A DNA stretch of 64,000 nt from a virus. The notes below the pieces were generated by a model. That model worked only from the letters and a program-made list of their open reading frames with translations, was not told the DNA's origin and searched no databases. Made by a program: the position numbers and the translations under genes. How positions within the stretch are numbered: position 1 is the first letter of the stretch; each line of letters begins with the position of its first letter. Location of the stretch: the IMG/VR virus record IMGVR_UViG_3300027749_000058, positions 32,001 through 96,000 of that record; one strand, given 5' to 3'. Positions 1 through 64,000 of the stretch are shown piece by piece.

Positions 1-87
1 TTAAATATTTCTTGTAATCTATTATCCATTCAATATAAATACTTCGTAAATCATAATAAAAAACCCACCATGAGGGTGGGTTATATT

Positions 88-1122
88 TTATGCTCTCATA
101 GTTGGAACATTAGTAATTTCAGGTCTTAATTCTCTGAATCGTCCATTAACTTCAGCAGGTTCTGGTAACATCTCACTAAGTAATTCATGTATTGTATTCA
201 TTTCTCTTTGATAATTAGGTTCAGAAGGTTCTGTTTGTTCATCAAGTGGAACTGTTTCATCAGGTCCATTAACAAATCCAACTCTCATTTTTTCATATGA
301 TGTTAAACATTCATTATGAACTTGTTCTTGAATCTCATCTGAACACAAATTTTTATTTGAGTCTTTAGACTTAAAAATTTTTCTAACAATAGGGAACAAA
401 TAGTCATCAGCATCAACATCGAGGTAATCAACTCTGCTGTCCTCGGCATTCCAAAAACTGAATTCACTATCTCCGTCTAATCCTTTAAAACCAGCAAATT
501 TATAACCCGTCTGTTTGTTGATAAAATAAACTAAAATTCCTTTTCTCCAATATTTTTCAAAATATTGTTTTTCTTTTTGATATGTTGTACACCATCTTGT
601 TGACGCTCCGTATTTTGCGGATGCCGAGAATGTTAAAGGTCTAACAACAACCCATTTTTCATCTTCATATTCTTTAATAACCTGACCCTCAAGGTCTTTA
701 GTTAATTCTTTCATTGAAGCTAAGGTTACCGCACCTCTAACATCCTCAAGGTCTTTATAGGTCGAGACATCTTTATTTTCAATGTGACCTTTATCCATAT
801 AATCCATAAACTCTTTTAGAGTGGAGTAGGTGTCACTACTGAAATGTTCTGCAAGATAATTTGCCATATAATACATCTCACCATCATTAAGACCATCGGT
901 TGAAATTCCTTTATTGATTAACATTGCTTGAATTTCCAACATACTTGTCAGATAATAATTTTTATCACCCCAAAGTTTTTTTGGATTAAATTTTTGACCA
1001 AATATTTTACACATTAATGGAAGATACTTGTAAGATTTGGAAGCATCTAATCTATTCATCATGTCAAATATTGTGACATTTAATTCGGGATATTGTTTTT
1101 TTAATTCATCTATACGAGACAT
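88..1122 (-). CDS. hypothetical protein with KYGxxT(R/K)WC domain (shares this domain with 30080-31573)
   Basis: ORF 88..1167; likely ATG at 1122 (MSRIDEL); motif ASAKYGASTRWC matches ASCKYGYNTKWC in 30080..31573. Confidence 0.7.
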   Translation of the reverse strand: MSRIDELKKQYPELNVTIFDMMNRLDASKSYKYLPLMCKIFGQKFNPKKLWGDKNYYLTSMLEIQAMLINKGISTDGLNDGEMYYMANYLAEHFSSDTYSTLKEFMDYMDKGHIENKDVSTYKDLEDVRGAVTLASMKELTKDLEGQVIKEYEDEKWVVVRPLTFSASAKYGASTRWCTTYQKEKQYFEKYWRKGILVYFINKQTGYKFAGFKGLDGDSEFSFWNAEDSRVDYLDVDADDYLFPIVRKIFKSKDSNKNLCSDEIQEQVHNECLTSYEKMRVGFVNGPDETVPLDEQTEPSEPNYQREMNTIHELLSEMLPEPAEVNGRFRELRPEITNVPTMRA

Positions 1123-1204
1123 AAAATTCTTTTTATAAAATATAGGTGAAATAAAAGTTTGAGTCAAAAAAAAACATTCAGTATTTCTACTGAATGTTAA
1201 TAAG

Positions 1205-1295
1205 TGGCGGAGAGAGTAGGATTCGAACCCACGGGCCCCTCACGAGGCCTCCTGATTTCAAGTCAGGTGCAATAGACCAACTCTACCATCTCTCC
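1205..1295 (-). tRNA. tRNA-Ser(UGA), CCA encoded
   Basis: Reverse complement folds as a cloverleaf: GGAGAGA acceptor, CCTGA-CTTGAAA-TCAGG anticodon arm, long variable arm, GTTCGAATC T-loop, GCCA end. Confidence 0.95.
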
Positions 1296-1338
1296 AATTA
1301 GATTTTGTAATCTTTAAAAAAAGTAGTATATTTGTCTT

Positions 1339-1767
1339 ATGAAAACAAGTATAACCACAATATTATTATTATTTATCTGTCTTTTTGGAAAAAGCCAGAC
1401 TTCAGACATTATGTATGTAACAGGTCAACAAACTTTAGTTCTCACATATAACAACAATAACTCACCAATAGGATATTATGTTGGTGGATATCTTATAACA
1501 ACCTTTCCACAACCGTTTATCTATACAACACCAGTATCAATAATTAACCGACTTGGAATAAGTATAACCAATCATAAGGTAAGTGTTATGGGTGGATCAT
1601 TCATTAAAAATTATATTAATAATCTTTCATTAACTCCTGATGTTTGGGTTAAAATTTACCCACTTAGAATCATCACCAATACTACCAAAGGAGTTGATTT
1701 TACATTAGGAATTAATTATATGGATGAAATTCATTATGGAATTGGAGTATCAATCCCAATTTGGTAG
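1339..1767 (+). CDS. secreted or outer-membrane protein (signal peptide, beta-strand pattern, C-terminal Trp)
   Basis: N-terminal MKTSITTILLLFICLFG; alternating hydrophobic strands; ends GIGVSIPIW; TATATTTG 4 nt upstream of the ATG. Confidence 0.6.
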   Translation: MKTSITTILLLFICLFGKSQTSDIMYVTGQQTLVLTYNNNNSPIGYYVGGYLITTFPQPFIYTTPVSIINRLGISITNHKVSVMGGSFIKNYINNLSLTPDVWVKIYPLRIITNTTKGVDFTLGINYMDEIHYGIGVSIPIW

Positions 1768-1780
1768 TATTTATAGTCAT

Positions 1781-2758
1781 ATGATAGATTTTCCCATAGA
1801 AAGGATTAACCGATTTTTTGATAACCACATCTTTGAGGTTAAAACACAACCAACACATGATGAGGATTATTCTATATCGACAAATGTTAAAGTAACATTA
1901 ACTGGTGTTAAAGATTATACTAGTATGGGTGAAAAAAAATCACATGTTGAATATACAATTAGTATCTTGCCAACAAGTGAAACTTCTGATATATGGAATA
2001 AGATGTGGGCAGGTATTTATGGTGAAAGAGTAGACATTAATACCAGTAGTCGTGAATATTTTGAATTAAGATTTGTAATGAATCATAAATTAGAAAATTT
2101 CTTAAAATATTTTGGCGTTGAGAAACAAGTTATTTGTACCAAAGTAGTAAATGAATTAGAAGATAATCAATTGAAAGAATCTTTAATTATAGAAGCCCGT
2201 TACGATAACGTTGTTAGAACATTGGTTAAAGATATAATTGATCTTTATAAATTTCAAAGAGAAGGAGAATTTTCATTACCTGAAGATATCAGAGGTGAAG
2301 AAGATATGACTTATAGTTTTCCTGAATTTGAAAATGAGTTTTCAATAGATTTGAATCTTGCCAAAGATGATAACGTTGATACTGTTGAAGTTGATGCCGC
2401 ATATTATAGAGATGAGGACATTATTGAAGTTACCATTGTTTCAAACCCTGATTTAGGAAATCAAAATATCCAAGAATTAATTGGTGAACTTAATGAAACA
2501 ATAAGACATGAATTAGAACATGTTTCACAACATCAAAAAGGATATGATTTTCCAAAAGAACCAAAAAATCCATTAAAATATTATATTCAACCACATGAAC
2601 TTGAAGCTCAATTGGCCGGTTTTAAAAGAAGGTCAAGAAAGGAAAATAGAGATTTGGAAGAAGTGATTAGAGGATGGTTTCGTAGAAACGAAAAAAGACA
2701 TAGACTAAAACCAAAACAAGTTGAGATTGTAATAAACAAATTACTTGAAATGTCGTAA
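1781..2758 (+). CDS. late protein with HExxH zincin-like motif
   Basis: IRHELEHVSQ...HELEAQ; TATTTATA at 1768 supports a start at 1781. Confidence 0.6.
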   Translation: MIDFPIERINRFFDNHIFEVKTQPTHDEDYSISTNVKVTLTGVKDYTSMGEKKSHVEYTISILPTSETSDIWNKMWAGIYGERVDINTSSREYFELRFVMNHKLENFLKYFGVEKQVICTKVVNELEDNQLKESLIIEARYDNVVRTLVKDIIDLYKFQREGEFSLPEDIRGEEDMTYSFPEFENEFSIDLNLAKDDNVDTVEVDAAYYRDEDIIEVTIVSNPDLGNQNIQELIGELNETIRHELEHVSQHQKGYDFPKEPKNPLKYYIQPHELEAQLAGFKRRSRKENRDLEEVIRGWFRRNEKRHRLKPKQVEIVINKLLEMS

Positions 2759-3489
2759 TGTCAAATATAAGAAAGATTATTCAAAAAATGTTATTGAAAG
2801 AACCATTCTATGAAGATGGTTATGAATATCAATTTATTAAAGCCATCCCTGACAGTAATAATTTAGGGTATGATATTCTTGTAAATGTTGTTTTACCTGT
2901 TAAAGGTCAGTCATATGCAACTCCTGTGTTCAGTGGACATATTCACAATATTCTTAGTAATATGTGGAAATACATTGGTAGTTCTTTCTCATATTCAGAA
3001 AAAATATTAATAGATGGTGAAGAACCTGTTAAAAATGTTGTTTTTATTAGTACAGAAAAACAAAGAGAGATTTTATCTACAATGAGAAAAAAATTTGAAC
3101 GAATAGGAATAAAAACTGCAATCGGAAGATTAACTTTTGAGGTATATTGGAAACCTGCTGAAAAATTTTATTCGTTAGATGATGTATACATTGATTTTGA
3201 TTTTAATATTGAAATTAAAAACTTTATGTTAGACGGTCATCATGTATTACCTAATTTAGATATTGCAGACGATGTTTCTGGCGCAATTTTGAATGTGATG
3301 TATGACGCTGATTTACTCAGAGATAAAATCACTGACGTAATCTATGACGTAATGGGTGATGAAATTGATATTACTAGTATTGATGATTTATATTATCAAG
3401 CACGATGCTATATCACTAAAATTGATGGATTTGAAGTCACTGGAAGGTGGGGTAATCACTTTGATTTAGAACCTAATATGTTTACTTAA
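2758..3489 (+). CDS. hypothetical protein
   Basis: 243-aa ORF coupled to the upstream gene by a TAATG overlap. Confidence 0.7.
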   Translation: MSNIRKIIQKMLLKEPFYEDGYEYQFIKAIPDSNNLGYDILVNVVLPVKGQSYATPVFSGHIHNILSNMWKYIGSSFSYSEKILIDGEEPVKNVVFISTEKQREILSTMRKKFERIGIKTAIGRLTFEVYWKPAEKFYSLDDVYIDFDFNIEIKNFMLDGHHVLPNLDIADDVSGAILNVMYDADLLRDKITDVIYDVMGDEIDITSIDDLYYQARCYITKIDGFEVTGRWGNHFDLEPNMFT

Positions 3490-4102
3490 ATTTAGTTATA
3501 ATTTTTTTAATAACTTTAGACAACATTTCCGCACTTAATAGAACAACACCAGACGCAACCAATCTTTCAGCAATAATCATAGAGGCTTCTTTTAAATTTG
3601 AAGTTCTTGTTACAATTGAATGAATATCTGTAATAATTGGAAGTAAAAAACTATATGAAATAACATCCATCAAAGTTCCTACTTTTATATTTGCTGAAGA
3701 TAAAAAATTAACAAAAGCACTTTTTAAATCTAATGACTTTTTAAGAATAATTTTAAAAGTGTCTTCAAGTCCTTCTTCTTTAATTTTTTTTAAAATTGTA
3801 CTAACACCTCTTTTATTTTCAAAAAATATTATAAATGCAATTCCAATTAATATTAAAATTCTTTGATTATCATCAAGATTAAAGTCTCCTGTTTTAATAA
3901 AATTGTCTAACGGTAATAAGAATCCACCAACAGAAGTTCCCCACGTTAATAACATTTTTGCATTAATACCATATTTCTTGAATACTCTACCAACAATATT
4001 ATTGGCGAAGGAATATAAATGTTTCATATCATCAGTCATCCTTGATTCATTTTGTTCCATTAAAATTGTTCTCAGTTGAGATTCGTTAATTAAAAACTCC
4101 AT
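3482..4102 (-). CDS. hypothetical late protein with hydrophobic segments
   Basis: 206 aa; N-terminus MEFLINESQL; TATTTATA motif upstream on the minus strand. Confidence 0.7.
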   Translation of the reverse strand: MEFLINESQLRTILMEQNESRMTDDMKHLYSFANNIVGRVFKKYGINAKMLLTWGTSVGGFLLPLDNFIKTGDFNLDDNQRILILIGIAFIIFFENKRGVSTILKKIKEEGLEDTFKIILKKSLDLKSAFVNFLSSANIKVGTLMDVISYSFLLPIITDIHSIVTRTSNLKEASMIIAERLVASGVVLLSAEMLSKVIKKIITKFK

Positions 4103-4136
4103 ATAACTTATAAATATATGCGATATATTTATTATT

Positions 4137-4736
4137 ATGAAAGGTGAATTTAATCCAAAATTAAAAAGTGGTGATAAAATAATTTGTTATCATATGCAAG
4201 GTGAAACAGGGGTTCCTCCAGGAACAACTGGAATTGTTACTCATGTTGGTAGAGACCCATTTGAACAAGATGGAAATATAATTTCAGTTAACTGGGATAA
4301 TGGTAGTAAATTATCATTACTTTCCATAACAGATGCTTGGAAAAAAAATGCCAAAGAAATTCAAGAACAAACTGGTTCTCCTGAATATGATTATTTCTCA
4401 AAAAATCCTGAAGTGTTTGAAAATTTTGATTATAAGTTTTTTAAAAAATATTTACTAAAACTAAGAGAATCTGGTGTTGTTAATATGTTTCAAGCATCTC
4501 CTTTTTTATATTCAGGTGAAGAATGGATTGATAGATATCACGGTGAACATCAAGAAGATAATGAGGCATTCCAAGAAGTTTTAGAAATGGCTGAGGAGTC
4601 TAAAAACAAAATGATTCAAGGACTTTTAAAATATATGGAATCAAAAAAAATGGATATTGATGATATGTCTAAAGTTAATAGTTTGATTAATAGATTTGCA
4701 ATGAAAATTAATCAATTTTATATGACTTTTGTATAG
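4137..4736 (+). CDS. hypothetical protein (DUF4314-like N-terminus, DUF5049-like C-terminus, tentative)
   Basis: GVPPGTTGIVTHV...SVNWDNGSKLSLL and LRESGVVNMF resemble those small phage domains. Confidence 0.5.
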   Translation: MKGEFNPKLKSGDKIICYHMQGETGVPPGTTGIVTHVGRDPFEQDGNIISVNWDNGSKLSLLSITDAWKKNAKEIQEQTGSPEYDYFSKNPEVFENFDYKFFKKYLLKLRESGVVNMFQASPFLYSGEEWIDRYHGEHQEDNEAFQEVLEMAEESKNKMIQGLLKYMESKKMDIDDMSKVNSLINRFAMKINQFYMTFV

Positions 4737-4752
4737 GTAAACCAATAACTTT

Positions 4753-4941
4753 TTAAAGTATTGGTTTACTAATTTTTTCAATAGTTCCATCTTTCCAATG
4801 TTTTACAATCCAACCATCATCATCAAGATAAACCATTGGTTTATCTTTACCCCACGTTTCTTCTTCAACCCTTTTTCTAAAAGATTCTTTAAATTGTTCA
4901 GACATAAATATTTTTGATATTTTATCTTCTTCTTTGTCCAT
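4753..4941 (-). CDS. hypothetical protein
   Basis: 62-aa ORF in a minus-strand operon. Confidence 0.6.
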   Translation of the reverse strand: MDKEEDKISKIFMSEQFKESFRKRVEEETWGKDKPMVYLDDDGWIVKHWKDGTIEKISKPIL

Positions 4942-4958
4942 TTTAATTGATGGTTTAT

Positions 4959-5993
4959 TTAATTTGATAGCGGCATTTTTATTGATGGATGACTTTGATA
5001 ATTCTGTAATACAATATCTTCTAATGTATATTCCGAAATGTCATTAACAAACCTATCAGATATTTCTACTGTTGGTAATTCGTATGGTTCTCTATTTAAC
5101 TGTTCTTTAATCGGTTCTATATGATTAAGATACAAATGCACGTCTCCTAAATTACCTATCAATTGGTCAGGAACCATATTAACTTGTTTTGCTATCATCA
5201 TTAATAATAATCCATAACTTGCTATATTGAACCCCAAACCGAGTCCAGTGTCGACACTGCGTTGATTCCACATTAATGAGATTGCTCGTTTGGGAACGCC
5301 AAATTCATCCATTTGTTCTTTTGTGATTTCTTCAAACATAGTTAAATCAACACGTTCTTTCTCACTCAATTCTCTCGTATACATTTGAAATCCATAATGA
5401 CAAGGCGGTAAAACCATTTTAGGCAAATCTGCCACATTCCAAGCATTAACCATTAAACGTCTTGAGTCAGGATTTGTTTTAAGTTCGTTGATTAGATTTT
5501 GTATTTGATCTGTTTCTGTTTCATCAAAATGTGCATCAAATCCTGGCATGTCAATTTCATATTGTGTCCATCTTCTCCATTGCGCACCATAGATTGGTCC
5601 TAACTCACCCCACTTCTTAGCAAACTCATCATCGGTTTTAATTTTATTGATAAACTCTTCCTTTGTTAATAATTCTAAGTTAGAGTATCCCCATACGTTT
5701 TTAGAGTAGTTAGCAAAGCAATCACCATCCCAAATGTGACAATCATTATCAACTAAGTATTTGATATTAGTATCTCCTTTAAGAAACCAAAGTAATTCCG
5801 TGCATATCGACTTCCAATGCATCTTCTTAGTTGTAAGCAATGGGAATCCATCTGACATATTATGCCTGAACTGAATACCAAACAATGATTTGGTTCCTGT
5901 TCCTGTTCTATCTGATTTGTTAAAACTTTGGTCTTCACTCACTAATAGTGATAGTAAAGCTTTATACCAGTCATCTAAATAATTGTATTTCAT
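4959..5993 (-). CDS. thyA: thymidylate synthase
   Basis: DRTGTGT, FPLLTTKK, ELLWF, PDSRR, LPPCH, NQRSVD, FNIASY, HLYLNH motifs. Confidence 0.97.
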   Translation of the reverse strand: MKYNYLDDWYKALLSLLVSEDQSFNKSDRTGTGTKSLFGIQFRHNMSDGFPLLTTKKMHWKSICTELLWFLKGDTNIKYLVDNDCHIWDGDCFANYSKNVWGYSNLELLTKEEFINKIKTDDEFAKKWGELGPIYGAQWRRWTQYEIDMPGFDAHFDETETDQIQNLINELKTNPDSRRLMVNAWNVADLPKMVLPPCHYGFQMYTRELSEKERVDLTMFEEITKEQMDEFGVPKRAISLMWNQRSVDTGLGLGFNIASYGLLLMMIAKQVNMVPDQLIGNLGDVHLYLNHIEPIKEQLNREPYELPTVEISDRFVNDISEYTLEDIVLQNYQSHPSIKMPLSN

Positions 5994-5994
5994 A

Positions 5995-6183
5995 TCAATA
6001 TCCTTTTTGTATTGTTAAACCATAGGCATAATGTAGCCACGCTAAATGTAAACCAATTGCAGGTGATGTAACACCTGTTTCTAAAAAATACTCTTTATCG
6101 TACCAAATACTAATACATGGAATAATCCAAACCTTACCACGAATACGATAAAAACCATTTTGTTCTATAAACCATTTTTTCAT
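5995..6183 (-). CDS. hypothetical protein
   Basis: 62-aa ORF packed tightly in the operon. Confidence 0.55.
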   Translation of the reverse strand: MKKWFIEQNGFYRIRGKVWIIPCISIWYDKEYFLETGVTSPAIGLHLAWLHYAYGLTIQKGY

Positions 6184-6437
6184 ATTAATCCTCCTTGTTT
6201 TTTCCAGTCTTCTTCCATTTGGTTTCTACCTGAATTGTAATTACCGTAATCACCCCACATTTCTAATAAAGATTCGAATGCTTTTTTTAATTTATTGTAT
6301 TTTTCTTCTGATTCTTGTTGTCCTAATTGGTGAGATTGATACATACACTTAATTATTGACCTTTTATCTAAAAAAGAATGGTGTGGAATTGTGTTTTGAT
6401 ATATTTCTTCTAATTGTTTTTCTAATTTTTCATTCAT
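6180..6437 (-). CDS. hypothetical protein
   Basis: 85-aa ORF with ATGA overlaps on both sides. Confidence 0.65.
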   Translation of the reverse strand: MNEKLEKQLEEIYQNTIPHHSFLDKRSIIKCMYQSHQLGQQESEEKYNKLKKAFESLLEMWGDYGNYNSGRNQMEEDWKKQGGLI

Positions 6438-7522
6438 GGTTCAATCTCCTTTTGCCAAAATGGCTTTGTGTATTTTGGTCTAACTAACTTCCAAATGTAA
6501 TCAGAATAATCTTTATTATCAAACATTCTGAATAATATTGGTCTTAAAAATTCTTCTTGTATCATAACCCATTCAGCAATTTCTTTTTTTGGTGGTAATT
6601 CTCCATAACGAGGATGACCTGATAAGTTCTCAATAAAATTATCGTACAATTTGCCTGCATTCTCTTGAATACTCATTTTAGAATACCTAAGGTCTCTGAT
6701 TGTGGTTTTAACCCACTTATCAAATTCGTCAGGGACTCTATCAAGTAATTCATTAATATCTTTACCATCTTTCAAATACTCCCAAATATCAACATTTGAG
6801 AATCCAGTTAAGATTCTATGGAGACGAACATATTCATTTCCCTTTATTTTCATTCTGAACCCATTTCTAAACCGAATGACATAACCCTCACGGTATTTAT
6901 CGATCATTGATTTAAGGGTCTTATAATCACTAATTCCGTCATATGATTTAACGGTGGGCATATTGGTTTCCTCTCCAATTAACTTTAAAGAATTGTACTC
7001 TAACTCTTTTCCTGATGCGTTACTAATCATTGATAAAACAACTAAAGATTCGTCATCTCCATAATTCACGCATATCATATTTTGAGGATATATTATTTCA
7101 ACTAATGTGGTATATCCTTTTGGTATTGGATGAACATTGTATTTTGAATCTAAAATCTCTTTTCCTTTAATTGCTTGTTCAGAAGTAAAAGATCCTTTGC
7201 TTGATAATATCCATTTTCCTTCATACCAAAATAAAATACCTAATGAACCATCCAGTTTTTCAAATACTTCAAAAGGTTCATTTGGTATTTCTTCTGGTTT
7301 GTGTTCTTCGATATTAAAAAACTTATCAAACCCTTTGGCAATAACATTCCCTTCTTGGTCTAAAATAAGACCACGACATTGTTTGGTGATTTCATCCCAC
7401 TTATTTTCATACTGACAAGTACGAGAATAATTCCAAATAGAAATAGGAAGGGTCGGGTGGTTATTTTTAACCACCAAACCCTTCTCCAAATAATCATTTA
7501 ATATGTTTAAATCAAATTTCAT
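6434..7522 (-). CDS. T4 Rnl1-like RNA ligase
   Basis: CRGLILD, FDKFFN, adenylation motif EKLDGS, EGYVI, KIKG..Y. Confidence 0.9.
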   Translation of the reverse strand: MKFDLNILNDYLEKGLVVKNNHPTLPISIWNYSRTCQYENKWDEITKQCRGLILDQEGNVIAKGFDKFFNIEEHKPEEIPNEPFEVFEKLDGSLGILFWYEGKWILSSKGSFTSEQAIKGKEILDSKYNVHPIPKGYTTLVEIIYPQNMICVNYGDDESLVVLSMISNASGKELEYNSLKLIGEETNMPTVKSYDGISDYKTLKSMIDKYREGYVIRFRNGFRMKIKGNEYVRLHRILTGFSNVDIWEYLKDGKDINELLDRVPDEFDKWVKTTIRDLRYSKMSIQENAGKLYDNFIENLSGHPRYGELPPKKEIAEWVMIQEEFLRPILFRMFDNKDYSDYIWKLVRPKYTKPFWQKEIEP

Positions 7523-7734
7523 TATTTTTTAATAACCATATTTGTGTTTGCCATTGGAAGACGTAATACCGGAGTTGATTTTTCAAATTCATCTTTTTGC
7601 ATTACTTCATAAAATCCTTCCAATACTTTTACTGTTGGAACATTTTCATATTTGAATAATATTGTTGAAGTTTCTAAAGAACCTTCGGTTACTTTAACTG
7701 ATTTTGTTGTTGTGTTAAATTGTAATGTTTGCAT
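7522..7734 (-). CDS. hypothetical protein
   Basis: 70-aa ORF coupled to the ligase gene. Confidence 0.6.
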   Translation of the reverse strand: MQTLQFNTTTKSVKVTEGSLETSTILFKYENVPTVKVLEGFYEVMQKDEFEKSTPVLRLPMANTNMVIKK

Positions 7735-7767
7735 GCGATTGTTTTTTTTTTGTTTTATTTTAATTTA

Positions 7768-8175
7768 TTATAAAGAGATTTGAAATCTTTCTTTCATTTG
7801 TTTTATTTTTTCTTCAGGAACTCCATGAGTATTAACTCCTCCATGTCTATTTTCCACAATAATTGTATGAACTCTATACCCATATTTTTTTGCGATTATT
7901 TGATAAAATCTCATTTCCCATTCCTGAGTAAATGTATTAGATATTACAATATTACGAAAAAAAAGTGGTCTAAACAAGCTTGGGTGCATCCAATACTGAA
8001 CTTTTCTTTTGCACCAGTCATGGGCATCCTTAAGTTTTGAACCATCAAATTCATATTTACCATTTTTCATAAAGAATTGGTCAGCCTCAAATATTTGCCA
8101 AGGTTTCCCCAAGGATTTTGCAATTGTGGATTTGCCAGCACCTGGTAATCCTCTAATGATATATAAATTTTTCAT
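7768..8175 (-). CDS. P-loop kinase (AAA_33 / polynucleotide-kinase-like)
   Basis: IIRGLPGAGKST Walker A; EAD, SNTFT and HGVP motifs. Confidence 0.85.
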   Translation of the reverse strand: MKNLYIIRGLPGAGKSTIAKSLGKPWQIFEADQFFMKNGKYEFDGSKLKDAHDWCKRKVQYWMHPSLFRPLFFRNIVISNTFTQEWEMRFYQIIAKKYGYRVHTIIVENRHGGVNTHGVPEEKIKQMKERFQISL

Positions 8176-8177
8176 TA

Positions 8178-8501
8178 TTAATCTAAACTATTTTTTATAT
8201 TCCATATATTAAAAAAATCAAATTCATTATCTTTTTCCCACCCGTGTAATCTCATACTAATTTCGTTTCGGGTTTCCAAGGATAATGCTTTTGCAATAAC
8301 TTCTCTACTTATTGGATGAATCATTTGAACCATACTAATAAAATTACTTCCAGTATTTGGTAAATCAATTATCCTACCAATTTTTTCATCACGATAATCT
8401 TCATCACTAAAAAAAATATTCCAAAATTTAATACAAACCTCCCTGAGTTCGTTAAACGATTCATCTTTGGGAGGTTTGTAAAATAATTCTATCGTATTCA
8501 T
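8178..8501 (-). CDS. hypothetical protein
   Basis: 107-aa ORF; TATATTTG promoter upstream near 8525. Confidence 0.65.
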   Translation of the reverse strand: MNTIELFYKPPKDESFNELREVCIKFWNIFFSDEDYRDEKIGRIIDLPNTGSNFISMVQMIHPISREVIAKALSLETRNEISMRLHGWEKDNEFDFFNIWNIKNSLD

Positions 8502-8552
8502 TACTTATTTATTGATTGTGAAGACAAATATAACAAATTAACCAACAACTCC

Positions 8553-9197
8553 TTATATATCATCTAAATGATGATCACTTTTTAATGTGTTATATGATAT
8601 GGGTCTTCCTGATAATTTCCTTACAATATCATCAATATCATACGGCATCAAATCATTACCGTCCATACCAACATCCATAGATCTACCAGTCATATACTTT
8701 CCTTCTTTAGGTGTGTGTAGATGACCAAACAAATGGAATACACCTTTCTTCATATCGTGCCAAGAACAGATAGGATAATGACACATAATAAACCTGTGTG
8801 TAGTTTTATTGGTATACTCCAAGTGTAAGTAGTTTTGAACACTCGTAAATAACTTTTGAATGTCTCCTCTATTTCTTTCTATATGCGTATCATGATTACC
8901 GAGCACAAGATGTATTTCCTTACATATAATTCTATTACGAAACTCTTCAATCATTTCAAATCCACCAAAACTCCAATCTCCAAGATTTATTAAAATATCA
9001 TCTTGACCAACCGCCTCATTAATGTTATTCACAATAGCGGCATTCATTTTATCCAAAGTGGCAAAATCTCTAGTTTGTTTTTCTGGTACATCACCATTTG
9101 GTAACCTCCAATTAGTTATTCCTCGGCAGATATTTTTATGTGCATAGTGACAATCTGAAGTCAACCATACTTTTCTATCGTTATTAATCTTTATCAT
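8553..9197 (-). CDS. calcineurin-like metallophosphoesterase
   Basis: SDCH, LGD, GNHD, CHYP and GHLH motifs. Confidence 0.9.
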   Translation of the reverse strand: MIKINNDRKVWLTSDCHYAHKNICRGITNWRLPNGDVPEKQTRDFATLDKMNAAIVNNINEAVGQDDILINLGDWSFGGFEMIEEFRNRIICKEIHLVLGNHDTHIERNRGDIQKLFTSVQNYLHLEYTNKTTHRFIMCHYPICSWHDMKKGVFHLFGHLHTPKEGKYMTGRSMDVGMDGNDLMPYDIDDIVRKLSGRPISYNTLKSDHHLDDI

Positions 9198-9213
9198 AAA
9201 GCAAAGATAAGAA

Positions 9214-9468
9214 TTATTCTGAAATTAAAAAAACCGCATTTTGTTTACCGGCATAAAGACCGATAATGTTATAATCGTAAAACTCTTCAGCTTCACTCAT
9301 TGTCATAAGGTCTCTCTCACAAAGAATGGTGAGAATTTTCTGTTTTGAATATAAGATTCTTGGACCATTACCAAATTCTTCTACGATTCCAATAATTGCA
9401 TCATCAAGACCGTCTAATATAACGGCCCCTTCGGCAAATTCGTGAATATCGTAATTGTTTATTATCAT
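9214..9468 (-). CDS. hypothetical phage protein
   Basis: DGLDDAIIG...EAEEFYDYNIIG, a pattern common in small phage proteins. Confidence 0.7.
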   Translation of the reverse strand: MIINNYDIHEFAEGAVILDGLDDAIIGIVEEFGNGPRILYSKQKILTILCERDLMTMSEAEEFYDYNIIGLYAGKQNAVFLISE

Positions 9469-9552
9469 TTGTTGTTAAAATGTAGATTTAATTTATAAAA
9501 ATGTCAAATAATAAAAACGCGAAATTGGAGGTATTTATATAAAATAATAATT

Positions 9553-10749
9553 ATGAGAGGATATTTTGGATTAGGTCAATTATCACCATCAGAAAAATCT
9601 GATATTTTAGACCAACACAAACATGTTTATAACGGATATAAATCAATGTTACCACAAGTTTCAAATACACAACCATTATATGTGCAAGATTATGCCAATG
9701 ATAAAAATGGAATTACTGTGAACAATAAAGGTGAAGTTAAACATTATACAAACTTTGGAATTAATGAACAGGTTTCTAAAGAATCTATGTGTGAATGTGG
9801 TGGAATGATGTATGAAGGCGTTTGTAATGAATGTGGATCAAGTTATATGGAAGAAGGGACAAATGAAGGTAGTGGTGAATCTGAAATGTGTGAATGTGGT
9901 GGAATGATGCATGAAGGTGTTTGTAATGAATGTGGTTCAGGTTATATGGAAGAAGAAACTGGTCATTTAGATGACATTTATAATGTAGAAGATTTTGATC
10001 CAAAAGCAGGGTTTGATTATATTGAAGGTTCATCAAATGATGTAGATACTTTTGAAAAAAAGCATAAAAAGTTATCTAAAAATGGTGAAATGGAAGAACA
10101 AGGTGGTAATGCTGCAGATATGGATGTTGATGATGTTGATTCAGCATTTGATTTCGAATCAGAAGGACCAGGTATGGGAGATTCTTACCCTGTAACTGAA
10201 GAAGGAAATATGGATGACCCTGAAATTACTTACGATACTATGGAATCTGCTTGGATGGATGAAGAATTAGATGAAGTTGATATATCAGGATCTCAAGGAA
10301 TATATGCGGATATGGAACCAGCATATGATTTTGATAGTGGTGGAGCAGGACCAGCAGGACCTTATCAAAGAAGAAATGAACATGAATTTAGACCAAATGT
10401 TGATTTAGGAAAATCTTTTGAAAAATTGAAAGATAAAAAAAGTGATAAACATGGTATAGAATCATTCTTTAAGAATAAATTAAAAAGTTCCACAGATGAG
10501 GAGTTTTCACCTAATGAACATGAATCTGGATACGAAGGTGAAGATGAAGATGCATATTGGGAAAAAGATTTGGCACCAGATGAGCTTGATTTAGATTTAG
10601 ATAAATTTAATCCTAAAGACAAATCTTGGGAAGAAATTAAATCTCATACCGGAGATTGGGATGAAATTGATGAAGATTTACAAGAATCATTTATACATCA
10701 AAAAAATAAAATCATGGAAATGATGAATAGAATGAAAGTTATAAAATAA
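9553..10749 (+). CDS. acidic late protein with two CxCGGxxxxGxCxxCG repeats
   Basis: MCECGGMMYEGVCNECG occurs twice; TATTTATA at 9532; very D/E-rich. Confidence 0.75.
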   Translation: MRGYFGLGQLSPSEKSDILDQHKHVYNGYKSMLPQVSNTQPLYVQDYANDKNGITVNNKGEVKHYTNFGINEQVSKESMCECGGMMYEGVCNECGSSYMEEGTNEGSGESEMCECGGMMHEGVCNECGSGYMEEETGHLDDIYNVEDFDPKAGFDYIEGSSNDVDTFEKKHKKLSKNGEMEEQGGNAADMDVDDVDSAFDFESEGPGMGDSYPVTEEGNMDDPEITYDTMESAWMDEELDEVDISGSQGIYADMEPAYDFDSGGAGPAGPYQRRNEHEFRPNVDLGKSFEKLKDKKSDKHGIESFFKNKLKSSTDEEFSPNEHESGYEGEDEDAYWEKDLAPDELDLDLDKFNPKDKSWEEIKSHTGDWDEIDEDLQESFIHQKNKIMEMMNRMKVIK

Positions 10750-10809
10750 AATAGAAATTTTTATAACTTTTGATTTCTTTTAAAGTATTTTTTTATAAAT
10801 TATTTCATT

Positions 10810-11112
10810 ATGGAAATTAAAGAAATTGTTAGTTATTTTTTAAACAGTGATTCAAACATTTTAGAAGTATCATTCAGAACTATTAATGATGAAGAAGATG
10901 TTTTAAGAACTGATAATATTGATTATTCTGTTGTTTCGGAATATGGTTTTGAGTTAGAGACAGAGTCCTTTAATTTTTTTAGTGAAGACTTTGAGGAAGA
11001 TTTAGTTCTTGAAGAAGATAAGATAGAGTTAGATGAAGACGAACTCATATCTTTTCTTAACGAATATTATACAATCAATCAAGAATCTTTACCAAAATCA
11101 GAATTTTATTAA
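10810..11112 (+). CDS. acidic hypothetical protein
   Basis: 100-aa ORF. Confidence 0.7.
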   Translation: MEIKEIVSYFLNSDSNILEVSFRTINDEEDVLRTDNIDYSVVSEYGFELETESFNFFSEDFEEDLVLEEDKIELDEDELISFLNEYYTINQESLPKSEFY

Positions 11113-11660
11113 GGACCAGTACGAGTTAGACTGAATATGATTTTATATTCAGGACCATTTTTTCCGTATGGTGCAAAATCAAACCCTGATAACTGAAGAC
11201 TTTCAGGTAAATCACTATCAATATGTAGTGTTATTCTTCTATATGACTTTTCATTAATTGGAATATAATCAAACTGAATTTTACCCAAGTCATAAGCATT
11301 GTAACTATAAGGAACTCTATTATAGAATATTTCATTTGGAGATTCTCCATATTGCCATATATCTCGTAATGATCCTGTAGTTGTTCTCATTATCCAATTC
11401 ATTCTGATTGATGCGTAATCAAAATGTATATAAAAATCATTAACTTTTATGTAATTAAATGGGTTTGGTAGCATTGAATCCCGAAAAATTGCATTGGATA
11501 GATAGGTACTATCTATCACAACAGCATGTGATGTTGTTATAATTGTCATTTTACTTACAACATATTTTCCACTTAAAGTTAAATCGCTAACATTTGTGGT
11601 ATATTTCTCACATGAAATGAAAAAGAAAGTAATTATTAAAAAAGATATAAGTTTATTCAT
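11109..11660 (-). CDS. lipoprotein
   Basis: Signal peptide with lipobox FISC; TACCTTTG promoter 4 nt upstream. Confidence 0.75.
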   Translation of the reverse strand: MNKLISFLIITFFFISCEKYTTNVSDLTLSGKYVVSKMTIITTSHAVVIDSTYLSNAIFRDSMLPNPFNYIKVNDFYIHFDYASIRMNWIMRTTTGSLRDIWQYGESPNEIFYNRVPYSYNAYDLGKIQFDYIPINEKSYRRITLHIDSDLPESLQLSGFDFAPYGKNGPEYKIIFSLTRTGP

Positions 11661-11706
11661 ATCGCAAAGGTATGAGTTTTTGGTGAAATAAAAAATATTT
11701 ATTCAT

Positions 11707-12027
11707 ATGACTTTAGATGTAGATTTTTTAATTAATTTTTTAAAAAAATATACCGACAATAAAAATGGAGGTGAAATTAGAGAACAAGATTCTCCTGCAG
11801 CTGCTCCGGCACCTGAACCATCATCAGGGGGAAGTACTGCAGGATCATCTCCCTCAGGTAAGACACCTAAAAAGTGGTCAACAGGACTTACTAGAGGAAA
11901 GGCAAATCCAGTAGGTAACACAAAATGGGAAAGTGGAAGAACCTTAGGAAAAACATATATGAATGACCCTCATTACCAATGGACTTCAGGAAGACAAATG
12001 GGAAAAACAGGTGGATCCGATTACTAA
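11707..12027 (+). CDS. late protein with three W-x-(S/T)-G-x3-GK repeats
   Basis: WSTGLTRGK, WESGRTLGK, WTSGRQMGK; TATTTAT upstream. Confidence 0.7.
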   Translation: MTLDVDFLINFLKKYTDNKNGGEIREQDSPAAAPAPEPSSGGSTAGSSPSGKTPKKWSTGLTRGKANPVGNTKWESGRTLGKTYMNDPHYQWTSGRQMGKTGGSDY

Positions 12028-12055
12028 AACCGATATATTTATAAAATAAACCATT

Positions 12056-13294
12056 ATGCAAGATTTGAGTTTTTACGTTTCAAAAAATGGAAGATATATG
12101 ATGATGGAAAGTTCTATCTATGATAGAGTTCACAATCAATATGCCGACATTAATAACTTAAGTTTTTCTGATCTAATTAATATTATTGGAGAAAATGTTG
12201 GGTTTATGACTCAAAATTTAAAATCTGACTTACGAGAACTCTCATCTTTTACAAGAAAAACCGCATATAACGTTTTTGAATCTTTTGAAGCCGATAAGAA
12301 ATTATCATTAATGATGGAATATGAAGTTAAATTTGGAACATCATTATTGAAAGAATCAATCTCAAATCCAAATCAAATTATAAAAGAAACATGGAATTGG
12401 ATTAAAGAAAAAACACAACTTTTAGAACAAACTTATAATCCATTTAATAAAGATTTTTATTCAGGTTCAAATTGGAAAAAAGCTGGAGAAAATGTTGTAA
12501 ATGATGTTACAAGTACCGCTAAAAGTGTCGGTAATGCAGCATTACATCCTGTAGATACTGTGAATCAAGGAATTGATTGGGTTAAAAAAAATGGTATTGG
12601 TGGAGTAATGGAAAAAATTAGAGATGGACTTTATAGTGGTACAGGAACTGCAATTCAAATATTTTTACAGTTTACAGGAGTAGGTAATGTTGCAATTGGA
12701 ATTGTATGGGGATCAATGTTAGTTTATGATCTTTATAAAGTTTTTTCCGGAAAAGATTGGAGTTGGTTAAATATTTTATTTGACACTTTAGGTGTAATTT
12801 CAGGTGGAGCAGTTAAAGCACTTAAAGGTGCTATGTCAGGACTCAAAATTGCTGAAGGAGGTGGAACTGCTGGTATGAAAGCGGGAATCACCAAATTAGC
12901 AGAATCACCAGAAACAAAAGGATTTATGTCAATGATTTTGAATGGAATTTCAAAAGTTTGGGAGGGAATAAAAAGTGCCGGTACTTGGTTATCAGAAAAA
13001 TTAGGATTAAAATGGGCATCGGATTTATTGGGTAAAGCTGAAACATTTTTATCTGAAAATATTTTAAAACCTATTGGAAATGGACTTGGATTAAAAAGTG
13101 TTGGAAGTAAAATGGTAGGTGGAGCAACAGCTGGTGAAGCTACTCGTCAGTCATTAATTGGTACGACAAAAAGTAAAATAATAAATAAAGGAATAAATAA
13201 AGGAATTGATTTAGCTAGTGGAGATGCGACATCTGTTGCATCACAGGATATGTCAGCATCAATTGCCGATGAGTTTGCAAATTATGCATTTTAA
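12056..13294 (+). CDS. late protein with hydrophobic Gly-rich helices (putative virion or ejection protein)
   Basis: 412 aa; TATTTATA at 12036; hydrophobic segments around residues 200-255. Confidence 0.6.
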   Translation: MQDLSFYVSKNGRYMMMESSIYDRVHNQYADINNLSFSDLINIIGENVGFMTQNLKSDLRELSSFTRKTAYNVFESFEADKKLSLMMEYEVKFGTSLLKESISNPNQIIKETWNWIKEKTQLLEQTYNPFNKDFYSGSNWKKAGENVVNDVTSTAKSVGNAALHPVDTVNQGIDWVKKNGIGGVMEKIRDGLYSGTGTAIQIFLQFTGVGNVAIGIVWGSMLVYDLYKVFSGKDWSWLNILFDTLGVISGGAVKALKGAMSGLKIAEGGGTAGMKAGITKLAESPETKGFMSMILNGISKVWEGIKSAGTWLSEKLGLKWASDLLGKAETFLSENILKPIGNGLGLKSVGSKMVGGATAGEATRQSLIGTTKSKIINKGINKGIDLASGDATSVASQDMSASIADEFANYAF

Positions 13295-13303
13295 TAGAAA
13301 AAT

Positions 13304-14530
13304 ATGAAAATTAATAAAAACAAAACATTAGAGAGAGTCTTACTAATGATGAAATATGACTTAAATAAAACTTTAAGTGAAAATTCAAATGTGGTTAAAA
13401 AAGAATTTTCCGAACAATTAAATGAAGCACCTCCAAGAGTAAAACCAATAGCACCAAAAATGAATATAGGTGCTGCAAAAGTTGCAAGAACTTCATCAAT
13501 TACTAGACTTAAAAATGCCGCACAAAATGGGCCTTTAAGCGCTGTACAAAGATCTCAATTTGGTAAAGATTTATTACAAAAACAAGTTCAGGTATATGCA
13601 AGTACTAAATTACCTAATGGGTCATATCCAACAGTTGCTCAACAAAGAGCATATGCAAAACAATTAGTGTCAAATGGTACTATTACAAATCAAATAAATA
13701 AAATTGCTGGAAAGAATGCGGGAACACCTGGAATTGTAACTACAGGAAACACTTCTAAAAATACAAAAACTCCAACACCAAAAGACGCAGGAATAATAAC
13801 CCAACTTAAACAATCATTTACCGGTGCTAACTGGAAAAAGATTTTTGCATATGCAGTCGGAATTGGAGGACTTAGCGCTGGTGTTTGGTATTTCTTTTTA
13901 AGAGATACTGCCAATGTTAGTCTATGTTTATTAGATAGTTTAACAGATGAAGAAATTTTACAATTAAATGGTAGTACTACAGGTAATATAACAAGAACTA
14001 AAATTGGTAATAAAATTGCCGATCTTAATGGAGGTCTTGTTTTTGGATTAGATAATGGTAAAGTAACCACCGGTAATGGAAAATATAAAGGTACCTATTC
14101 TTGTGATGGAAATAATATTAAAGTTGAAATTGCTGGAGCTGTATTTACAATTGTTGGAGGAAATGGTGGTGGAGGAAATGGTGGTGGAGGAAATGGTAGT
14201 CAAGGACAATATAAACAATGTTCTGAAACATTACCAATCGCTATGTATTGTAAAAACTCAACAGTTAGTAGAGTACAAGGATGCTTAAATATTAAACAAG
14301 ATGGAGCATTTGGACCTTTAACATCTCAAGCATTAGTAAATAAAGGTGTTGATGGACAATCTATTACTCAAGCATCTATTGATAAAGTATGTGGTGGTGG
14401 ATCTAGCGGACAACCCGAACAAGAAAAAGACCCATCAACTGCGTTATCTGATGATTTAAGTAGTCAACCGGCAACAGGAGTATCACAATCTACAACAGTT
14501 GCATCAACACAAGGTGATCAAAATTTATAA
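13304..14530 (+). CDS. putative virion protein with TM segment and C-terminal peptidoglycan-binding-like domain
   Basis: IFAYAVGIGGLSAGVWYFF; GGNGGG linker; VSRVQGCLNIKQDGAFGPLTSQAL resembles PG_binding_1. Confidence 0.6.
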   Translation: MKINKNKTLERVLLMMKYDLNKTLSENSNVVKKEFSEQLNEAPPRVKPIAPKMNIGAAKVARTSSITRLKNAAQNGPLSAVQRSQFGKDLLQKQVQVYASTKLPNGSYPTVAQQRAYAKQLVSNGTITNQINKIAGKNAGTPGIVTTGNTSKNTKTPTPKDAGIITQLKQSFTGANWKKIFAYAVGIGGLSAGVWYFFLRDTANVSLCLLDSLTDEEILQLNGSTTGNITRTKIGNKIADLNGGLVFGLDNGKVTTGNGKYKGTYSCDGNNIKVEIAGAVFTIVGGNGGGGNGGGGNGSQGQYKQCSETLPIAMYCKNSTVSRVQGCLNIKQDGAFGPLTSQALVNKGVDGQSITQASIDKVCGGGSSGQPEQEKDPSTALSDDLSSQPATGVSQSTTVASTQGDQNL

Positions 14531-14539
14531 TATTAAAAT

Positions 14540-15472
14540 ATGTCAAAGAAATTTATAATTAACGAAGAAGAAAAATCAGAAATCTTAAAAAAACATATTG
14601 ATTTTAAAAAGGTCTTACAAGAAAAATTATCTAATTTAAATAGAGGATTGGTAAATGAGCAATTTAATACAGGAGTTACTAATGACCCATTATTAATGGC
14701 CGCTGAAAAAGCTAAATGTATTTCTGGTGGTAAATTCATTACTTGGGAAGGAAAACCTGGTTATTATAAAGTAGCAACCACAGATAGAGATGGGAGATAC
14801 TCAATTGGAGATAAACTTGTAATTTATAATGATTATACTTATGAGGTGTATCCTAAAGATCGTTCAAAAAGAAAACAATTTGTTTGGTCTTGTCCTCAAA
14901 TTAACCAAGATACTGAATTAAAAAAAGCTGAAGAACAACAAGGATTAACAACAAAACAAAAACAATTTAGTGACGGATTGGTTGCTCAAGGATATGTTAT
15001 TGATCCATCGCCATGGGATATCACATCTAAAAGACTTAAAAAAGCTGAAATAGAACAAATTCCAGGACTTGCAGATTTATTTCCAAATGGTTTAAATGTT
15101 TATTTTGACCCAACAAAAATAAAGGGAAGTAATATTACAGGATATAAAGACAGATCAGCATCAATGACACCTGACGTAAACTCTTGTAAAGATTTTGTTC
15201 AAACATATTTTAACGATTATAAAGGTGGCGGTGAAGGTAATCCACAAGATACCGAATTTGCTGACTTGAAAAATAAAGTTCAAGCTTGTGCAAATAAATG
15301 GTATCCTAAATGGTCAGGATTATCAGGTGGTGTTTTAGGAATCGGATCAGGTCAAAATCATTTGGATGATATGATAGACGTTTTAACAGGAGTTAAAACA
15401 AATTATGAAGGAGTTGGAATTCCATCAAGAACAACAGGTTGGGGATTAACACCTCCAAGAACAAAAAGATAA
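14540..15472 (+). CDS. putative virion internal protein
   Basis: N-terminus MSKKFIINEEEKSEILKKH, similar to other late proteins. Confidence 0.6.
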   Translation: MSKKFIINEEEKSEILKKHIDFKKVLQEKLSNLNRGLVNEQFNTGVTNDPLLMAAEKAKCISGGKFITWEGKPGYYKVATTDRDGRYSIGDKLVIYNDYTYEVYPKDRSKRKQFVWSCPQINQDTELKKAEEQQGLTTKQKQFSDGLVAQGYVIDPSPWDITSKRLKKAEIEQIPGLADLFPNGLNVYFDPTKIKGSNITGYKDRSASMTPDVNSCKDFVQTYFNDYKGGGEGNPQDTEFADLKNKVQACANKWYPKWSGLSGGVLGIGSGQNHLDDMIDVLTGVKTNYEGVGIPSRTTGWGLTPPRTKR

Positions 15473-15480
15473 GAATTACT

Positions 15481-16233
15481 ATGAAATTAGATAAAGAAAT
15501 TAAAAAGAAACTTTTAGAAACAAAAGAACAAAAAAATAAGTTAATTATTGAGCAAGAAATTGTTCGTAGTAGACTTATGATGATATTTGAAAGTGAAGAT
15601 AATCTTAAAAATTGGGATAATTTATCTGATAAAAAAAGGTTTAAAATTAGTTGTAAGTTTTTACAAGAAGTATCCTTTCAACAACAAAATGGAGTCATTA
15701 GTGAACAATTTTTAGATACTATTAAATCTATTTTTGGGTCAAGTGTTGGAGGTGGATTTGGTCAAGCAATATTAGAACCGGCTGTTAGCTGGATTTTATC
15801 AGGATTAGGTATGGAAAGTAATTCATTCATTAAAAAGTTCGTAGTATCTTTTTTAACACAACAAGAAGGGTTTTGGAATTATTTGAAAGATTGTAAAACA
15901 TTAACAAAAGGTATTGCAGAATCTATTGCCAAGGCAACACTTATGCAAGTTCAACAAAGTACAGGTACTGGTGGATTTTGGATGGATGCGGTAAGAAATA
16001 CTTTATATAATTATTTAACACCAAAACCTGGTGATGATAGTGGATTTGTTGGAGGTATTGAAAAAGAAATTGAAGATAAGGTTTGTGGATATTGGAATAA
16101 AGCAACAGGAAATGCAAAAAATGTTTTAACTAAACTAAATGGTGAAAAACAAGCACAAAGTACAGAAACAAACACACAAACAACTCCACCACCACCTGCA
16201 GGAACAACTGCAGTATTTCCAACAGGTAAATAA
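15481..16233 (+). CDS. putative virion internal protein
   Basis: ATG at 15481 within ORF 15439..16233. Confidence 0.6.
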   Translation: MKLDKEIKKKLLETKEQKNKLIIEQEIVRSRLMMIFESEDNLKNWDNLSDKKRFKISCKFLQEVSFQQQNGVISEQFLDTIKSIFGSSVGGGFGQAILEPAVSWILSGLGMESNSFIKKFVVSFLTQQEGFWNYLKDCKTLTKGIAESIAKATLMQVQQSTGTGGFWMDAVRNTLYNYLTPKPGDDSGFVGGIEKEIEDKVCGYWNKATGNAKNVLTKLNGEKQAQSTETNTQTTPPPPAGTTAVFPTGK

Positions 16234-16312
16234 TATTGATTCTTAGTGAATCATATTTATAAATGAGGACTAAAACAAAAAAGGGGGTGTTCTAAATCTA
16301 AAAAAAGAAGGG

Positions 16313-16993
16313 TTATTTACCCTTCTTTTTTGTTTTAACAATCTCATCAATAATTCCATATTCTACAGCCTCTTCAGCACTTAACCAAAAATCACGAGCA
16401 GCATCTTCCGTAACTTGTTCTGCGGATTTACCACAAAAACCACCTAATAACTCAAATAAAATTTTATTTGTCTTTTCCCATTCAACAAAATTAATTCTTG
16501 CATCTTGAATGTTACCTCCAGCACCACCTGAAGTTTGATGTAACATAGTCTTAGAGAATTTTAAAGAACTACGTTTACCTTTGGTACCTGCTCCAAGTAA
16601 TACAGAACCCATTGATGCGGCCATACCTGTATTTACAGTTCTAATGTCACAAGAGATGTAGTTCATTACATCTACCATAGATAGTCCTGATTTAACACTC
16701 CCACCTGGAGAGTCAATATGCATTGTGATATCAGTTTTATCTGAAGAATCTAAATACATTAATTGAGCTTGAACAACGGTAGACATTCTATCATCAACTC
16801 CGCCTGCGACCCATAGTAATCGGTCTCTCATTAATCTTGAGAAAATATCCATCTGAGTTACTCTCATTTCTCTTTCTTCCAAGATATAAGGAGTCATTGA
16901 TGATTCAATATGGTTTCCAATATTGTGTAAGTCTAATGAATTCTTCCCCAAATGTTTTACGTAATAATTTTGAAAATCTTGTCCTACTGTCAT
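16313..16993 (-). CDS. clpP: ATP-dependent Clp protease proteolytic subunit
   Basis: DIFSRL, AQLMYL, IDSPGGSV, GMAASMG (Ser), MLHQ (His), RDFWL (Asp), EYGIID. Confidence 0.97.
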   Translation of the reverse strand: MTVGQDFQNYYVKHLGKNSLDLHNIGNHIESSMTPYILEEREMRVTQMDIFSRLMRDRLLWVAGGVDDRMSTVVQAQLMYLDSSDKTDITMHIDSPGGSVKSGLSMVDVMNYISCDIRTVNTGMAASMGSVLLGAGTKGKRSSLKFSKTMLHQTSGGAGGNIQDARINFVEWEKTNKILFELLGGFCGKSAEQVTEDAARDFWLSAEEAVEYGIIDEIVKTKKKGK

Positions 16994-17039
16994 AATTTAT
17001 ATTTTTTACAAAAGTAATATTTTTTTTTTATAAAAAAAA

Positions 17040-17330
17040 TTATTCTGTAATTTCTTTATTAGATTCTGGTTCTGTTGCTTTCATATTAACTCCTGTTCCT
17101 TCGGGAATGTCTTCTTCACACATATAAATGTGAACTTGTTCATTATTTTTAAAAACAATTACTTTTTTAACATTTTCTCCTAAATTAACATCTCCTGTAA
17201 TATCAACGACAATTCCTTCATCATCTTTTAATATTAACCCTAAAGCTCTTGCAAAGATTAATGATGAGTTTAATAAATCTTGTGGATTTTGTCCTTGTCC
17301 GGCTTGATTTGGGTTTGTATAATTATCCAT
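17040..17330 (-). CDS. hypothetical protein
   Basis: 96-aa ORF. Confidence 0.7.
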   Translation of the reverse strand: MDNYTNPNQAGQGQNPQDLLNSSLIFARALGLILKDDEGIVVDITGDVNLGENVKKVIVFKNNEQVHIYMCEEDIPEGTGVNMKATEPESNKEITE

Positions 17331-17366
17331 AATTATTTTTTGTATTTTAAAGTTAATATTTTGTTT

Positions 17367-17855
17367 TTAATAAACAAATGATTTTTGATATTCATTCCAA
17401 ACTTTTTGTAATCCATCTGTTTCATTTATTAATGATGGTATAAAGGGCTTATGTTTCATTACCAATTTGGCTTCTTCAGGAGTTTTACTTCCTTTTTTGA
17501 GATTACATTTAAAACATGATGTAACCAAGTTTGTCCATTCATTTCCCCCACCTTTAGATTTAGGGATTACGTGGTCTAATGTTAGTTCTTTTTTTGACCC
17601 ACAATAAACGCATTCGTGTCCATCTCTTTTATAAATTCTTGATCTATTGGCCCTTAAATTTTTGGCTTGATGTTTAATATATTTTAATAATCTAATAATT
17701 AGTGGGCGCAAAAATGTTTTATATCCGCTAACAATAGGGTTATCATCTGATTTAATTAATTCAGCCCTACCTTTATCAACCAATACAAAACCCCGCCTAA
17801 TAGTTGTTATATTAAGAGGGGTGTAGTCATAATTTAATACTAAAACACCGCTCAT
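17367..17855 (-). CDS. HNH endonuclease (McrA-like)
   Basis: RDGHECVYCG...TLDHVIPKSKGG...WTNLVTSCFKCNLKKG. Confidence 0.92.
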   Translation of the reverse strand: MSGVLVLNYDYTPLNITTIRRGFVLVDKGRAELIKSDDNPIVSGYKTFLRPLIIRLLKYIKHQAKNLRANRSRIYKRDGHECVYCGSKKELTLDHVIPKSKGGGNEWTNLVTSCFKCNLKKGSKTPEEAKLVMKHKPFIPSLINETDGLQKVWNEYQKSFVY

Positions 17856-17938
17856 TACAATAATTTTTTACAATAATAGTTTATTTTATGATAAAAACAA
17901 AAAAGGGGTCAAAGACCCCTAATTAATATACTACAGAT

Positions 17939-18037
17939 TTAGTAATAGTTTATGGTTTGAGGTTTTTTAATTCTCAATACATCCGAGTTCTCATACTTAA
18001 TAATCTCCAAAAGACTTTCTCTATTTCTGTTTATCAT
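17939..18037 (-). CDS. small 32-aa ORF not in the track (MINRNRESLLEIIKYENSDVLRIKKPQTINYY)
   Basis: Preceded by TATTTAT, followed by the hairpin AGGGGTC-AAA-GACCCCT. Confidence 0.4.
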   Translation of the reverse strand: MINRNRESLLEIIKYENSDVLRIKKPQTINYY

Positions 18038-18105
18038 AATAATAAATATCTAAAAAAATTTTGTGAAATCAATTATTATATTATCTTTGTAAAAATTATT
18101 GAGAT

Positions 18106-18405
18106 ATGATTCATTTACCAACAGCAACAACTATGGGAACAAGTTTCCATGATACAACATTTAAATCAACTCCGAATCAATTAATTGAGGTATTAGGAGA
18201 AATCACCTATAAAGGTAGTAGTGACGAAAAAAGCACTATGGAATGGGTTAGAGAATTGGATAGTGCGGATGTTTTCACCGTATATGATTGGAAGTATTAT
18301 AGAGAACTTGAAATGGATGAAGAAATCCTATGGCACATTGGAGGAAAAAATAAATACATAACCGAACAGGCAAAAAAAGAAATTCTTAACCTTTTAAATA
18401 AATAA
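18106..18405 (+). CDS. hypothetical phage protein
   Basis: FTVYDWK...WHIGG; host-type promoter TATCTTTG near 18082. Confidence 0.7.
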   Translation: MIHLPTATTMGTSFHDTTFKSTPNQLIEVLGEITYKGSSDEKSTMEWVRELDSADVFTVYDWKYYRELEMDEEILWHIGGKNKYITEQAKKEILNLLNK

Positions 18406-18408
18406 AAT

Positions 18409-18687
18409 ATGCCAGATTTTTATGTTGATACTATTACAGTAGATGCTTACGAGTATGTAACGAGTTGTACCAAGAGTGAAATTAAAGAATTAATTTCGGA
18501 ATTAGTTGATGGTGATTACCTTCCATCATCAGTATTAAAATTAAATAAGGAAGGTAAGGTAGACGATGGACTTGGAAGATTACAATCTGATTTTGTAGAA
18601 AAATTAGATAAATTATCTAAAGTTTATTATTCTTTATCTAAAGAGGATGAAGAATTTTTGCAAACAATTTTTAACAAATACATATAA
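18409..18687 (+). CDS. hypothetical protein
   Basis: 92-aa ORF. Confidence 0.7.
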   Translation: MPDFYVDTITVDAYEYVTSCTKSEIKELISELVDGDYLPSSVLKLNKEGKVDDGLGRLQSDFVEKLDKLSKVYYSLSKEDEEFLQTIFNKYI

Positions 18688-18696
18688 ATAAAAACT

Positions 18697-19443
18697 ATGA
18701 AAATCAAACAAATTTTCCTTGCGGTAGCTATCACCTTATTAGCAATTTCTTGTACTAAACAGGATATCCCGGTACCACAACAAGATAATGTACTTCAAAC
18801 TAACTCAGTTGCTGCAACATCAAGTGTAACAACTGAAACAAATAATAAGGCATATATTTTTGTTGAACCAAATTCAAAATTCCAAACGGTTAAGACTTAT
18901 TTATCAAGTTTACCGAAAACACCTTTATACCCAATTAATTTTACAGGATTTTTTGGGGTTAATGCCAATGCTTGGAAATATACATATCAAAACTATGTAG
19001 ATATGCCTTATTGGAATAACGGAACACTTCCATCGATTATTGAATCCAATATCCCACAAACATCTGGTGGTGTTGATTCATACGGTAATGCTAAATTGGC
19101 TTATTGTTTTGAGACAATTAAAATACCAAAAAATACCACAGTTGGAATGGCTTGGATTACAATTTTAGTCCCTGTTTCAGCAATGAACAACGATATTAAA
19201 AGACTAAGGACGGTATATTCATATGAAAAAAATGCCACAACAGGAGTTCTTATAACAAATGGTAGTATTAAAGGTTGGACATATACTATGGATAATATCA
19301 TCTTTAGTTATGTAATTAACTATCAAGGAAATAGACTTCCTAAAGGTCTTTACAGACTTTATAGTACATACCCAGATACAGGTTTAAAGGCTAACTTGAA
19401 TGATAAAAATGACTATTACTTAAAAGGTAATAGTATTGAATAG
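18697..19443 (+). CDS. lipoprotein
   Basis: MKIKQIFLAVAITLLAISC lipobox. Confidence 0.8.
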   Translation: MKIKQIFLAVAITLLAISCTKQDIPVPQQDNVLQTNSVAATSSVTTETNNKAYIFVEPNSKFQTVKTYLSSLPKTPLYPINFTGFFGVNANAWKYTYQNYVDMPYWNNGTLPSIIESNIPQTSGGVDSYGNAKLAYCFETIKIPKNTTVGMAWITILVPVSAMNNDIKRLRTVYSYEKNATTGVLITNGSIKGWTYTMDNIIFSYVINYQGNRLPKGLYRLYSTYPDTGLKANLNDKNDYYLKGNSIE

Positions 19444-19561
19444 ACCAAATCCTAAATGGGACTCAAAAAAGTTTGAATTTTGAATATAATTTCTTATCTT
19501 TGATAAAAGTGGATAAAATGTGTAGTAGCCACAGGGAAGGTACCTCCCACTACACTCTTAA

Positions 19562-19634
19562 GCCTCCTTAGCTCAACTGGTAGAGCAATAGTTTTGTAAA
19601 TTATAGGTTGTTGGTTCGATTCCGACAGGAGGCT
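19562..19634 (+). tRNA. tRNA-Thr(UGU)
   Basis: GCCTCCT/AGGAGGC acceptor, ATAGT-TTTGTAA-ATTAT anticodon arm, GTTCGATTC. Confidence 0.93.
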
Positions 19635-19649
19635 CAAAAATTATTTATT

Positions 19650-19877
19650 ATGTTTTGGATTATTTATTTATTGTGTGCGGTTTATTGTTTTATTAAATTG
19701 CAAAAAAGTTACAAAAAAAGGTCTTTGGATGGTGTTATTGGTGTTTCTCCTGGTTTGGACGCCATAATGATAATTATATTATCTCCTGTGTTAGCAATTA
19801 TTGATGTTAGTTTAACTTGGATTAGGTTATATAAAGAAGCTGAACAATCAAGAATAGACCAAGAAAAAATATTATAA
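19650..19877 (+). CDS. small membrane protein
   Basis: Start moved to the ATG after the tRNA; two hydrophobic helices. Confidence 0.65.
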   Translation: MFWIIYLLCAVYCFIKLQKSYKKRSLDGVIGVSPGLDAIMIIILSPVLAIIDVSLTWIRLYKEAEQSRIDQEKIL

Positions 19878-19879
19878 CT

Positions 19880-20227
19880 ATGGCTCATCCAAACTTACAC
19901 GCAAAATCATCCGCAAAAAAATTTGGTGGAAAACCTGAAGATTATATCCATTTACATGAATGGTTAGATGAAACCAAGTCTTGGTTTGGAGATTCTTTAC
20001 ACAGGATGTTTAGACACCATAGTGAAGGTATTTTTGAGATGGAGAAAAGGTTTGGATCAGAATTTAAAAATAGTGATGGAAAGATAGTTTATACCAGATA
20101 TGTGGGAGAACAGCATGTGAAAGAAGATTGTAATAATTATATTCCATCCGCAAAAGAATATATTAATAATATCTCAACAAATCAGCGTCCTCAATGGATG
20201 ACGAGAACACTTAAACTGGAAGACTAA
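19880..20227 (+). CDS. DUF6915-like protein
   Basis: MAHPxxHAKSSAKKFGGKPEDY..H.WLDETK...HRMFRHHSEGIF...GEQHVKED. Confidence 0.7.
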   Translation: MAHPNLHAKSSAKKFGGKPEDYIHLHEWLDETKSWFGDSLHRMFRHHSEGIFEMEKRFGSEFKNSDGKIVYTRYVGEQHVKEDCNNYIPSAKEYINNISTNQRPQWMTRTLKLED

Positions 20228-20238
20228 TATTTATTGTT

Positions 20239-20967
20239 ATGAAAAGAGATGTTAATTCAATAAAGGTCTTATCACCTGACGACAAAAAATATTTAAAAAA
20301 AGTTTCCAATTATCTTAATTCATTGGGAATGCAAGATGGTACCATTGAACTTGATTTTAGTGGAGAACGTGTAAGATTATCAGATATAAATTGGAACAGA
20401 GAAACCCATTTTACAAATAACTATAGCGCAGAAATTCCTGATGGACTATTACCAATTCTTCAAAAGATAATAAATTATATTGATGTAAATGATTTATACC
20501 AACAACTTGATGAAGATGTAAACTATGAAAGAATAGAAATAGATATTGATACAAAAACAAAAGAAATATCTGTTTCTCATTTTTATTCATATTATGATAG
20601 GGGTAATGAAAATTCAGTTGAATTTGATTCCCAAGAAGATTTGGAACAATTTGATGGGTGGGTAAGTGATGAATTTGCAACAATAGATATACCTGAAACA
20701 GGAATATTAACATTAAGGTATAATGGTGGTGGTGATTCAGGGTATATTGAAAATTCATTTGAAGAAAATGGTGACGCTGTTCCTGCTGAAATTGAAGATT
20801 GGTGTTATAGAGCCTTAGAACAAAACTTCGGTGGGTGGGAAATTAATGAAGGTTCCGATGGGGAATTCATTTTTGATTTTAATAATTCAATGGTTACTTT
20901 AAACCATACTATGAATACAGAAGAAAATGCAAGTAATACTCTTTATGAAGAAAGTTTTGCTGATTAA
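20239..20967 (+). CDS. protein with DUF6878-like C-terminal domain
   Basis: YNGGGDSGYIE...GGWEINEGSDGEF. Confidence 0.6.
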   Translation: MKRDVNSIKVLSPDDKKYLKKVSNYLNSLGMQDGTIELDFSGERVRLSDINWNRETHFTNNYSAEIPDGLLPILQKIINYIDVNDLYQQLDEDVNYERIEIDIDTKTKEISVSHFYSYYDRGNENSVEFDSQEDLEQFDGWVSDEFATIDIPETGILTLRYNGGGDSGYIENSFEENGDAVPAEIEDWCYRALEQNFGGWEINEGSDGEFIFDFNNSMVTLNHTMNTEENASNTLYEESFAD

Positions 20968-21026
20968 TTTTATTTAATAAAAAAACAAAGTTTAGAGATT
21001 TTCGTATATATTTGTATTTATTAGTA

Positions 21027-21884
21027 ATGACACGAATTATATCACTTACTGAATCTGAACTTATGAACGTTGTGAAAACAATTTTGGAACAAGTTAATCT
21101 TAATGATTATATTGCAGAAGATTTTGTAGAAGTTTCTCTTCATTATTTTAGACCATGGATTAAACAAACTCACGGTGAAGAAATTGGTCAATATCCATTA
21201 TCTTTTTTGATTAAAAAATATTTGGATGAATTTTGTGAAGACAAACATATTGATTTAGGTAGCACCTATTATTCTAATAATTATAATAAATTGGCCGCGG
21301 TTGGTAAATTAATTGTAAAAAAAGGACTTCATGAATTACCAAGCATGAAACCTAAAGGATTATTCACAGAAAAATATAAAAAAGGTATTACAGCACTACT
21401 TGATCGTTTGGATATTCCTGATTATATGGAACTTAAAATTACCGAACCAGAACCTTATAATGTTAAAATAAAAACATATATTAAATTTGAACCATTATTA
21501 AAATCTGAAAATAAATTATCGTCATCATCGGTAATTACAAACAAGTTAAGACAATCTTTTCAAGATTATTTGGGAGTTACCTATGGATTGCCATCTCATG
21601 GAGAATTGAATTTATATATTGATGATACACCAGTATATCTTGGTCAGGATGAATGGGTTAAAAATGTTTTTAATAAAGAACTTAAGAAAAAAATTAAAGA
21701 ACTTCCTGAGGCAAAATCAGTTTTACGTTCAATTAAACTTGATGTGAGTCCATATTTATATGCCACAATAAAATTAGGATTCAATAGCAGTTCAAGATGG
21801 AATAGTCAAAAAGAATTTAAAGTAAAAGTTATTGACCTTTTGAAAGAAATGGGATACAATACGTCAATATTAAAAGTAGAATGA
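21027..21884 (+). CDS. late hypothetical protein
   Basis: ATG at 21027 after TATTTAT; N-terminus MTRIISLTESEL. Confidence 0.7.
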   Translation: MTRIISLTESELMNVVKTILEQVNLNDYIAEDFVEVSLHYFRPWIKQTHGEEIGQYPLSFLIKKYLDEFCEDKHIDLGSTYYSNNYNKLAAVGKLIVKKGLHELPSMKPKGLFTEKYKKGITALLDRLDIPDYMELKITEPEPYNVKIKTYIKFEPLLKSENKLSSSSVITNKLRQSFQDYLGVTYGLPSHGELNLYIDDTPVYLGQDEWVKNVFNKELKKKIKELPEAKSVLRSIKLDVSPYLYATIKLGFNSSSRWNSQKEFKVKVIDLLKEMGYNTSILKVE

Positions 21885-21992
21885 TTAAAACAATTAAATC
21901 CCTTTTATAGGGATTTTTTATTTGTATTTATCAATAAAACCCTTATCTTTGTGGAAGAAATTACTCACCTATAATCTAAAGGTGGGGAATAC

Positions 21993-22092
21993 GGTTCGGT
22001 AGCTCAGCTGGATAGTAGCGACAGCCTTCTTGGTCTATATTTTAGTATTACCAAGAAGCTGTAGGTCATTGGTTCGAATCCAATCCGGATCA
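21993..22092 (+). tRNA. tRNA-Arg(UCU) with a 25-nt insertion in the anticodon loop
   Basis: ACAGC-CTTCT[tggtctatattttagtattaccaag]AA-GCTGT; near-normal D arm, GTTCGAATC T arm, GGTTCGG/CCGGATC acceptor. Confidence 0.85.
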
Positions 22093-22143
22093 CAAATGGA
22101 AATAATATTTTTTTAATCCATTTAAATATATTTATTATCTTTG

Positions 22144-22229
22144 TTTTGTGATTGAAGACAACCTATTTAGATACAATCGGTCACAAAATTACGGGAAGGG
22201 ACAACAATTTAGATACCCTTCCTGTTTTA
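22144..22229 (+). ncRNA. putative two-hairpin small RNA with a repeated loop motif
   Basis: TATCTTTG promoter at 22136-22143; two hairpins with GACAAC(CT/A)ATTTAGATAC in both loops; T-tract at the end. Confidence 0.55.
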
Positions 22230-22634
22230 TTTACTCAAAATGAATTGGTCTTGAGCAGTTAATAATCCAAAATTTTCAGATGATGGAAAAATTGTAAGAA
22301 TAAATAATGACCAGTAATTGTCGTCAACTATTGTCGCAAGAATCGCACAATCAATTTTTGATTCTTTGTCTTTAATGGCAAACTTATCTCCATCAATAAT
22401 ATATCCATTAATAATTGCTTCCGCAATATCTCTTTTATATTTTTCAATTACATCAATAATTTCTTGATTGGAAATAATTCTATTACTCAGTGCTTCCCTA
22501 CCAAGATTTGACCTATCTCTTGTGTGTTTTGATGTAGAAACGTCAAATCCAAATGTTACTTGGAATGTATCAGACATTTGGGCAATTTTTCTTTCAAGTA
22601 ATAGTGTTTCTTTAATAAGTTTTCTGAGGTTCAT
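22227..22634 (-). CDS. late hypothetical protein
   Basis: MNLRKLIKETLLLE; TATTTAT upstream on the minus strand. Confidence 0.7.
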   Translation of the reverse strand: MNLRKLIKETLLLERKIAQMSDTFQVTFGFDVSTSKHTRDRSNLGREALSNRIISNQEIIDVIEKYKRDIAEAIINGYIIDGDKFAIKDKESKIDCAILATIVDDNYWSLFILTIFPSSENFGLLTAQDQFILSK

Positions 22635-22645
22635 AAAAATAAATA

Positions 22646-22676
22646 TTTGACAATTCGAAGATATTCCCTATCTTTG
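22646..22676 (+). promoter_or_regulatory. Bacteroidota sigma70-type promoter of the leader / tRNA array
   Basis: TTTG (22646-49), 19 nt, TATCTTTG (22669-76). Confidence 0.85.
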
Positions 22677-22692
22677 ATATAATTATAATAAC

Positions 22693-22791
22693 ATGAACAC
22701 TACAATGCGTCATATAGTCTTTAGTAAACAACAAGAAACTTGTTGGTATCAGATTATGCCTTGTAGTTCAGATGGTGATTCTCAAAATTAG
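22693..22791 (+). CDS. attenuator leader peptide MNTTMRHIVFSKQQETCWYQIMPCSSDGDSQN
   Basis: 33-codon ORF just after the promoter with an A-rich 5' region; overlaps attenuator segments 1 and 2. Confidence 0.8.
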   Translation: MNTTMRHIVFSKQQETCWYQIMPCSSDGDSQN

Positions 22792-22817
22792 TTAATTCCT
22801 GATGTATATTTATATAC

Positions 22818-22860
22818 AAACCCTGAACGACAGAAATGAAGTTCGGGGTTTTTTATTTTT
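22818..22860 (+). terminator. attenuator intrinsic terminator (3:4 hairpin)
   Basis: AAACCCTGAAC / GTTCGGGGTTT 11-bp stem (one G-U), then a T-tract. Confidence 0.85.
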
Positions 22861-22861
22861 G

Positions 22862-22873
22862 GCTCTTTGAAAT
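22862..22873 (+). promoter_or_regulatory. boxA-like antitermination element
   Basis: GCTCTTTGAAAT resembles rrn boxA (GCTCTTTAACA); a similar AGTTCTTTAACAT precedes the tmRNA. Confidence 0.6.
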
Positions 22874-22896
22874 ATTGGTTGTATATTTGTAAAAAT

Positions 22897-22948
22897 GATC
22901 CTGTTGACTATCGGTTAGGTCATCAGGTTCCGATTCCTACAAGGACTA
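22897..22948 (+). pseudogene. internally deleted tRNA remnant, probably Glu
   Basis: D arm GACTATCGGTTAGGTC typical of tRNA-Glu; anticodon stem TCAGGTT joined directly to T-loop remnant CCGATTCC. Confidence 0.55.
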
Positions 22949-22962
22949 CAAAAATTAAAATT

Positions 22963-23178
22963 ATGAAATACGTTTTTAGAGGTCATGTTGTGTTTGAATA
23001 CAAACCAAATGATAAAAGAGATAAAGTGGTTCAAGGTAAGATTCATGATGCAATTCCAGCATTTGATTTTTGTCATATGATTCCTGAGGACTATAAATTG
23101 TTAGCAAAATTTTTCAACACAGTTTATAGGCATATTCAAGGAGAAGATGTACCTTTGGAAGATATAGAAGTGTATTAA
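22963..23178 (+). CDS. hypothetical protein
   Basis: ATG at 22963 after an A-rich region. Confidence 0.65.
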   Translation: MKYVFRGHVVFEYKPNDKRDKVVQGKIHDAIPAFDFCHMIPEDYKLLAKFFNTVYRHIQGEDVPLEDIEVY

Positions 23179-23179
23179 T

Positions 23180-23252
23180 GGTGCTCAAGCTAACTTGGTA
23201 GAAGCGAAAGACTGAAAATCTTTAGGACTCGGCTCGGAACCGAGGAGTACCA
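23180..23252 (+). tRNA. tRNA-Phe(GAA), atypical T-loop
   Basis: AAAGA-CTGAAAA-TCTTT; T arm CTCGG-CTCGGAA-CCGAG. Confidence 0.88.
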
Positions 23253-23327
23253 CGGAGTCCCGAAATAACGGGAAACCCCCACTCCCATATGGCAGCCAGT
23301 CCGTTAACCTGGTGAAGTGGGGTAGGA

Positions 23328-23429
23328 TGTTAAGTAGTGGATATGTAAGCGGGCTCAAGCTCGGTAAGTCAAAAAGGTTATGACGCTCTTTACGAGACCA
23401 CGTTGTCGGTTCGAGTCCGACCTTAACAA
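23328..23429 (+). ncRNA. tRNA-like RNA without a canonical anticodon arm
   Basis: TGTTAAG/CTTAACA acceptor, GTCGG-TTCGAGT-CCGAC T arm, GTGG/CCAC stem enclosing three small hairpins. Confidence 0.65.
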
Positions 23430-23502
23430 CAAAGACATCAACGGAGTATATTCACACTTAGGAAACTATGTAATGGTCAAAATTCTAATGATGTCTTTAA
23501 AT

Positions 23503-23584
23503 AGTCAGGTGGCGGAATGTTAGACGCAATAAGGTTGTTCCTACCCGAAAAGGAGCTTACAGGTTCGAATCCTTGTCCTGATTA
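23503..23584 (+). ncRNA. tRNA-like RNA with Leu-type D arm and no canonical anticodon loop
   Basis: AGTCAGG/CCTGATT acceptor, GCGGAATGTTAGACGC D arm, GTTCGAATC T-loop, irregular middle stem. Confidence 0.6.
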
Positions 23585-23591
23585 CAAAATT

Positions 23592-23665
23592 GACTTCGTA
23601 GCTCAGTTGGTTAGAGCACTTCACTTTTAATGAAGGAGTCCCGAGTTCGAATCTCGGCGGGGTCA
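23592..23665 (+). tRNA. tRNA-Lys(UUU)
   Basis: CTTCA-CTTTTAA-TGAAG; canonical D and T arms. Confidence 0.95.
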
Positions 23666-23681
23666 CAAAAAAAAATATGTT

Positions 23682-23915
23682 ATGAAAGCAGTTTTAGAAT
23701 TTAATTTACCTGATGACCAACAGGATTTTGACTTGGCAACTAAAGGTTTGAAATTTTGGTCTGTGTTGTGGGAATTAGACCAGTCTTTAAGGGCTAAGAC
23801 AAAATATGCGTCTGATGATTTACCACAAGATAAGTATGATGCTTATCAAGAAATTAGAGATGAACTTCGTGAGTTAATGTCAGATAATAATCTTAGTTTT
23901 GATATGGTTCATTAA
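23682..23915 (+). CDS. hypothetical phage protein
   Basis: MKAVLEFNLPDD, 77 aa. Confidence 0.7.
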   Translation: MKAVLEFNLPDDQQDFDLATKGLKFWSVLWELDQSLRAKTKYASDDLPQDKYDAYQEIRDELRELMSDNNLSFDMVH

Positions 23916-23931
23916 TAAAAAAACATATATT

Positions 23932-24147
23932 ATGGAAAGAACATTTAATAGTGATGAGCTGTCTTGGATTGCATTTAGTTTACTAGAATATAGTCGCTCA
24001 ATGGATTATGAAGGTGATTTAAGTGATTGTGGTAATGAAATTGGGCATATGGTTGGGAGTAAATATAAAAATATGACTGAGGGTGAGATTGAAGATTTCA
24101 TTACTGGAATAAGACATGGGATTTCATTAACAAATGGAACCCATTAA
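23932..24147 (+). CDS. hypothetical protein
   Basis: ATG at 23932 (MERTF) within ORF 23899..24147. Confidence 0.65.
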   Translation: MERTFNSDELSWIAFSLLEYSRSMDYEGDLSDCGNEIGHMVGSKYKNMTEGEIEDFITGIRHGISLTNGTH

Positions 24148-24152
24148 AATAA

Positions 24153-24224
24153 GGTCGGTTGGCCGAGTGGTTTAGGTGTTTGTCTGCAAAACAAATTAGT
24201 CCAGTTCAATTCTGGAACCGACCT
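24153..24224 (+). tRNA. tRNA-Cys(GCA)
   Basis: TTTGT-CTGCAAA-ACAAA; GGTCGGT/ACCGACC acceptor; U73. Confidence 0.93.
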
Positions 24225-24225
24225 C

Positions 24226-24375
24226 ATGACAGAAAAACAAATTAAACAACAGATTGAATCCATCCAAAAGGTGACAAAAGATGTCTGTAAAAGTAAAGAA
24301 ACCGCTCGTCAATTTTTAATTGACGCAGGAATTATTAAAGTTAAAAAAATGAAAAAGAAATTTGATAAGCATTAG
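24226..24375 (+). CDS. small basic 49-aa protein, not in the track
   Basis: MTEKQIKQQIESIQKVTKDVCKSKETARQFLIDAGIIKVKKMKKKFDKH. Confidence 0.55.
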   Translation: MTEKQIKQQIESIQKVTKDVCKSKETARQFLIDAGIIKVKKMKKKFDKH

Positions 24376-24390
24376 GTAAACACCTAATGT

Positions 24391-24597
24391 ATGACCAGAA
24401 AAGAACAAAAAATCAAACAGATGAAGCGGTTATATAACTACTGTTTCATCTGTAATAAAAGAAGTGGAAGTTGGTATTATGATTGCCATCCAAGTAGTTG
24501 GAAAATTAAACGACACGGAAGTGGAAAACCTATATATTTTCATAAACAAAGAGAATATCAAAGTTGGAAACATAATCGTAATACCCAATGGAAATAA
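24391..24597 (+). CDS. small basic Cys/His/Trp-rich protein
   Basis: 68 aa; CFIC...CHP; ends WKHNRNTQWK. Confidence 0.55.
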   Translation: MTRKEQKIKQMKRLYNYCFICNKRSGSWYYDCHPSSWKIKRHGSGKPIYFHKQREYQSWKHNRNTQWK

Positions 24598-24602
24598 AAA
24601 AC

Positions 24603-24673
24603 GCGTGTATGATGTAACGGTAGCATGAATCTCTCCAAAAGATTTCGTTCCTGTTCGAATCGGGATATGCGCG
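24603..24673 (+). tRNA. tRNA-Trp(CCA)
   Basis: AATCT-CTCCAAA-AGATT; GTTCGAATC. Confidence 0.9.
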
Positions 24674-24677
24674 CAAA

Positions 24678-24800
24678 GGTTGATTGGGGAATGATGTGTG
24701 TTAGCCTGTTGGTGGTATGGCCGAACACATCGGAGTTAAAACCAACATTAGTAATGCCAATCATAAAAGGAGATGTCCACTCAACCATCTTCTCCTTTCC
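24678..24800 (+). ncRNA. putative pseudoknotted ncRNA
   Basis: TGATTGG/CCAATCA, GATGTGT/ACACATC, loop TGTTGGT complementary to downstream ACCAACA. Confidence 0.5.
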
Positions 24801-24808
24801 TGTTTTTT

Positions 24809-24890
24809 GGGAGTATCGCCTAGTGGCAATGGCAGGACACTGTAGATGTCCCCTCTTTTGAGTTCGTTGGTTCGAGTCCAGCTGCTCCCA
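24809..24890 (+). tRNA. tRNA-Tyr(GUA)
   Basis: GGACA-CTGTAGA-TGTCC; variable arm; GTTCGAGTC. Confidence 0.93.
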
Positions 24891-24979
24891 CAAAAATGTT
24901 CCAGCAGTTCTCTGAATAGAGGACTATAAAGAAAAGAAACGATGCATAGTTTCACGATAGGAGGGTCACCTATCAAAAT

Positions 24980-25053
24980 GGACTTGTAGCTCACTCGGTT
25001 AGAGCGGCACACTCATAATGTGAAGGTAATAGGTTCGATTCCTATCTGGTCCA
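24980..25053 (+). tRNA. tRNA with CAU anticodon (probably Ile2/lysidine type; Met not excluded)
   Basis: CACA-CTCATAA-TGTG; lacks initiator features (no C1 mismatch, no GGG/CCC anticodon stem). Confidence 0.85.
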
Positions 25054-25257
25054 CACGTTCCGAAACACAACAACGGATAATATGCCCAATATGATGAGAA
25101 ATGGAGTGATGTCCGTATGGGAACCTACATTGGAGTGGATGGGGATAACTTCAGGGAATATCATCCCGACCTCGTTAGGACGAAATGATTATTTCTAACT
25201 TGCCTTAGCAAGGACAGCCAAGATACCTGTAGTTGAATAAAATAGGGTATCATTTAT

Positions 25258-25328
25258 TGTATAGTAGTGTAACGGTAACACAACTTCCTTTGACGAAGTT
25301 ATTTTAAGTTCGAATCTTAACTATACAT
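25258..25328 (+). tRNA. tRNA-Gln(UUG)
   Basis: ACTTC-CTTTGAC-GAAGT; U1-A72 acceptor TGTATAG/CTATACA. Confidence 0.9.
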
Positions 25329-25330
25329 CA

Positions 25331-25975
25331 ATGAAGAAAGAAATTATAAATAAGGATTTCAGAGAATGTGAAATACCTGAAGGATTGGTTATTACCGATC
25401 CACCATACAATCAAGGATATTCATATAATGAATATAAAGACACCATGAGTGAAGAGGATTATATTGAGTTACTCTCAAAAATCCCAACACCATGTGTAAT
25501 AATTCATTATCCCGAAGAAACCATTAATTTACTACCAAAAGCATTAAAGGCAAAATGCGAACAAGTAGTTTGTTGGGTGTATAACTCAAATACGGGAAAA
25601 CAAAGTAGATTGATTAGTTGGTGGGGATGTAAACCTGATTTTAGGAAGGTTAGACAAGAATATAAAAACTTGAAAGATAAAAGAATTCAAGCCAGAATTG
25701 CTGAAGGTAAAACAGGTGCTAAACTATATGATTGGTGGGAGATAAATCAGGTAAAGAATGTTAGTAAAGAAAAAACTGAACATCCTTGTCAAATACCTGA
25801 AGAATTGATTAAAAAAATTATATTAACCACCGCCAAAGAAAATCAAACAATAATTGATGTTTTTGGAGGTAGCGGAACAACAAGTAAAGTTGCAAGTGAT
25901 TTGGGATTTGATTCAATCAGTTATGAGATTGATGAAAAGTATTGTGAAATCATTAAAAATAGACTAAATAAATAG
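25331..25975 (+). CDS. DNA amino-methyltransferase (N6A/N4C, beta class)
   Basis: TDPPYN motif IV before HPCQIP and DVFGGSGTT motif I. Confidence 0.92.
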   Translation: MKKEIINKDFRECEIPEGLVITDPPYNQGYSYNEYKDTMSEEDYIELLSKIPTPCVIIHYPEETINLLPKALKAKCEQVVCWVYNSNTGKQSRLISWWGCKPDFRKVRQEYKNLKDKRIQARIAEGKTGAKLYDWWEINQVKNVSKEKTEHPCQIPEELIKKIILTTAKENQTIIDVFGGSGTTSKVASDLGFDSISYEIDEKYCEIIKNRLNK

Positions 25976-25981
25976 TTTTAT

Positions 25982-26053
25982 GGTGTTTGAAGCATTAAGG
26001 TGATGCACTAGTTTGTGGAGCTAGAAAAGACGGGTCGGTACCGTCCTTACACC
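25982..26053 (+). tRNA. tRNA-His(GUG), atypical T-loop
   Basis: CTAGT-TTGTGGA-GCTAG; G-1 and C73; T arm GACGG-GTCGGTA-CCGTC; two acceptor mismatches. Confidence 0.82.
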
Positions 26054-26089
26054 CATATTTTTTTTCTTAGTATCATACTATTTATATGT

Positions 26090-26551
26090 ATGGAAAAAAA
26101 AGTAACTCTAACCAAAGAACAATTATTCAAGGTGATGAACTTGAATGAGGCTGAAAATAAAAAAGAAAAAAATGAAACATCTGATGTTGTTGATATGATT
26201 GCAACATTACTTCATTCAAGAAGCCAAACTCATATTTTTCATTGGCAAACAAAATCACAATCATCATTTGCTGAACATATGGCATTAGGAACTTATTATG
26301 ATGAAATTGTTGGACTAATTGATGGTATTGTTGAAAGTTATCAAGGAAAATATGAAATAATTACAGGATACAAAACAGTTGAAATGGTTGATTACAAATC
26401 AACAGAACAATTAATAAGTTACTTTAGAGAATTAGATAGCAATATTGAAAAAAATAGAAAGGGGATTAAAGAATCTTATATTCAAAATCAAATTGACGGA
26501 CTTCAAGAGTTAATTTTTTCTACATTATATAAATTAAGATTCTTGAAATAA
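26090..26551 (+). CDS. ferritin/Dps-like protein (DUF5856-like)
   Basis: HIFHWQT...AEHMALGTYYD...DGIVESYQG...LYKLRFL; ATG after TATTTATA at 26079. Confidence 0.75.
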   Translation: MEKKVTLTKEQLFKVMNLNEAENKKEKNETSDVVDMIATLLHSRSQTHIFHWQTKSQSSFAEHMALGTYYDEIVGLIDGIVESYQGKYEIITGYKTVEMVDYKSTEQLISYFRELDSNIEKNRKGIKESYIQNQIDGLQELIFSTLYKLRFLK

Positions 26552-26573
26552 GAATTAATTATTAAATAATTGA

Positions 26574-26610
26574 AAATCCCTCTAAATTAGTTGTTTAGGG
26601 GGATTTTTTA
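26574..26610 (+). terminator. intrinsic terminator
   Basis: AAATCCCTCTAAA...TTTAGGGGGATTTTTT. Confidence 0.75.
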
Positions 26611-26625
26611 TATATTTGTATTCAG

Positions 26626-26770
26626 AGAGACAGAGAAGTTCTACAGAAGTAGATAGGGCGTCGCATAATATCGGGGTGGAACACAGGGTTCCTATACGTG
26701 ATGTAACCCGAGCCGTAAACCATTGTTATCCTTGTGATGACCGAATAAATAATCGGTTGGTTCTGTCTCT
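26626..26770 (+). ncRNA. putative structured ncRNA of about 145 nt
   Basis: Follows TATATTTG (26611); closed by AGAGACAGA/TCTGTCTCT; several internal hairpins; GC-rich; no ORF. Confidence 0.55.
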
Positions 26771-26776
26771 TTTTAT

Positions 26777-26848
26777 TGAAACGTAATTCAGTGGTAGAAT
26801 GCTATTCTGATACGATAGTCGTCGGCGGTTCGAATCCGCCCGTTTCAA
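26777..26848 (+). tRNA. tRNA-Ile(GAU)
   Basis: CTATT-CTGATAC-GATAG; GGCGG-TTCGAAT-CCGCC. Confidence 0.9.
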
Positions 26849-26853
26849 CATTC

Positions 26854-26941
26854 GGAGAGTTGGGTGAGTGGTTTAAACCAGCAGTTTGCTAAACTGCCGT
26901 ATCTCTAAAGGATACCATTAGTTCAAATCTAATACTCTCCG
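26854..26941 (+). tRNA. tRNA-Ser(GCU)
   Basis: GCAGT-TTGCTAA-ACTGC; long variable arm; G73. Confidence 0.93.
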
Positions 26942-27047
26942 CAAAAAATTAGATAAAATTCACATAAAAATTGACTAAAACCAAAACTTTTACTATATTT
27001 ATAGTCTATTAAGTTTAAAAAACATTAAAAACAAAAAACAAACATTT

Positions 27048-27212
27048 ATGAAAAAAATCGTAGCATTATTTGCAATCGTAGCATTAGTTTCTTGCGGAAA
27101 CGGAACATCAACTCAAGTAAAATCTGATTCTTCTACTGTTGTAGTAGATTCAACTAAAACTGACTCTACAGTAGTTAAAGTAGATTCTGCAAAAGCCGAA
27201 AAAGTTAAATAA
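27048..27212 (+). CDS. small 54-aa lipoprotein, not in the track
   Basis: MKKIVALFAIVALVSC lipobox; repeated DS(S/T/A); long A-rich 5' region; terminator at 27235-27260. Confidence 0.85.
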   Translation: MKKIVALFAIVALVSCGNGTSTQVKSDSSTVVVDSTKTDSTVVKVDSAKAEKVK

Positions 27213-27258
27213 TATAACTTTTTCTTAAAACAGAAAACCCATCTTACGATGGGTTTTT

Positions 27259-28473
27259 TTATTTTAATAAGTTTTTAATTCTTTCTATATTTTCATCAAT
27301 TTTTTTACTACTCATACTATTTTTATTAAAGAAATTTTTAAGTTTAGGTTCTCCTCCCTTAGTCATTGATGGTATTTTATCATTTATTTTTTTACCTAAC
27401 CCAAGTATTTTTTTACCTATCCATGGGTAAAATGGATCATAATATTCTGTTTCTTTTTTATCCTTATCTTTGTCCTTATCTTTATCATCATCTTTCTTTT
27501 TATTTATATTATTAGTTGAAATTTCTTTATCTAAAATTATAGGTAAATTTAATTTAGTCCATGATTTATCGTATAATGAAACTGTTACATCAGAAGATGT
27601 TTTTCCTAAAATATCTCCCTTAAATATTTTTTGACCATCTCTAACTTCAGGGTTAGATATACCACAAAATAATAAATAATAAGTCTTATCTTCAATAGAA
27701 TGTTGAATTGTTATTTGATTAGGACAACGACCTTCAGAATGATAGTTATTAATTACACCATTAGTTGGTGATTTTATCTTAGTATTCGTACTACTTGGGA
27801 TAATAATTGAAGTATTATTACTTGAAATTCTATCACCTAATTTTGAATATATTTTTTCTTCTTTTATTCCGAGTTGTGATGCGGTATTTTGCAATGCTTT
27901 AACTGTTGCATCATTATAGTCTATATGACTAGTTCCGAATTGGTCATCGTTTGGTTGTTGTGTTGTTCCGGATTGTGTTGTTCCAGATTGTGGACTAGTT
28001 GCGACTGAGTTTCCTCCATTTGTGTTAGATACGTGAACATGATTATCATGACCTTTAAATCCAAACGTTAAAACAGCTTTAGGATTTCCTGTTTCTGAAT
28101 TTTTTACATATCCCATTTTAACCAATGCATTTACAAATTGGTCTGCATCTGATCTATTTGCGAGACTAACATTTTTACCATTAATCATTGCAATATCAAC
28201 TGCATTTCCACTTGGATGTCTTGAAGGAAGACTTTCATGACCTGATTGAGCTGTAGTAATACTAACATTAACATTCGCAGCTTTAGCTGCGTCTTGGACA
28301 TCTTTTAAAAGTTGTTGATTAATATTATCTCTTGATGGATAACTATTTGCTCCGTCTCTAAAATCTACATTGGGACCAGGGTCAATAGCTTCTGTTGCCA
28401 AGTCTTTTTTAAAATCTCTTTTTAAATCTGAAAGAATATCGTAAGTCTCATTAATTTTTTTAATTTCAATCAT
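27259..28473 (-). CDS. putative peptidoglycan peptidase (M15-like catalytic domain plus degenerate M23-like domain)
   Basis: SRHPSGNAVDI...HDNHVHV; IKSPTNGVI...VRDGQKIFKGDILG. Confidence 0.7.
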   Translation of the reverse strand: MIEIKKINETYDILSDLKRDFKKDLATEAIDPGPNVDFRDGANSYPSRDNINQQLLKDVQDAAKAANVNVSITTAQSGHESLPSRHPSGNAVDIAMINGKNVSLANRSDADQFVNALVKMGYVKNSETGNPKAVLTFGFKGHDNHVHVSNTNGGNSVATSPQSGTTQSGTTQQPNDDQFGTSHIDYNDATVKALQNTASQLGIKEEKIYSKLGDRISSNNTSIIIPSSTNTKIKSPTNGVINNYHSEGRCPNQITIQHSIEDKTYYLLFCGISNPEVRDGQKIFKGDILGKTSSDVTVSLYDKSWTKLNLPIILDKEISTNNINKKKDDDKDKDKDKDKKETEYYDPFYPWIGKKILGLGKKINDKIPSMTKGGEPKLKNFFNKNSMSSKKIDENIERIKNLLK

Positions 28474-28522
28474 ATTAATAAATACTACGATATTAGATAA
28501 AAAAAAACCGAGGTAACTCGGT

Positions 28523-28885
28523 TTATCTATTTGAAGAATAATTTAATACTTTCTTTTGTGTTGGTTGATTCAAATTAGTAGGTTCTTTACTAAATGTTTC
28601 AGATTGAACTTGGTCTAATACTTTTGTCTCAACCTCATTTAATTGAACCTTTTTTGACTTTGGTTTTTTATCCTCAATTAAACCAAATTTAATCCATCTA
28701 TACCATATCCTTTCATGAAAATAATATATTACAGGTTTAAATATCATTTCAGCAACTCCAAACGCCGCTCCAATTTTAATACTACCAGTTATACACCACA
28801 TAATTAAAAATCCGGCAAATGTGCTAATAATTCTATAACTTATTGTTTTTCCTATATGCCTTTTGGTTGATACTTTATAACTCAT
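28523..28885 (-). CDS. DUF2061-like membrane protein
   Basis: RHIGKTISYRIIST...YYFHERIW. Confidence 0.75.
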   Translation of the reverse strand: MSYKVSTKRHIGKTISYRIISTFAGFLIMWCITGSIKIGAAFGVAEMIFKPVIYYFHERIWYRWIKFGLIEDKKPKSKKVQLNEVETKVLDQVQSETFSKEPTNLNQPTQKKVLNYSSNR

Positions 28886-29004
28886 ATTGAATAATTATCA
28901 TGAAAATTGAATTATGTGTTCACGGACTGGTGAGATATTATATTTCGGAGTGAACTTTCTTTCACCGACGCAGTCGATTACCACCAGTTTAACCATTTTG
29001 AAAT

Positions 29005-29193
29005 TTAAGACTTTTTATTTTCCTCCATCTCAATTCTGTTTTTTAAATCTAATTCAATAATTTTATTTTTCCACTCTTTCCAAATCTCAAAATCTTGTAA
29101 ATTTTGAATTGTCTTCTCATGTAGTAAAACAAATCCCTCAGGAGCAACTCCTGAATATCTATTCTTAACTATCTCATTTATTGATATCTTCAT
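29005..29193 (-). CDS. hypothetical protein
   Basis: 62-aa ORF. Confidence 0.55.
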   Translation of the reverse strand: MKISINEIVKNRYSGVAPEGFVLLHEKTIQNLQDFEIWKEWKNKIIELDLKNRIEMEENKKS

Positions 29194-29782
29194 TTAATTT
29201 TTTGATTATTTTATCTTTTAACCCTGTTTGTTTTAATCCTTCTCCACTCTTAGTTAAAAAGAAATTGTCAACTGGTTTTAATCCACCTTGTCTTAAATCC
29301 AAATCGTCAATTGCGATGAATTCAGTTACATTATAATCCTTAACAAATTTATCAACCTCAAAAAATCGATTTCTTTCTAAATCAAAAGATGATTTTAAAT
29401 TTTCGGTTACAAATTTAGGTGAACGGATTACACCATTTTCCTTAAAAATAGTGTCTAATTGTGATAAATCCCAATGTAATTTCCAATCTGAACTAAGAAC
29501 GATGACCGCTTCAGTTTTCTCTAATATTTCGTTAAAAACTTTAACACATCCTTTATCAAATCCGTACGGTACTCTTAATTCTTTCGCCCAATCATTGTTT
29601 TGACTAAATTTATTTCGGTTTCCCATAAATTGTTTATCGGTAGCCAATACACCATCTATGTCTAAAAATATTACTTTCATATTTGTTAATTTTTGTATAT
29701 GTTCACTAATAGTAAGTTCTTCACATTTCCAACACCATTCATTATCTTGTGTGTCCCAAATATGTCTATCGCATTTTGCCAT
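29174..29782 (-). CDS. HAD-superfamily phosphatase (HAD_SAK_2-like)
   Basis: VIFLDIDGVL, IVLSSDWK, FIAIDD. Confidence 0.85.
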   Translation of the reverse strand: MAKCDRHIWDTQDNEWCWKCEELTISEHIQKLTNMKVIFLDIDGVLATDKQFMGNRNKFSQNNDWAKELRVPYGFDKGCVKVFNEILEKTEAVIVLSSDWKLHWDLSQLDTIFKENGVIRSPKFVTENLKSSFDLERNRFFEVDKFVKDYNVTEFIAIDDLDLRQGGLKPVDNFFLTKSGEGLKQTGLKDKIIKKLNEDINK

Positions 29783-29858
29783 AATGTAAAGATACGATAT
29801 TTATATTAAAATACCAAGGTTATTTAACCTATAAAATTTAAACAGTAATAAATGGAAG

Positions 29859-30083
29859 ATGGAGATAAACAGAAAAACGTGGAGAGGAACCTTTCAGGAG
29901 AATCTTTCTCAAATATTTTTAATGCTGGCACTGTTTTTCAATCCTTTTGGATTCGATGCCGTTCAATATTCCCTAATATTACTGACAGGCAGTTTATGGA
30001 AAGCGAACTTCGTCTTGTATTGTATAGCGGGAGTATTTTTTGGTTGTTATATCTACTTTCGCAGATTATCTAAAAAAAATTAA
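29859..30083 (+). CDS. small membrane protein
   Basis: Hydrophobic helices (FLMLALFFNPFG, FVLYCIAGVFFGCYIYF). Confidence 0.6.
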   Translation: MEINRKTWRGTFQENLSQIFLMLALFFNPFGFDAVQYSLILLTGSLWKANFVLYCIAGVFFGCYIYFRRLSKKN

Positions 30084-31573
30084 AGAGCTCTTAATTCACC
30101 ATTTTTAAATGATTCAAAATTTGGACCAGGTATTATAATAAAACGTCTACCTTCTCTTTTGTATTGGATAATACCTGCCAAAACAGCGGCAGAAAAGAAT
30201 GATGAATATTGACCATCCCACCTACTTGCCGCTGAAAATTCAGAACTTCCTGGTCTGGCATATTCTTTTTTACCATCAACAACTCTTGATTTAAGAGTAC
30301 CGATATATTCCAAGAAATCTAATTTTGTTCCATTATCATATCCCGCATCTAAATAATCAACCATTTTTTTAATCATTCCTTTGTTTTTACCAAAGGTATA
30401 ACCGCTATTTGGTTTGTTCCAAACTTTTGATGTTTCTGTACCAGATGCTTTTCGAACAAGTTTTGGGTTATTTTGAACATGTGTTAATATTCTGCTGCCA
30501 ATATGTTTTCTAATTCCTTCGGCCATTTGAGAAATAGTGTTTTGAATAATGTAAGTTGAATCAATTCCCCATTCTTCTAAACCGAGGTCTACATGATATG
30601 GTGTATTATCGTCACTCATAAACCCTATACTAGCAGTAAATGACTTAGTATCTTTAGTATCATATTTAATAAACATTTGATATTCATCAAAGAATCTGTT
30701 AGTACTCTTTGAATCAATTAATGATACTGTAACCATACCTCCAGAACGTCCAAAATCAAAATTAGGAATATTTTCAAATCCTCTTACAAATACTGATAAA
30801 GTATAAGTTGATTGTAAATAATTTTTAATGTCTACTGAGGTGTAACCCATTGAGTTAAAAACTGATATTAATAGTTTGGAAGTACCACTTGTTCTAATTA
30901 TTTCATAATCTTTGTTAATTGCATCTATTATTTCAGGAAATGCGTAATTCATAACATCAATTTCTCTTTGGTTCATTGGTACGTCTTGAGAATCATAATA
31001 TCTTGTATGTCCTTCATTATCAAAATGAATTGCAATTTTTGAATAAGTTCTGTTTGTGGAATTGTCTTTGTTAATAATAAAATAAAGGGCTTGGTTACCT
31101 TGAGTATATCTTCCAAAATGTCCTGAGCTATGTGAGGATACACACCATTTTGTGTTGTAACCGTATTTACAGGAAGCTTCCTCGGTTTTTGGTTTTATAA
31201 CTAAAAACTTATTATCTTCGTAAATCTTATCAGCTTGTTTTTCTAATTCTTTCTCTTTTTCTTTCTCATGAAATGGTTTTAAAGCTTCTTCCAATTCAGA
31301 AAAAGTATTGTATTGATTGATATCTTTCTTTTTTAATTGAGATTGGTATTTGTCAAAATCTTTTACTAAATCAACGGCAATATCAACATTCATGTCAATA
31401 TCCGAATTTGGGTCTAAAACCTTTAAGATAAAATCTGTGTATTTGTGATTAAAATCTTGTAAATCAGAAATACCCAACACAAAGTCTAACACTTCATCAT
31501 CAAACTTGCTTGAATATTTTTTCTTTAAATCTTCTTTTCTACCTTCTTTAACAAGGATTGATATTAATTTCAT
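30080..31573 (-). CDS. late protein with KYGxxTKWC domain
   Basis: MKLISILVKEG; KDINQY..F.EL; ASCKYGYNTKWC. Confidence 0.7.
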   Translation of the reverse strand: MKLISILVKEGRKEDLKKKYSSKFDDEVLDFVLGISDLQDFNHKYTDFILKVLDPNSDIDMNVDIAVDLVKDFDKYQSQLKKKDINQYNTFSELEEALKPFHEKEKEKELEKQADKIYEDNKFLVIKPKTEEASCKYGYNTKWCVSSHSSGHFGRYTQGNQALYFIINKDNSTNRTYSKIAIHFDNEGHTRYYDSQDVPMNQREIDVMNYAFPEIIDAINKDYEIIRTSGTSKLLISVFNSMGYTSVDIKNYLQSTYTLSVFVRGFENIPNFDFGRSGGMVTVSLIDSKSTNRFFDEYQMFIKYDTKDTKSFTASIGFMSDDNTPYHVDLGLEEWGIDSTYIIQNTISQMAEGIRKHIGSRILTHVQNNPKLVRKASGTETSKVWNKPNSGYTFGKNKGMIKKMVDYLDAGYDNGTKLDFLEYIGTLKSRVVDGKKEYARPGSSEFSAASRWDGQYSSFFSAAVLAGIIQYKREGRRFIIIPGPNFESFKNGELRAL

Positions 31574-31594
31574 ACAAATAAATATACCAATAAG

Positions 31595-31945
31595 TTACTT
31601 CCAAAGAAATTGGATTGATAATATTATAAAACATAAGAATAGACATACTGATGTTTTTAATGTTAAAGGTTCTTTGAGTAGAAACCAAGACATTGCAGTA
31701 AAAACTATAACACCCAAACTAAACCCTATTAGACGATTTGGCCACGTTTGTCCTCCCCACAGTTCGACCATTGTTCTGCTTGCCATAATGACGTAATACC
31801 CTATAGGAATCCCTAATATTGCCATAATCATTGGGTTGTCTTTTATCCATTTATTAAAGAGATGTCCTTGTAGTTGGTAAAATGTGAAAACTTGCGACAC
31901 TAAATAAACAAATAAGACAAAAAAAATTGATGATACCTTATTCAT
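31595..31945 (-). CDS. small multi-pass membrane protein
   Basis: Start moved to 31945 (MNKVSS); about four hydrophobic helices. Confidence 0.7.
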   Translation of the reverse strand: MNKVSSIFFVLFVYLVSQVFTFYQLQGHLFNKWIKDNPMIMAILGIPIGYYVIMASRTMVELWGGQTWPNRLIGFSLGVIVFTAMSWFLLKEPLTLKTSVCLFLCFIILSIQFLWK

Positions 31946-32009
31946 TTTGTAATGATAATAAAATAAATGAAATAAAAAAGGGTTCAAAATAGAACCCTTT
32001 TTTATTATG

Positions 32010-32405
32010 TGGTGGAGGTGCAGGATTCCGCCTCCTGGTCTTGTTCGCCACACCATAGATGGACTACACGTTTAGTACAACATCGGTTCTCAATGTTACG
32101 AAATATTAGGTTTGATATAAGTGAGAAACTAACCTACAAACAACTTGGTCTCAGAGTTATTTTAGAGGAGCTCTGACCTGTGACCCCTTTGACTCATTTC
32201 TGTTCCAAGGTACGTATGAGAAACCCCGTGGTTGTTCTCTACAATTAAGCAGCAACAACAACAGCTTCTCTAGTTAAACCTAAAGTAGCCATTTTAGACA
32301 ATGTATTGTCATTTGAATTTTATCATCATAGATTTAAGTCATAGATGAAGTTTGACTACGTGCCCATTTACCATATAAACGCCAATCAATGCTAACGTCA
32401 CCCCC
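32010..32405 (-). ncRNA. ssrA: tmRNA; tag (A)DNTLSKMATLGLTREAVVVAA
   Basis: GGGGGTG / CACCTCC-ACCA acceptor with G3-U70; tag ORF 32310-32245 ending VVVAA-stop; own TATCTTTG promoter and boxA-like site; terminator at 31975-32003. Confidence 0.92.
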
Positions 32406-32478
32406 ATATGTTAAAGAACTTATTCAAAGATAAGTATAAATATTGAAATTCCAAATAAAACCGGTATTTATAAACAAT

Positions 32479-33519
32479 ATGGCATCATTTGACACATTTA
32501 TGGCTTTGAGGGATTACGTTAAAGGTAAAATCCAAAAATCAGAATTAGAGGATTCTGATCCAGACATTTATCATGTTCGAGAAGACAGGTCTAACCGTGG
32601 ACAAAGCGTTATTAAAATAGGTTTTAATGATGATAAATTTTGGGAAAAAGTAGGTTTACACGAAGATGATGTTTGGTTTATGAAGATGCTTAAATCACCT
32701 TATTCGGATTATGAGTTTAGGGATTCGTATAGTGTTACTGATGATTTTAGAAATGGGTATATCATTTTTTATGACTTTAATGAGGATAATATTGAAAAAT
32801 TAAAACGAATATCAAGATACATTTATCCTAAAAAATTTGACTTGGAGAATGAAGATTTTAGGTGTGACTTTGCCGACAAATTATTAAGTTCATTTAAAAG
32901 TCAAACTCAAGATATTATTTACGACTACCAAACTGAAAAAAATAGGGAAATGACACAAGTTGCTGAAGAAAGCATTGATAAAGAGTTAAATAACTATTTT
33001 AATGAATTTGGGTTTACCTTTGTAGCTGACGATGAATTTACAACAACTGTCGCAAATCTCATGATGTGGTATATCAGGGAAAATTCATTACAACTCTCAA
33101 TTTCAGAATTATTACCTAAAATTTTTAGTTCAAGTAAACTTTCAATAGGTGGATGGCAAGAAAATTCTTATGAATTTCAAGATTCTGAAAAATTTGATAG
33201 TATTTCATTTAATAATTATGCTGAACGTAAATTAGATGAAATAATTGAAAAGATTGAAGATGGTGCGGATGATGATTTTAATATGCAAGATTATATTGCT
33301 ATGATAGATAGAGTTAGTAAAAAGTTTGAGGTCGGTAGATGGTATAATTTACCAAAAAAGAAAGATATTAGGTTTTATGTTGAAAATTTTGAAATGAACC
33401 CAAATAAGGTTGTCGTTAAACTTTCTAGGGCACTCCAACAAAAAAAATTAAAATTAAGTGAAGAGAATTTTTACCACTTACTTTATCAACCTACATTATT
33501 TAATTTGGAAGAAATATAA
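32479..33519 (+). CDS. late hypothetical protein
   Basis: ATG at 32479 after TATTTATA. Confidence 0.7.
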   Translation: MASFDTFMALRDYVKGKIQKSELEDSDPDIYHVREDRSNRGQSVIKIGFNDDKFWEKVGLHEDDVWFMKMLKSPYSDYEFRDSYSVTDDFRNGYIIFYDFNEDNIEKLKRISRYIYPKKFDLENEDFRCDFADKLLSSFKSQTQDIIYDYQTEKNREMTQVAEESIDKELNNYFNEFGFTFVADDEFTTTVANLMMWYIRENSLQLSISELLPKIFSSSKLSIGGWQENSYEFQDSEKFDSISFNNYAERKLDEIIEKIEDGADDDFNMQDYIAMIDRVSKKFEVGRWYNLPKKKDIRFYVENFEMNPNKVVVKLSRALQQKKLKLSEENFYHLLYQPTLFNLEEI

Positions 33520-33539
33520 TTTTTTTGTATCTTTGTTAT

Positions 33540-34382
33540 ATGATACAAGATTTACAATTACTTAAAGACGTTTTAAGCGTCCCCACCAAAACATATCAAG
33601 AAGACCTAATGGTTCAATACTTGGTTAATTGGTTAACAGAAAACAATATCGAGTATTTTGTTGATGAATATAAGAATGTTTATGCAACAAAACAAGAATC
33701 GGTATTAATTCCAGAAAATTTCTATTTTCCGTGTGTGGTTGCGCATACAGATACTGTTCACAATATTGATGTAATCAATATTCGAGAAGAAATGTTACCA
33801 AATACTCAAGGTGAGTTAAAGTTGTCTTATAAGGCATATAATGACGATCAACTCCCAACAGGTATTGGTGGTGATGATAAATGTGGTGTATTTGCGTGTT
33901 TAACTCTACTAAAAGAATTACCTTATTTAAAGGCGGCATTTTTTGTATCTGAAGAAACAGGTTGTCATGGTTCCATGAAAGCGAAAGAAGAATTTTTCAC
34001 AAATGTTGGATATGGTATTCAGTTTGATGCTCCTGAAAATTGGATGATTACTGAAAAATGTTTTGGACAGGTTTTATTTGATAGAGATTCTGAATTTTTT
34101 GAAGCTTGTGATAAAGTATTAACTGAAGGAATGGTTAATGAAGATATGCAATATATGGTTCATCCATATACCGATGTTTATGCTTTAAGAGGAAAATTCA
34201 ATTTTTCTTGTATTAATTTTTCAATAGGATATTATAGATATCATACTGCTAATGAGTATGTAGTTGTTGAAGATGTGTTTAACGGAATTAATATGGGTCG
34301 TAAGATGATATCAAATCTTGGATACAAATTACACTACAAAGAGGCTAAAGTATATGATTGGAAAAGTAGAAGTGTTTTTTAA
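33540..34382 (+). CDS. M20/M28-type zinc peptidase
   Basis: AHTDTVH, GGDDKCG, SEETG, YHTANE. Confidence 0.85.
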   Translation: MIQDLQLLKDVLSVPTKTYQEDLMVQYLVNWLTENNIEYFVDEYKNVYATKQESVLIPENFYFPCVVAHTDTVHNIDVINIREEMLPNTQGELKLSYKAYNDDQLPTGIGGDDKCGVFACLTLLKELPYLKAAFFVSEETGCHGSMKAKEEFFTNVGYGIQFDAPENWMITEKCFGQVLFDRDSEFFEACDKVLTEGMVNEDMQYMVHPYTDVYALRGKFNFSCINFSIGYYRYHTANEYVVVEDVFNGINMGRKMISNLGYKLHYKEAKVYDWKSRSVF

Positions 34383-35059
34383 ATAAAATCTTCTAACTTA
34401 TCTAAATATTTTTTTACCATCGGGTGATCGGCAATATCTGAATATTCCTCACCCGATTTTTTTATTTGTTTTATTTGGTCAATTATTTGTCTTAACGACA
34501 TTTCAACCATTCTGGACATAGATGGATAATTTTCAATGTAAGAAGACAACTTAAATTGACTCTTTGCGAATTCTATTGGGATATTAAGTTTAATCACTAA
34601 TTTGGCAACCATTTGTTTTGCGAATCTATCTGCATCTAATTCTAGATTCCAATATTCTTCATATAACTTTTCAAAGTCTTCTAAATCACCCGTTAATGGG
34701 TTTTCTAATTTGAACTTAGTCATTTGTTCTTCGTGTCTTATTTCGTGAAATATGGTATAAAGAAAATCACCTATTGTAATCATATTTCTAGGTGCACAGA
34801 TAATGATTTGGTCTCTTGTTCTTACACCTGAATATCCAGGACAAGCGTTCAAGAACTTAATCGTGAAGTTATTTTCTTGTATATAATTTTTAACAAAGTT
34901 TTTAATTTCCGAAACTTTTTCTTTTTGGTCTATAGGAAAGCTTCGTTTAAAATGATTCACTAATCTATCAAAATTAGAAATTTTTGGTGTATTATCATGT
35001 CCACTTGATTCTAAATTTGTGACAGATTCTAATAAAACTTTTCTGATTAAATATTTCAT
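34379..35059 (-). CDS. late protein with HExxH zincin-like motif
   Basis: FHEIRHEEQ...LELDADRFA; N-terminus MKYLIRKVLLES. Confidence 0.65.
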   Translation of the reverse strand: MKYLIRKVLLESVTNLESSGHDNTPKISNFDRLVNHFKRSFPIDQKEKVSEIKNFVKNYIQENNFTIKFLNACPGYSGVRTRDQIIICAPRNMITIGDFLYTIFHEIRHEEQMTKFKLENPLTGDLEDFEKLYEEYWNLELDADRFAKQMVAKLVIKLNIPIEFAKSQFKLSSYIENYPSMSRMVEMSLRQIIDQIKQIKKSGEEYSDIADHPMVKKYLDKLEDFI

Positions 35060-35110
35060 TAGTTATAAATATAACAAACCCCCACATTTCTGTGAGGGTT
35101 ATGTTTTAGG

Positions 35111-37126
35111 TTATTTACCTTTCTTCTGTATCTTGATTTCTTCACCTTCTACTTTTATTGTATAAGTTTTACCTTCAATCATTTTACCTGTTAATACTTC
35201 TTCGGATAATAGGTCTTCGACCTTATCTTGAATTGCTCTTTTAAGAGGTCTTGCTCCATAAGATTCGTCAAATCCTACTTTTGCAAGATATTCAATCAAG
35301 GTATCATCATAAGTGATGGTGTATTTCATGTCTTTAAGACGATGCACCAATTTCTTAAGTTCAATATCAGTAATTTTCTTAATATCTTCAGGACTTAATG
35401 AATTGAATATAATTGTATCATCAATACGGTTCAAGAATTCAGGAGAGAAGAAATTTTTCATTTCTTTCATCAATACTTGTTTTTTAGCTTCCTCATTTGC
35501 ATATACATTATTTGAGAAACCAATACCTGTACCAAAGTCTTGTAATTTTTTAACACCCAAGTTTGAGGTTAAAATAATTAATGTGTTCTTGAAATTAATT
35601 TTTCTACCAAGACTATCTGTTGCGTGTCCATCATCCAAGATTTGTAGTAAGATAGAAAACACATCTTTATGTGCTTTTTCTACTTCATCAAATAAGATTA
35701 CTGAATATGGTTTGTTTTTAACTTTTTCAGTTAATTGCCCACCTTCTTCATATCCAACATATCCTGGAGGAGCTCCCACCAATTTGGATATTGTATGTTT
35801 TTCTTGGTATTCACTCATATCCACACGGATTAAGGAATCTTCAGAACCAAACATTTCTTTTGCCAATTGTTTTGCCAAGTGTGTTTTACCTACACCAGTT
35901 GAACCTAAGAATATAAATGAACCAATTGGACGGTTAGGGTCTTTAATTCCCAATCTGTTTCTTTTGATTGATTTTGCAATCTTGATAACTGCGGCATCTT
36001 GACCAATTACCTTACCCATTAATTCTTTATCTAAATTAATTAATGCGTTTTTATCATCAACATTCATTCTATTCACAGGAATTTTTACCATACTAGATAC
36101 AACATCATATACGTTTTCAAGTGAGATTATTTTCTTGTCTTTTGATTGTTCTTCTTCAAACTTATTTTTTTCGCTTTCAAGTTTGGTCAACAATTTCTTT
36201 TCTTTATCGCGTAAATCTGCAGCTTGTTCGTAGTTTTGTTTTTTAACTACATCAATTTTTAATTGCTTAAGTTCCAATGCCTTTCTTTTTAAATCTTCAA
36301 TTATTTCAGGAACTTTTATGTCGGTTTGCATACGAGCTCCAACTTCATCCAAGACATCAAATGCTTTATCAGGAAATTCACGTTCAGTAATATATCTGTC
36401 TGCCAATTTCACACAAGCTTCAATAATTTCATCAGAATAAGATACTTTATGAAATGTTTCGTATTTTTCACGAACATTTTTAAGAATTTGAATTGTTTCT
36501 ACAACCGTAGATGGGTCAACAATTACCTTTTGAAACCTGCGTTCCAACGCTCCGTCTTTTTCAATATTTTTGCGGAATTCATCAAGAGTTGTTGCTCCGA
36601 TACATTGTAATTCACCACGAGATAATGCTGGTTTGAAAATATTGGAACCATCCATTGAACCTGCCGAATTACCTGACCCAACAAGAGTATGTATCTCATC
36701 AATGAAGATGATGATGTTTGGGTTTGCCTGAAGTTCTTCAATAATTACCTTCATTCTTTCTTCAAACTGACCACGATATTTTGTGCCAGCAACAACTGAA
36801 GTTAAATCAAGATTTACGATTCTTTTATCAATAAGATTTTTTGGACATTCTCCACTTACAATCTTCATCGCCAAACCTTCAACAATTGCAGTTTTACCAC
36901 AACCAGGTTCTCCTATAATAATAGGGTTATTTTTCTTTCTACGAGATAAGATTTGAGCTATTCTCAAAATCTCTTTATCACGTCCAATAACAGGATCTAA
37001 CTTACCGGCTTCAGCCAATTTATTTAAATCCCTACTGAAATTATCCAATACAGGTGTGTTACTGTCTGAATTTTGTTTTTCTTTTTTACTCATTATTTTG
37101 TCGTCATCATCAATAATATCATTCAT
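35111..37126 (-). CDS. clpC: ClpC-type AAA+ ATPase lacking the N-terminal domain
   Basis: Two NBDs (GEPGCGKT, GSTGVGKT), UVR-like coiled coil QNYEQAADLRD, IGF loop (GTGIGFS). Confidence 0.9.
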   Translation of the reverse strand: MNDIIDDDDKIMSKKEKQNSDSNTPVLDNFSRDLNKLAEAGKLDPVIGRDKEILRIAQILSRRKKNNPIIIGEPGCGKTAIVEGLAMKIVSGECPKNLIDKRIVNLDLTSVVAGTKYRGQFEERMKVIIEELQANPNIIIFIDEIHTLVGSGNSAGSMDGSNIFKPALSRGELQCIGATTLDEFRKNIEKDGALERRFQKVIVDPSTVVETIQILKNVREKYETFHKVSYSDEIIEACVKLADRYITEREFPDKAFDVLDEVGARMQTDIKVPEIIEDLKRKALELKQLKIDVVKKQNYEQAADLRDKEKKLLTKLESEKNKFEEEQSKDKKIISLENVYDVVSSMVKIPVNRMNVDDKNALINLDKELMGKVIGQDAAVIKIAKSIKRNRLGIKDPNRPIGSFIFLGSTGVGKTHLAKQLAKEMFGSEDSLIRVDMSEYQEKHTISKLVGAPPGYVGYEEGGQLTEKVKNKPYSVILFDEVEKAHKDVFSILLQILDDGHATDSLGRKINFKNTLIILTSNLGVKKLQDFGTGIGFSNNVYANEEAKKQVLMKEMKNFFSPEFLNRIDDTIIFNSLSPEDIKKITDIELKKLVHRLKDMKYTITYDDTLIEYLAKVGFDESYGARPLKRAIQDKVEDLLSEEVLTGKMIEGKTYTIKVEGEEIKIQKKGK

Positions 37127-37325
37127 AGTTAATTAATTTTTACAAAGGTGTATCAAATTTGGGACATTACCAAATTATTAGACAAATTGTCGGTAATATT
37201 TTTTTTAACTGACATATTGTCGTATTTGTGATTCGATAACTGAAAATTTTTCAGTTTATTTATGGTGGTATATAGTTTGATTATGTAAAGATAATCAAAT
37301 AAATTAAAAAAAAAACAAAACAATT

Positions 37326-37721
37326 ATGATTTACGGTACTACAAATTTTAATGACATGATAGACCATGTTTTTGGTAGACAACCAAATAACTATTATGCA
37401 ACTTCAGTAACAACTAAAACATCTGATGATGAGAACTATGAGATAAACCATACTAAAGATGGTGCATATCTTTTCTTCAAAGCCGCGGGCTTTAATAAAT
37501 CAAATCTAAAAGTTGAAATGGAAAGTGGTATTATCCATATCGAAGGAAAAAGAGTTTATAAATTAAATGGTGAAGAAAAAACCAAATCAATTTCTAAACA
37601 ATTTAAAATCGGAGATACATATAACCCAACTTCCATCGAGGCAACCATCGAAGATGGACTTTTAACGGTATTCGTACCTAATTACAAAAAACAAGAAAAG
37701 AAAAGAATAAACCTTCTCTAA
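37326..37721 (+). CDS. Hsp20 / alpha-crystallin small heat-shock protein
   Basis: AAGFNKSNLKVEME...IEATIEDGLLTVFVP. Confidence 0.85.
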   Translation: MIYGTTNFNDMIDHVFGRQPNNYYATSVTTKTSDDENYEINHTKDGAYLFFKAAGFNKSNLKVEMESGIIHIEGKRVYKLNGEEKTKSISKQFKIGDTYNPTSIEATIEDGLLTVFVPNYKKQEKKRINLL

Positions 37722-37782
37722 TCGATCTCATTAACAGATAAACCCTCATCATTTTTTTGGTGGGGGTTTATATTTATGTTTA

Positions 37783-38118
37783 ATGAAACCATTTGAAAAA
37801 TTTTTAGAACATAGCACATCATTAAGAGAATTATTGGACACTTATCTTGAATTAAGACAACATTTCCAAGAACTTGGATTTAGTGAAGAAGATTTAATTA
37901 GTCCACCAACATATACTCAAAAAATGATGTCTTTATATCATAAATTTGATACCACACAAAAGGCTTTATTTCAACAAGTAAAAGACTATGGTTTTAATAT
38001 AAATCTGAATGATTTTACTGGTTATACCACAAAATTATTATCTAAAATTGATAAATTAACACCACTTAAAGAAAATGGCAATAACAAAAGAAGAAATCAA
38101 GGGGACAAAGATTATTAA
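37783..38118 (+). CDS. hypothetical protein
   Basis: 111 aa; TATTTAT upstream. Confidence 0.7.
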   Translation: MKPFEKFLEHSTSLRELLDTYLELRQHFQELGFSEEDLISPPTYTQKMMSLYHKFDTTQKALFQQVKDYGFNINLNDFTGYTTKLLSKIDKLTPLKENGNNKRRNQGDKDY

Positions 38119-38317
38119 CGAAATCAAATCGTCCAATATTAAGAAAACAGAATACGATATAGAAACCAAAAAATTGATTGCAGAATTCAATAATGGTTTA
38201 AAATATCAATACGATAATGTACCTCATCAGGTATATACAGCCTTCAGAAAGGCCCAATCTCAGGGTCAATTTTTCACTACAGATATTTCAAAGAAATATA
38301 CTTATAAAAAAGTGTAG
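38075..38317 (+). CDS. KTSC domain protein
   Basis: SSNIKKTEYD...EFNNG..YQYDNVP...Y..F..A.SQGQFF. Confidence 0.85.
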   Translation: MAITKEEIKGTKIINEIKSSNIKKTEYDIETKKLIAEFNNGLKYQYDNVPHQVYTAFRKAQSQGQFFTTDISKKYTYKKV

Positions 38318-38335
38318 CTTATTGAGTATTTATAT

Positions 38336-39091
38336 GTGATGAGTAATACCCAAAAAATTCTTGATAGTTTTTCCGTAAAAGAAACTCTTAACCCAAAAGT
38401 ATGGGAAAATTGTGAAAGCGCAGAAAATGCAACAATGAAACCCAAAGTTAGACAGGCTCTTATGCGTATTGCAGAAGAATTTATTGAAGATTTGGGTGAT
38501 GATGTATTTGTTGAAGAAATTTATCTTATGGGATCATTAGCAAATTTTAATTGGTCAGAATATTCTGATTTTGATTTACACGTTATTGTTGATTTTGAAA
38601 GATATGGAAAACAAGAAGACCTTTATAAAGAACTTTTTGATTTAAAAAAGAAACTTTTTAACGACAAACACAATATTAAAATTTTTGGATATGACGTTGA
38701 AGTTTATGCTCAAGGAACTTCCGATGAAGCTCATAGTGATGGTGTTTATTCTGTTATGAATAACGAATGGATTCACAAGCCAAAAAAGACACATAAAAAT
38801 TTAGATATGTCAGTTTTAAAAACCAAAATAAAAAGTTGGACAGATAAAATTGATGACTCAATTGAAGAAGCAAAATCTGAAGGAAATACTGAAACTTTAA
38901 AGAGGTTAAAAGATAAACTAAAAGAGTATAGACAATCAGGGTTAGATAAAGATGGAGAGTTTTCTTATGAGAATTTGGTTTTTAAATATTTAAGAAGATC
39001 AGGTCATATCGGTAAACTTTTTGACGAAAAAACTAAAATAAAAGATAAAGAGTTGTCTATAGAAACACAAATTCAAGAAATCCGTAAATAA
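38336..39091 (+). CDS. Pol-beta-superfamily nucleotidyltransferase
   Basis: MGSLANFNWSEYSDFDLHV...DVEVY. Confidence 0.8.
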   Translation: MMSNTQKILDSFSVKETLNPKVWENCESAENATMKPKVRQALMRIAEEFIEDLGDDVFVEEIYLMGSLANFNWSEYSDFDLHVIVDFERYGKQEDLYKELFDLKKKLFNDKHNIKIFGYDVEVYAQGTSDEAHSDGVYSVMNNEWIHKPKKTHKNLDMSVLKTKIKSWTDKIDDSIEEAKSEGNTETLKRLKDKLKEYRQSGLDKDGEFSYENLVFKYLRRSGHIGKLFDEKTKIKDKELSIETQIQEIRK

Positions 39092-39131
39092 TTAGTATAA
39101 ATCATATATTTATAAAGAAAAAAAAACTTAG

Positions 39132-39359
39132 ATGCCAAGTCCAACTCCAACACCAAGTTCAACACCTTTTTATACAGGTATATCAGTAAACGCTATTTAC
39201 GAATACACTAATGATATGTTTGGTTCTTTTAGTGGTGGAACTTGGCAACCATCTTACGGTCCAGTACCACATGCAATATATACCAATAATAATGGTACCG
39301 AAGCTGTCGTTCAATTAAACGCAATATCTCTTGGAGGATTTAACGGATTAAATAATTAA
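39132..39359 (+). CDS. small late protein
   Basis: 75 aa; TATTTATA at 39107. Confidence 0.65.
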   Translation: MPSPTPTPSSTPFYTGISVNAIYEYTNDMFGSFSGGTWQPSYGPVPHAIYTNNNGTEAVVQLNAISLGGFNGLNN

Positions 39360-39380
39360 AAAAATTTAAAAATACAAAAT

Positions 39381-40616
39381 ATGTCAGATTTAAAAGCAAT
39401 AGGAAGTGAAAAACTTACAGGCCAAAATAAATTAAATAGAATAATGGAAATTGCTCGTTTTAATGAAGTAATTCCATCTAAAGTTAATGAAACTTCAAAT
39501 TCAGAATATAGTATTTCTCTTGCAGATGGTTATAAATATGAAATCGTAAAAGAAAGACAAGGATATATAATTAAAAAAAATATTAATGAATCTGAAGCTG
39601 ATTATATTGAACCAATGAAAAATAGAAAATATTATTCTTCATATTCACAAGCTCTAAAAAGATTAAATTTATTAACTAAAGAAGTTAATAGGATTAATGA
39701 AAATGAAGAAGGTATTTCTTTATTTGGTGAACAAAAAAAGTTTACTTTAAAATTACCAAAACCAGCTCCATCTCCTGAAGTTGCAGCTGCTCCACCAGCA
39801 GAACCTCCAGCGGTTCCATCACCAGAATTACCTCCATCACCTGATATGGGTACGGGTGCTGATATGGGAGGTGAAGATGTAAATGTTGATATGAATACTG
39901 ATATGGGAGGTGAAGATGTAAATGTTGATATGAATGATGATATGAGTGCTAATACAGGATCAGGAGACTCCGAAGAACACGTAACATTTAAAACAATTCA
40001 AAAACTTACAGGTAAATTAACACAAAAAATTAGAACATTAGATAATGAAGAAGGAATGACTTCTGAAAATATCAAATATGTTATCAATATGGTTTTATCA
40101 TCTTTAGAATTAAAGACTTTATCTGAAGAAGATAAAGAAGATATCATATCTAAATTTGATGAAGATTCTGAAGATTTAGGTGGAGATGATATGGGAGGCA
40201 AAGATATGACCGATGATTCTGAAGTTGAAGATATTCAAACAGATATGGACGTTCCTATTGAAGGAGGTGACGGTTCTGAAATGACAGAATATGGTAACGG
40301 AGCAATAATGGATAGTATCTTCAAAGAATCTAAAGTCGATAAAGTAATTTCAAAATATTTTGAAGTAACAAAACAAGAAATAAGAGAATCTGCAAATAAA
40401 AAAGCTCAAAAACAAATTAAAATTAACTCTGACGTTAAAAAGAAAATGAATTCAGTTATTAAATTAACAGAAACAATTGAGCAAGAATTAGCAGCTAAGA
40501 AATTTTTAGAGAAAAATTCTAACTATAACTTTATTGGACTTACCAATAAGAAAAATTTAGTTTTTGAAAATAATGGTAAACAAAAAAGAATTTCGATAGA
40601 AGGAAATGTTATATGA
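39381..40616 (+). CDS. head-module hypothetical protein with Pro-rich and acidic linkers
   Basis: 411 aa; DMGGEDVNVDMN duplicated. Confidence 0.7.
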   Translation: MSDLKAIGSEKLTGQNKLNRIMEIARFNEVIPSKVNETSNSEYSISLADGYKYEIVKERQGYIIKKNINESEADYIEPMKNRKYYSSYSQALKRLNLLTKEVNRINENEEGISLFGEQKKFTLKLPKPAPSPEVAAAPPAEPPAVPSPELPPSPDMGTGADMGGEDVNVDMNTDMGGEDVNVDMNDDMSANTGSGDSEEHVTFKTIQKLTGKLTQKIRTLDNEEGMTSENIKYVINMVLSSLELKTLSEEDKEDIISKFDEDSEDLGGDDMGGKDMTDDSEVEDIQTDMDVPIEGGDGSEMTEYGNGAIMDSIFKESKVDKVISKYFEVTKQEIRESANKKAQKQIKINSDVKKKMNSVIKLTETIEQELAAKKFLEKNSNYNFIGLTNKKNLVFENNGKQKRISIEGNVI

Positions 40617-41008
40617 GTAATTTAATCTACGTAAACGGTTTAGGACCTAATTATAAAGGAGATAATCTTTACGAGTTTATTTTTTCTGATAAAACTGATG
40701 TGTGGGGGGAATTTTGGGAAAGTAAACCATCTAATGGTTATCCAACTCCACCTGAATTAAAATATATTAAGAAGGTAGGAGTTTTGAGAAATACTGATAT
40801 AAAATTGGAATTGATTCAAAACTCCGATTTTTTTTGTATGGTAGATGCAATAGATGATGTTGTTGCATTAGCATGGGAAACAGAAGAATCTGAAGGACAA
40901 AAAAGAATGGTGTTTAGATTTGGAGAAACAGAACAAAAAATAAAAGACAAACTCTACGAAAGAGATTTGATTCTAGAATTTGAAAAGAAATTTGTGTATG
41001 AAAACTAA
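40613..41008 (+). CDS. hypothetical protein
   Basis: 131 aa in the head operon. Confidence 0.7.
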   Translation: MSNLIYVNGLGPNYKGDNLYEFIFSDKTDVWGEFWESKPSNGYPTPPELKYIKKVGVLRNTDIKLELIQNSDFFCMVDAIDDVVALAWETEESEGQKRMVFRFGETEQKIKDKLYERDLILEFEKKFVYEN

Positions 41009-42038
41009 TATAAAAGCCCTTGAACTAATTGAAAAAGGAATGACAGCTAAAACTGTTTCTAAATTAACTGAATCTCAAGTTAATATTTTACATTCAAAAT
41101 TACTTGGTGAACAAGGATCTCCGTCAGGAAAAGGTGTTACAACTATAAGTAGTAAAAACCCACAAGCATCTCAAATTGCAAAAAACTTGAATTCACAAGG
41201 TGTTAATGTTTCAATGACTGAAATTGAGGAAGATGAAACTGATGACTTAACTGACTCTGATGCATTAGCATCTGATGTATTACAAAATGTTACAGGTCAA
41301 GACACTCCTCATGATAATAATGATGAGGCTCCTGATGGAATGGATGATGACTCAGATGATAATAGAAAGATGATGGGTATGGCTGAAGCCAACGATAAAG
41401 AAAACAAACCAAATCCTTGGGCGATATGCCATACACAAGTTGGTCCTAAAAAATCAAGAAAGTGGGAAAGATGTGTAAGAGAAGTAAAAAAACAATTGGG
41501 AGAAGGAAAAAATCCCGTATCTTTATTTTTAGAAAATGAAATTATGAAAATTGTTGAAAGAAATATATTACCAAGAATTACTAAGGGAGATTTAATTAAA
41601 CATCTTAATGAGGGAGAAAATTTTGCAACAAAACATATTCAATCGTTTGGAACAAAATCATCTCCAAAAAATAAAAAAGAAGTTGATGAATCAGAACCTG
41701 CGGTATCACCAACAAAACCAAAAACAAAACCGACAACTGATCCTGGTACAAAACCAAAAAAACCTTCACATCCAGGAAAAAATCCTAATCCAGGTGAAAA
41801 TCCCTCACCGAAAGCTAAAGTAAAGAAAGAAGTTGATGAACAAAATCCATCACCAGCTCCTACAACAAAACCAGCTCCTACAAAGCCAGGTACTAAAAAC
41901 CCTACAAAACCAAGACCAAGTCATCCTGGAAAAAATCCTAACCCTGGTGAAAATCCTTCACCAAAGGCTAAGAAAATTTCACCTGAAAATGCAAAAAATG
42001 AGGTAATTGATGTTATTATTAAAATGTTAGAAAAATAA
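40998..42038 (+). CDS. head-module protein with duplicated Pro/Lys-rich repeat
   Basis: KKEVDE...PSHPGKNPNPGENPSPKAK occurs twice; NPWAIC...KWERCV. Confidence 0.7.
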   Translation: MKTNIKALELIEKGMTAKTVSKLTESQVNILHSKLLGEQGSPSGKGVTTISSKNPQASQIAKNLNSQGVNVSMTEIEEDETDDLTDSDALASDVLQNVTGQDTPHDNNDEAPDGMDDDSDDNRKMMGMAEANDKENKPNPWAICHTQVGPKKSRKWERCVREVKKQLGEGKNPVSLFLENEIMKIVERNILPRITKGDLIKHLNEGENFATKHIQSFGTKSSPKNKKEVDESEPAVSPTKPKTKPTTDPGTKPKKPSHPGKNPNPGENPSPKAKVKKEVDEQNPSPAPTTKPAPTKPGTKNPTKPRPSHPGKNPNPGENPSPKAKKISPENAKNEVIDVIIKMLEK

Positions 42039-42043
42039 ATAAA

Positions 42044-43366
42044 ATGGCAAAGAAATTAAAAGAACAAGTAGAATACGGTAATAGACCTGAAAGAATGGAT
42101 CCTAATTTAGAAAGAAAATTAGGAGACCCTGAAGGTTTATATGCAAAGAATCCTGCAATGAAAAAAGGGTCTCAAGATGTTCAAAGATTGGTAAGCCAAA
42201 GATTTGGTAAAGTTGCCGATAAACTTAAAGAAGTTACGGGTAATAGAAATATTAGTTCTCAACAAGTTCAAGGAATGATTTATCAAGAAATGATGAGGAA
42301 ACTTCCAAATATTATGAGAATTGAAAGCGCTCATAAAGAAGAACTTGAACAATTGGCTATTGATGCATCTTTAGAAGAAGGTGAAGTACCTGAAGGATGG
42401 TATCAGATTGATGCTAAATTGGGTATGCCGGATACTTCTAATTTTAGGTTTAATCCTGAAGAACCAGAAGATGACGAGGAAGAAGATGATGAAGAAGGTG
42501 AAGAAAAACTTCAAATACCTTCATTTGATGTTGAAGATTTGACAGATGAAGAACAATTAGAATTAGAAAAACATAAAAGAAATATTATAAATGCGATTAT
42601 TCAAGGAGCAGCAAAAAAAGGACATTACCTTTTCCAAAAGCCCGATGTAAAAGCAAGATTAGATGCTATTGACCCTTCTCTTTACAGAGATTATTTAGGA
42701 ATTATGGCAATCAATGATTTCATGTATTTTACAATGGAACAAATGATTGAAATGATGAGTGAAACAGGTCAAGGTGTTGCTGGTAAAGTAGAATTAGGTG
42801 ATTCAGACGATGAAGGAGAAGAAGGTGGAGAAGGTGGAGAAGAAACACCTGACACAAAAATTACAGCTACAGGAATGATTTTCCCAATATTATGTCACGA
42901 AATAATTAAAGGATTAGAAGAGGCAAAAGGAAGACACGGTCTTCCAACAGATTCTGAAATGAGACAAAAAGTTCAAGGACAAGTTGATACTTTAGCTAAC
43001 GAACCAATGCAATTAAGAATAGGCCCTGAAATTGTAGAAAAACTTAGACACGCTCTACCAGACGCAATGTTTGACGAATCAAACAAAGGTCTAATAAACT
43101 GGTTCCATATCTTGTTATACCAAATACCAGCCCAAGAATTCTTGGAAATTATAGGAAACGCCATCTCTCAAGATGAATCTAAAGTAAGAAAGGCTACTTC
43201 AAAATTTGAAGAAATTATGAAAGAAGCTCAAAATATGAAAGGTGAATTTGAGGATTATAAAGAAGAAAATGATATCGATTCTGATGATTCTGACGAAAAT
43301 GACGAAGATGATGAAGACGGATTAGATGATTTCTTAGGTAGTTTGGGGATATCAAGACCCAAATAA
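42044..43366 (+). CDS. hypothetical protein directly upstream of the terminase
   Basis: 440 aa with acidic tracts. Confidence 0.7.
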   Translation: MAKKLKEQVEYGNRPERMDPNLERKLGDPEGLYAKNPAMKKGSQDVQRLVSQRFGKVADKLKEVTGNRNISSQQVQGMIYQEMMRKLPNIMRIESAHKEELEQLAIDASLEEGEVPEGWYQIDAKLGMPDTSNFRFNPEEPEDDEEEDDEEGEEKLQIPSFDVEDLTDEEQLELEKHKRNIINAIIQGAAKKGHYLFQKPDVKARLDAIDPSLYRDYLGIMAINDFMYFTMEQMIEMMSETGQGVAGKVELGDSDDEGEEGGEGGEETPDTKITATGMIFPILCHEIIKGLEEAKGRHGLPTDSEMRQKVQGQVDTLANEPMQLRIGPEIVEKLRHALPDAMFDESNKGLINWFHILLYQIPAQEFLEIIGNAISQDESKVRKATSKFEEIMKEAQNMKGEFEDYKEENDIDSDDSDENDEDDEDGLDDFLGSLGISRPK

Positions 43367-43372
43367 TAATAT

Positions 43373-45133
43373 GTGACTAAAGAACAATTAATTATAGAAG
43401 TTACGAAGTGTATGAGGAACACTCCTTATGCACTTCGTACTTATTTACAGACATTCGATAATACCGTATCCAAATACGTTCCATTAGATTTATTTCCAGA
43501 CCAAATTACCTTAATCGAAGATTACGATAATTACAATGAAAATGTTGCTCTGAAATACAGACAGGCAGGAGTTTCTACAGTTACTGCCGCATGGGCATCA
43601 AAAAAACTTGCATTCGCAAAAAAAAGTAAGCCAGAAAAGATTCTGATTATTGCCAACAAATTGGATACTGCCGTGGAAATGGCAAACAAGGTTAGAGGAT
43701 TTACCGAACAATGGCCAGCATGGGTTGGAATTGGATTCTCCCAAGAAAAAAATTCACAAAGACATTTCAAACTTAATAATGATTGCGAAGTTAAAGCCGT
43801 TGCAACTTCAAAGGATGCCCTTCGTGGATATACCCCAACCATATTGATATTTGATGAGGCAGCCTACATTGAAGCAGATAGTGATTTCTGGTCTGCCTGT
43901 ATGGCCTCACTATCTACGGGTGGTAAGGTTATTGTTGTATCCACACCAAATGGATATGATCCAATCTATTATGAAATTTATGACCAATCATTACGAGGAA
44001 TGAATGATTTCAAAATCTCTGAAATGTATTGGTATAAAGACCCAAGGTATACAAAAGATTTGTATATGGTTAAAACCCCTGATTTAGTTCATTTTTTATT
44101 AAACAGAGAAGATTACCCTAAAGATAGTATTGTTAGTTTACATAATGAAAATCCGTATGAAAGAGACTTACAAATTGTTAAAGACTATATAGACCAAGGG
44201 TATAAACCATGTTCAACTTGGTTTGAAGGGATGGTTAAAAAGTTAAAGTTTGATAGAAGAAGAGTGGCACAAGAGTTGGAATGTAACTTTTTAGGATCAG
44301 GAGATAACGTATTCGATTCTGATTTAATGCAAAACATTTCTAAAAATCAATTAAGAGACCCTCAAGCCAAAATGATGGGTGGAAATCTTTGGATATTTAA
44401 AGAACCTGAAAACGGACATAAATACGTCATGGGTGTGGACGTATCAAGAGGGGATTCTGAGGACTTTACTTCAATTCAGATAATTGACTTCGACACGAGA
44501 GAACAAGTCCTTGAATATGTCGGAAAAGTACCTCCAGACGTAACCGCAGAGATTGCTTATAAGTGGGGAACAATGTATAATGCGTATTGTGTTGTAGATT
44601 TGACAGGAGGAATGGGAGTTGCAACGGCAAGAAAAATGCAAGAATTACAATATGCTGGTGGAATGTATGTTGACAATGTTGATACAAGTAATAAGTGGAA
44701 ATATGATCCAAAATTAAATGAAAAAATTCCTGGTATAAATTTTAATAATAAAAGGGTTCAAATTATTGCTTCTCTTGAAGAAGCCGTTAGACATGAATTT
44801 AAAGTTTATTCACATAGGTTATATAATGAAATGAATACCTTCATTTATGTAAATGGAAGACCTGACCATCAAAAGGGTCATCATGATGACTGTATTATGG
44901 CAATATCTATGGCAATTTATGTTGCAGAAAAATCTTTCCAATCTCTTACAAAGGTAGTTAATCATACCAAGGCTATGCTAAATTCTTGGTCTACAGTAGT
45001 TACTGAAAACAAAAACTCTTCAGAATTTTTCAATCCAATGGTTCCACAAATGGGACGAGATAGTAGACAATATAATTCTGGTCCTACAAAAAAAGACTAC
45101 GAAACATATGGATGGTTATTTGGGGTTAAATAA
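43373..45133 (+). CDS. terminase large subunit (T4 gp17-like)
   Basis: KYRQAGVST, LIFDEAA Walker B, STPNG, MGVDVSRG, HDDCIMA nuclease motifs. Confidence 0.95.
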   Translation: MTKEQLIIEVTKCMRNTPYALRTYLQTFDNTVSKYVPLDLFPDQITLIEDYDNYNENVALKYRQAGVSTVTAAWASKKLAFAKKSKPEKILIIANKLDTAVEMANKVRGFTEQWPAWVGIGFSQEKNSQRHFKLNNDCEVKAVATSKDALRGYTPTILIFDEAAYIEADSDFWSACMASLSTGGKVIVVSTPNGYDPIYYEIYDQSLRGMNDFKISEMYWYKDPRYTKDLYMVKTPDLVHFLLNREDYPKDSIVSLHNENPYERDLQIVKDYIDQGYKPCSTWFEGMVKKLKFDRRRVAQELECNFLGSGDNVFDSDLMQNISKNQLRDPQAKMMGGNLWIFKEPENGHKYVMGVDVSRGDSEDFTSIQIIDFDTREQVLEYVGKVPPDVTAEIAYKWGTMYNAYCVVDLTGGMGVATARKMQELQYAGGMYVDNVDTSNKWKYDPKLNEKIPGINFNNKRVQIIASLEEAVRHEFKVYSHRLYNEMNTFIYVNGRPDHQKGHHDDCIMAISMAIYVAEKSFQSLTKVVNHTKAMLNSWSTVVTENKNSSEFFNPMVPQMGRDSRQYNSGPTKKDYETYGWLFGVK

Positions 45134-45171
45134 CTATTTATATTATTAAAGTAACAACTTAAAATTATATT

Positions 45172-46998
45172 ATGAGTGATCAAAATCTAACCGTTTGGCA
45201 ACGTTTGTCCAAAACTTTTGGCCCAAATTCTTTGCTGAATCAAGATTATCCAACTTTTAAGTTTGATAAAAAAGAATTATTACGTACACCTAATCGTGAT
45301 GAATACGAAAAAGAAAAATTACAAGCACAACAAACTTTTTATTTATCATCCCAATGGGCTAAAGTTGAGAATAATATGTATTCTCAAGCAATGTATTATG
45401 AACCGACAAGGCTTTCCGCACAATATGATTATGAATCAATGGAATATACTCCTGAGATTTCAGCAGCATTAGATATCTATGCCGAAGAATCAACAACAAC
45501 AAATGAAGATGGATTTATTTTACAAATTTATTCTGAATCAAAACGTATCAAATCTGTATTAGCCGATTTATTTAATAACTCTTTGGATATCAATACTAAC
45601 TTACCAATGTGGACAAGAAACACTTGTAAGTATGGTGATAATTTTGTTTATTTAAAACTTGACCCTGAAAAAGGTATTGTTGGGGTTCAACAACTTCCGA
45701 CAATTGAAATTGAAAGACATGAAGCGGGAGCAAGTGCAAAAATAACTGTTAACGTTGAAAAACCAGAAAAACCAAAGGCATTAGAATTTACTTGGAAAAA
45801 TAAAAATATGACTTTTCAATCATGGGAAATTGCTCACTTTAGATTATTAGGTGATGATAGAAAACTTCCGTATGGTACTTCTATGTTAGAAAAAGCAAGA
45901 AGAATTTGGAAACAATTATTATTGTCTGAAGATGCAATGTTAATTTATCGTACATCAAGAGCTCCCGAAAGAAGAATGTTTAAAGTATTCGTGGGAAATA
46001 TGAACGATGATGATGTTGAAGCATATGTTCAACGTGTTGCCAACAAATTCAAAAGAGAACAAATTGTTGACCAAAAAACAGGTAATGTGGATATGAGGTT
46101 CAACCAAATGGCTGTTGACCAAGATTATTTTATTCCTGTAAGAGATCCAGCGGCTCCAGATCCAATTACAACCCTACCAGGTGCAACTAACTTATCTGAA
46201 ATTGCTGATATTGAATATATTCAAAAGAAATTATTAACAGCTCTTCGTGTTCCAAAAGCATTCTTAGGATTTGAAGAAGTTGTTGGAGATGGTAAAAATT
46301 TATCTTTACAAGATATTAGATTTGCTCGTACAATTAACAGGATTCAAAAAAGTATGTTGCAAGAATTAAATAAAATTGCAATTGTACATTTATTTTTATT
46401 GGGATTTGAAGACGAACTTTCAAATTTTACATTAGGACTTAGCAATCCATCTACACAAGCCGATTTATTAAAGATTGATGTATGGAAAGAAAAAGTTTTA
46501 CTTTATAAAGATCTTGTTGCAGATCCAGGAAATGGTATTCAAGCCACTTCATCAACATGGGCCAAAAAACATATTTTTGGATGGTCTGATGATGAAATTA
46601 GATTGGATTTACAACAACAAAGAATTGAAAGAGCCGTAGGAGAAGAACTTAAAGCAACTCCAACAGTTATTACTAAAACAGGAATATTTGATAACATAGA
46701 CAAATTATATGGTTCATCTTCAGGAGGAACTGCACCATCAACTTCTACAGCAACTGAGCCACCACCACCAAGTGGAAATTTAGGTGGAGGTGATTTAGGA
46801 TTACCACCGCCACCAGAAGGAGGAACTGAAGCACCTCCACCTGCTGAAGGTGCGGTAACACCAGAATCAAGGATGGACAGTCTCAATATTTTAGTTGAAA
46901 ATAACTTAATTGAGGGTACACAATTCTTAGATTTAGGTCAAGGTCAAGATTCTTTAGGAGAAATTTCAAAAGAATTGGATAAGTTATTAAATTCATAA
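45172..46998 (+). CDS. portal protein (T4 gp20-like)
   Basis: PEISAALDIYAEE, EDAMLIYRTSRAPERR, DYFIP, ITTLPG, LRVPK. Confidence 0.95.
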   Translation: MSDQNLTVWQRLSKTFGPNSLLNQDYPTFKFDKKELLRTPNRDEYEKEKLQAQQTFYLSSQWAKVENNMYSQAMYYEPTRLSAQYDYESMEYTPEISAALDIYAEESTTTNEDGFILQIYSESKRIKSVLADLFNNSLDINTNLPMWTRNTCKYGDNFVYLKLDPEKGIVGVQQLPTIEIERHEAGASAKITVNVEKPEKPKALEFTWKNKNMTFQSWEIAHFRLLGDDRKLPYGTSMLEKARRIWKQLLLSEDAMLIYRTSRAPERRMFKVFVGNMNDDDVEAYVQRVANKFKREQIVDQKTGNVDMRFNQMAVDQDYFIPVRDPAAPDPITTLPGATNLSEIADIEYIQKKLLTALRVPKAFLGFEEVVGDGKNLSLQDIRFARTINRIQKSMLQELNKIAIVHLFLLGFEDELSNFTLGLSNPSTQADLLKIDVWKEKVLLYKDLVADPGNGIQATSSTWAKKHIFGWSDDEIRLDLQQQRIERAVGEELKATPTVITKTGIFDNIDKLYGSSSGGTAPSTSTATEPPPPSGNLGGGDLGLPPPPEGGTEAPPPAEGAVTPESRMDSLNILVENNLIEGTQFLDLGQGQDSLGEISKELDKLLNS

Positions 46999-47021
46999 TA
47001 TTTATATCAAAACTATCACTA

Positions 47022-47717
47022 ATGACTTTCGGACAAGTAAAATCCATAATTGAAACAAGTTTAATTGAATCCTACAAGAATGAGTCGGATTTCAAAAAAT
47101 CTTTAAGAGAATTCAAACATAATGTATTGAGTAATAAAACTATGTCAAAGGTATACTCATTATATGACCAGTTAACTACTCCACAGGGGTTATCTGAATC
47201 TGATGCCAAAGATTTTTTAGAAGAAGGTATTAATGTTATCCAAAAATTATTAAAGGATATTAAATTACCTAAAACAGTTTCCGAATCAAGAAATGAATAT
47301 TCTGACATTGATACATTAGTTTATATTAATAAAATTAATTTATTGGAGAGAGTAACTTCAAAGAAAAAAATTATTAATATTTTAACTTCAGAAAAAAAGA
47401 CGTTAAAAGAAACAATTAATATTCCAATTAAATCAATGGTTAGTATTGCTAATCAAACTCTTAGAAGTTATATTGAAAATTTGAGTGAGAATGATAAAAA
47501 AGAATTTTTACAATTAATTTCTGAAGATACTAAAACTTTAGAAACTAAATTTGAAACACTTCGAGAAAGTACTATAGTTAAATTAAATTCTATTTTAGAA
47601 AAAGAAGAAGAATTTGAAATAAAAACAAAAATTTCTGAAACAATTGATAGAATCAAAAATGAAAAATTTGATCAATTAAACTTCTTAAAATTAAAAAATT
47701 TAGAAAACTCTATTTAA
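47022..47717 (+). CDS. hypothetical head-module protein
   Basis: 231 aa after the portal; TATTTATA at 46999. Confidence 0.7.
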   Translation: MTFGQVKSIIETSLIESYKNESDFKKSLREFKHNVLSNKTMSKVYSLYDQLTTPQGLSESDAKDFLEEGINVIQKLLKDIKLPKTVSESRNEYSDIDTLVYINKINLLERVTSKKKIINILTSEKKTLKETINIPIKSMVSIANQTLRSYIENLSENDKKEFLQLISEDTKTLETKFETLRESTIVKLNSILEKEEEFEIKTKISETIDRIKNEKFDQLNFLKLKNLENSI

Positions 47718-47894
47718 TTTTTTACTTTGAATATATTTCGCTTTTAAAATTTCGGTTCTTCTTAGAACCGATTTCTTTTTATACTCTTTCCTCTCAAATA
47801 AAATTTGATTCTGTTTTGTTTTAATTATTTTAGACTTTAATTTTTTAAGAGATTTCTCAATGTTTTCATTATTTTTTATTTCAACTATTATCAT
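47700..47894 (-). CDS. rpsU: ribosomal protein bS21
   Basis: MIIVEIKNNENIEKSLKKLKSK...ERKEYKKKSVLRR...KAKY; 64 aa, basic; Tyr54 as in Bacteroidia bS21. Confidence 0.85.
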   Translation of the reverse strand: MIIVEIKNNENIEKSLKKLKSKIIKTKQNQILFERKEYKKKSVLRRTEILKAKYIQSKKLNRVF

Positions 47895-47987
47895 ATATTA
47901 AAAATATCTCATTTTTTATAAAAATTTGATTGTGGAGAATATATTTGTTATTTTTTAACAAATAAACGTATAATAATATGAAAATTA

Positions 47988-48422
47988 ATGAAAAAGGGTA
48001 AAAGTGTAAAAATAAATCTGTATTATCCAATTAAGTCCACTTATGGAACTGTGGATTCGAAAAATTTAAAATCAGTCTACATAAACATCCAATCATGGGT
48101 TACACCAAAATTTGAACAAGATAATTGGAACCGAATTGTAGGAAATTTAAATAGAGAGATAAAACATTCAGTTTTTAATTCAATCCCATTATCAATCTTT
48201 AAAGAAAAAAGTATTGTTGATTTAGATTTACGAACAAGCGGGATATCACATGGAAAAAAATCATTTTTTAATTTAGAAGTTAATTTATATACAACAATTG
48301 AAGTTGATTTTAAATCTCAAGAAATTAAAGAATCAATAAAAAAGATTATTAAAAATATATTCAATAATAACATAAATGAAAACAAATATTTTGAGTTTTC
48401 AATATCAAAAAAAATAAACTAA
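47988..48422 (+). CDS. hypothetical protein
   Basis: 144 aa between bS21 and the protease gene. Confidence 0.7.
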   Translation: MKKGKSVKINLYYPIKSTYGTVDSKNLKSVYINIQSWVTPKFEQDNWNRIVGNLNREIKHSVFNSIPLSIFKEKSIVDLDLRTSGISHGKKSFFNLEVNLYTTIEVDFKSQEIKESIKKIIKNIFNNNINENKYFEFSISKKIN

Positions 48423-48462
48423 TCAATAAACTATTTATTATTAGATATTTATTTTAAAACCC

Positions 48463-49182
48463 TTGATGAAAAATCTTAGAATATTAGAAGCGAACGAACT
48501 TGGTCATGGTATCCTAGTTGAAATGGATGCTGGTTATGTCTCACCAAAAGACAAACATAATTCCAAATTTTTAAAAGAATCTGCAAATTTAGATTATAGA
48601 AATCCATTTGAATTTTATGCTGTTCTTCAAAAATTTGACACACCAAATAGAAATGGTAGATTTTATCCTGAAAGAATCCTTAAAAGAGAATCTGAAAATT
48701 ATAAAAAAACTATTGCTAAAGGTTTATCGACCTCAGAACTAAATCATCCAGAATCTTCTCTTATTGATTTAGATAGAGTATCTCACATCATAACAGATAT
48801 ATGGTGGGATAAAAATATATTAATGGGTAAGTTAAAACTATTAACTTCACCAGGATTTCATGAAACTGGAGTAGTATCTACAAAAGGGGATATTGCTGCA
48901 AATTTAATGAGACAAGGTGTTACTTTAGGTATATCATCTCGTGGAGTTGGATCACTTAAAAAAGTTGGAGAAAGAAATGAAGTACAAGATGATTTTGAAT
49001 TAATTTGTTTTGACTTGGTATCATCTCCATCAACTCCAGGAGCTTACTTATTTTCAAACCCTGAAGATAGAAATAAATACGAAGAAAATTTAGATGAAGA
49101 AAAAAATCGTAAAGAACCAAATCAATTTGTTGATAAGTCTGTTGACTTAATGAAAAAATTAAACGATTTTTTAGGCAAATAA
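48463..49182 (+). CDS. prohead core protease (T4 gp21-like)
   Basis: NRNGRFYP, ELNHP, GISSRGVGS, DLVSSPSTPGA. Confidence 0.95.
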   Translation: MMKNLRILEANELGHGILVEMDAGYVSPKDKHNSKFLKESANLDYRNPFEFYAVLQKFDTPNRNGRFYPERILKRESENYKKTIAKGLSTSELNHPESSLIDLDRVSHIITDIWWDKNILMGKLKLLTSPGFHETGVVSTKGDIAANLMRQGVTLGISSRGVGSLKKVGERNEVQDDFELICFDLVSSPSTPGAYLFSNPEDRNKYEENLDEEKNRKEPNQFVDKSVDLMKKLNDFLGK

Positions 49183-49188
49183 ATAAAT

Positions 49189-49398
49189 ATGGAAGAAAAA
49201 TATTTTGTAGCAAAAATTCAGTATGACTTACCTGATGAAAACTCAGGAAAAATTAAAAAAATTAGAGAAGAAAAACTTGTTAAAGGTTATTCTGTTACCG
49301 ATGTTGAAGCAAAGGTCACTAAAAAGTATGAAGGATTTACCCATGATTGGAGAATAACTTCAGTATCTGAAAGTAAAATTGATGAAGTAATTGAGTAA
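49189..49398 (+). CDS. DUF4494-like small protein
   Basis: YFVAKIQY...KKIREEKLV...SVTDVEAK...SVSESKIDEV. Confidence 0.55.
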   Translation: MEEKYFVAKIQYDLPDENSGKIKKIREEKLVKGYSVTDVEAKVTKKYEGFTHDWRITSVSESKIDEVIE

Positions 49399-49570
49399 AA
49401 TCAATCAATTAACAAAAAAAGTGGTCTATGACCACTTTTTTTGTTTTATGGAAATATTTATTATAAATAAATAATTTACGTGTCTTATTGTAAAATAAGT
49501 TGCTTTGTTATCGTATAACATAAACTTTTTTCAAGTTGGCACTATTTATAAGTTAAATAAATAATTTTTC

Positions 49571-51208
49571 ATGCAAGAAAATAAAAATTTAGTACAAGAG
49601 GCTCTTATTCAAATGAAACAAGTTGAAGAAGCTATTGCCGAAAATGCAAAAGGAATACTTCATTCTACAATGAAAGAAGAAATCAATCAATTAGTAAAAG
49701 AATCTCTCTCAGAACAAGATGATGAAGAAGAGATTGATCTAGATACAGACATGGACGACACAGATGTAGATACTGATGTTGACATGAATGTAGATAACGA
49801 TGAAATGGATATGGATGTAGATACAGACATGGACATGGATTCAGAAGAAAGTCCTATAGATTTAACTGACGCATCTGATGAAGAAATTCTGAAAGTGTTC
49901 AAAGCTATGGGTGAAGAAGATGGTATCATTGTTAAAAAAGATGGTAACAATATTCACCTAACAGATGATGACTCTGATACAGAATATCTTGTTAAGCTTG
50001 GTGAGTCTGAAGAAGACGAAGAAATAAACATGAATGAAATGGATGAAATTATGAACCAAGAAACAGACGAATCAGTACAAGACGTTATTGATGCTATTTT
50101 CTCTAAAAACGGAGACACATCAGAAGTTGATATGGATGATGTAAAATCTGATGATGATTCTGAAGAAGTCGTTTACGAAATTCATTTAGATGATGATGAT
50201 GAAGAATCGGATATGGACGAAGAAATGGACGAAGAAATCGACGAACAAGACGAAGATGATGAAGAATGGGAAATGGACGAAGAAATGGACGAAGAAATGG
50301 ACGAAGAAATGGACGAAGAAATCGACGAACAAGACGAAGATGATGAAGAATCAGACATGGATGAATCTTACATTAGAGAAGGTAAATCAACCATTAAACC
50401 TAAAGGTGTTGGAATTGGATCAGGACCTAAATTCGCTTACAAAAAATCTGCTGGCGGATTTAAAGAGGACAAAAAACAAGGTCCTAAATCAGTAGGTACT
50501 GGTAAAGCAAAATTTGAATACAAGAAAGGTGGTAACATGGAAGGTAAATCTAAAGTTGTTAAAGCTGAAACTAAAGAAGGTCAAGGATACAAAGATAAAG
50601 AAGACGAAAGATTGGCGATGAAGCACGGTAAAATTGCTTCAAAAGATCTTAAATCTACTAAAGCTCGTAGAGATGACGCTGGTTTTGAAAAAAAAGAAAC
50701 TAAAGAAGCTGCAAGAACTTACGGTATGGGTTCTAAAGAAGGTAGAGGTTTAAGAAAAGGTATTACAAACAACAGAAATTACGTTTATAGTAATTCTGGT
50801 GTTAAAGTAGAATCTACACAAGCAGAAGTTAGTATGTTGAGAGAAAAGAACGAAGAGTATAGAAAAGCATTAAATGTTTTCAGAGAAAAACTTAATGAAG
50901 TTGCTACATTCAATTCAAACTTAGCTTATGCTACGAGATTGTTCACAGAACATTCAACAACTAAAAAAGAAAAAATAAATATCCTTAGGAGATTTGACGG
51001 AGTTGAAACTTTAAAAGAATCAAAAAGTCTTTACAAATCAATAAAAGACGAATTAACTAAAGGAGATACACAACCAATTACAGAATCGGTTGAAACAAAA
51101 TTAAACAAACAAGTTTCTACAGGTTCATCAGTTAATCTAATTGAGTCTAAAACATATGAAAATCCTCAGTTCTTAAGAATGAAAGATTTGATGTCTAAAT
51201 TAGGTTAA
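49571..51208 (+). CDS. prohead scaffold / core protein (gp22-like)
   Basis: Highly acidic; C-terminal coiled coil; directly upstream of the MCP. Confidence 0.8.
   Translation: MQENKNLVQEALIQMKQVEEAIAENAKGILHSTMKEEINQLVKESLSEQDDEEEIDLDTDMDDTDVDTDVDMNVDNDEMDMDVDTDMDMDSEESPIDLTDASDEEILKVFKAMGEEDGIIVKKDGNNIHLTDDDSDTEYLVKLGESEEDEEINMNEMDEIMNQETDESVQDVIDAIFSKNGDTSEVDMDDVKSDDDSEEVVYEIHLDDDDEESDMDEEMDEEIDEQDEDDEEWEMDEEMDEEMDEEMDEEIDEQDEDDEESDMDESYIREGKSTIKPKGVGIGSGPKFAYKKSAGGFKEDKKQGPKSVGTGKAKFEYKKGGNMEGKSKVVKAETKEGQGYKDKEDERLAMKHGKIASKDLKSTKARRDDAGFEKKETKEAARTYGMGSKEGRGLRKGITNNRNYVYSNSGVKVESTQAEVSMLREKNEEYRKALNVFREKLNEVATFNSNLAYATRLFTEHSTTKKEKINILRRFDGVETLKESKSLYKSIKDELTKGDTQPITESVETKLNKQVSTGSSVNLIESKTYENPQFLRMKDLMSKLG
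50200..50365 (+). repeat. imperfect tandem ATGGACGAAGAA repeats within the scaffold gene
   Basis: Encodes MDEE MDEE IDEQDEDDEE units. Confidence 0.85.
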
Positions 51209-51243
51209 TTAACAAAATAAAATAAAAACAAAACAATACTAAA

Positions 51244-53064
51244 ATGGGAGCATTATTAGAATCAGGTCTTGTTGGTAACATCGGTCTTAAGCACCTTAAA
51301 GTTATCAAAGAAGATACAATCAACAAATGGGACAAATTAGGCTTTTTAGAAGGTCTTAAAGGTCACATGAGAGAAAACGTGGCACAATTATATGAAAACC
51401 AAGCATCATTTTTAATCAATGAAGCATCATCTACTTCTGATACAGGAGCATTTGAAACAGTGGTTTTCCCAATTGTTAGACGTGTATTCTCTAAATTATT
51501 GGCGAATGACATCGTTTCAGTACAAGCAATGAACTTACCAATTGGTAAATTATTCTACTTTGTACCTAACATTCAAAATTACGAAACAGGTGGATCAGAA
51601 TATGGTGATGGTGGAACACACTACGCACCTTACGGAGCACCAAATGGTCCAGATAGTCCTAACGCAGGTTATGACTATAATGTGGGTAAAGATCTTTATG
51701 ATAGATTTTATGAAGGTAATGAACCAGCATTAGACCCTCCAGGTTTATTTGACTACTCTAAAGGTCAATTCTCAGCTATAACAGGTACTGCAGTAACGGC
51801 GCTTTGGAATAACGCAACGTTAAACTTAGAACCAGCAGCTTACGCTTTAACTGATTACAGAAAAGTATTACTTATTATGTCAGGTTTTGCATCTGATGCG
51901 GCTGGTAAATTAATCGGACCAGATGGTAACCCAATCGACAACGAATCATTCTTGTCTGATTTGACTATTTGGGGTATAGGTACTAACACAACTACTGCTG
52001 GATCAGGTCAAGGCGGTGGATCAGGTCCTTACTTATTCAGAGTTGTAACTCAAAGATACGGTAAAGGTATTGTTCAATACGGTAACAACAACCAAACATT
52101 AACTTTCCCTAACAGTAAAACAGGTGGTGGTCAATACGACAACATTTGTGACGCTCAAGGTTTCATTTACTTAGAGGTTGATTTACAAGTTCCAGTATGT
52201 ATTACTTGTAACGGTTCTATGGATGGTTATACAGGTTCTACTTTCTCTTCTTCAACAGAAAATAACAACGCTTTTGTTCCTACTTATAGAATCTATAAGA
52301 ACTTGGAATTTGAAGATAGAATTGGTGAGGTTTCATTTGACTTAATGTCAGTAACAGTTTCTGTGACTGAAAGAAAATTAAGAGCACAATGGTCTCCTGA
52401 AATGGCTCAAGACGTTGCGGCTTTCCACAACATTGACGCTGAAGCTGAATTAACAGCATTGTTATCTGAGCAAGTTGCAGCAGAAATTGATAGAGAAATC
52501 TTGAGAGATTTGAGAAAAGGTGCAGCTTGGAACTTAAGATGGGATTACAATGGTTGGAAGAGACTGGGTTCAAGTGCTGTTCCATATACTCAAAAAGATT
52601 GGAATCAAACTTTAATCACAGCAATCAACCAAATTTCAGCTCAAATCCACAAATCTACATTAAGAGGTGGAGCAAACTGGATTGTTGTTTCTTCTGAAAT
52701 CAGTGCTATTTTTGATGACTTGGAGTATTTCCACGTTTCAAACGCAGCTCCTGAGCAAGACCAATACAACATGGGTATTGAAAGAGTTGGTACTTTAGCT
52801 GGTCGTTACCAAGTTTATAGAGACCCTTACTTCCCTGCTAACCAAGTGTTAATGGGTCACAAAGGTACATCTTTATTAGATACTGGTTACATCTACGCAC
52901 CTTACGTACCTTTACAATTAACTCCAACAATGTACAATCCGTTCAACTTTACTCCGATTAAGGGTATTATGACGAGATACGCAAAAAAGGTTGTAAACAA
53001 CCGTTTTTACGGACGTATTACAGTTGATGGTGTTAGAACATTTGATTTAAGAGAATTGAGATAA
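51244..53064 (+). CDS. major capsid protein (T4 gp23-like)
   Basis: VFPIVRRV, VSVQAM, RKLRAQWSPEMAQD, EIDREI, YAPYVPL, GIMTRY. Confidence 0.97.
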   Translation: MGALLESGLVGNIGLKHLKVIKEDTINKWDKLGFLEGLKGHMRENVAQLYENQASFLINEASSTSDTGAFETVVFPIVRRVFSKLLANDIVSVQAMNLPIGKLFYFVPNIQNYETGGSEYGDGGTHYAPYGAPNGPDSPNAGYDYNVGKDLYDRFYEGNEPALDPPGLFDYSKGQFSAITGTAVTALWNNATLNLEPAAYALTDYRKVLLIMSGFASDAAGKLIGPDGNPIDNESFLSDLTIWGIGTNTTTAGSGQGGGSGPYLFRVVTQRYGKGIVQYGNNNQTLTFPNSKTGGGQYDNICDAQGFIYLEVDLQVPVCITCNGSMDGYTGSTFSSSTENNNAFVPTYRIYKNLEFEDRIGEVSFDLMSVTVSVTERKLRAQWSPEMAQDVAAFHNIDAEAELTALLSEQVAAEIDREILRDLRKGAAWNLRWDYNGWKRLGSSAVPYTQKDWNQTLITAINQISAQIHKSTLRGGANWIVVSSEISAIFDDLEYFHVSNAAPEQDQYNMGIERVGTLAGRYQVYRDPYFPANQVLMGHKGTSLLDTGYIYAPYVPLQLTPTMYNPFNFTPIKGIMTRYAKKVVNNRFYGRITVDGVRTFDLRELR

Positions 53065-53086
53065 TCAATTTCTTATGAAATACACT

Positions 53087-53116
53087 AAAAGGGACAAGAA
53101 ATTGTCCCTTTTTTTA
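53087..53116 (+). terminator. intrinsic terminator after the MCP gene
   Basis: AAAAGGGACAA-GAAA-TTGTCCCTTTTTT. Confidence 0.85.
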
Positions 53117-53164
53117 TTCATGATAATAAGGGTTTATGATATATTTATAATAAAGTTATTAGTA

Positions 53165-54004
53165 ATGATTAAGCAAACATGGAATATTAATAGTGAAGAA
53201 AAATTACGAATTTTAAATCTTCATGAGTCTGCAACAAAGAATTTGTATCTTGTAAAAGAACAATTAACACCAAATACACCATTTACAGTTGATTTTGAAA
53301 ATGCATTCGATAGTGGACAATATAATTTTACTCCAAAATATATGAATGTTGTCAATGATAGTGTTATCAAAATATCTGATTACATTAAAGATAAAAATTT
53401 AAAAGACTTTAAGTTAGTAATAACACCGGGAGAATCTCAAGTACCAAATCCAAAAGGATTTGAACAAAAAGGTTCATTGGCTATGGAAAGGGCTAAAGTT
53501 TTAAAAAAATATTTAGAAACCGCATTACCACCAATATTAAATATGAATCCTCAAATTGAGATTTCAGAACCTGTTATTGGAACAACAAAATGGGATGATA
53601 GATTAGGTAAGGATAATGATGTTTATAAAAAAGAACAATTTGTGAAAGTAAGTATTATTTTAAATACTAAAACCACTCTAATCCCAACCCCAATTGAATC
53701 CCCATATAAAATTACTGCATCAGATAAGGTATCAATATATTTCCCATTAAATGGTAGTAGTTATTTAGGTGCATTAGCTCATTACCCAACAAGAGATAGT
53801 TCAAATATTAAAAATGCAGGTAGTCTGGATACTGGAATTCAAGATGTAACACTTAAAGTAATTAAAAAAGATACGGTACCTTTCCAAGTTACTGACGTTT
53901 ATCAAATACCATTTGATTGGTGGAATAATAGACAAGGTGCATCTACAAACGTTCTAAATCCGCAAGATTTAGAATATATTAAGAAAAATTTCAAAAGGCT
54001 TTAA
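53165..54004 (+). CDS. late protein with OmpA-C-like domain (tentative)
   Basis: Start after TATTTATA at 53142; FDSGQY...GESQVPN...LAMERAKVLKKYL. Confidence 0.55.
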   Translation: MIKQTWNINSEEKLRILNLHESATKNLYLVKEQLTPNTPFTVDFENAFDSGQYNFTPKYMNVVNDSVIKISDYIKDKNLKDFKLVITPGESQVPNPKGFEQKGSLAMERAKVLKKYLETALPPILNMNPQIEISEPVIGTTKWDDRLGKDNDVYKKEQFVKVSIILNTKTTLIPTPIESPYKITASDKVSIYFPLNGSSYLGALAHYPTRDSSNIKNAGSLDTGIQDVTLKVIKKDTVPFQVTDVYQIPFDWWNNRQGASTNVLNPQDLEYIKKNFKRL

Positions 54005-54008
54005 TAAA

Positions 54009-54227
54009 TTATCTAATAGGTTTTACTTTATTTAAAGAATCACAAAACATTAAATACATTTTATTTAATGAATCTCTAAATTGTTTATTAGTAACTTTTA
54101 CTCCTTTCCATGTCCTTAATGTATCAAAATTTTTTTTTGGTAAAATATGATTTGATTTTTGGGAAATCCCTATTAAATGGATTAAAGTAAAAATCATAAT
54201 TAAAATAATTTTTTTCATAATTAACAT
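54009..54227 (-). CDS. small secreted protein
   Basis: MKKIILIMIFTLIHLIG signal peptide. Confidence 0.55.
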   Translation of the reverse strand: MLIMKKIILIMIFTLIHLIGISQKSNHILPKKNFDTLRTWKGVKVTNKQFRDSLNKMYLMFCDSLNKVKPIR

Positions 54228-54388
54228 TTTTACAAAAAATAAGAAATTATTTGTTTAAAACAAATTATTTTTTTTTATATTTATTTTTAGATTTTAGTTT
54301 ATCAGTCCCCAGTCTCAATGACTGTAGAGTATTCACGGATATAAAGGTATTGGTAACGTAGTCATAAGCTAATATAAAATTAAAAAAC

Positions 54389-55219
54389 ATGAATTACGCA
54401 ACACAAGTGGGCAATCCGACGGCGCACATCACAAAGAAAAAGTCGAGATTAAAAGTCTATAACGGACACGTAGTCTTCCTTAACGATAAAGACAACTTCG
54501 AATTCGAAATCCATAATCCAAAAAACAAAACGGTTCTCTGTAAAATCAAATTGAATGGTGAATACATTTCCACAAGTGGTGTTGTATTAAGACCAGGTCA
54601 GAGAGTGTTTTTAGAACGTTTCCTTGACTCTAATAACAAGTTTGAGTTCAGTACCTATGAAGTTAAAGATACGTCTGAAAATAGGTCTGCAATTGATTTA
54701 AATGGTGATGTAGAAATAGAGTTCTATGATCAACAGGAAGTTAGTAATAATTTTTTATACTTGAATAGTAATAGAACAATTTATGGAAGTCCAAGTACAA
54801 CTGTTCCTTCGTATTATGGAACAACACTTACTACCACAGGAGGAGTCGGATATGGAACTACAACATTTACAACACAAAATTCATCAAATGCGACTTTTAC
54901 AAGTTCTGTTAGTTCAGATACTTTTAGAAGTAAATTTGATATATCAAGTACGTTGTTGAACGGTAAACCTAATTCACTAAAGAATAAAAGTAAGTCACTT
55001 GAAACAGGTAGAGTTGAAAAGGGAGAACAATCAAATCAATCTTTCACTAATTCATACGAACAATTTAATTATTACACATCTTATACAATTAAATTTAAGA
55101 TTCAACCTATAGGTATAAAAAATATTAATGTTGAAGAAATAAGACAATATTGTACTGAATGTGGAACCAAGACAAAATCAAACTATAAGTTCTGTCCATC
55201 TTGTGGAAATAAAATATAA
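54389..55219 (+). CDS. protein with C-terminal zinc ribbon
   Basis: YCTECG...KFCPSCG. Confidence 0.8.
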   Translation: MNYATQVGNPTAHITKKKSRLKVYNGHVVFLNDKDNFEFEIHNPKNKTVLCKIKLNGEYISTSGVVLRPGQRVFLERFLDSNNKFEFSTYEVKDTSENRSAIDLNGDVEIEFYDQQEVSNNFLYLNSNRTIYGSPSTTVPSYYGTTLTTTGGVGYGTTTFTTQNSSNATFTSSVSSDTFRSKFDISSTLLNGKPNSLKNKSKSLETGRVEKGEQSNQSFTNSYEQFNYYTSYTIKFKIQPIGIKNINVEEIRQYCTECGTKTKSNYKFCPSCGNKI

Positions 55220-55249
55220 ATAAAAAAAGGACCCCGTGAGGTCCTTTTT

Positions 55250-55465
55250 TTATTTTAAATTCTTTGTGAGTACTCTTATTGCTTTAGATAATATCTCCGA
55301 TTCTTGAAGAGAATACACACCTCTGGTATGTCCCATCTCTATTGCCTTTGTTAAAACATAAAATGATTGGATGGAATCCATTGATTCTACAAATTTTTCT
55401 ACATCTTCAGGGGACTTATATCTTATTGATTCAAATAAAAATTCTCCTTGTTCTTCCATATTCAT
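55250..55465 (-). CDS. hypothetical protein
   Basis: Start moved to 55465 (MNMEEQ) to avoid overlap with the divergent gene. Confidence 0.6.
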   Translation of the reverse strand: MNMEEQGEFLFESIRYKSPEDVEKFVESMDSIQSFYVLTKAIEMGHTRGVYSLQESEILSKAIRVLTKNLK

Positions 55466-55496
55466 AATTAAAAGATATTTATTGTAAGTTAAGTAT

Positions 55497-56240
55497 ATGA
55501 AAATAAATAGAATAAATGAAGCTACAGGTTCAGGATCTGCTGGAAGTTTTAAAAGTCCGGCTAGCTTTGCTCCAATTATTTGGACTGAAGATGAAACCGC
55601 TCCATTTACAATACCTGTTAGTGAATATCTAAATGCCACTTTGGCATATGATAGTTATGATGGAACGATGGATATTAGCCAAAAAGAAATAAATTCTATT
55701 GAGAATAAAACAAAAAGATTGGCGTTAAAGTCACAAAAAGATTTTCAACAAACCGATGATGATGGAAATAATTTTAACGGATATAATCCACCAGGTCCTG
55801 ACGGTGGAGGAACTCCTGATTATATAAAAAAAATTGCTAAATTACCTAAATCAGATACACAGCCAATTTACGATAAAAAAGATTTGGCAATTAACCTTAA
55901 AGAAGATTTGGCTGTTTGGTTCGGAACAAAGAAAAAACCTAAAGGTAGTAAGCAACCTGCAGGTCCTTGGGTTAATATATGTCGTAAAAAAGAAGGTGGA
56001 GGACATCCTCCATGTGGTAGACCTGAAGCAGGTGATAAGGGATATCCAAAATGTAGGGCCGCTGGAGTTGCAAGTAAAATGAGCGACTCTCAAAAAAAAT
56101 CAGCATGTCAACAAAAAAGAACTGCAGAAAAAACACATTCAAAATCAGGTACAGGTAACAAACCTAAAATGACTCATTACAAACCTAAAAATGAATCTCT
56201 TAAAGATTTAATTAAAAAAATATTAAGAGAGTCCCTCTAA
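55497..56240 (+). CDS. late protein with basic Cys-containing C-terminal domain
   Basis: EDLAVWFG...WVNIC...PPCGR...YPKC; ends NESLKDLIKKILRESL. Confidence 0.7.
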   Translation: MKINRINEATGSGSAGSFKSPASFAPIIWTEDETAPFTIPVSEYLNATLAYDSYDGTMDISQKEINSIENKTKRLALKSQKDFQQTDDDGNNFNGYNPPGPDGGGTPDYIKKIAKLPKSDTQPIYDKKDLAINLKEDLAVWFGTKKKPKGSKQPAGPWVNICRKKEGGGHPPCGRPEAGDKGYPKCRAAGVASKMSDSQKKSACQQKRTAEKTHSKSGTGNKPKMTHYKPKNESLKDLIKKILRESL

Positions 56241-56624
56241 TATTTTTGTTAATGAATGTTTAATATTATTGGTAATTTTATCTTCTAATTCAATTTTTTT
56301 CTTTTCAGAAATTTCATCAAATTTTCTTAATATTTTACTGTAACACTCATTATTTTCCATATATATGCTATAACTATATACGTGATTGATAATATGTACA
56401 ACTCTATTTTCAATAGTAATTGCCATACCTTTTTGTTCATTAATAATAAATCTTTTTTCGGATACTGGTGCAAAGACTAAATCTGTGTCTTCGTAGTCAA
56501 GAACTTTTAACACGATATTCGTACAAGTATCTACTTCTTCTGGTATAGGAGGTTTTGGGTCAAATTTATTTTTCAAATATAGAAAAATATTGAATAATAT
56601 TCCTGAATTTTTATTTGTTTCCAT
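56223..56624 (-). CDS. hypothetical protein
   Basis: 133 aa; TATATTTG 4 nt upstream. Confidence 0.7.
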   Translation of the reverse strand: METNKNSGILFNIFLYLKNKFDPKPPIPEEVDTCTNIVLKVLDYEDTDLVFAPVSEKRFIINEQKGMAITIENRVVHIINHVYSYSIYMENNECYSKILRKFDEISEKKKIELEDKITNNIKHSLTKILEGLS

Positions 56625-56651
56625 TTAACAAATATAAATTAATTTTTTGAA

Positions 56652-57131
56652 TTAACAATATGCTCCTGAACAATGTTTTTTACCGTCTAATCCTTTTATT
56701 TTACCCTTACATACTTGAACTCCATAACCTGAACTATACGCACTTGGAAAAACTTTAAATTTAGCTTTAGCTGCAGAATACCCTCTTGCACAAAGTTTTG
56801 TGCCAGTTTTTTTTCTACCTTCAGATAATGAATTTTCTTCCATATCCTCATAATCAACATATTCAGATTCTTTATCCATTTCATTTTTAAAAAAATCAAA
56901 TACTTGGTCAATATTTGTTTTAGCTTCAGTTATATGGTCGTCAGCCCAATCATGACCATGTTGAATAATATTATCTATTTCATTTGGGTCCATCTCAAGC
57001 ATCATTTCACATTGTCTTTTGATTTGCTTTAAATTACTAAAGAACATATAGTTTACTTCTTCTTGTTCTTTTAAAACTTTCTTTACAAGAATGTTTAAAT
57101 CTTTTTCTGTTAATTTTATTATCTTATTCAT
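56652..57131 (-). CDS. late protein with KFKVFPSAY basic domain
   Basis: MNKIIKLTEKDL; LCARGYSAAKAKFKVFPSAYSSG. Confidence 0.7.
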   Translation of the reverse strand: MNKIIKLTEKDLNILVKKVLKEQEEVNYMFFSNLKQIKRQCEMMLEMDPNEIDNIIQHGHDWADDHITEAKTNIDQVFDFFKNEMDKESEYVDYEDMEENSLSEGRKKTGTKLCARGYSAAKAKFKVFPSAYSSGYGVQVCKGKIKGLDGKKHCSGAYC

Positions 57132-57132
57132 T

Positions 57133-58644
57133 TTATTTTTTATTTACAATATTAAAAGTTAATTGTTTTTTATAAGTATCTTTTTCTCCAGAAGTATTTA
57201 CTTGAATATCAACATAATATTGATTTGGAATTTTATCTCTCATATCAAATATAAAATAATATTCATTTGGCGTTCTGTTAATAGGAGTCCAATCTTGAAC
57301 TTGAACTTCAGTAGTTCCTTCTTTAACATATACTCTATAAAAAGCAGATACATTTTCTAAAAGTTGTTGACCTGTATATGCCCTCTTAATCGTTACACCA
57401 ACTTTACGAATATCGGAATTAAGAATTTGTTCGTTTTGTAATATACCATAAAAACTGAATCCGAATTTTTTAGGGTCTTGAGACAAAGTTCCAATTTGGA
57501 TACCAGCACGATACTGTTGTAAAATAAATTGGTTTTGTACGTTTGGTACACACTGTCCATTAATTGTTAAACCTGACCATACATCATAATACATACAAGG
57601 TGTTGCACCTGTAAAATTATTTGGTACTACAACTTCATAAACACCTTTAGTTCTTAAACAAGTTGATAATGAAACCATTCCCGGAACTGCATCCCCGCCA
57701 TTAGTTTCAATTCTTACAAATGGATCGGAATCCAGATTAACCAAATCTCCATTTTGATAAACATATAAATATAGTTTGTTTACTTGGTTTTTTAAGAATA
57801 AATTTCTATCATCTTTAATTAAGTCATCATAATTTGTTAATAAAAATGGTTGATAAAATGTTTGAGTGTCTTTTGAGAAAAAGGCTACACTATAACTGTC
57901 GGTTAATCCTGTGATGTTTTCTATTTGAGGTAAGTAGGCCAAACCCCATCCTGTAACACCTGTAATAGACCCATTTAATACACCGTTAATTTCGGCAGTC
58001 ATATCCATATTAAGGTCTTCATTTCCAAGTTCAAAATGTTGTGTTGCAATAATATGTATTGGATTTGTACATCCACTAAAATTAACTAATCCTTCACATT
58101 TATTATTATAAATTCCTGGTTGAGACCAATTATGTATTGTTGTTGTTTGATACCAGTTTGACGGTCTTGTTGAGAATGATCTGCTATCCACATAAGTAAG
58201 TGGTGTAGAACCCCCAACGGCACTATTTTTTGCCAAATTAAAATCATTATAATCAAATCCCACACCTTCATCCCAGTATTGTGGATTTCCCGTATCTCCT
58301 GATGTTTTTGGTATTCTAAATAATATTAAATCAAATGATGTTGCCCTTCTTCTTTCATTTGACATGAATGTGTTAAGTAATTCATTATCAAATGATGATG
58401 TATTTGTCATTTGAAGGGTATGGGTCATTGCCGAAGTACATCCTGTTGATATAACCCCCGAAGCGATATCTTCTTTTAATAGTTTTAAATCCAAATTAAA
58501 GATATATCTTGTATATCCGTAGTTGGGAACAACATAATCTGACGCACCAAAATTCAACTCAACAATGGGGTTCCTTGCTGTGTTAACATATGAATTTGAT
58601 GTGATAGTATTATTTTTATCTATGTATGACCTTAAAATTGACAT
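57133..58644 (-). CDS. putative structural (tail/baseplate-region) protein
   Basis: 503 aa, beta-rich; TATTTAT upstream; next to the gp5-like gene. Confidence 0.55.
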   Translation of the reverse strand: MSILRSYIDKNNTITSNSYVNTARNPIVELNFGASDYVVPNYGYTRYIFNLDLKLLKEDIASGVISTGCTSAMTHTLQMTNTSSFDNELLNTFMSNERRRATSFDLILFRIPKTSGDTGNPQYWDEGVGFDYNDFNLAKNSAVGGSTPLTYVDSRSFSTRPSNWYQTTTIHNWSQPGIYNNKCEGLVNFSGCTNPIHIIATQHFELGNEDLNMDMTAEINGVLNGSITGVTGWGLAYLPQIENITGLTDSYSVAFFSKDTQTFYQPFLLTNYDDLIKDDRNLFLKNQVNKLYLYVYQNGDLVNLDSDPFVRIETNGGDAVPGMVSLSTCLRTKGVYEVVVPNNFTGATPCMYYDVWSGLTINGQCVPNVQNQFILQQYRAGIQIGTLSQDPKKFGFSFYGILQNEQILNSDIRKVGVTIKRAYTGQQLLENVSAFYRVYVKEGTTEVQVQDWTPINRTPNEYYFIFDMRDKIPNQYYVDIQVNTSGEKDTYKKQLTFNIVNKK

Positions 58645-58664
58645 TTAATCTTTTTCAATAAATA

Positions 58665-60245
58665 TCAATTAATACGAATATTCTCATTTAAAACTTTTGT
58701 AACCGCATTTTGTAGTTCTGTAAGTATCTGAGTTGAAGATGTTCCGTCTTGAGTCACAGGAACTGGAGGTAATCCAGGATATGCATGTGTATGTGTTAAT
58801 AAGAACCTTGTAATTAAATTTATTAATTCTAATAATTCTTCACCTCTAACAGTACTTGATGTATTTGGCATTATATCATCAGAAAACTTATCATTAGAAA
58901 TACCATATAAAGTATCATCAAAATTAATTTTTTTCTTTCCTGGAATGGCAGTCTGATGTGACAATAAAAATAATTTATCACCACCAAGAGCAGAATATGT
59001 TTGTGGGGTTCCATAATATTTTGATTGTGGAACAATAACTTTTTTTGTATCCATTGGTGTTCCAACAGTATCTTTCTTGTAAATTAACCCATATCCTGAT
59101 TGTTTTAATGGTGCCAATAATTTTACTTGAGAATAAATGTTTGAAACATTATTAAATTCAATAGTTTTTATGTCTGTGTTTGATGGTGAAATATATGAAT
59201 AAGTTTTATTATTTGGTCTATAAAATATTGGATATCTATCTGTTAAAGTTGCAGGAAATAATTGATTACCTTCTTTTGTAACAAAATCACTATTACATGA
59301 TTTAATAAAGTTATTAATGTAATTAACTGTATCTGTTTTACTTAATCCAAAAAATTCTTGAAAGGTAACTAAAGTTTTTAAATTTTCATTAATGATAGAA
59401 TCAACAGTAACGTTTTGAGTATTTGTTGATAAATCAGGCTTAAGTTGATATAAATAAACCCCACCCGTAAATAAATCATGAGTATTTTCTGGATTGTCTA
59501 TAGACCATTCTACAAGATATCTAACAATTAAAACTTTTTCTTCTATCTCTAAATATGTTTTTGGTTCCAATGGAATTTTAACACTTTGAAATCTTGAAAG
59601 TTGTAGAAATCCTCTCTGTTGATTTGCAACAGGAATTACATTTGGCTGTAGTTGTTCTCCTTGGAATTTTCCCGATCTTAATAATACTTCATTTTCTTTA
59701 ATAATTAAATCTGCACTTCCTCTTCCTAAAAGTGCATTATCACCTGGCTCAGGGAAAACTCCCTTATGTACACCTTTTTCTGTATAAACACCACTTGTAT
59801 TGCTTCCTGCTGTTGCACTACCCGCAACTGCTCCTGATAAAGTACCTATTGTGTTTTTTAATGGTTTTGGGTTTTCAATTTGCATACCCGTACCCGTAAA
59901 TTTATTTGCACCTTCTTGATATGTAAAAAAAGATGATGTTGGAGAATAAAAACTATTTTGTACGTAGAATTGATTTTGATATTTAAAATCTTTATTCACA
60001 TACATTATTTGTACCAATTCTTTTATTTTTGGTACTTGATAAATAAAATATGGTAATAATGGATTAAATATAAAAGGGTCTCTATCTGTCCATGCATCTT
60101 TTACTTCATTCCAAGGTGGGTCATCAAAACTTCTTATAAGGTCATTATAGTTGTCAGTTAATAAAGTTCCTCTAATTCTACCTAACATAAGAGGATCATT
60201 ATTATCTAAAACTAAACATTGAAAAAATATTGGTCTACTACTCAT
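58665..60245 (-). CDS. putative baseplate hub/spike protein (gp5-like)
   Basis: N-terminal DNNDPLMLGRIR OB-like motif; VRGEELLELI...THTH near the C-terminus. Confidence 0.65.
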   Translation of the reverse strand: MSSRPIFFQCLVLDNNDPLMLGRIRGTLLTDNYNDLIRSFDDPPWNEVKDAWTDRDPFIFNPLLPYFIYQVPKIKELVQIMYVNKDFKYQNQFYVQNSFYSPTSSFFTYQEGANKFTGTGMQIENPKPLKNTIGTLSGAVAGSATAGSNTSGVYTEKGVHKGVFPEPGDNALLGRGSADLIIKENEVLLRSGKFQGEQLQPNVIPVANQQRGFLQLSRFQSVKIPLEPKTYLEIEEKVLIVRYLVEWSIDNPENTHDLFTGGVYLYQLKPDLSTNTQNVTVDSIINENLKTLVTFQEFFGLSKTDTVNYINNFIKSCNSDFVTKEGNQLFPATLTDRYPIFYRPNNKTYSYISPSNTDIKTIEFNNVSNIYSQVKLLAPLKQSGYGLIYKKDTVGTPMDTKKVIVPQSKYYGTPQTYSALGGDKLFLLSHQTAIPGKKKINFDDTLYGISNDKFSDDIMPNTSSTVRGEELLELINLITRFLLTHTHAYPGLPPVPVTQDGTSSTQILTELQNAVTKVLNENIRIN

Positions 60246-60448
60246 TATAATCTACTTTGGTATTCTTTTAATGAATTATCATATAATTCTTCTAATTTAT
60301 CTAAATGATATGTCATTGAAATAATATTTTTTTTAACCTCTTCAAATTCTAATGATAATAAATCCATCATTATAACTAAATTATTATTAGGTAAGTTTTT
60401 TAAATCTTTTTGATCTTCAATTATTTTATTAAATTCGTCTTTAGTCAT
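60245..60448 (-). CDS. small coiled-coil protein
   Basis: Start moved to 60448 (MTKDEF). Confidence 0.65.
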   Translation of the reverse strand: MTKDEFNKIIEDQKDLKNLPNNNLVIMMDLLSLEFEEVKKNIISMTYHLDKLEELYDNSLKEYQSRL

Positions 60449-60449
60449 A

Positions 60450-62531
60450 TTATCTATCTTTACTATATGTAAATGAAACTCCAGTTGCACCAAGTGTTAC
60501 TGAATCAGTAACACCATTTTCTGTTTTTTCTTTATCAGCACCTTTATGGATTGCCTTCATATAAAAATTCATTAAATTTGGAGAACCATCAGGTAATGTT
60601 CCTGTTGGAACACCTACTTTTTGTAAAAATTGAATTGTATTCACACTTGATCTAGACGGATCTGTGCCAGGTAAAAAATCAGTAAATGGCATTAAAAATA
60701 ATGGAATTTTTGGTCTTTTAATTGGTAATCCATTAATTAAACTTAAAAGAGCCTGAATGTCGTTTAATAAAGATTTACATTCCCTAAAATCTTTAATTAT
60801 TTGTGTAATTGTTATTGCCAATTGAACTAATCTTAAAATCATTGTATATCTTTTTGATATTTGATTTTTGGCAATATCTCCAATGATTATTGATAATAAA
60901 TTAATAATATCTTTTTTTAAGATATCAAAAAGAGTTTTTAAATAAATTGCACCTATTTCCGATATAACATTAATATTAAATGTTCTAAATTTACTTAAAA
61001 AATCAACTCCATTATTAATAACATTATTTGTTTGATTACCGATGGTATTGCCAGAAGCAATATTTGTATTACCTGATGTTATTGCTTGATTAATACTATT
61101 TGTTGCACTGGTTTGTAAAACAGATAACATTGTGAATATAGGTAATAATGTTTTTGGTGTTAATACTCCTGCAGCTACGGCCAAAGGAAGTTTTTTTAAT
61201 ACATTAGTATTAATTGCAACATTCACATTAAAATTAGCGGGAACAAATAATTTCCAAGAAGGGTTTTGAGAAATACTGTCAATAATATTTTCCATTGCAG
61301 TAACTTTTTGTTCTGAAGTTAATCCTGATTGTTGTAAATTAAAATTACCTAATTGTTGTGTTAATGATTCATAATCTACCGGCAATTTAACATTATTACA
61401 ATCTTCAAATTCCATTACACCATTTTGTACATTATTAATTGTAATATCTATATTTCTTAAATCTGATTCAGTAGGTACAAAAAATTCATCATCAACACCA
61501 TCTAGTTCAGCAACTTTGGCAACTCCACTCACATCAATCTGTCTTCTAAAATCAAAACAAAGTCCTAAAATTCTTTGAGCTATTAACGCAAAAGATGATT
61601 GATTTCCAATATCCGCAGGACCAAGTCCTGATTTTGTACTTATAGCACCCGAAAGTAAATTAACAATTTGTAAAGTAATATCCGATGAATCAATCAATTT
61701 AATTGTTGAAAAATAATCATTTAAAAAAGGTCCGACTTTATTCATAGGATTACCTGACCCATCTTCTCTATCTAATAGTATGACTCTATAATAATCTCCT
61801 GAAACACCAAATTCATTTGTTTTTGTATACTGAATATCAAACAAATCTTGATTTGAACTTCCTTTATAAACTTGTCCATATTCCTGTTTAAATGATCTGT
61901 TAACATTTGTGGCATCTAATCTTTGATACAATTCTTTATTCATTGGAAATGGTACATCTCCACCATAAGGCTTGTATTTCGTACTTGTTGATGGTGTAAA
62001 TGCCTCATAATAAGCCTTTCCAACAGGAGAATCGGGAGAATTTTTTAAATTACCAAAAAAATCTAAACTTTGGACTGGAATATAAATTCCTTGTTGAACG
62101 GGAAGTTGTTGCATTGAACCAATTTGTTCATATTGGGATTTACTAAATCCTTTAAAAGTTTGTTGTTGAGAACAACCTAACGCCTTTAAAGCATTTTTTG
62201 AAAAAATATTTTTTATTTCAGGTTCAATTTTAACCGAAGCTTCTAAAAATTTTTTTCTTAAATATCTAAAAGATTCTGGTCCTTGTCCATTAGTTTTACC
62301 AAATAAATTTAAAAGTTCATCCATAGATGTTGGTGCATCTCTTTCAAATCTTTTTTGTTTATCTGTAATACTATTTAATCCTTTTGAAATTTTAGACGCA
62401 GCTTGGGATGCCGAATCTGCAGCTTTATTTAATATACTTTTTTCTGATTGAGAAGATGTGTTATAATCTTTAATAGCATCCAATTGATTACCTACATCTT
62501 TGAATCCTTGAGATATATCTGGTGCTGGCAT
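60450..62531 (-). CDS. large putative structural protein
   Basis: 693 aa in a late operon. Confidence 0.6.
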   Translation of the reverse strand: MPAPDISQGFKDVGNQLDAIKDYNTSSQSEKSILNKAADSASQAASKISKGLNSITDKQKRFERDAPTSMDELLNLFGKTNGQGPESFRYLRKKFLEASVKIEPEIKNIFSKNALKALGCSQQQTFKGFSKSQYEQIGSMQQLPVQQGIYIPVQSLDFFGNLKNSPDSPVGKAYYEAFTPSTSTKYKPYGGDVPFPMNKELYQRLDATNVNRSFKQEYGQVYKGSSNQDLFDIQYTKTNEFGVSGDYYRVILLDREDGSGNPMNKVGPFLNDYFSTIKLIDSSDITLQIVNLLSGAISTKSGLGPADIGNQSSFALIAQRILGLCFDFRRQIDVSGVAKVAELDGVDDEFFVPTESDLRNIDITINNVQNGVMEFEDCNNVKLPVDYESLTQQLGNFNLQQSGLTSEQKVTAMENIIDSISQNPSWKLFVPANFNVNVAINTNVLKKLPLAVAAGVLTPKTLLPIFTMLSVLQTSATNSINQAITSGNTNIASGNTIGNQTNNVINNGVDFLSKFRTFNINVISEIGAIYLKTLFDILKKDIINLLSIIIGDIAKNQISKRYTMILRLVQLAITITQIIKDFRECKSLLNDIQALLSLINGLPIKRPKIPLFLMPFTDFLPGTDPSRSSVNTIQFLQKVGVPTGTLPDGSPNLMNFYMKAIHKGADKEKTENGVTDSVTLGATGVSFTYSKDR

Positions 62532-62532
62532 T

Positions 62533-62898
62533 TTATTTTAATTTATAATTTTCTTCTTCTTTAGAAACATCTTTATCAATTAAATTTTGAATTAAATCGT
62601 CATCTAAATCTGCAAGTGAAAATGATTCAGTATTTGTATTTGATTTTTCCCAAATCCCAGATTGGAGTTTGGAAAGACTTAATTTTTTTTCAACACAATC
62701 ATTAACAATTTTTTGTTGTTTTTCAATTACAGGACCAATTGTTGTCATGTCTTCAGGGTCTTTCAACATTGCCAACATTTTATTTTGGATTCTTATTGCA
62801 GTATTTCTTTGTTCCACTAATTCATTATAAATTTCTTGCATTAGTGATAAGATGGACTCTTTACTAAAATTAATTTCTTTTCTTTGTGGTCTAGGCAT
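62533..62898 (-). CDS. hypothetical coiled-coil protein
   Basis: 121 aa; TATTTAT upstream. Confidence 0.7.
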   Translation of the reverse strand: MPRPQRKEINFSKESILSLMQEIYNELVEQRNTAIRIQNKMLAMLKDPEDMTTIGPVIEKQQKIVNDCVEKKLSLSKLQSGIWEKSNTNTESFSLADLDDDLIQNLIDKDVSKEEENYKLK

Positions 62899-62917
62899 AC
62901 TGATAAATACTTTTTTA

Positions 62918-63685
62918 TTAATTTTTCATTCTAGTTTGAATTATAATATATAATTTTTTAAATCTTTTGATTGAACTTCTAATTTCTTTAGTACTTAAAT
63001 TAGTCATTTCTCTAAGGGACAACAAAATAACATTTTTATTAAATTTATTGTTATCTGCACCTGAAAATATAGTTTGATAATTATCAAATAAATCAATTAA
63101 GGCATAACCTAATTTTTTTTCATTGTCATTAAGATTTTCAGAATCAATAAAGTCTTTTAGTTCTTGTAAATATTTTATAATAATGGCGTCACTCTCAACA
63201 ATATCGTCGTCAATTCTATAACTCATATCAGGTCTTTGCTCTAAACTTGATGAGATATCTTCATATGATATTTTTCTATTTGTTTCTTTTTGGTCTTTAA
63301 TAATTTGACCCATTAAATAATTTTTACAAATAGTTCCAAAATAAGAATAAGCTTTTTTATTTTTATCAGGCTTAAATTTATCAACTTTAGTCATTAAGAA
63401 CGAATGAGTGTCAGTATGGATTTCAGTAAAATCCATATCTTTACGATACAATTTATATCGTCTAATAATTGATGAAATCATCTTATCAAGAGGATCTTTT
63501 AAAAATTCATTGTAAATTTTATTTTTATCATATGAAGATTCCGCAAGTAAAAAATTTCTTACTGCGGTTTCTTCTCTAACATCAAAATAATTTTCTTTAA
63601 CTGCTTTTCTTCCTCTTTTTTTTGAAGAAACATCTTCTGTTGCAGCAGACAATATTTCTGTAACTGCAGATAGTGTTTCTATCAT
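62918..63685 (-). CDS. phage late sigma factor (T4 gp55-like)
   Basis: NYFD...KVDKFKPDK...AYSYFGTICKNYL resembles sigma region 2 of gp55-type factors. Confidence 0.65.
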   Translation of the reverse strand: MIETLSAVTEILSAATEDVSSKKRGRKAVKENYFDVREETAVRNFLLAESSYDKNKIYNEFLKDPLDKMISSIIRRYKLYRKDMDFTEIHTDTHSFLMTKVDKFKPDKNKKAYSYFGTICKNYLMGQIIKDQKETNRKISYEDISSSLEQRPDMSYRIDDDIVESDAIIIKYLQELKDFIDSENLNDNEKKLGYALIDLFDNYQTIFSGADNNKFNKNVILLSLREMTNLSTKEIRSSIKRFKKLYIIIQTRMKN

Positions 63686-64000
63686 TATACATTTTGTGAT
63701 TGATATTTTATGACTCTATCGTCATTAAAAAAATATTCTTTTTTTGCGGTTGCTACCCAAAATTTAACCTCATCTTCTAACATTTTTGGTTCACTATTTT
63801 TATAATTCCAAAATATTGAACCTTCTCTTAAGTTAGTATGTTTATATGCCAATCTTGGAATTGTCATAATTGATACTGAATTATAAGTTAATCTTAATAA
63901 AAATTCATATACAAATGTAAGTTTGATTGATCCCTTAAATCCTCCAAAGTCTTCAATAACAGATTTTTTAATTACAGAACCTGCTGTTTGAAAATTTTGA
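63685..64000 (-). CDS. glycosyltransferase family 2, C-terminal part (5' end outside the window)
   Basis: Frame open to the window edge: GSVIKKSVIEDFGGF...YEFLLRL...IPRLAYKH. Confidence 0.6.
   Translation of the reverse strand, partial: QNFQTAGSVIKKSVIEDFGGFKGSIKLTFVYEFLLRLTYNSVSIMTIPRLAYKHTNLREGSIFWNYKNSEPKMLEDEVKFWVATAKKEYFFNDDRVIKYQSQNV

Follow-up and report, generated by a model that had tools for sequence, protein, structure and literature searches.

In textbook accounts, the introns of bacterial tRNA genes are group I ribozymes, and protein-catalysed tRNA splicing belongs to archaea and eukaryotes. Bacterial group I introns, such as that of the cyanobacterial tRNA-Leu(UAA), interrupt the anticodon loop, show a patchy distribution and are self-splicing ribozymes of more than 200 nt. 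The tRNA introns of archaea and eukaryotes are short, adjoin the anticodon, pair with anticodon bases and need an endonuclease together with a ligase (EndA/Sen; RtcB or Trl1); they sit between positions 37 and 38 (37|38), with two 3-nt bulges around a 4-bp helix. The ligase domain of Trl1 falls into the same nucleotidyltransferase superfamily as Rnl1 of phage T4, the sealing enzyme of the PrrC/Pnkp/Rnl1 system, in which a host nuclease damages host tRNA 5′ of the wobble base and the resulting anticodon-loop nick is repaired. RNase III excises the intervening sequences of 23S rRNA from a stable RNA, and the rRNA stays fragmented. The same enzyme acts on hairpins such as T7 R1.1 and the minimal uR1.1, which have about one helical turn between cut and loop and are cleaved with a stagger that leaves 2-nt 3′ overhangs (PMC1540722). 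Finally, the ‘enigmatic’ introns of the Lak megaphages (Devoto et al. 2019, PMC6784885, Table S6) lie in the anticodon loop of tRNAs from phages with Bacteroidota hosts, are precisely present or absent among close relatives and conserved in sequence, and have neither a self-splicing fold nor a known mechanism. At 79–114 nt, these introns contain a tRNA-like minihelix that has a T-arm (PMC6784885) and, by our own reading of the exon context given there, look to sit between positions 36 and 37 (36|37). A full-text literature search returned no account of bacterial or phage tRNAs with hairpin introns removed by proteins; the nearest report is that of the Lak introns, which are larger and tRNA-shaped.

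Here we analyse a tRNA-Arg(UCU) gene that carries a 25-nt hairpin insert in a 64,000-nt stretch of viral DNA (the window; positions 32,001 to 96,000 of IMG/VR record IMGVR_UViG_3300027749_000058), part of a 110,935-bp viral contig of 30% GC rated ~37% complete. Like the group I introns, the insert lies in the anticodon loop and is patchily distributed, but it measures 25 nt and has no catalytic fold. With the archaeal and eukaryal introns it shares its shortness, its position beside the anticodon and its pairing with anticodon bases; unlike them, it sits at 36|37, with both junctions inside a continuous helix that lacks the 3-nt bulges. The Lak introns resemble it in location, in phage setting and in their precise presence or absence between close relatives, whereas the insert studied here is a bare hairpin without sequence similarity to them. 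Its dimensions recall R1.1 and uR1.1; in those and in the 23S rRNA cases, however, the ends are not rejoined, while here the exons would have to be ligated, and a cut by RNase III is a prediction. As in T4, a ligase of the Rnl1 family is encoded together with a kinase and a phosphatase, although the proposed event is two programmed cuts in the phage's own tRNA rather than damage to that of the host. We propose, with a probability of roughly 0.4 and from sequence evidence, that the insert is a genuine tRNA intron of a hairpin type not described so far, which depends on proteins for its removal, RNase III cutting and Rnl1 sealing the RNA.

Positions 21993–22092 (+) form a genuine tRNA-Arg(UCU) gene with its insert at 36|37, in line with the earlier note, which had read this stretch as a tRNA-Arg(UCU) with a 25-nt insertion (Table 1). 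With introns permitted, ARAGORN called tRNA-Arg(tct) at 21993–22093 with a 25-nt intron; in default mode (introns off), the program did not call the tRNA at 21993–22092. The Rfam tRNA model RF00005 scored 45.3 bits across this interval (gathering score 29) and spanned all 100 nt. Deleting the insert in silico yielded a canonical cloverleaf in ARAGORN and restored the predicted arm, ACAGC-CU-UCU-AA-GCUGU, whose 7-nt loop (C-U-UCU-A-A) has U33 and a purine at position 37 and equals that of an uninterrupted ortholog, L032. The body of the tRNA comprises a 7-bp acceptor stem and a T-arm containing GTTCGAATC, and CCA is not encoded in the 3′ exon. Its D-stem has only 3 bp (GCT/AGC) plus one extra base, an odd D-arm also found in L032 and in L020, an interrupted relative.

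Table 1 Features of the interrupted tRNA gene, its upstream region and the ligase cassette (window coordinates)
Feature	Position	Strand	Details
Rnl1-family RNA ligase, candidate exon sealer	6434..7522	-	PF09511, E = 2.8e-20, 73.6 bits against a cut-off of 28.3
P-loop kinase (AAA_33), candidate 5′-OH polynucleotide kinase	7768..8175	-	E = 1.5e-9
Calcineurin-like metallophosphoesterase, candidate 3′-end healing phosphatase	8553..9197	-	TATCTTTG just upstream, 9202-9209 (-)
Terminator-like hairpin	21896..21916	+	Ends upstream gene 21012-21884; 8-bp stem and T-run
Candidate Bacteroidota-type promoter	21921..21951	+	TTTG 21921-21924, 19-nt spacer, TATCTTTG 21944-21951
5′ exon	21993..22030	+	Acceptor, D-arm, anticodon-stem 5′ strand, C32, U33, anticodon TCT (22028-22030)
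Putative 25-nt hairpin mini-intron	22031..22055	+	Between nucleotides 36 and 37; from ortholog alignment and fold
3′ exon	22056..22092	+	A37, A38, anticodon-stem 3′ strand, variable loop, T-arm, acceptor 3′ strand, discriminator A

The insert buries the anticodon in a helix. The perfect pairing described before is borne out by the sequence, CTTCTTGGT (22026–22034) being the exact reverse complement of ACCAAGAAG (22050–22058), albeit with C32 bulged in the minimum-energy fold, which leaves an 8-bp helix stacked on the 5-bp anticodon stem. Within this helix, the first four nucleotides of the intron (TGGT) pair with ACCA (22050–22053) and its last two (AG, 22054–22055) with the anticodon bases C35 and U36. 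Beyond it, the predicted fold has a 2×1 internal loop, four further base pairs and a tetraloop, such that the insert prolongs the anticodon stem into a 17-bp rod. The predicted folding energy of the arm is −18 kcal/mol, with a z-score of −4.4; 200 shuffles produced no fold of equal stability. Both junctions lie inside the continuous 8–9-bp helix in the minimum-energy as well as the centroid fold, in agreement with the earlier statement that no bulge-helix-bulge is present.

That the insert is far too short for a group I intron had likewise been recognized: it has 25 nt, compared with a core of at least about 200 nt. Self-splicing, whether the insert acts as a tiny ribozyme or is assisted by the rest of the tRNA, would match the known bacterial tRNA introns, all of which are self-splicing group I elements. 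We nonetheless regard it as scarcely credible, given a length far under that of any known self-splicing intron, the lack of a match to any Rfam ribozyme or intron family at E ≤ 1, and loop sequences that differ from lineage to lineage, with only the helix being conserved.

To locate related genes, viral contigs were scanned for the anticodon arm with a variable gap, which returned 45 uninterrupted genes and one interrupted relative, L020. The L032 ortholog is 72/75 identical, has the same 3′ flank as L020 and carries no insert. Through the locus, L020 is colinear with L032 at 93% identity, the difference being exactly a 26-nt insert whose edges show neither microhomology nor shared bases. Because L032, a sister phage, lacks exactly the insert, the insertion site at 36|37 is unambiguous; the earlier note had overlooked that this is not the canonical 37|38. 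Between the window and L020, coding sequences are 78–92% identical and the tRNA flanks cannot be aligned, whereas the tRNA together with its insert is 98% identical. At a background identity of 81%, the chance of an unchanged insert is 0.81^25 = 0.005. G009, which is more distantly related, shares genes at ~70% nucleotide identity, including the Rnl1 region, and has kept a homologous intron in which the loop is unchanged and two stem pairs are compensatorily altered (TGGT/ACCA to CAGT/ACTG). Thus, the comparison of orthologs that had been suggested as a check on insertion position and compensatory changes provided both. Judged from these alignments and from the recurrence described below, the insert is neither a pseudogene nor a one-off. 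Compared with L020 and L032, the ORF for a 290-aa protein upstream of the tRNA is an inserted sequence, and relatives of the protein in L050 and L051 (40% identity) had no tRNAs nearby. A near-identity search of the region against GenBank phages gave no match.

The same design recurs in other phages. A second scan of viral contigs, for tRNA-Arg(UCU)-type genes with any 18–45-nt insert after the anticodon, and an added metagenome scan together identified 12 well-formed interrupted genes. In most of them, the insert ends in AG pairing with C35/U36, and its first bases pair with those just before this AG. The helix of the class runs unbroken from U33–A38 across both junctions into the distal hairpin; intron lengths cluster at 24–28 nt, and loops are unrelated between lineages, the helix alone being conserved. 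Four intron-internal pairs, i1–i4, had been left unconstrained by the search patterns. In class A, these pairs were Watson-Crick in 28/28 cells over seven distinct sequences, with 2–3 pair types per position; none of 20,000 shuffles reached 28/28, and slid registers gave 8–13. G009 additionally has a tRNA-Leu(UAA) gene with a 26-nt insert at 36|37 that ends in UU opposite A35/A36, in the same register. The last two bases of the insert hence track the anticodon, with AG for UCU and UU for UAA. The same site and register, with unrelated loops, was found in at least eight lineages.

One carrier, G003, is the cultured T4-like Aeromonas phage PX29. Aeromonas phages AsFcp_1 and AsFcp_2 are identical to PX29 at the interrupted gene; in Ah1 and avDM12-TAAL it is 79% identical, and both the anticodon stem and the intron helix have changed in a compensatory manner. 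In PX29 (about 26 tRNAs) and in G007, both complete phages, the interrupted gene is the only tRNA-Arg. GenBank labels the PX29 gene as a two-piece ‘tRNA-Lys’, and elsewhere in cultured Aeromonas phages the gene is mislabelled or unannotated; Petrov et al. 2010 do not comment on the split PX29 tRNA gene.

Several candidates were set aside. L017, L129, L131 and L133, along with most of the 76 and 26 pattern matches, were chance hits and not tRNAs, and matches of the 5′ exon in Campylobacter phages belonged to ordinary 74-nt tRNA-Arg genes. Inserts at 37|38 or with ambiguous junctions (Arg and Lys in L057/L073, Arg and Gln in L069, Asn in L003) were kept out of the class; those at 37|38 constitute a separate class with GC-rich hairpins and a different architecture. 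L089 and L132 had no match among GenBank phages. A fast tRNA search overlooked the interrupted gene in G001, and absence in such searches is therefore weak evidence.

A selfish palindromic DNA element or a replication accident, leaving a pseudogene or an insert tolerated because the host supplies tRNA-Arg(UCU), would account for a palindromic insert that is present in one and absent from another of two close relatives, and an AT-rich Bacteroidota host probably has a tRNA-Arg(UCU) of its own. Yet a search of the 111-kb contig for dispersed copies of the insert returned AT-rich noise only. Moreover, it has been kept with compensatory changes across relatives of ~70–80% identity while intergenic flanks decayed, it occupies one site and register with unrelated loops in the lineages counted above, and in the bacterial genome G041 it interrupts the sole AGA decoder. 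We therefore consider such an origin very improbable.

The class is not confined to viruses, a point that the earlier note had missed. Among species-representative genomes, the same design occurred in four termite-gut Treponema MAGs, one member of the Chitinophagaceae and one of the Fimbriimonadales. The bacterial interrupted genes are single on their contigs and stand outside tRNA arrays. Their neighbours are housekeeping genes, for FlaA, RelA/SpoT and V-ATPase subunits D, B and A in Treponema and for an SDR, topoisomerase IB and dehydrogenases in the Chitinophagaceae genome. Synteny is conserved among the Treponema loci, whose inserts measure 0, 28 or 43 nt. The Chitinophagaceae genome G041 (7.4 Mb) has a tRNA for each of the 20 amino acids, and its tRNA-Arg genes are ACG (two copies), CCG, CCU and the interrupted UCU gene as the sole AGA decoder found. 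Likewise, Treponema G040, an incomplete genome, has only the interrupted gene as tRNA-Arg(UCU).

In the phage, whose contig is ~37% complete, there is no tRNA-Arg on this contig other than the interrupted gene, and AGA accounts for 74% of Arg codons. We infer that the insert is removed from the RNA, because it is conserved with compensation, is recurrent, interrupts the sole AGA decoder found in G041, PX29 and G007, and affects the tRNA for a codon of such dominance. The earlier note had left the choice between a protein-spliced intron and a masked or decoy tRNA; the first of these is favoured by the intron-less allele, the compensatory conservation, the recurrence and the sole-decoder cases, and the decoy found no specific support. 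From these sequence relationships, the insert is probably a protein-spliced intron. An unspliced, hairpin-extended tRNA serving as a decoy or sponge for nucleases or defence proteins, as a masked reserve or as a non-decoding RNA would fit an anticodon wholly buried in a stable helix, phage RNA-repair genes of a kind typical of tRNA-cleavage conflict, and an array with further non-canonical tRNA-like genes. A decoy, however, needs neither an exact CU-UCU-AA loop upon removal of the insert nor an AG/UU end that tracks the anticodon. The plain tRNA at the same locus in the sister phage, the role of the interrupted gene as sole tRNA-Arg(UCU) in G041 and as sole tRNA-Arg in two complete phage sets, and the occurrence of the design in ordinary chromosomal contexts of bacteria further argue against an unspliced function, which we hold to be improbable.

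How would a hairpin of this kind be excised? Across the helix, 2 bp separate the junction on the 5′ side (U36|U) from that on the 3′ side (G|A37), and cuts there would leave both products with 2-nt 3′ overhangs. Such an overhang followed from the fold, as a matter of geometry only, in 15/16 class examples. The proximal segment measured 9 bp in all 16, and the 5′ cut site lay 10–11 nt from the loop in 12 of the 16. In the window, 8 bp plus the 2×1 internal loop (10 nt on the 5′ strand) separate the 5′ cut from the loop side, with 12 nt from the 3′ cut. For RNase III of E. coli, a minimum of about 11 bp from cut site to tetraloop has been measured (PMC1540722), and the distal helix of the window is at or just under this value. 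Four class-A members have C-G at i1, adjoining the 5′ scissile bond, where the window has U-A; the same study reports that this position can suppress cleavage by E. coli RNase III (PMC1540722). The modelled junction geometry, which the earlier note had overlooked, fits a cut by RNase III. Once an insert sits at 36|37 in an unbroken helix and the loop reads CUUCUAA or CUUAAAA, so that U33–U34 can pair with A37–A38, the 2-nt stagger is automatic and hence does not speak for RNase III independently; the independent facts are the site, the helix and the helix length.

In the mechanism that we favour, the pre-tRNA would be transcribed from its own promoter, and the intron would hide the anticodon in a continuous rod of ~17–20 layers. 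An endonuclease specific for double strands, most probably host RNase III, would cut at U36|U(i1) and G(i25)|A37, 2 bp apart, leaving 2-nt 3′ overhangs with 5′-phosphate and 3′-OH ends. The 25-nt hairpin would then leave, and the phage Rnl1 would seal the nicked anticodon loop to give a normal tRNA-Arg(UCU) reading AGA, the dominant Arg codon of the phage. The choice of the cutting nuclease and the sealing ligase is one that we infer, and the kinase and phosphoesterase would fit a route via cyclic phosphates equally well.

RNase III leaves 5′-phosphate and 3′-OH ends, which an Rnl1-type ligase seals without prior healing, and the C-terminal domain of T4 Rnl1 confers a preference for nicks in the tRNA anticodon loop. 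The ligase, kinase and phosphatase noted previously for this phage were all found in one cassette, 6434–9197 (-). The ligase ORF aligned to T4 Rnl1 (PDB 2C5U, E = 6e-12) with the nucleotidyltransferase motifs I, IV and V (KLDG, EGYV and KIK) conserved, its last ~108 residues being unaligned to this structure by phmmer. A comparison of the AAA_33 kinase with solved structures gave no match. Neither RtcB nor Rnl2 was found in the window's contig (~37% complete). An RNase III gene was present in 5/5 bacterial carriers, whereas none was found in the phage contigs, neither in that of the window nor in 10 others that are related to it or carry the intron; in phage carriers, the host enzyme would thus have to cut.

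Across viral contigs, Rnl1 accompanied the intron in 5/10 carriers (2/2 of the complete ones) compared with 2/28 controls (Fisher p = 0.008), an enrichment that was gone when only contigs of at least 100 kb were considered (4/6 versus 2/6, p = 0.28). Among bacteria, 3/5 carriers had Rnl1, as compared with 0/14 reference genomes and 2/150 other Chitinophagaceae; the Treponemataceae background was left out, the large run having missed G039's own 45-bit match. The prediction that the ligase would mark the intron failed in G078 and G113, which are Rnl1-bearing Chitinophagaceae without an Arg(UCU) intron. A gene annotated as ‘57B RNA ligase’ adjoins the interrupted tRNA in PX29 and Ah1; it encodes Acb1, an anti-CBASS phosphodiesterase, which renders this adjacency meaningless.

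All evidence for a required removal of the intron applies equally to excision by a metal-independent endoribonuclease, which would leave 2′,3′-cyclic phosphate and 5′-OH ends; these could be healed by the kinase and phosphoesterase and sealed by Rnl1, as by T4 Pnkp/Rnl1, or joined directly by host RtcB. The grouping of Rnl1, AAA_33 kinase and metallophosphoesterase in one cassette, a T4-type Pnkp adjoining Rnl1 in the Chitinophagaceae carrier, and RtcB in 3/5 bacterial carriers point in this direction. On the other side, the search for a nuclease yielded no candidate, with EndA/Sen (PF01974) scoring zero in the window's contig (~37% complete), two complete carrier phages and five bacterial carriers under positive archaeal controls. 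Both junctions lie in a perfectly paired helix that single-strand nucleases would need opened, and the Rnl1 gene of one Treponema carrier is flanked by genes for citrate synthase and a response regulator and adjoins no gene for a healing enzyme. Phage heal-and-seal cassettes, moreover, commonly counter anticodon nucleases, and the one seen here may be unrelated to the intron. Taken together, we judge this cyclic-phosphate route to be unlikely, though a serious competitor to cleavage by RNase III and sealing by Rnl1.

The interrupted gene belongs to an array of 12 tRNA genes, as called by intron-permitting ARAGORN, and the same array holds other non-canonical tRNA-like genes. The contig's length and estimated completeness suggest a phage of roughly 300 kb. 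A promoter of its own near 21944, as had been proposed, is plausible: the octamer TATCTTTG and a TTTG element are preceded by a terminator hairpin (Table 1), one of 2 terminator-like sites found compared with 0.2 expected in shuffles. With 12 copies in the window versus 5.4 expected, the octamer shows an enrichment of only 2.2-fold, and none of 100 shuffles reached this count; its copies cluster ahead of tRNAs, for example upstream of tRNA-Thr (19495), and one precedes the repair cassette. In L020 and L032, too, the octamer precedes the tRNA, at a distance of 14 nt. It fits TAnnTTTG, the Bacteroides −7 consensus. Given this match, its enrichment and its position ahead of tRNAs and the cassette, the host is probably a member of the Bacteroidota. 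Consistent with such a host, 65 of 75 exon positions of the tRNA agree with a tRNA-Arg(UCU) from the Chitinophagaceae.

A 25-nt hairpin that cannot splice itself, yet interrupts the gene for a sole decoder, implies that enzymatic tRNA splicing exists in the bacterial world. Standard bacterial-mode tRNA finders miss such interrupted genes, and phage and MAG inventories consequently undercount tRNA-Arg(UCU). Splicing is directly testable, because the cultured Aeromonas phages PX29, AsFcp_1/2 and Ah1 carry the design. More tentatively, bacteria and phages may own a tRNA-splicing pathway in which a hairpin at 36|37 offers RNase III a minimal substrate and the loop is closed again by a ligase of the Rnl1 type, a generalization for which we would not claim even odds. 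If true, this would be a third protein-based way to splice tRNA and would give the T4 Rnl1 family a native role other than repair, and maturation of the phage's main Arg tRNA would be switched by a phage-encoded enzyme. Should the pair indeed be RNase III and Rnl1, two well-known enzymes would gain a new joint function, which could explain why a rare Rnl1 gene is kept in some bacteria.

Downstream in the tRNA array, the window holds a 102-nt tRNA-like gene whose acceptor stem spans 7 bp and whose T-arm is good, but in which a single long central arm replaces the D and anticodon arms. The 173-nt segment containing it (23325-23497) is absent from both L020, a related viral contig with an interrupted tRNA-Arg(UCU), and L032, a sister phage whose ortholog is uninterrupted. 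Directly before this segment lies a conserved non-coding stretch, with an identity of 97-99% across all three related phages as compared to ~80% in the adjoining DNA; it had no match in Rfam, and its predicted fold was not significant (z = -0.8). Further along, a weak tRNA-like match with an acceptor stem of 4 bp overlaps the start of an ORF encoding a DUF5856 protein (26015-26551).

Oversized tRNA-like genes were also encountered elsewhere. The five in G009, a more distant phage relative carrying a homologous intron, have near-identical acceptor stems (AGTCAGG...CCTGACT) and T-arms in common, while their enlarged central regions are wholly different from one another; they appear to form a family, within one phage, of non-canonical RNAs with a tRNA shape. 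Aeromonas phage PX29 encodes two odd tRNA-like genes, together with an interrupted tRNA-Val(CAC) whose insert seems to contain an ORF (group I intron or homing-endonuclease type). In the same genome, the GenBank label 'tRNA-Lys' at 101161-101261 is most likely wrong, as the gene reads as Arg(UCU). On a bacterial chromosome, that of a Chitinophagaceae genome (G041), a 120-nt tRNA-like gene (L227) with a large insertion resides in an island with genes for a WYL regulator, a 793-aa protein, a Hypoth_Ymh protein, the RNA ligase Rnl1 and a T4-type Pnkp, i.e., an RNA damage/repair module adjoining an oversized tRNA-like gene.

Features within and beyond the window
Feature	Source	Positions	Strand	Remarks
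HNH endonuclease gene	window	17367-17855	-	tRNA array edge
ORF	window	21012-21884	+	290 aa; immediately upstream of tRNA-Arg(UCU)
Non-coding stretch	window	23250-23324	+	75 nt; directly 3' of tRNA-Phe
tRNA-like gene	window	23328-23429	+	Rfam tRNA 26 bits, under threshold
Weak tRNA-like match	window	25983-26053	+	Rfam 32.4 bits, above gathering score (local search)
Five tRNA-like genes	G009 (L126/L127)	15040-15149, 20371-20474, 20534-20644, 22718-22806, 23069-23144	- (all)	
tRNA-Val(CAC), interrupted	PX29 (G003)	91928-92692	-	692-nt insert
Two tRNA-like genes	PX29 (G003)	83774-83893, 84043-84162	-	120 nt each
Repair island (L255)	G041	C2:293000-305177		
Interrupted tRNA-Arg(UCU) and tRNA-Lys(UUU), adjacent	L057; L073	6405-6670; 2626-2893		
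Uninterrupted and hairpin-interrupted tRNA-Arg(UCU), neighbours	L159	729-1038		2.2-kb lake contig

Short introns of a second class occur in phage tRNA genes at two loci with adjacent interrupted genes (L057 and L073): each gene carries a GC-rich hairpin of 18-23 nt, located at 37|38 or close to it, which leaves the anticodon stem unextended. The interrupted genes of L069 (Arg, Gln) and L003 (Asn) seem to be of a similar kind. On the lake contig, the plain and the hairpin-interrupted tRNA-Arg(UCU) adjoin inside one small tRNA array, and the stem of the intron shares homology with its counterpart in a complete carrier phage (G007, L089).

Among the protein genes bordering the window's tRNAs, the 290-aa ORF is an insertion compared with L020 and L032; a Pfam search assigned it to no family, and the sole relatives found (40% identity) lie on other viral contigs without nearby tRNAs. 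The HNH endonuclease is possibly a homing-type nuclease which, by analogy with SegB in T4, could promote allele exchange in the tRNA region.

Follow-up and report, generated by a model that had tools for sequence, protein, structure and literature searches.

A conserved leader ORF with a codon roster and a putative attenuator ahead of a phage tRNA array

The leader and tRNA array described here belong to a T4-like phage with Bacteroidota-type hosts. They lie in the window, by which we mean the whole stretch of 64,000 nucleotides analysed (positions 32,001 to 96,000 of IMG/VR record IMGVR_UViG_3300027749_000058), and all features given below are on the + strand. P1, a promoter of Bacteroidota type found by pattern match (TTTG-N19-TATCTTTG; 22646..22676), has its TTTG at 22646 and TATCTTTG at 22669 and fits TTTG-N19-TAnnTTTG, a pattern with 11 matches in the window against 4.3 expected; equivalent motifs are present upstream of most homologues. 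It is followed by an A/U-rich 5' leader, AUAAUUAUAAUAAC (22679..22692), that is nearly invariant among 24 variants, and by a leader ORF of 32 codons (MNTTMRHIVFSKQQETCWYQIMPCSSDGDSQN; 22693..22791), of which we call codons 5-22 the roster. In the leader RNA, segment 1 (22694..22705) can pair with segment 2 (UUGUAGUUCAG; 22761..22771), enclosing an apical hairpin, CAACAAG-AAA-CUUGUUG (22729..22745), that is possibly a pause hairpin. Segment 2 can alternatively pair with segment 3 (22820..22833) to form an antiterminator, and segment 3 is also the 5' arm and loop start of an intrinsic terminator (22818..22860), whose hairpin spans 22818-22851, with an 11-bp stem (22818-22828 with 22841-22851) and a U-run to 22860. 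The terminator hairpin folds at -17.1 kcal/mol (z = -4.4) and the antiterminator at -13.6 kcal/mol in the window and -17.5 in the homologue L008. Promoter, ORF, terminator and the three exclusive pairings of segments 1 to 4, the latter checked by folding, all lie where a first-pass annotation of the sequence had placed them. No Rfam family was matched in 22640-22860.

Past the terminator lies a second promoter, P2 (TTTG-N20-TATATTTG; 22858..22889), found by pattern match and already noticed in that annotation. It is conserved in nearly all homologues, 41-56 nt before tRNA-Glu. The element GCTCTTTGAAATA within it had been noted as 'boxA-like'; it is the conserved P2 spacer, between the -33 and -7 elements, bears only a loose resemblance to E. 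coli boxA and is conserved as part of the P2 unit. A boxA role for it finds no clear support. No boxA equivalent follows leader 1, a second leader described below.

The array opens with a remnant of tRNA-Glu(UUC) (22897..22950). Alignment with intact orthologues reveals an internal deletion, the 5' half being retained and the anticodon loop to the T arm deleted, so that its earlier reading as a remnant holds. Downstream are tRNA-Phe(GAA) (23180..23253), tRNA-Lys(UUU) (23592..23666), tRNA-Cys(GCA) (24153..24225), tRNA-Trp(CCA) (24603..24674), tRNA-Tyr(GUA) (24809..24891), a tRNA with anticodon CAU that is either elongator Met or Ile2 (24980..25054), tRNA-Gln(UUG) (25258..25329), tRNA-His(GUG) (25983..26053), tRNA-Ile(GAU) (26777..26849) and tRNA-Ser(GCU) (26854..26942). 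The last two stand behind a further terminator and promoter (26572-26618), again as annotated. Ten intact downstream tRNAs had been counted: nine are called by ARAGORN, but tRNA-His(GUG), with a degenerate T loop, is marginal and found by Rfam only (32.4 bits, cut-off 29). The array also contains protein genes, including those for a DNA methylase and a Dps-like DUF5856 protein.

Uncultured relatives carry at least 24 distinct variants of the module, each of them flanked by tRNA-Leu(UAG) and tRNA-Glu. The homologous leader ORFs are 26-32 codons long, and their ATG is invariant in 24 variants. No stop has arisen in the leader frame over 152 nucleotide changes, where 8.5 would be expected (P = 2e-4), and third-position and synonymous changes are in excess. 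The pairings are kept as well: 94% of cells are paired in helix 1:2, 98.8% in the apical hairpin and 98.7% in the terminator (97.4% for these three together), and 89.7% in the antiterminator pairing 2:3. Base-pair covariation is thin, consisting of few events in closely related sequences. Two pairs of 2:3 have changed on both sides (U-A to C-G and G-C to A-U), and helices 1:2 and 3:4 contribute only one such pair, AU to GC in 1:2 in six sequences. The C-terminal part of the peptide is not conserved as protein, which argues against a functional peptide. Segment 2 is in different frames in leaders of types A and B.

The leader is a roster of single codons, with one or two per tRNA species, and not a run of one codon. 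In the window, all ten downstream tRNA species have a codon in the leader (Monte Carlo p = 8e-4), a match equalled by only 4 of 14,482 real 31-codon gene windows. In L006 and L014, which have full arrays, 13 of 13 downstream species are represented (p about 1e-5 to 2e-5), and none of about 14,700 gene windows attains this score. The match noticed in the first-pass annotation, which had itself called for a statistical test, is therefore far above chance. Substitutions tend to stay within the set of codons: 15 non-synonymous leader variants are in-set and 3 are not, with 49% expected in-set (p = 0.003).

Leader codons and tRNA genes are moreover lost together across 17 leader/array combinations (permutation p 1e-4). 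When a tRNA is present, the leader has its codon in 129 of 132 cells; when a codon class is absent, so is the tRNA in 22 of 25. Codon K12 has changed to H or Q on at least four occasions, and the arrays concerned all lack tRNA-Lys. Some mismatches are seen. The window retains CGT, GTC and GAA in its leader, with tRNA-Arg(ACG), tRNA-Val and tRNA-Glu lost or broken; L002 has a leader but no tRNA within 5.8 kb; and leaders of the L008 type have no His codon next to an array with tRNA-His. The codon match, the conservation and the co-variation together support the earlier proposal of a leader that is translated, matches the downstream tRNAs in its codons and is wired to a terminator/antiterminator choice.

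A paralogous leader, leader 1, precedes a separate array, Pro-Asn-Asp-Gly-Gly-Thr(-Ala)...Leu-Arg(UCU)-Leu, and abounds in codons for T, P, N, G, D and L and in AGA, the codon set of its own array. The association of leader with codon set is significant in five phages (Fisher p 1e-7 to 3e-3), and leader 1 is an independent replicate of the codon roster with a complementary set. A pair of its 2:3 helix, as read from the sequences, changes from A-U to G-C between variants.

These elements could act together as follows. P1 would transcribe the leader, and a fast first ribosome reaching the end of the ORF would cover segment 2, the alternative partner of segment 1 (which overlaps the AUG) through codons 23-27; the 3:4 terminator would then form and the P1 transcript stop at about 22851-22860. 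A ribosome held at any of codons 1-21 would instead make segment 1 unavailable and leave segment 2 free to take segment 3 before segment 4 is made, so that RNA polymerase would continue into the tRNA genes. Because codons 5-22 hold one or two codons per downstream tRNA species, the leader would report whichever of these is limiting, be it through host tRNA cleavage or decay, through starvation or through a phage tRNA that is still insufficient. Candidate triggers are an anticodon nuclease, starvation and a simple feedback from the tRNA that the phage itself supplies. With so few codons per tRNA, the gain would be low unless depletion is severe.

The leader was folded with a ribosome mask, as the first-pass annotation had proposed. 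In a nascent-RNA model the antiterminator has a probability of 0.75-0.95 as long as the A site is within codons 1-21 in type A leaders, or 1-20 in type B; farther on the value is mostly 0.2 or below, declining more gradually in type B, and by the stop codon it is about 0. The drop falls where the roster ends, and leader 1 shows the same ribosome-position behaviour. The equilibrium fold, on the other hand, always favours the terminator, mask included, and the switch would thus have to be kinetic, as in trp. We infer that the leader is translated, that ribosome and polymerase are coupled, as we assume for these hosts, and that read-through extends into the array. On sequence and modelling evidence, the module is likely to be a ribosome-mediated transcription attenuator with a multi-codon leader, and slow decoding of roster codons by ribosomes probably leads to more tRNAs being made. 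A slightly bolder generalization, which we still regard as favoured, is that large phages may govern their tRNA arrays by such leader peptides, each array being preceded by a test ORF with one codon per tRNA, where slow decoding of any codon would lift the terminator and raise synthesis of the whole block.

The earlier suggestion that the leader switches the array on needs qualification: the attenuator reading stands, but the conserved P2 after the terminator points to a boost rather than an on/off switch, with basal transcription probably supplied by P2 and the attenuator adding to it. The absence of an independent promoter past the terminator, a feature of attenuators, is found for leader 1 in L104, where tRNA-Pro directly follows the U-run and no -33/-7 promoter fits between them; in the window, P2 lies between terminator and first tRNA, so the array need not rely on read-through. 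It is conceivable, if unlikely, that the ORF is translated and senses decoding speed, but that the terminator is constitutive, P2 is the sole promoter of the array and the leader controls something else, such as the stability or trans-activity of the RNA of about 170 nt, or P2 occlusion. P2 is well sited for such a role, 6-11 nt before tRNA-Glu; the invariant terminator loop ACAGAAAUG and the conserved spacer with its small hairpin AAUUCCUGAAGAGUU are not fully accounted for by attenuation; and trans-acting RNAs derived from attenuators are known, for example rnTrpL (PMC6614838). Conservation of the 2:3 pairing and the dependence on ribosome position in the model, however, fit attenuation specifically, and in L104 the leader 1 array has no room for a -33/-7 promoter after the terminator.

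The array in the window is decayed. Besides the tRNA-Glu remnant and the marginal tRNA-His, tRNA-Val and tRNA-Arg(ACG) have been lost, the orthologue of tRNA-Arg(UCU) has an insertion of 25 nt, and the record lacks leader 1 together with most of array 1. The module could accordingly be a relic of an attenuator that works in relatives, with the eroded array driven here by P2 and the internal promoter at 26610. We consider this rather improbable, as nothing is broken in P1, the leader, the four segments or the terminator, all of them nearly identical to their counterparts in L099 and L118, whose arrays are full, and nine clear downstream tRNAs remain. Least probable is a stand-alone small gene in the tRNA region, encoding a peptide of 26-32 aa or a small stable RNA similar to those in the T4 tRNA cluster, with a likeness of its codons to the array that is due to chance: it would suit the module's own promoter and strong terminator, its retention in L002 without any array and conservation that is largely at the RNA level, with segment 2 in different frames, but not the roster statistics, the complementary second leader, the joint loss of codons and tRNAs, the in-set substitutions or the unconserved C-terminal peptide.

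It is a long-standing question why phages have tRNA genes and how these are regulated, and descriptions of tRNA-cleaving defences (PrrC, PARIS and retron effectors) and of phage tRNAs that evade them have sharpened it (PMC10264068, PMC11464382, PMC11555353). If the attenuator reading is correct, the phage would gauge decoding capacity codon by codon and match its tRNA supply to it, and the roster leader would combine the roles of homeostat and counter-defence sensor, for example of host anticodon-nuclease attack or of tRNA decay in infection. It would also be the first leader-peptide attenuation known on tRNA genes, an extension from amino-acid operons; our literature search found no published account of a codon-roster leader attenuator before phage tRNAs. 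The roster would then offer a sequence signature for functional tRNA blocks in uncultured phages, and the module would be a small natural device for sensing tRNA availability, testable with simple reporters.

Several known systems invite comparison. T-box riboswitches likewise link tRNA status to a terminator/antiterminator choice ahead of translation-related genes, but their direct ligand is uncharged tRNA and they contain no ORF, and the Rfam model gave no T-box match in 19000-28000 at E up to 10. The long tRNA array of Anabaena sp. PCC 7120, the trn operon, is induced under translational stress (PMC8421152) and repressed by TrcR (PMC10272220), and is another accessory array that is expressed more strongly under impaired translation. 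The 2021 paper on it makes no mention of a leader peptide, attenuation or a terminator (PMC8421152). Control in Anabaena acts on the promoter and involves direct repeats and a repressor.

Closer in mechanism are the leader-peptide attenuators. That of E. coli pheST, for phenylalanyl-tRNA synthetase, has a leader peptide, pheM, with a run of Phe codons. It too sets a component of the translation apparatus by the supply of charged tRNA, but it senses a single amino acid and controls a synthetase, whereas the phage leader would control tRNA genes. Multivalent leaders are known in enterobacteria, where the ilvGMEDA leader responds to Ile, Leu and Val and the thr leader to Thr and Ile, alongside trpL, hisL, leuL and pheL. 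The phage module has in common with them a short leader ORF, which in theirs is translated, exclusive 1:2, 2:3 and 3:4 pairings, an intrinsic terminator that is thermodynamically stronger than the antiterminator, implying a kinetic choice, and a capacity, predicted for the phage leader, to sense more than one amino acid. It differs in being phage-encoded, in having a second promoter past the terminator, in its putative targets (tRNA genes, not biosynthetic enzymes) and in giving each of about 13 tRNA species one or two codons where theirs carry runs for one to three amino acids; and in the phages two paralogous leaders divide the codon table between two arrays.

We consider it likely that the element ahead of the tRNA array (window 22646-22860, hereafter also leader 2) works as a ribosome-mediated attenuator responding to how the codons of the array are decoded, a reading that assumes transcription-translation coupling in the host. 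The promoter before the leader ORF, P1 (TTTG at 22646, TATCTTTG at 22669, + strand), fits the Bacteroidota -33/-7 pattern, which has 11 matches in the window against 4.3 expected, four of them within the tRNA region. It is followed by an ORF of 32 residues (22693-22791) and a terminator hairpin with a U-run (hairpin 22818-22851, -17.1 kcal/mol, z = -4.4). The leader RNA has four segments, of which 3:4 is the terminator. Segments 1 and 2 form a hairpin of -21.5 kcal/mol, and the alternative 2:3 pairing, the antiterminator, has -13.6 kcal/mol in the window. All of these parts had been proposed in a first-pass annotation, and pattern matching, translation and folding recover each of them in place. 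This terminator escaped a scan for consensus terminators, as its loop is longer than that scan allows. An Rfam search found no family matching the element, and a T-box was rejected on that ground.

The source record, 110.9 kb in length, is part of a T4-like phage genome and encodes a gp20 portal, a gp23 capsid and a T4-type terminase. Of the ten intact tRNAs first counted after the element, nine are called by ARAGORN (across 23180-26942); tRNA-His(GUG) at 25983-26053 is marginal rather than intact, with a degenerate T loop and 32 bits in Rfam. The tRNA-Glu remnant also described there is real. Protein genes interrupt the array, including one for an N6/N4 DNA methylase (25331-25975) and one for a Dps-like DUF5856 protein (26015-26551; PHROG 'starvation-inducible regulator'). 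A dps gene of Anabaena shares the regulation of a stress-induced tRNA array (PMC8421152). That array is controlled at the promoter, without a leader.

DNA searches of a cultured-phage collection with 22200-23300 and 15000-35000 found no similar sequence. The closest cultured relative, Flavobacterium phage immuto (42% identity in the major capsid protein), has only 3-4 tRNAs, and the 51-aa ORF ahead of them has neither a terminator nor a roster, that is, leader codons read by the downstream tRNAs. When IMG/VR and metagenomes were scanned by pattern, the element turned up in many uncultured contigs of 14-321 kb; the metagenome pattern was loose, most of its 120 matches being due to chance, and only matches with the full element were retained. 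The element always occupies the same single place in a conserved tRNA array. Upstream lie Pro-Asn-Asp-Gly-Gly-Thr-(Ala), a gap of about 2 kb and Leu(UAA)-Arg(UCU)-Leu(UAG). The element and a second promoter, P2, follow, and then Glu-Val-Phe-Lys-Cys-(Ile)-Trp-Tyr-Met(CAU)-Gln-Arg(ACG)-Met(CAU)-His-Ile-Ser(GCU), where for either CAU tRNA the sequence does not separate Met from Ile2. The window's phage is a decayed version of this layout with the element intact: tRNA-Thr is at 19562, tRNA-Leu(UAG) is missing, and an ORF on the - strand (22227-22634) precedes the element. The uncultured relative L002 (IMGVR_UViG_3300009159_000067) keeps leader 2 and its terminator at 5784-5950, with no P2 and no tRNA gene within 5.8 kb; small protein ORFs come after the leader instead.

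Conservation of the leader ORF in related phages is borne out by 24 leader cores of distinct sequence; alignment sorts them into types A and B and a third type, C, that diverges more. Among them the start codon ATG and the A/U-rich sequence preceding it hardly vary. A minimum spanning tree joining these 24 cores has 152 nucleotide changes, none of which produced a stop codon, compared to about 8.5 expected to do so if the frame were unconstrained (P = 2e-4). The changes favour the third codon position (26/28/45). Synonymous changes make up 27 of 80 in the leader frame; the two remaining frames give 15 of 77 and 17 of 81. The peptide is not conserved as a protein. Types A and B have different C-termini, and because of a 1-nt indel that follows TGG, the conserved segment-2 nucleotides are read in different frames in the two types. 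An open frame with an unconserved peptide is expected of a leader that needs to be translated but whose product is irrelevant.

The codons of the leader match the tRNAs that follow it better than chance would allow. The window leader has codons for 10 of 10 downstream tRNA species, with only one or two codons per tRNA; in Monte Carlo sampling from the codon usage of the phage itself this coverage has p = 8e-4, and among 14,482 real 31-codon windows only 4 equal it. The match is stronger in relatives with full arrays, where 13 of 13 species are covered (p ~2e-5) and none of about 14,700 real gene windows equals both the coverage and the in-set fraction. Codons 5-22 of two such relatives, L005 and L006, read M R H I V F S K Q Q E I C W Y E I M. 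Their roster corresponds precisely to the downstream tRNAs, comprising those 13 amino acids and none that belong to the upstream tRNAs; Arg is given as CGT (read by Arg-ACG) and Ser as AGT (read by Ser-GCU). Among homologues, 15 non-synonymous variants are in the set and 3 outside it (49% expected inside, p = 0.003), an example of the former being the swap of F10/Y19 for Y10/F19 between types A and B. Colinearity of leader order with gene order was rejected as a general feature: it appears in type A only, after rotation (p = 0.009), and is absent in type B.

Leader codons also co-vary with array content in 17 distinct leader/array combinations with complete arrays. Of 132 cases with a tRNA present, 129 have its codon among leader codons 2-21; of 25 with a codon class absent from the leader, the tRNA is absent in 22. 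Permuting arrays among leaders gives p = 1e-4 (4e-4 in a smaller set), values that are not corrected for relatedness. Joint losses of codon and tRNA recur in separate lineages. K12 changed to H or Q at least four times, always in arrays without tRNA-Lys; R6 changed to Q or H in arrays mostly without Arg(ACG); codon 9 has drifted among V, S, D, G and E in lineages that lost tRNA-Val; and F or I at codon 10 tracks the presence of tRNA-Phe in four of five type-C lineages. L008-type leaders, carried by uncultured relatives, have no His codon. Retention of a codon despite loss of its tRNA is common (50 cells), and the window itself keeps CGT, GTC and GAA codons after loss of their tRNAs.

The alternative pairings are conserved in relatives. 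The consensus fold, comprising the 1:2 helix, an apical hairpin and the 3:4 terminator, is paired in 97.4% of cells, with only one pair exchanged on both sides. For the 2:3 antiterminator the paired fraction is 89.7% of cells, compared to 30-49% with a slid partner, and exchanges of U-A to C-G and of G-C to A-U are seen. At one exchanged position the terminator partner remains U, so that 3:4 goes from A-U to G-U while 2:3 becomes C-G. These exchanges are supportive rather than decisive because the sequences are close relatives. Equilibrium folding was discarded as a test between models, since the complete leader gives the terminator in every case, with or without a ribosome mask. The trp attenuator likewise favours its terminator at equilibrium, and the test must therefore be kinetic. 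When only the nascent RNA 3' of the ribosome is folded, up to the terminator loop, segment 2 is predicted to hold segment 3 with a probability of 0.75-0.95 while the ribosome's A site lies within codons 1-21 in type A, or within 1-20 in type B. Beyond that boundary the modeled antiterminator probability is at most 0.2 in type A and falls more gradually in type B; with the A site at the stop codon it is about 0. The predicted boundary coincides with the end of the roster.

In relatives, a second module of the same build, leader 1, lies upstream of the Pro-Asn-Asp-Gly-Gly-Thr array and serves as an independent replicate. It has a promoter, an ORF of 30-34 codons (e.g., MRHLNLNTGNTPTTPNGDTGTLCLDSDTDVG) and a paralogous terminator (ACCCUGAAyCUUGAAAGUUCGGGG and a U-run), and shows the same behaviour in the kinetic model. 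By inspection, its segment 2 (AGAUUCAG, AGGUUCAG or UAGUUCAG) co-varies with the 5' arm of the terminator (CUGAAUCU, CUGAACCU or CUGAACU). The codons of leader 1 are those for T, P, N, G, D and L together with AGA, the ones that the tRNAs after it decode, and the division of upstream and downstream codon sets between the two leaders gives Fisher p values of 1e-7 to 3e-3 in five phages. In the relative L104 the U-run directly abuts the start of tRNA-Pro, which leaves no room for a -33/-7 promoter; RNA polymerase could then enter this array only by reading through, unless a promoter lies across the terminator hairpin. Leader 1 was not found in the window's 110.9-kb record. The place that leader 1 and the Pro-Asn-Asp-Gly tRNAs occupy in relatives (window 19472-19561) holds tRNA-Thr's own promoter and, between promoter and tRNA, a hairpin (GUGUAGU...ACUACAC).

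Five of six structural features of a leader-peptide attenuator are found at leader 2; the exception is that a promoter follows the terminator. P2 (TTTGGyTCTTTGAAATATTGGTTGTAnnTTTG; window copy 22858-22889) shares the promoter consensus of P1, ends 6-11 nt before the tRNA, and is kept between terminator and tRNA-Glu in nearly all homologues. The first-pass annotation had noted this match as a caveat; the boxA-like site that it also described coincides with the P2 spacer. Basal transcription of the array from P2 is therefore most likely. The attenuator would add P1 transcription to this level and, in phages with tRNA-Leu immediately before the leader, transcripts arriving from the upstream array as well. 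The attenuator interpretation is supported with a qualification, that a boost fits the conserved P2 better than the switching on first proposed. Further points that weaken it are the low number of codons for each tRNA, the leader of L002 that stands before no array, and the missing His codon of the L008-type leaders. The element would work like the multivalent ilvGMEDA and thr leader-peptide attenuators and the pheST attenuator. It differs from them in that the controlled genes are tRNA genes, in its roster design, and in the pairing of leaders that divide the codon table between them. Full-text literature searches turned up no description of tRNA genes regulated by a leader peptide.

Several other features lie near the element. 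A 102-nt tRNA-like remnant (23328-23429) has good acceptor and T arms and scores 26 bits in Rfam, under the cut-off, and a class-II-like tRNA fragment (23505-23590) directly precedes tRNA-Lys. Between a promoter (TATATTTG at 26610) and tRNA-Ile, a structured, G+C-richer stretch of about 150 nt (26609-26776) is closed by GAGAGACAGA/UCUGUCUCU with a U-run after it. It matches no Rfam family, giving only a weak, chance-level His_leader match on the opposite strand, and has a GCCGUAAAC..CAUUG motif in common with the L005 segment just after tRNA-Glu. A tRNA-Arg(UCU) orthologue (21993-22092; cf. L006:4278) scores 45 bits with Rfam tRNA without an ARAGORN call. It carries a 25-nt insertion in the anticodon arm, after anticodon base 36, which lengthens the anticodon stem by 9 bp (CUUCUUGGU...ACCAAGAAG), and could be a pseudogene or contain a mini-intron. 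At 22130-22235, another TATCTTTG box is followed, after about 85 nt, by a hairpin (GGGAAGGG...CCCUUCC) and a U-run, which may represent a small transcription unit or a shared terminator of the reverse-strand ORF 22227-22634.
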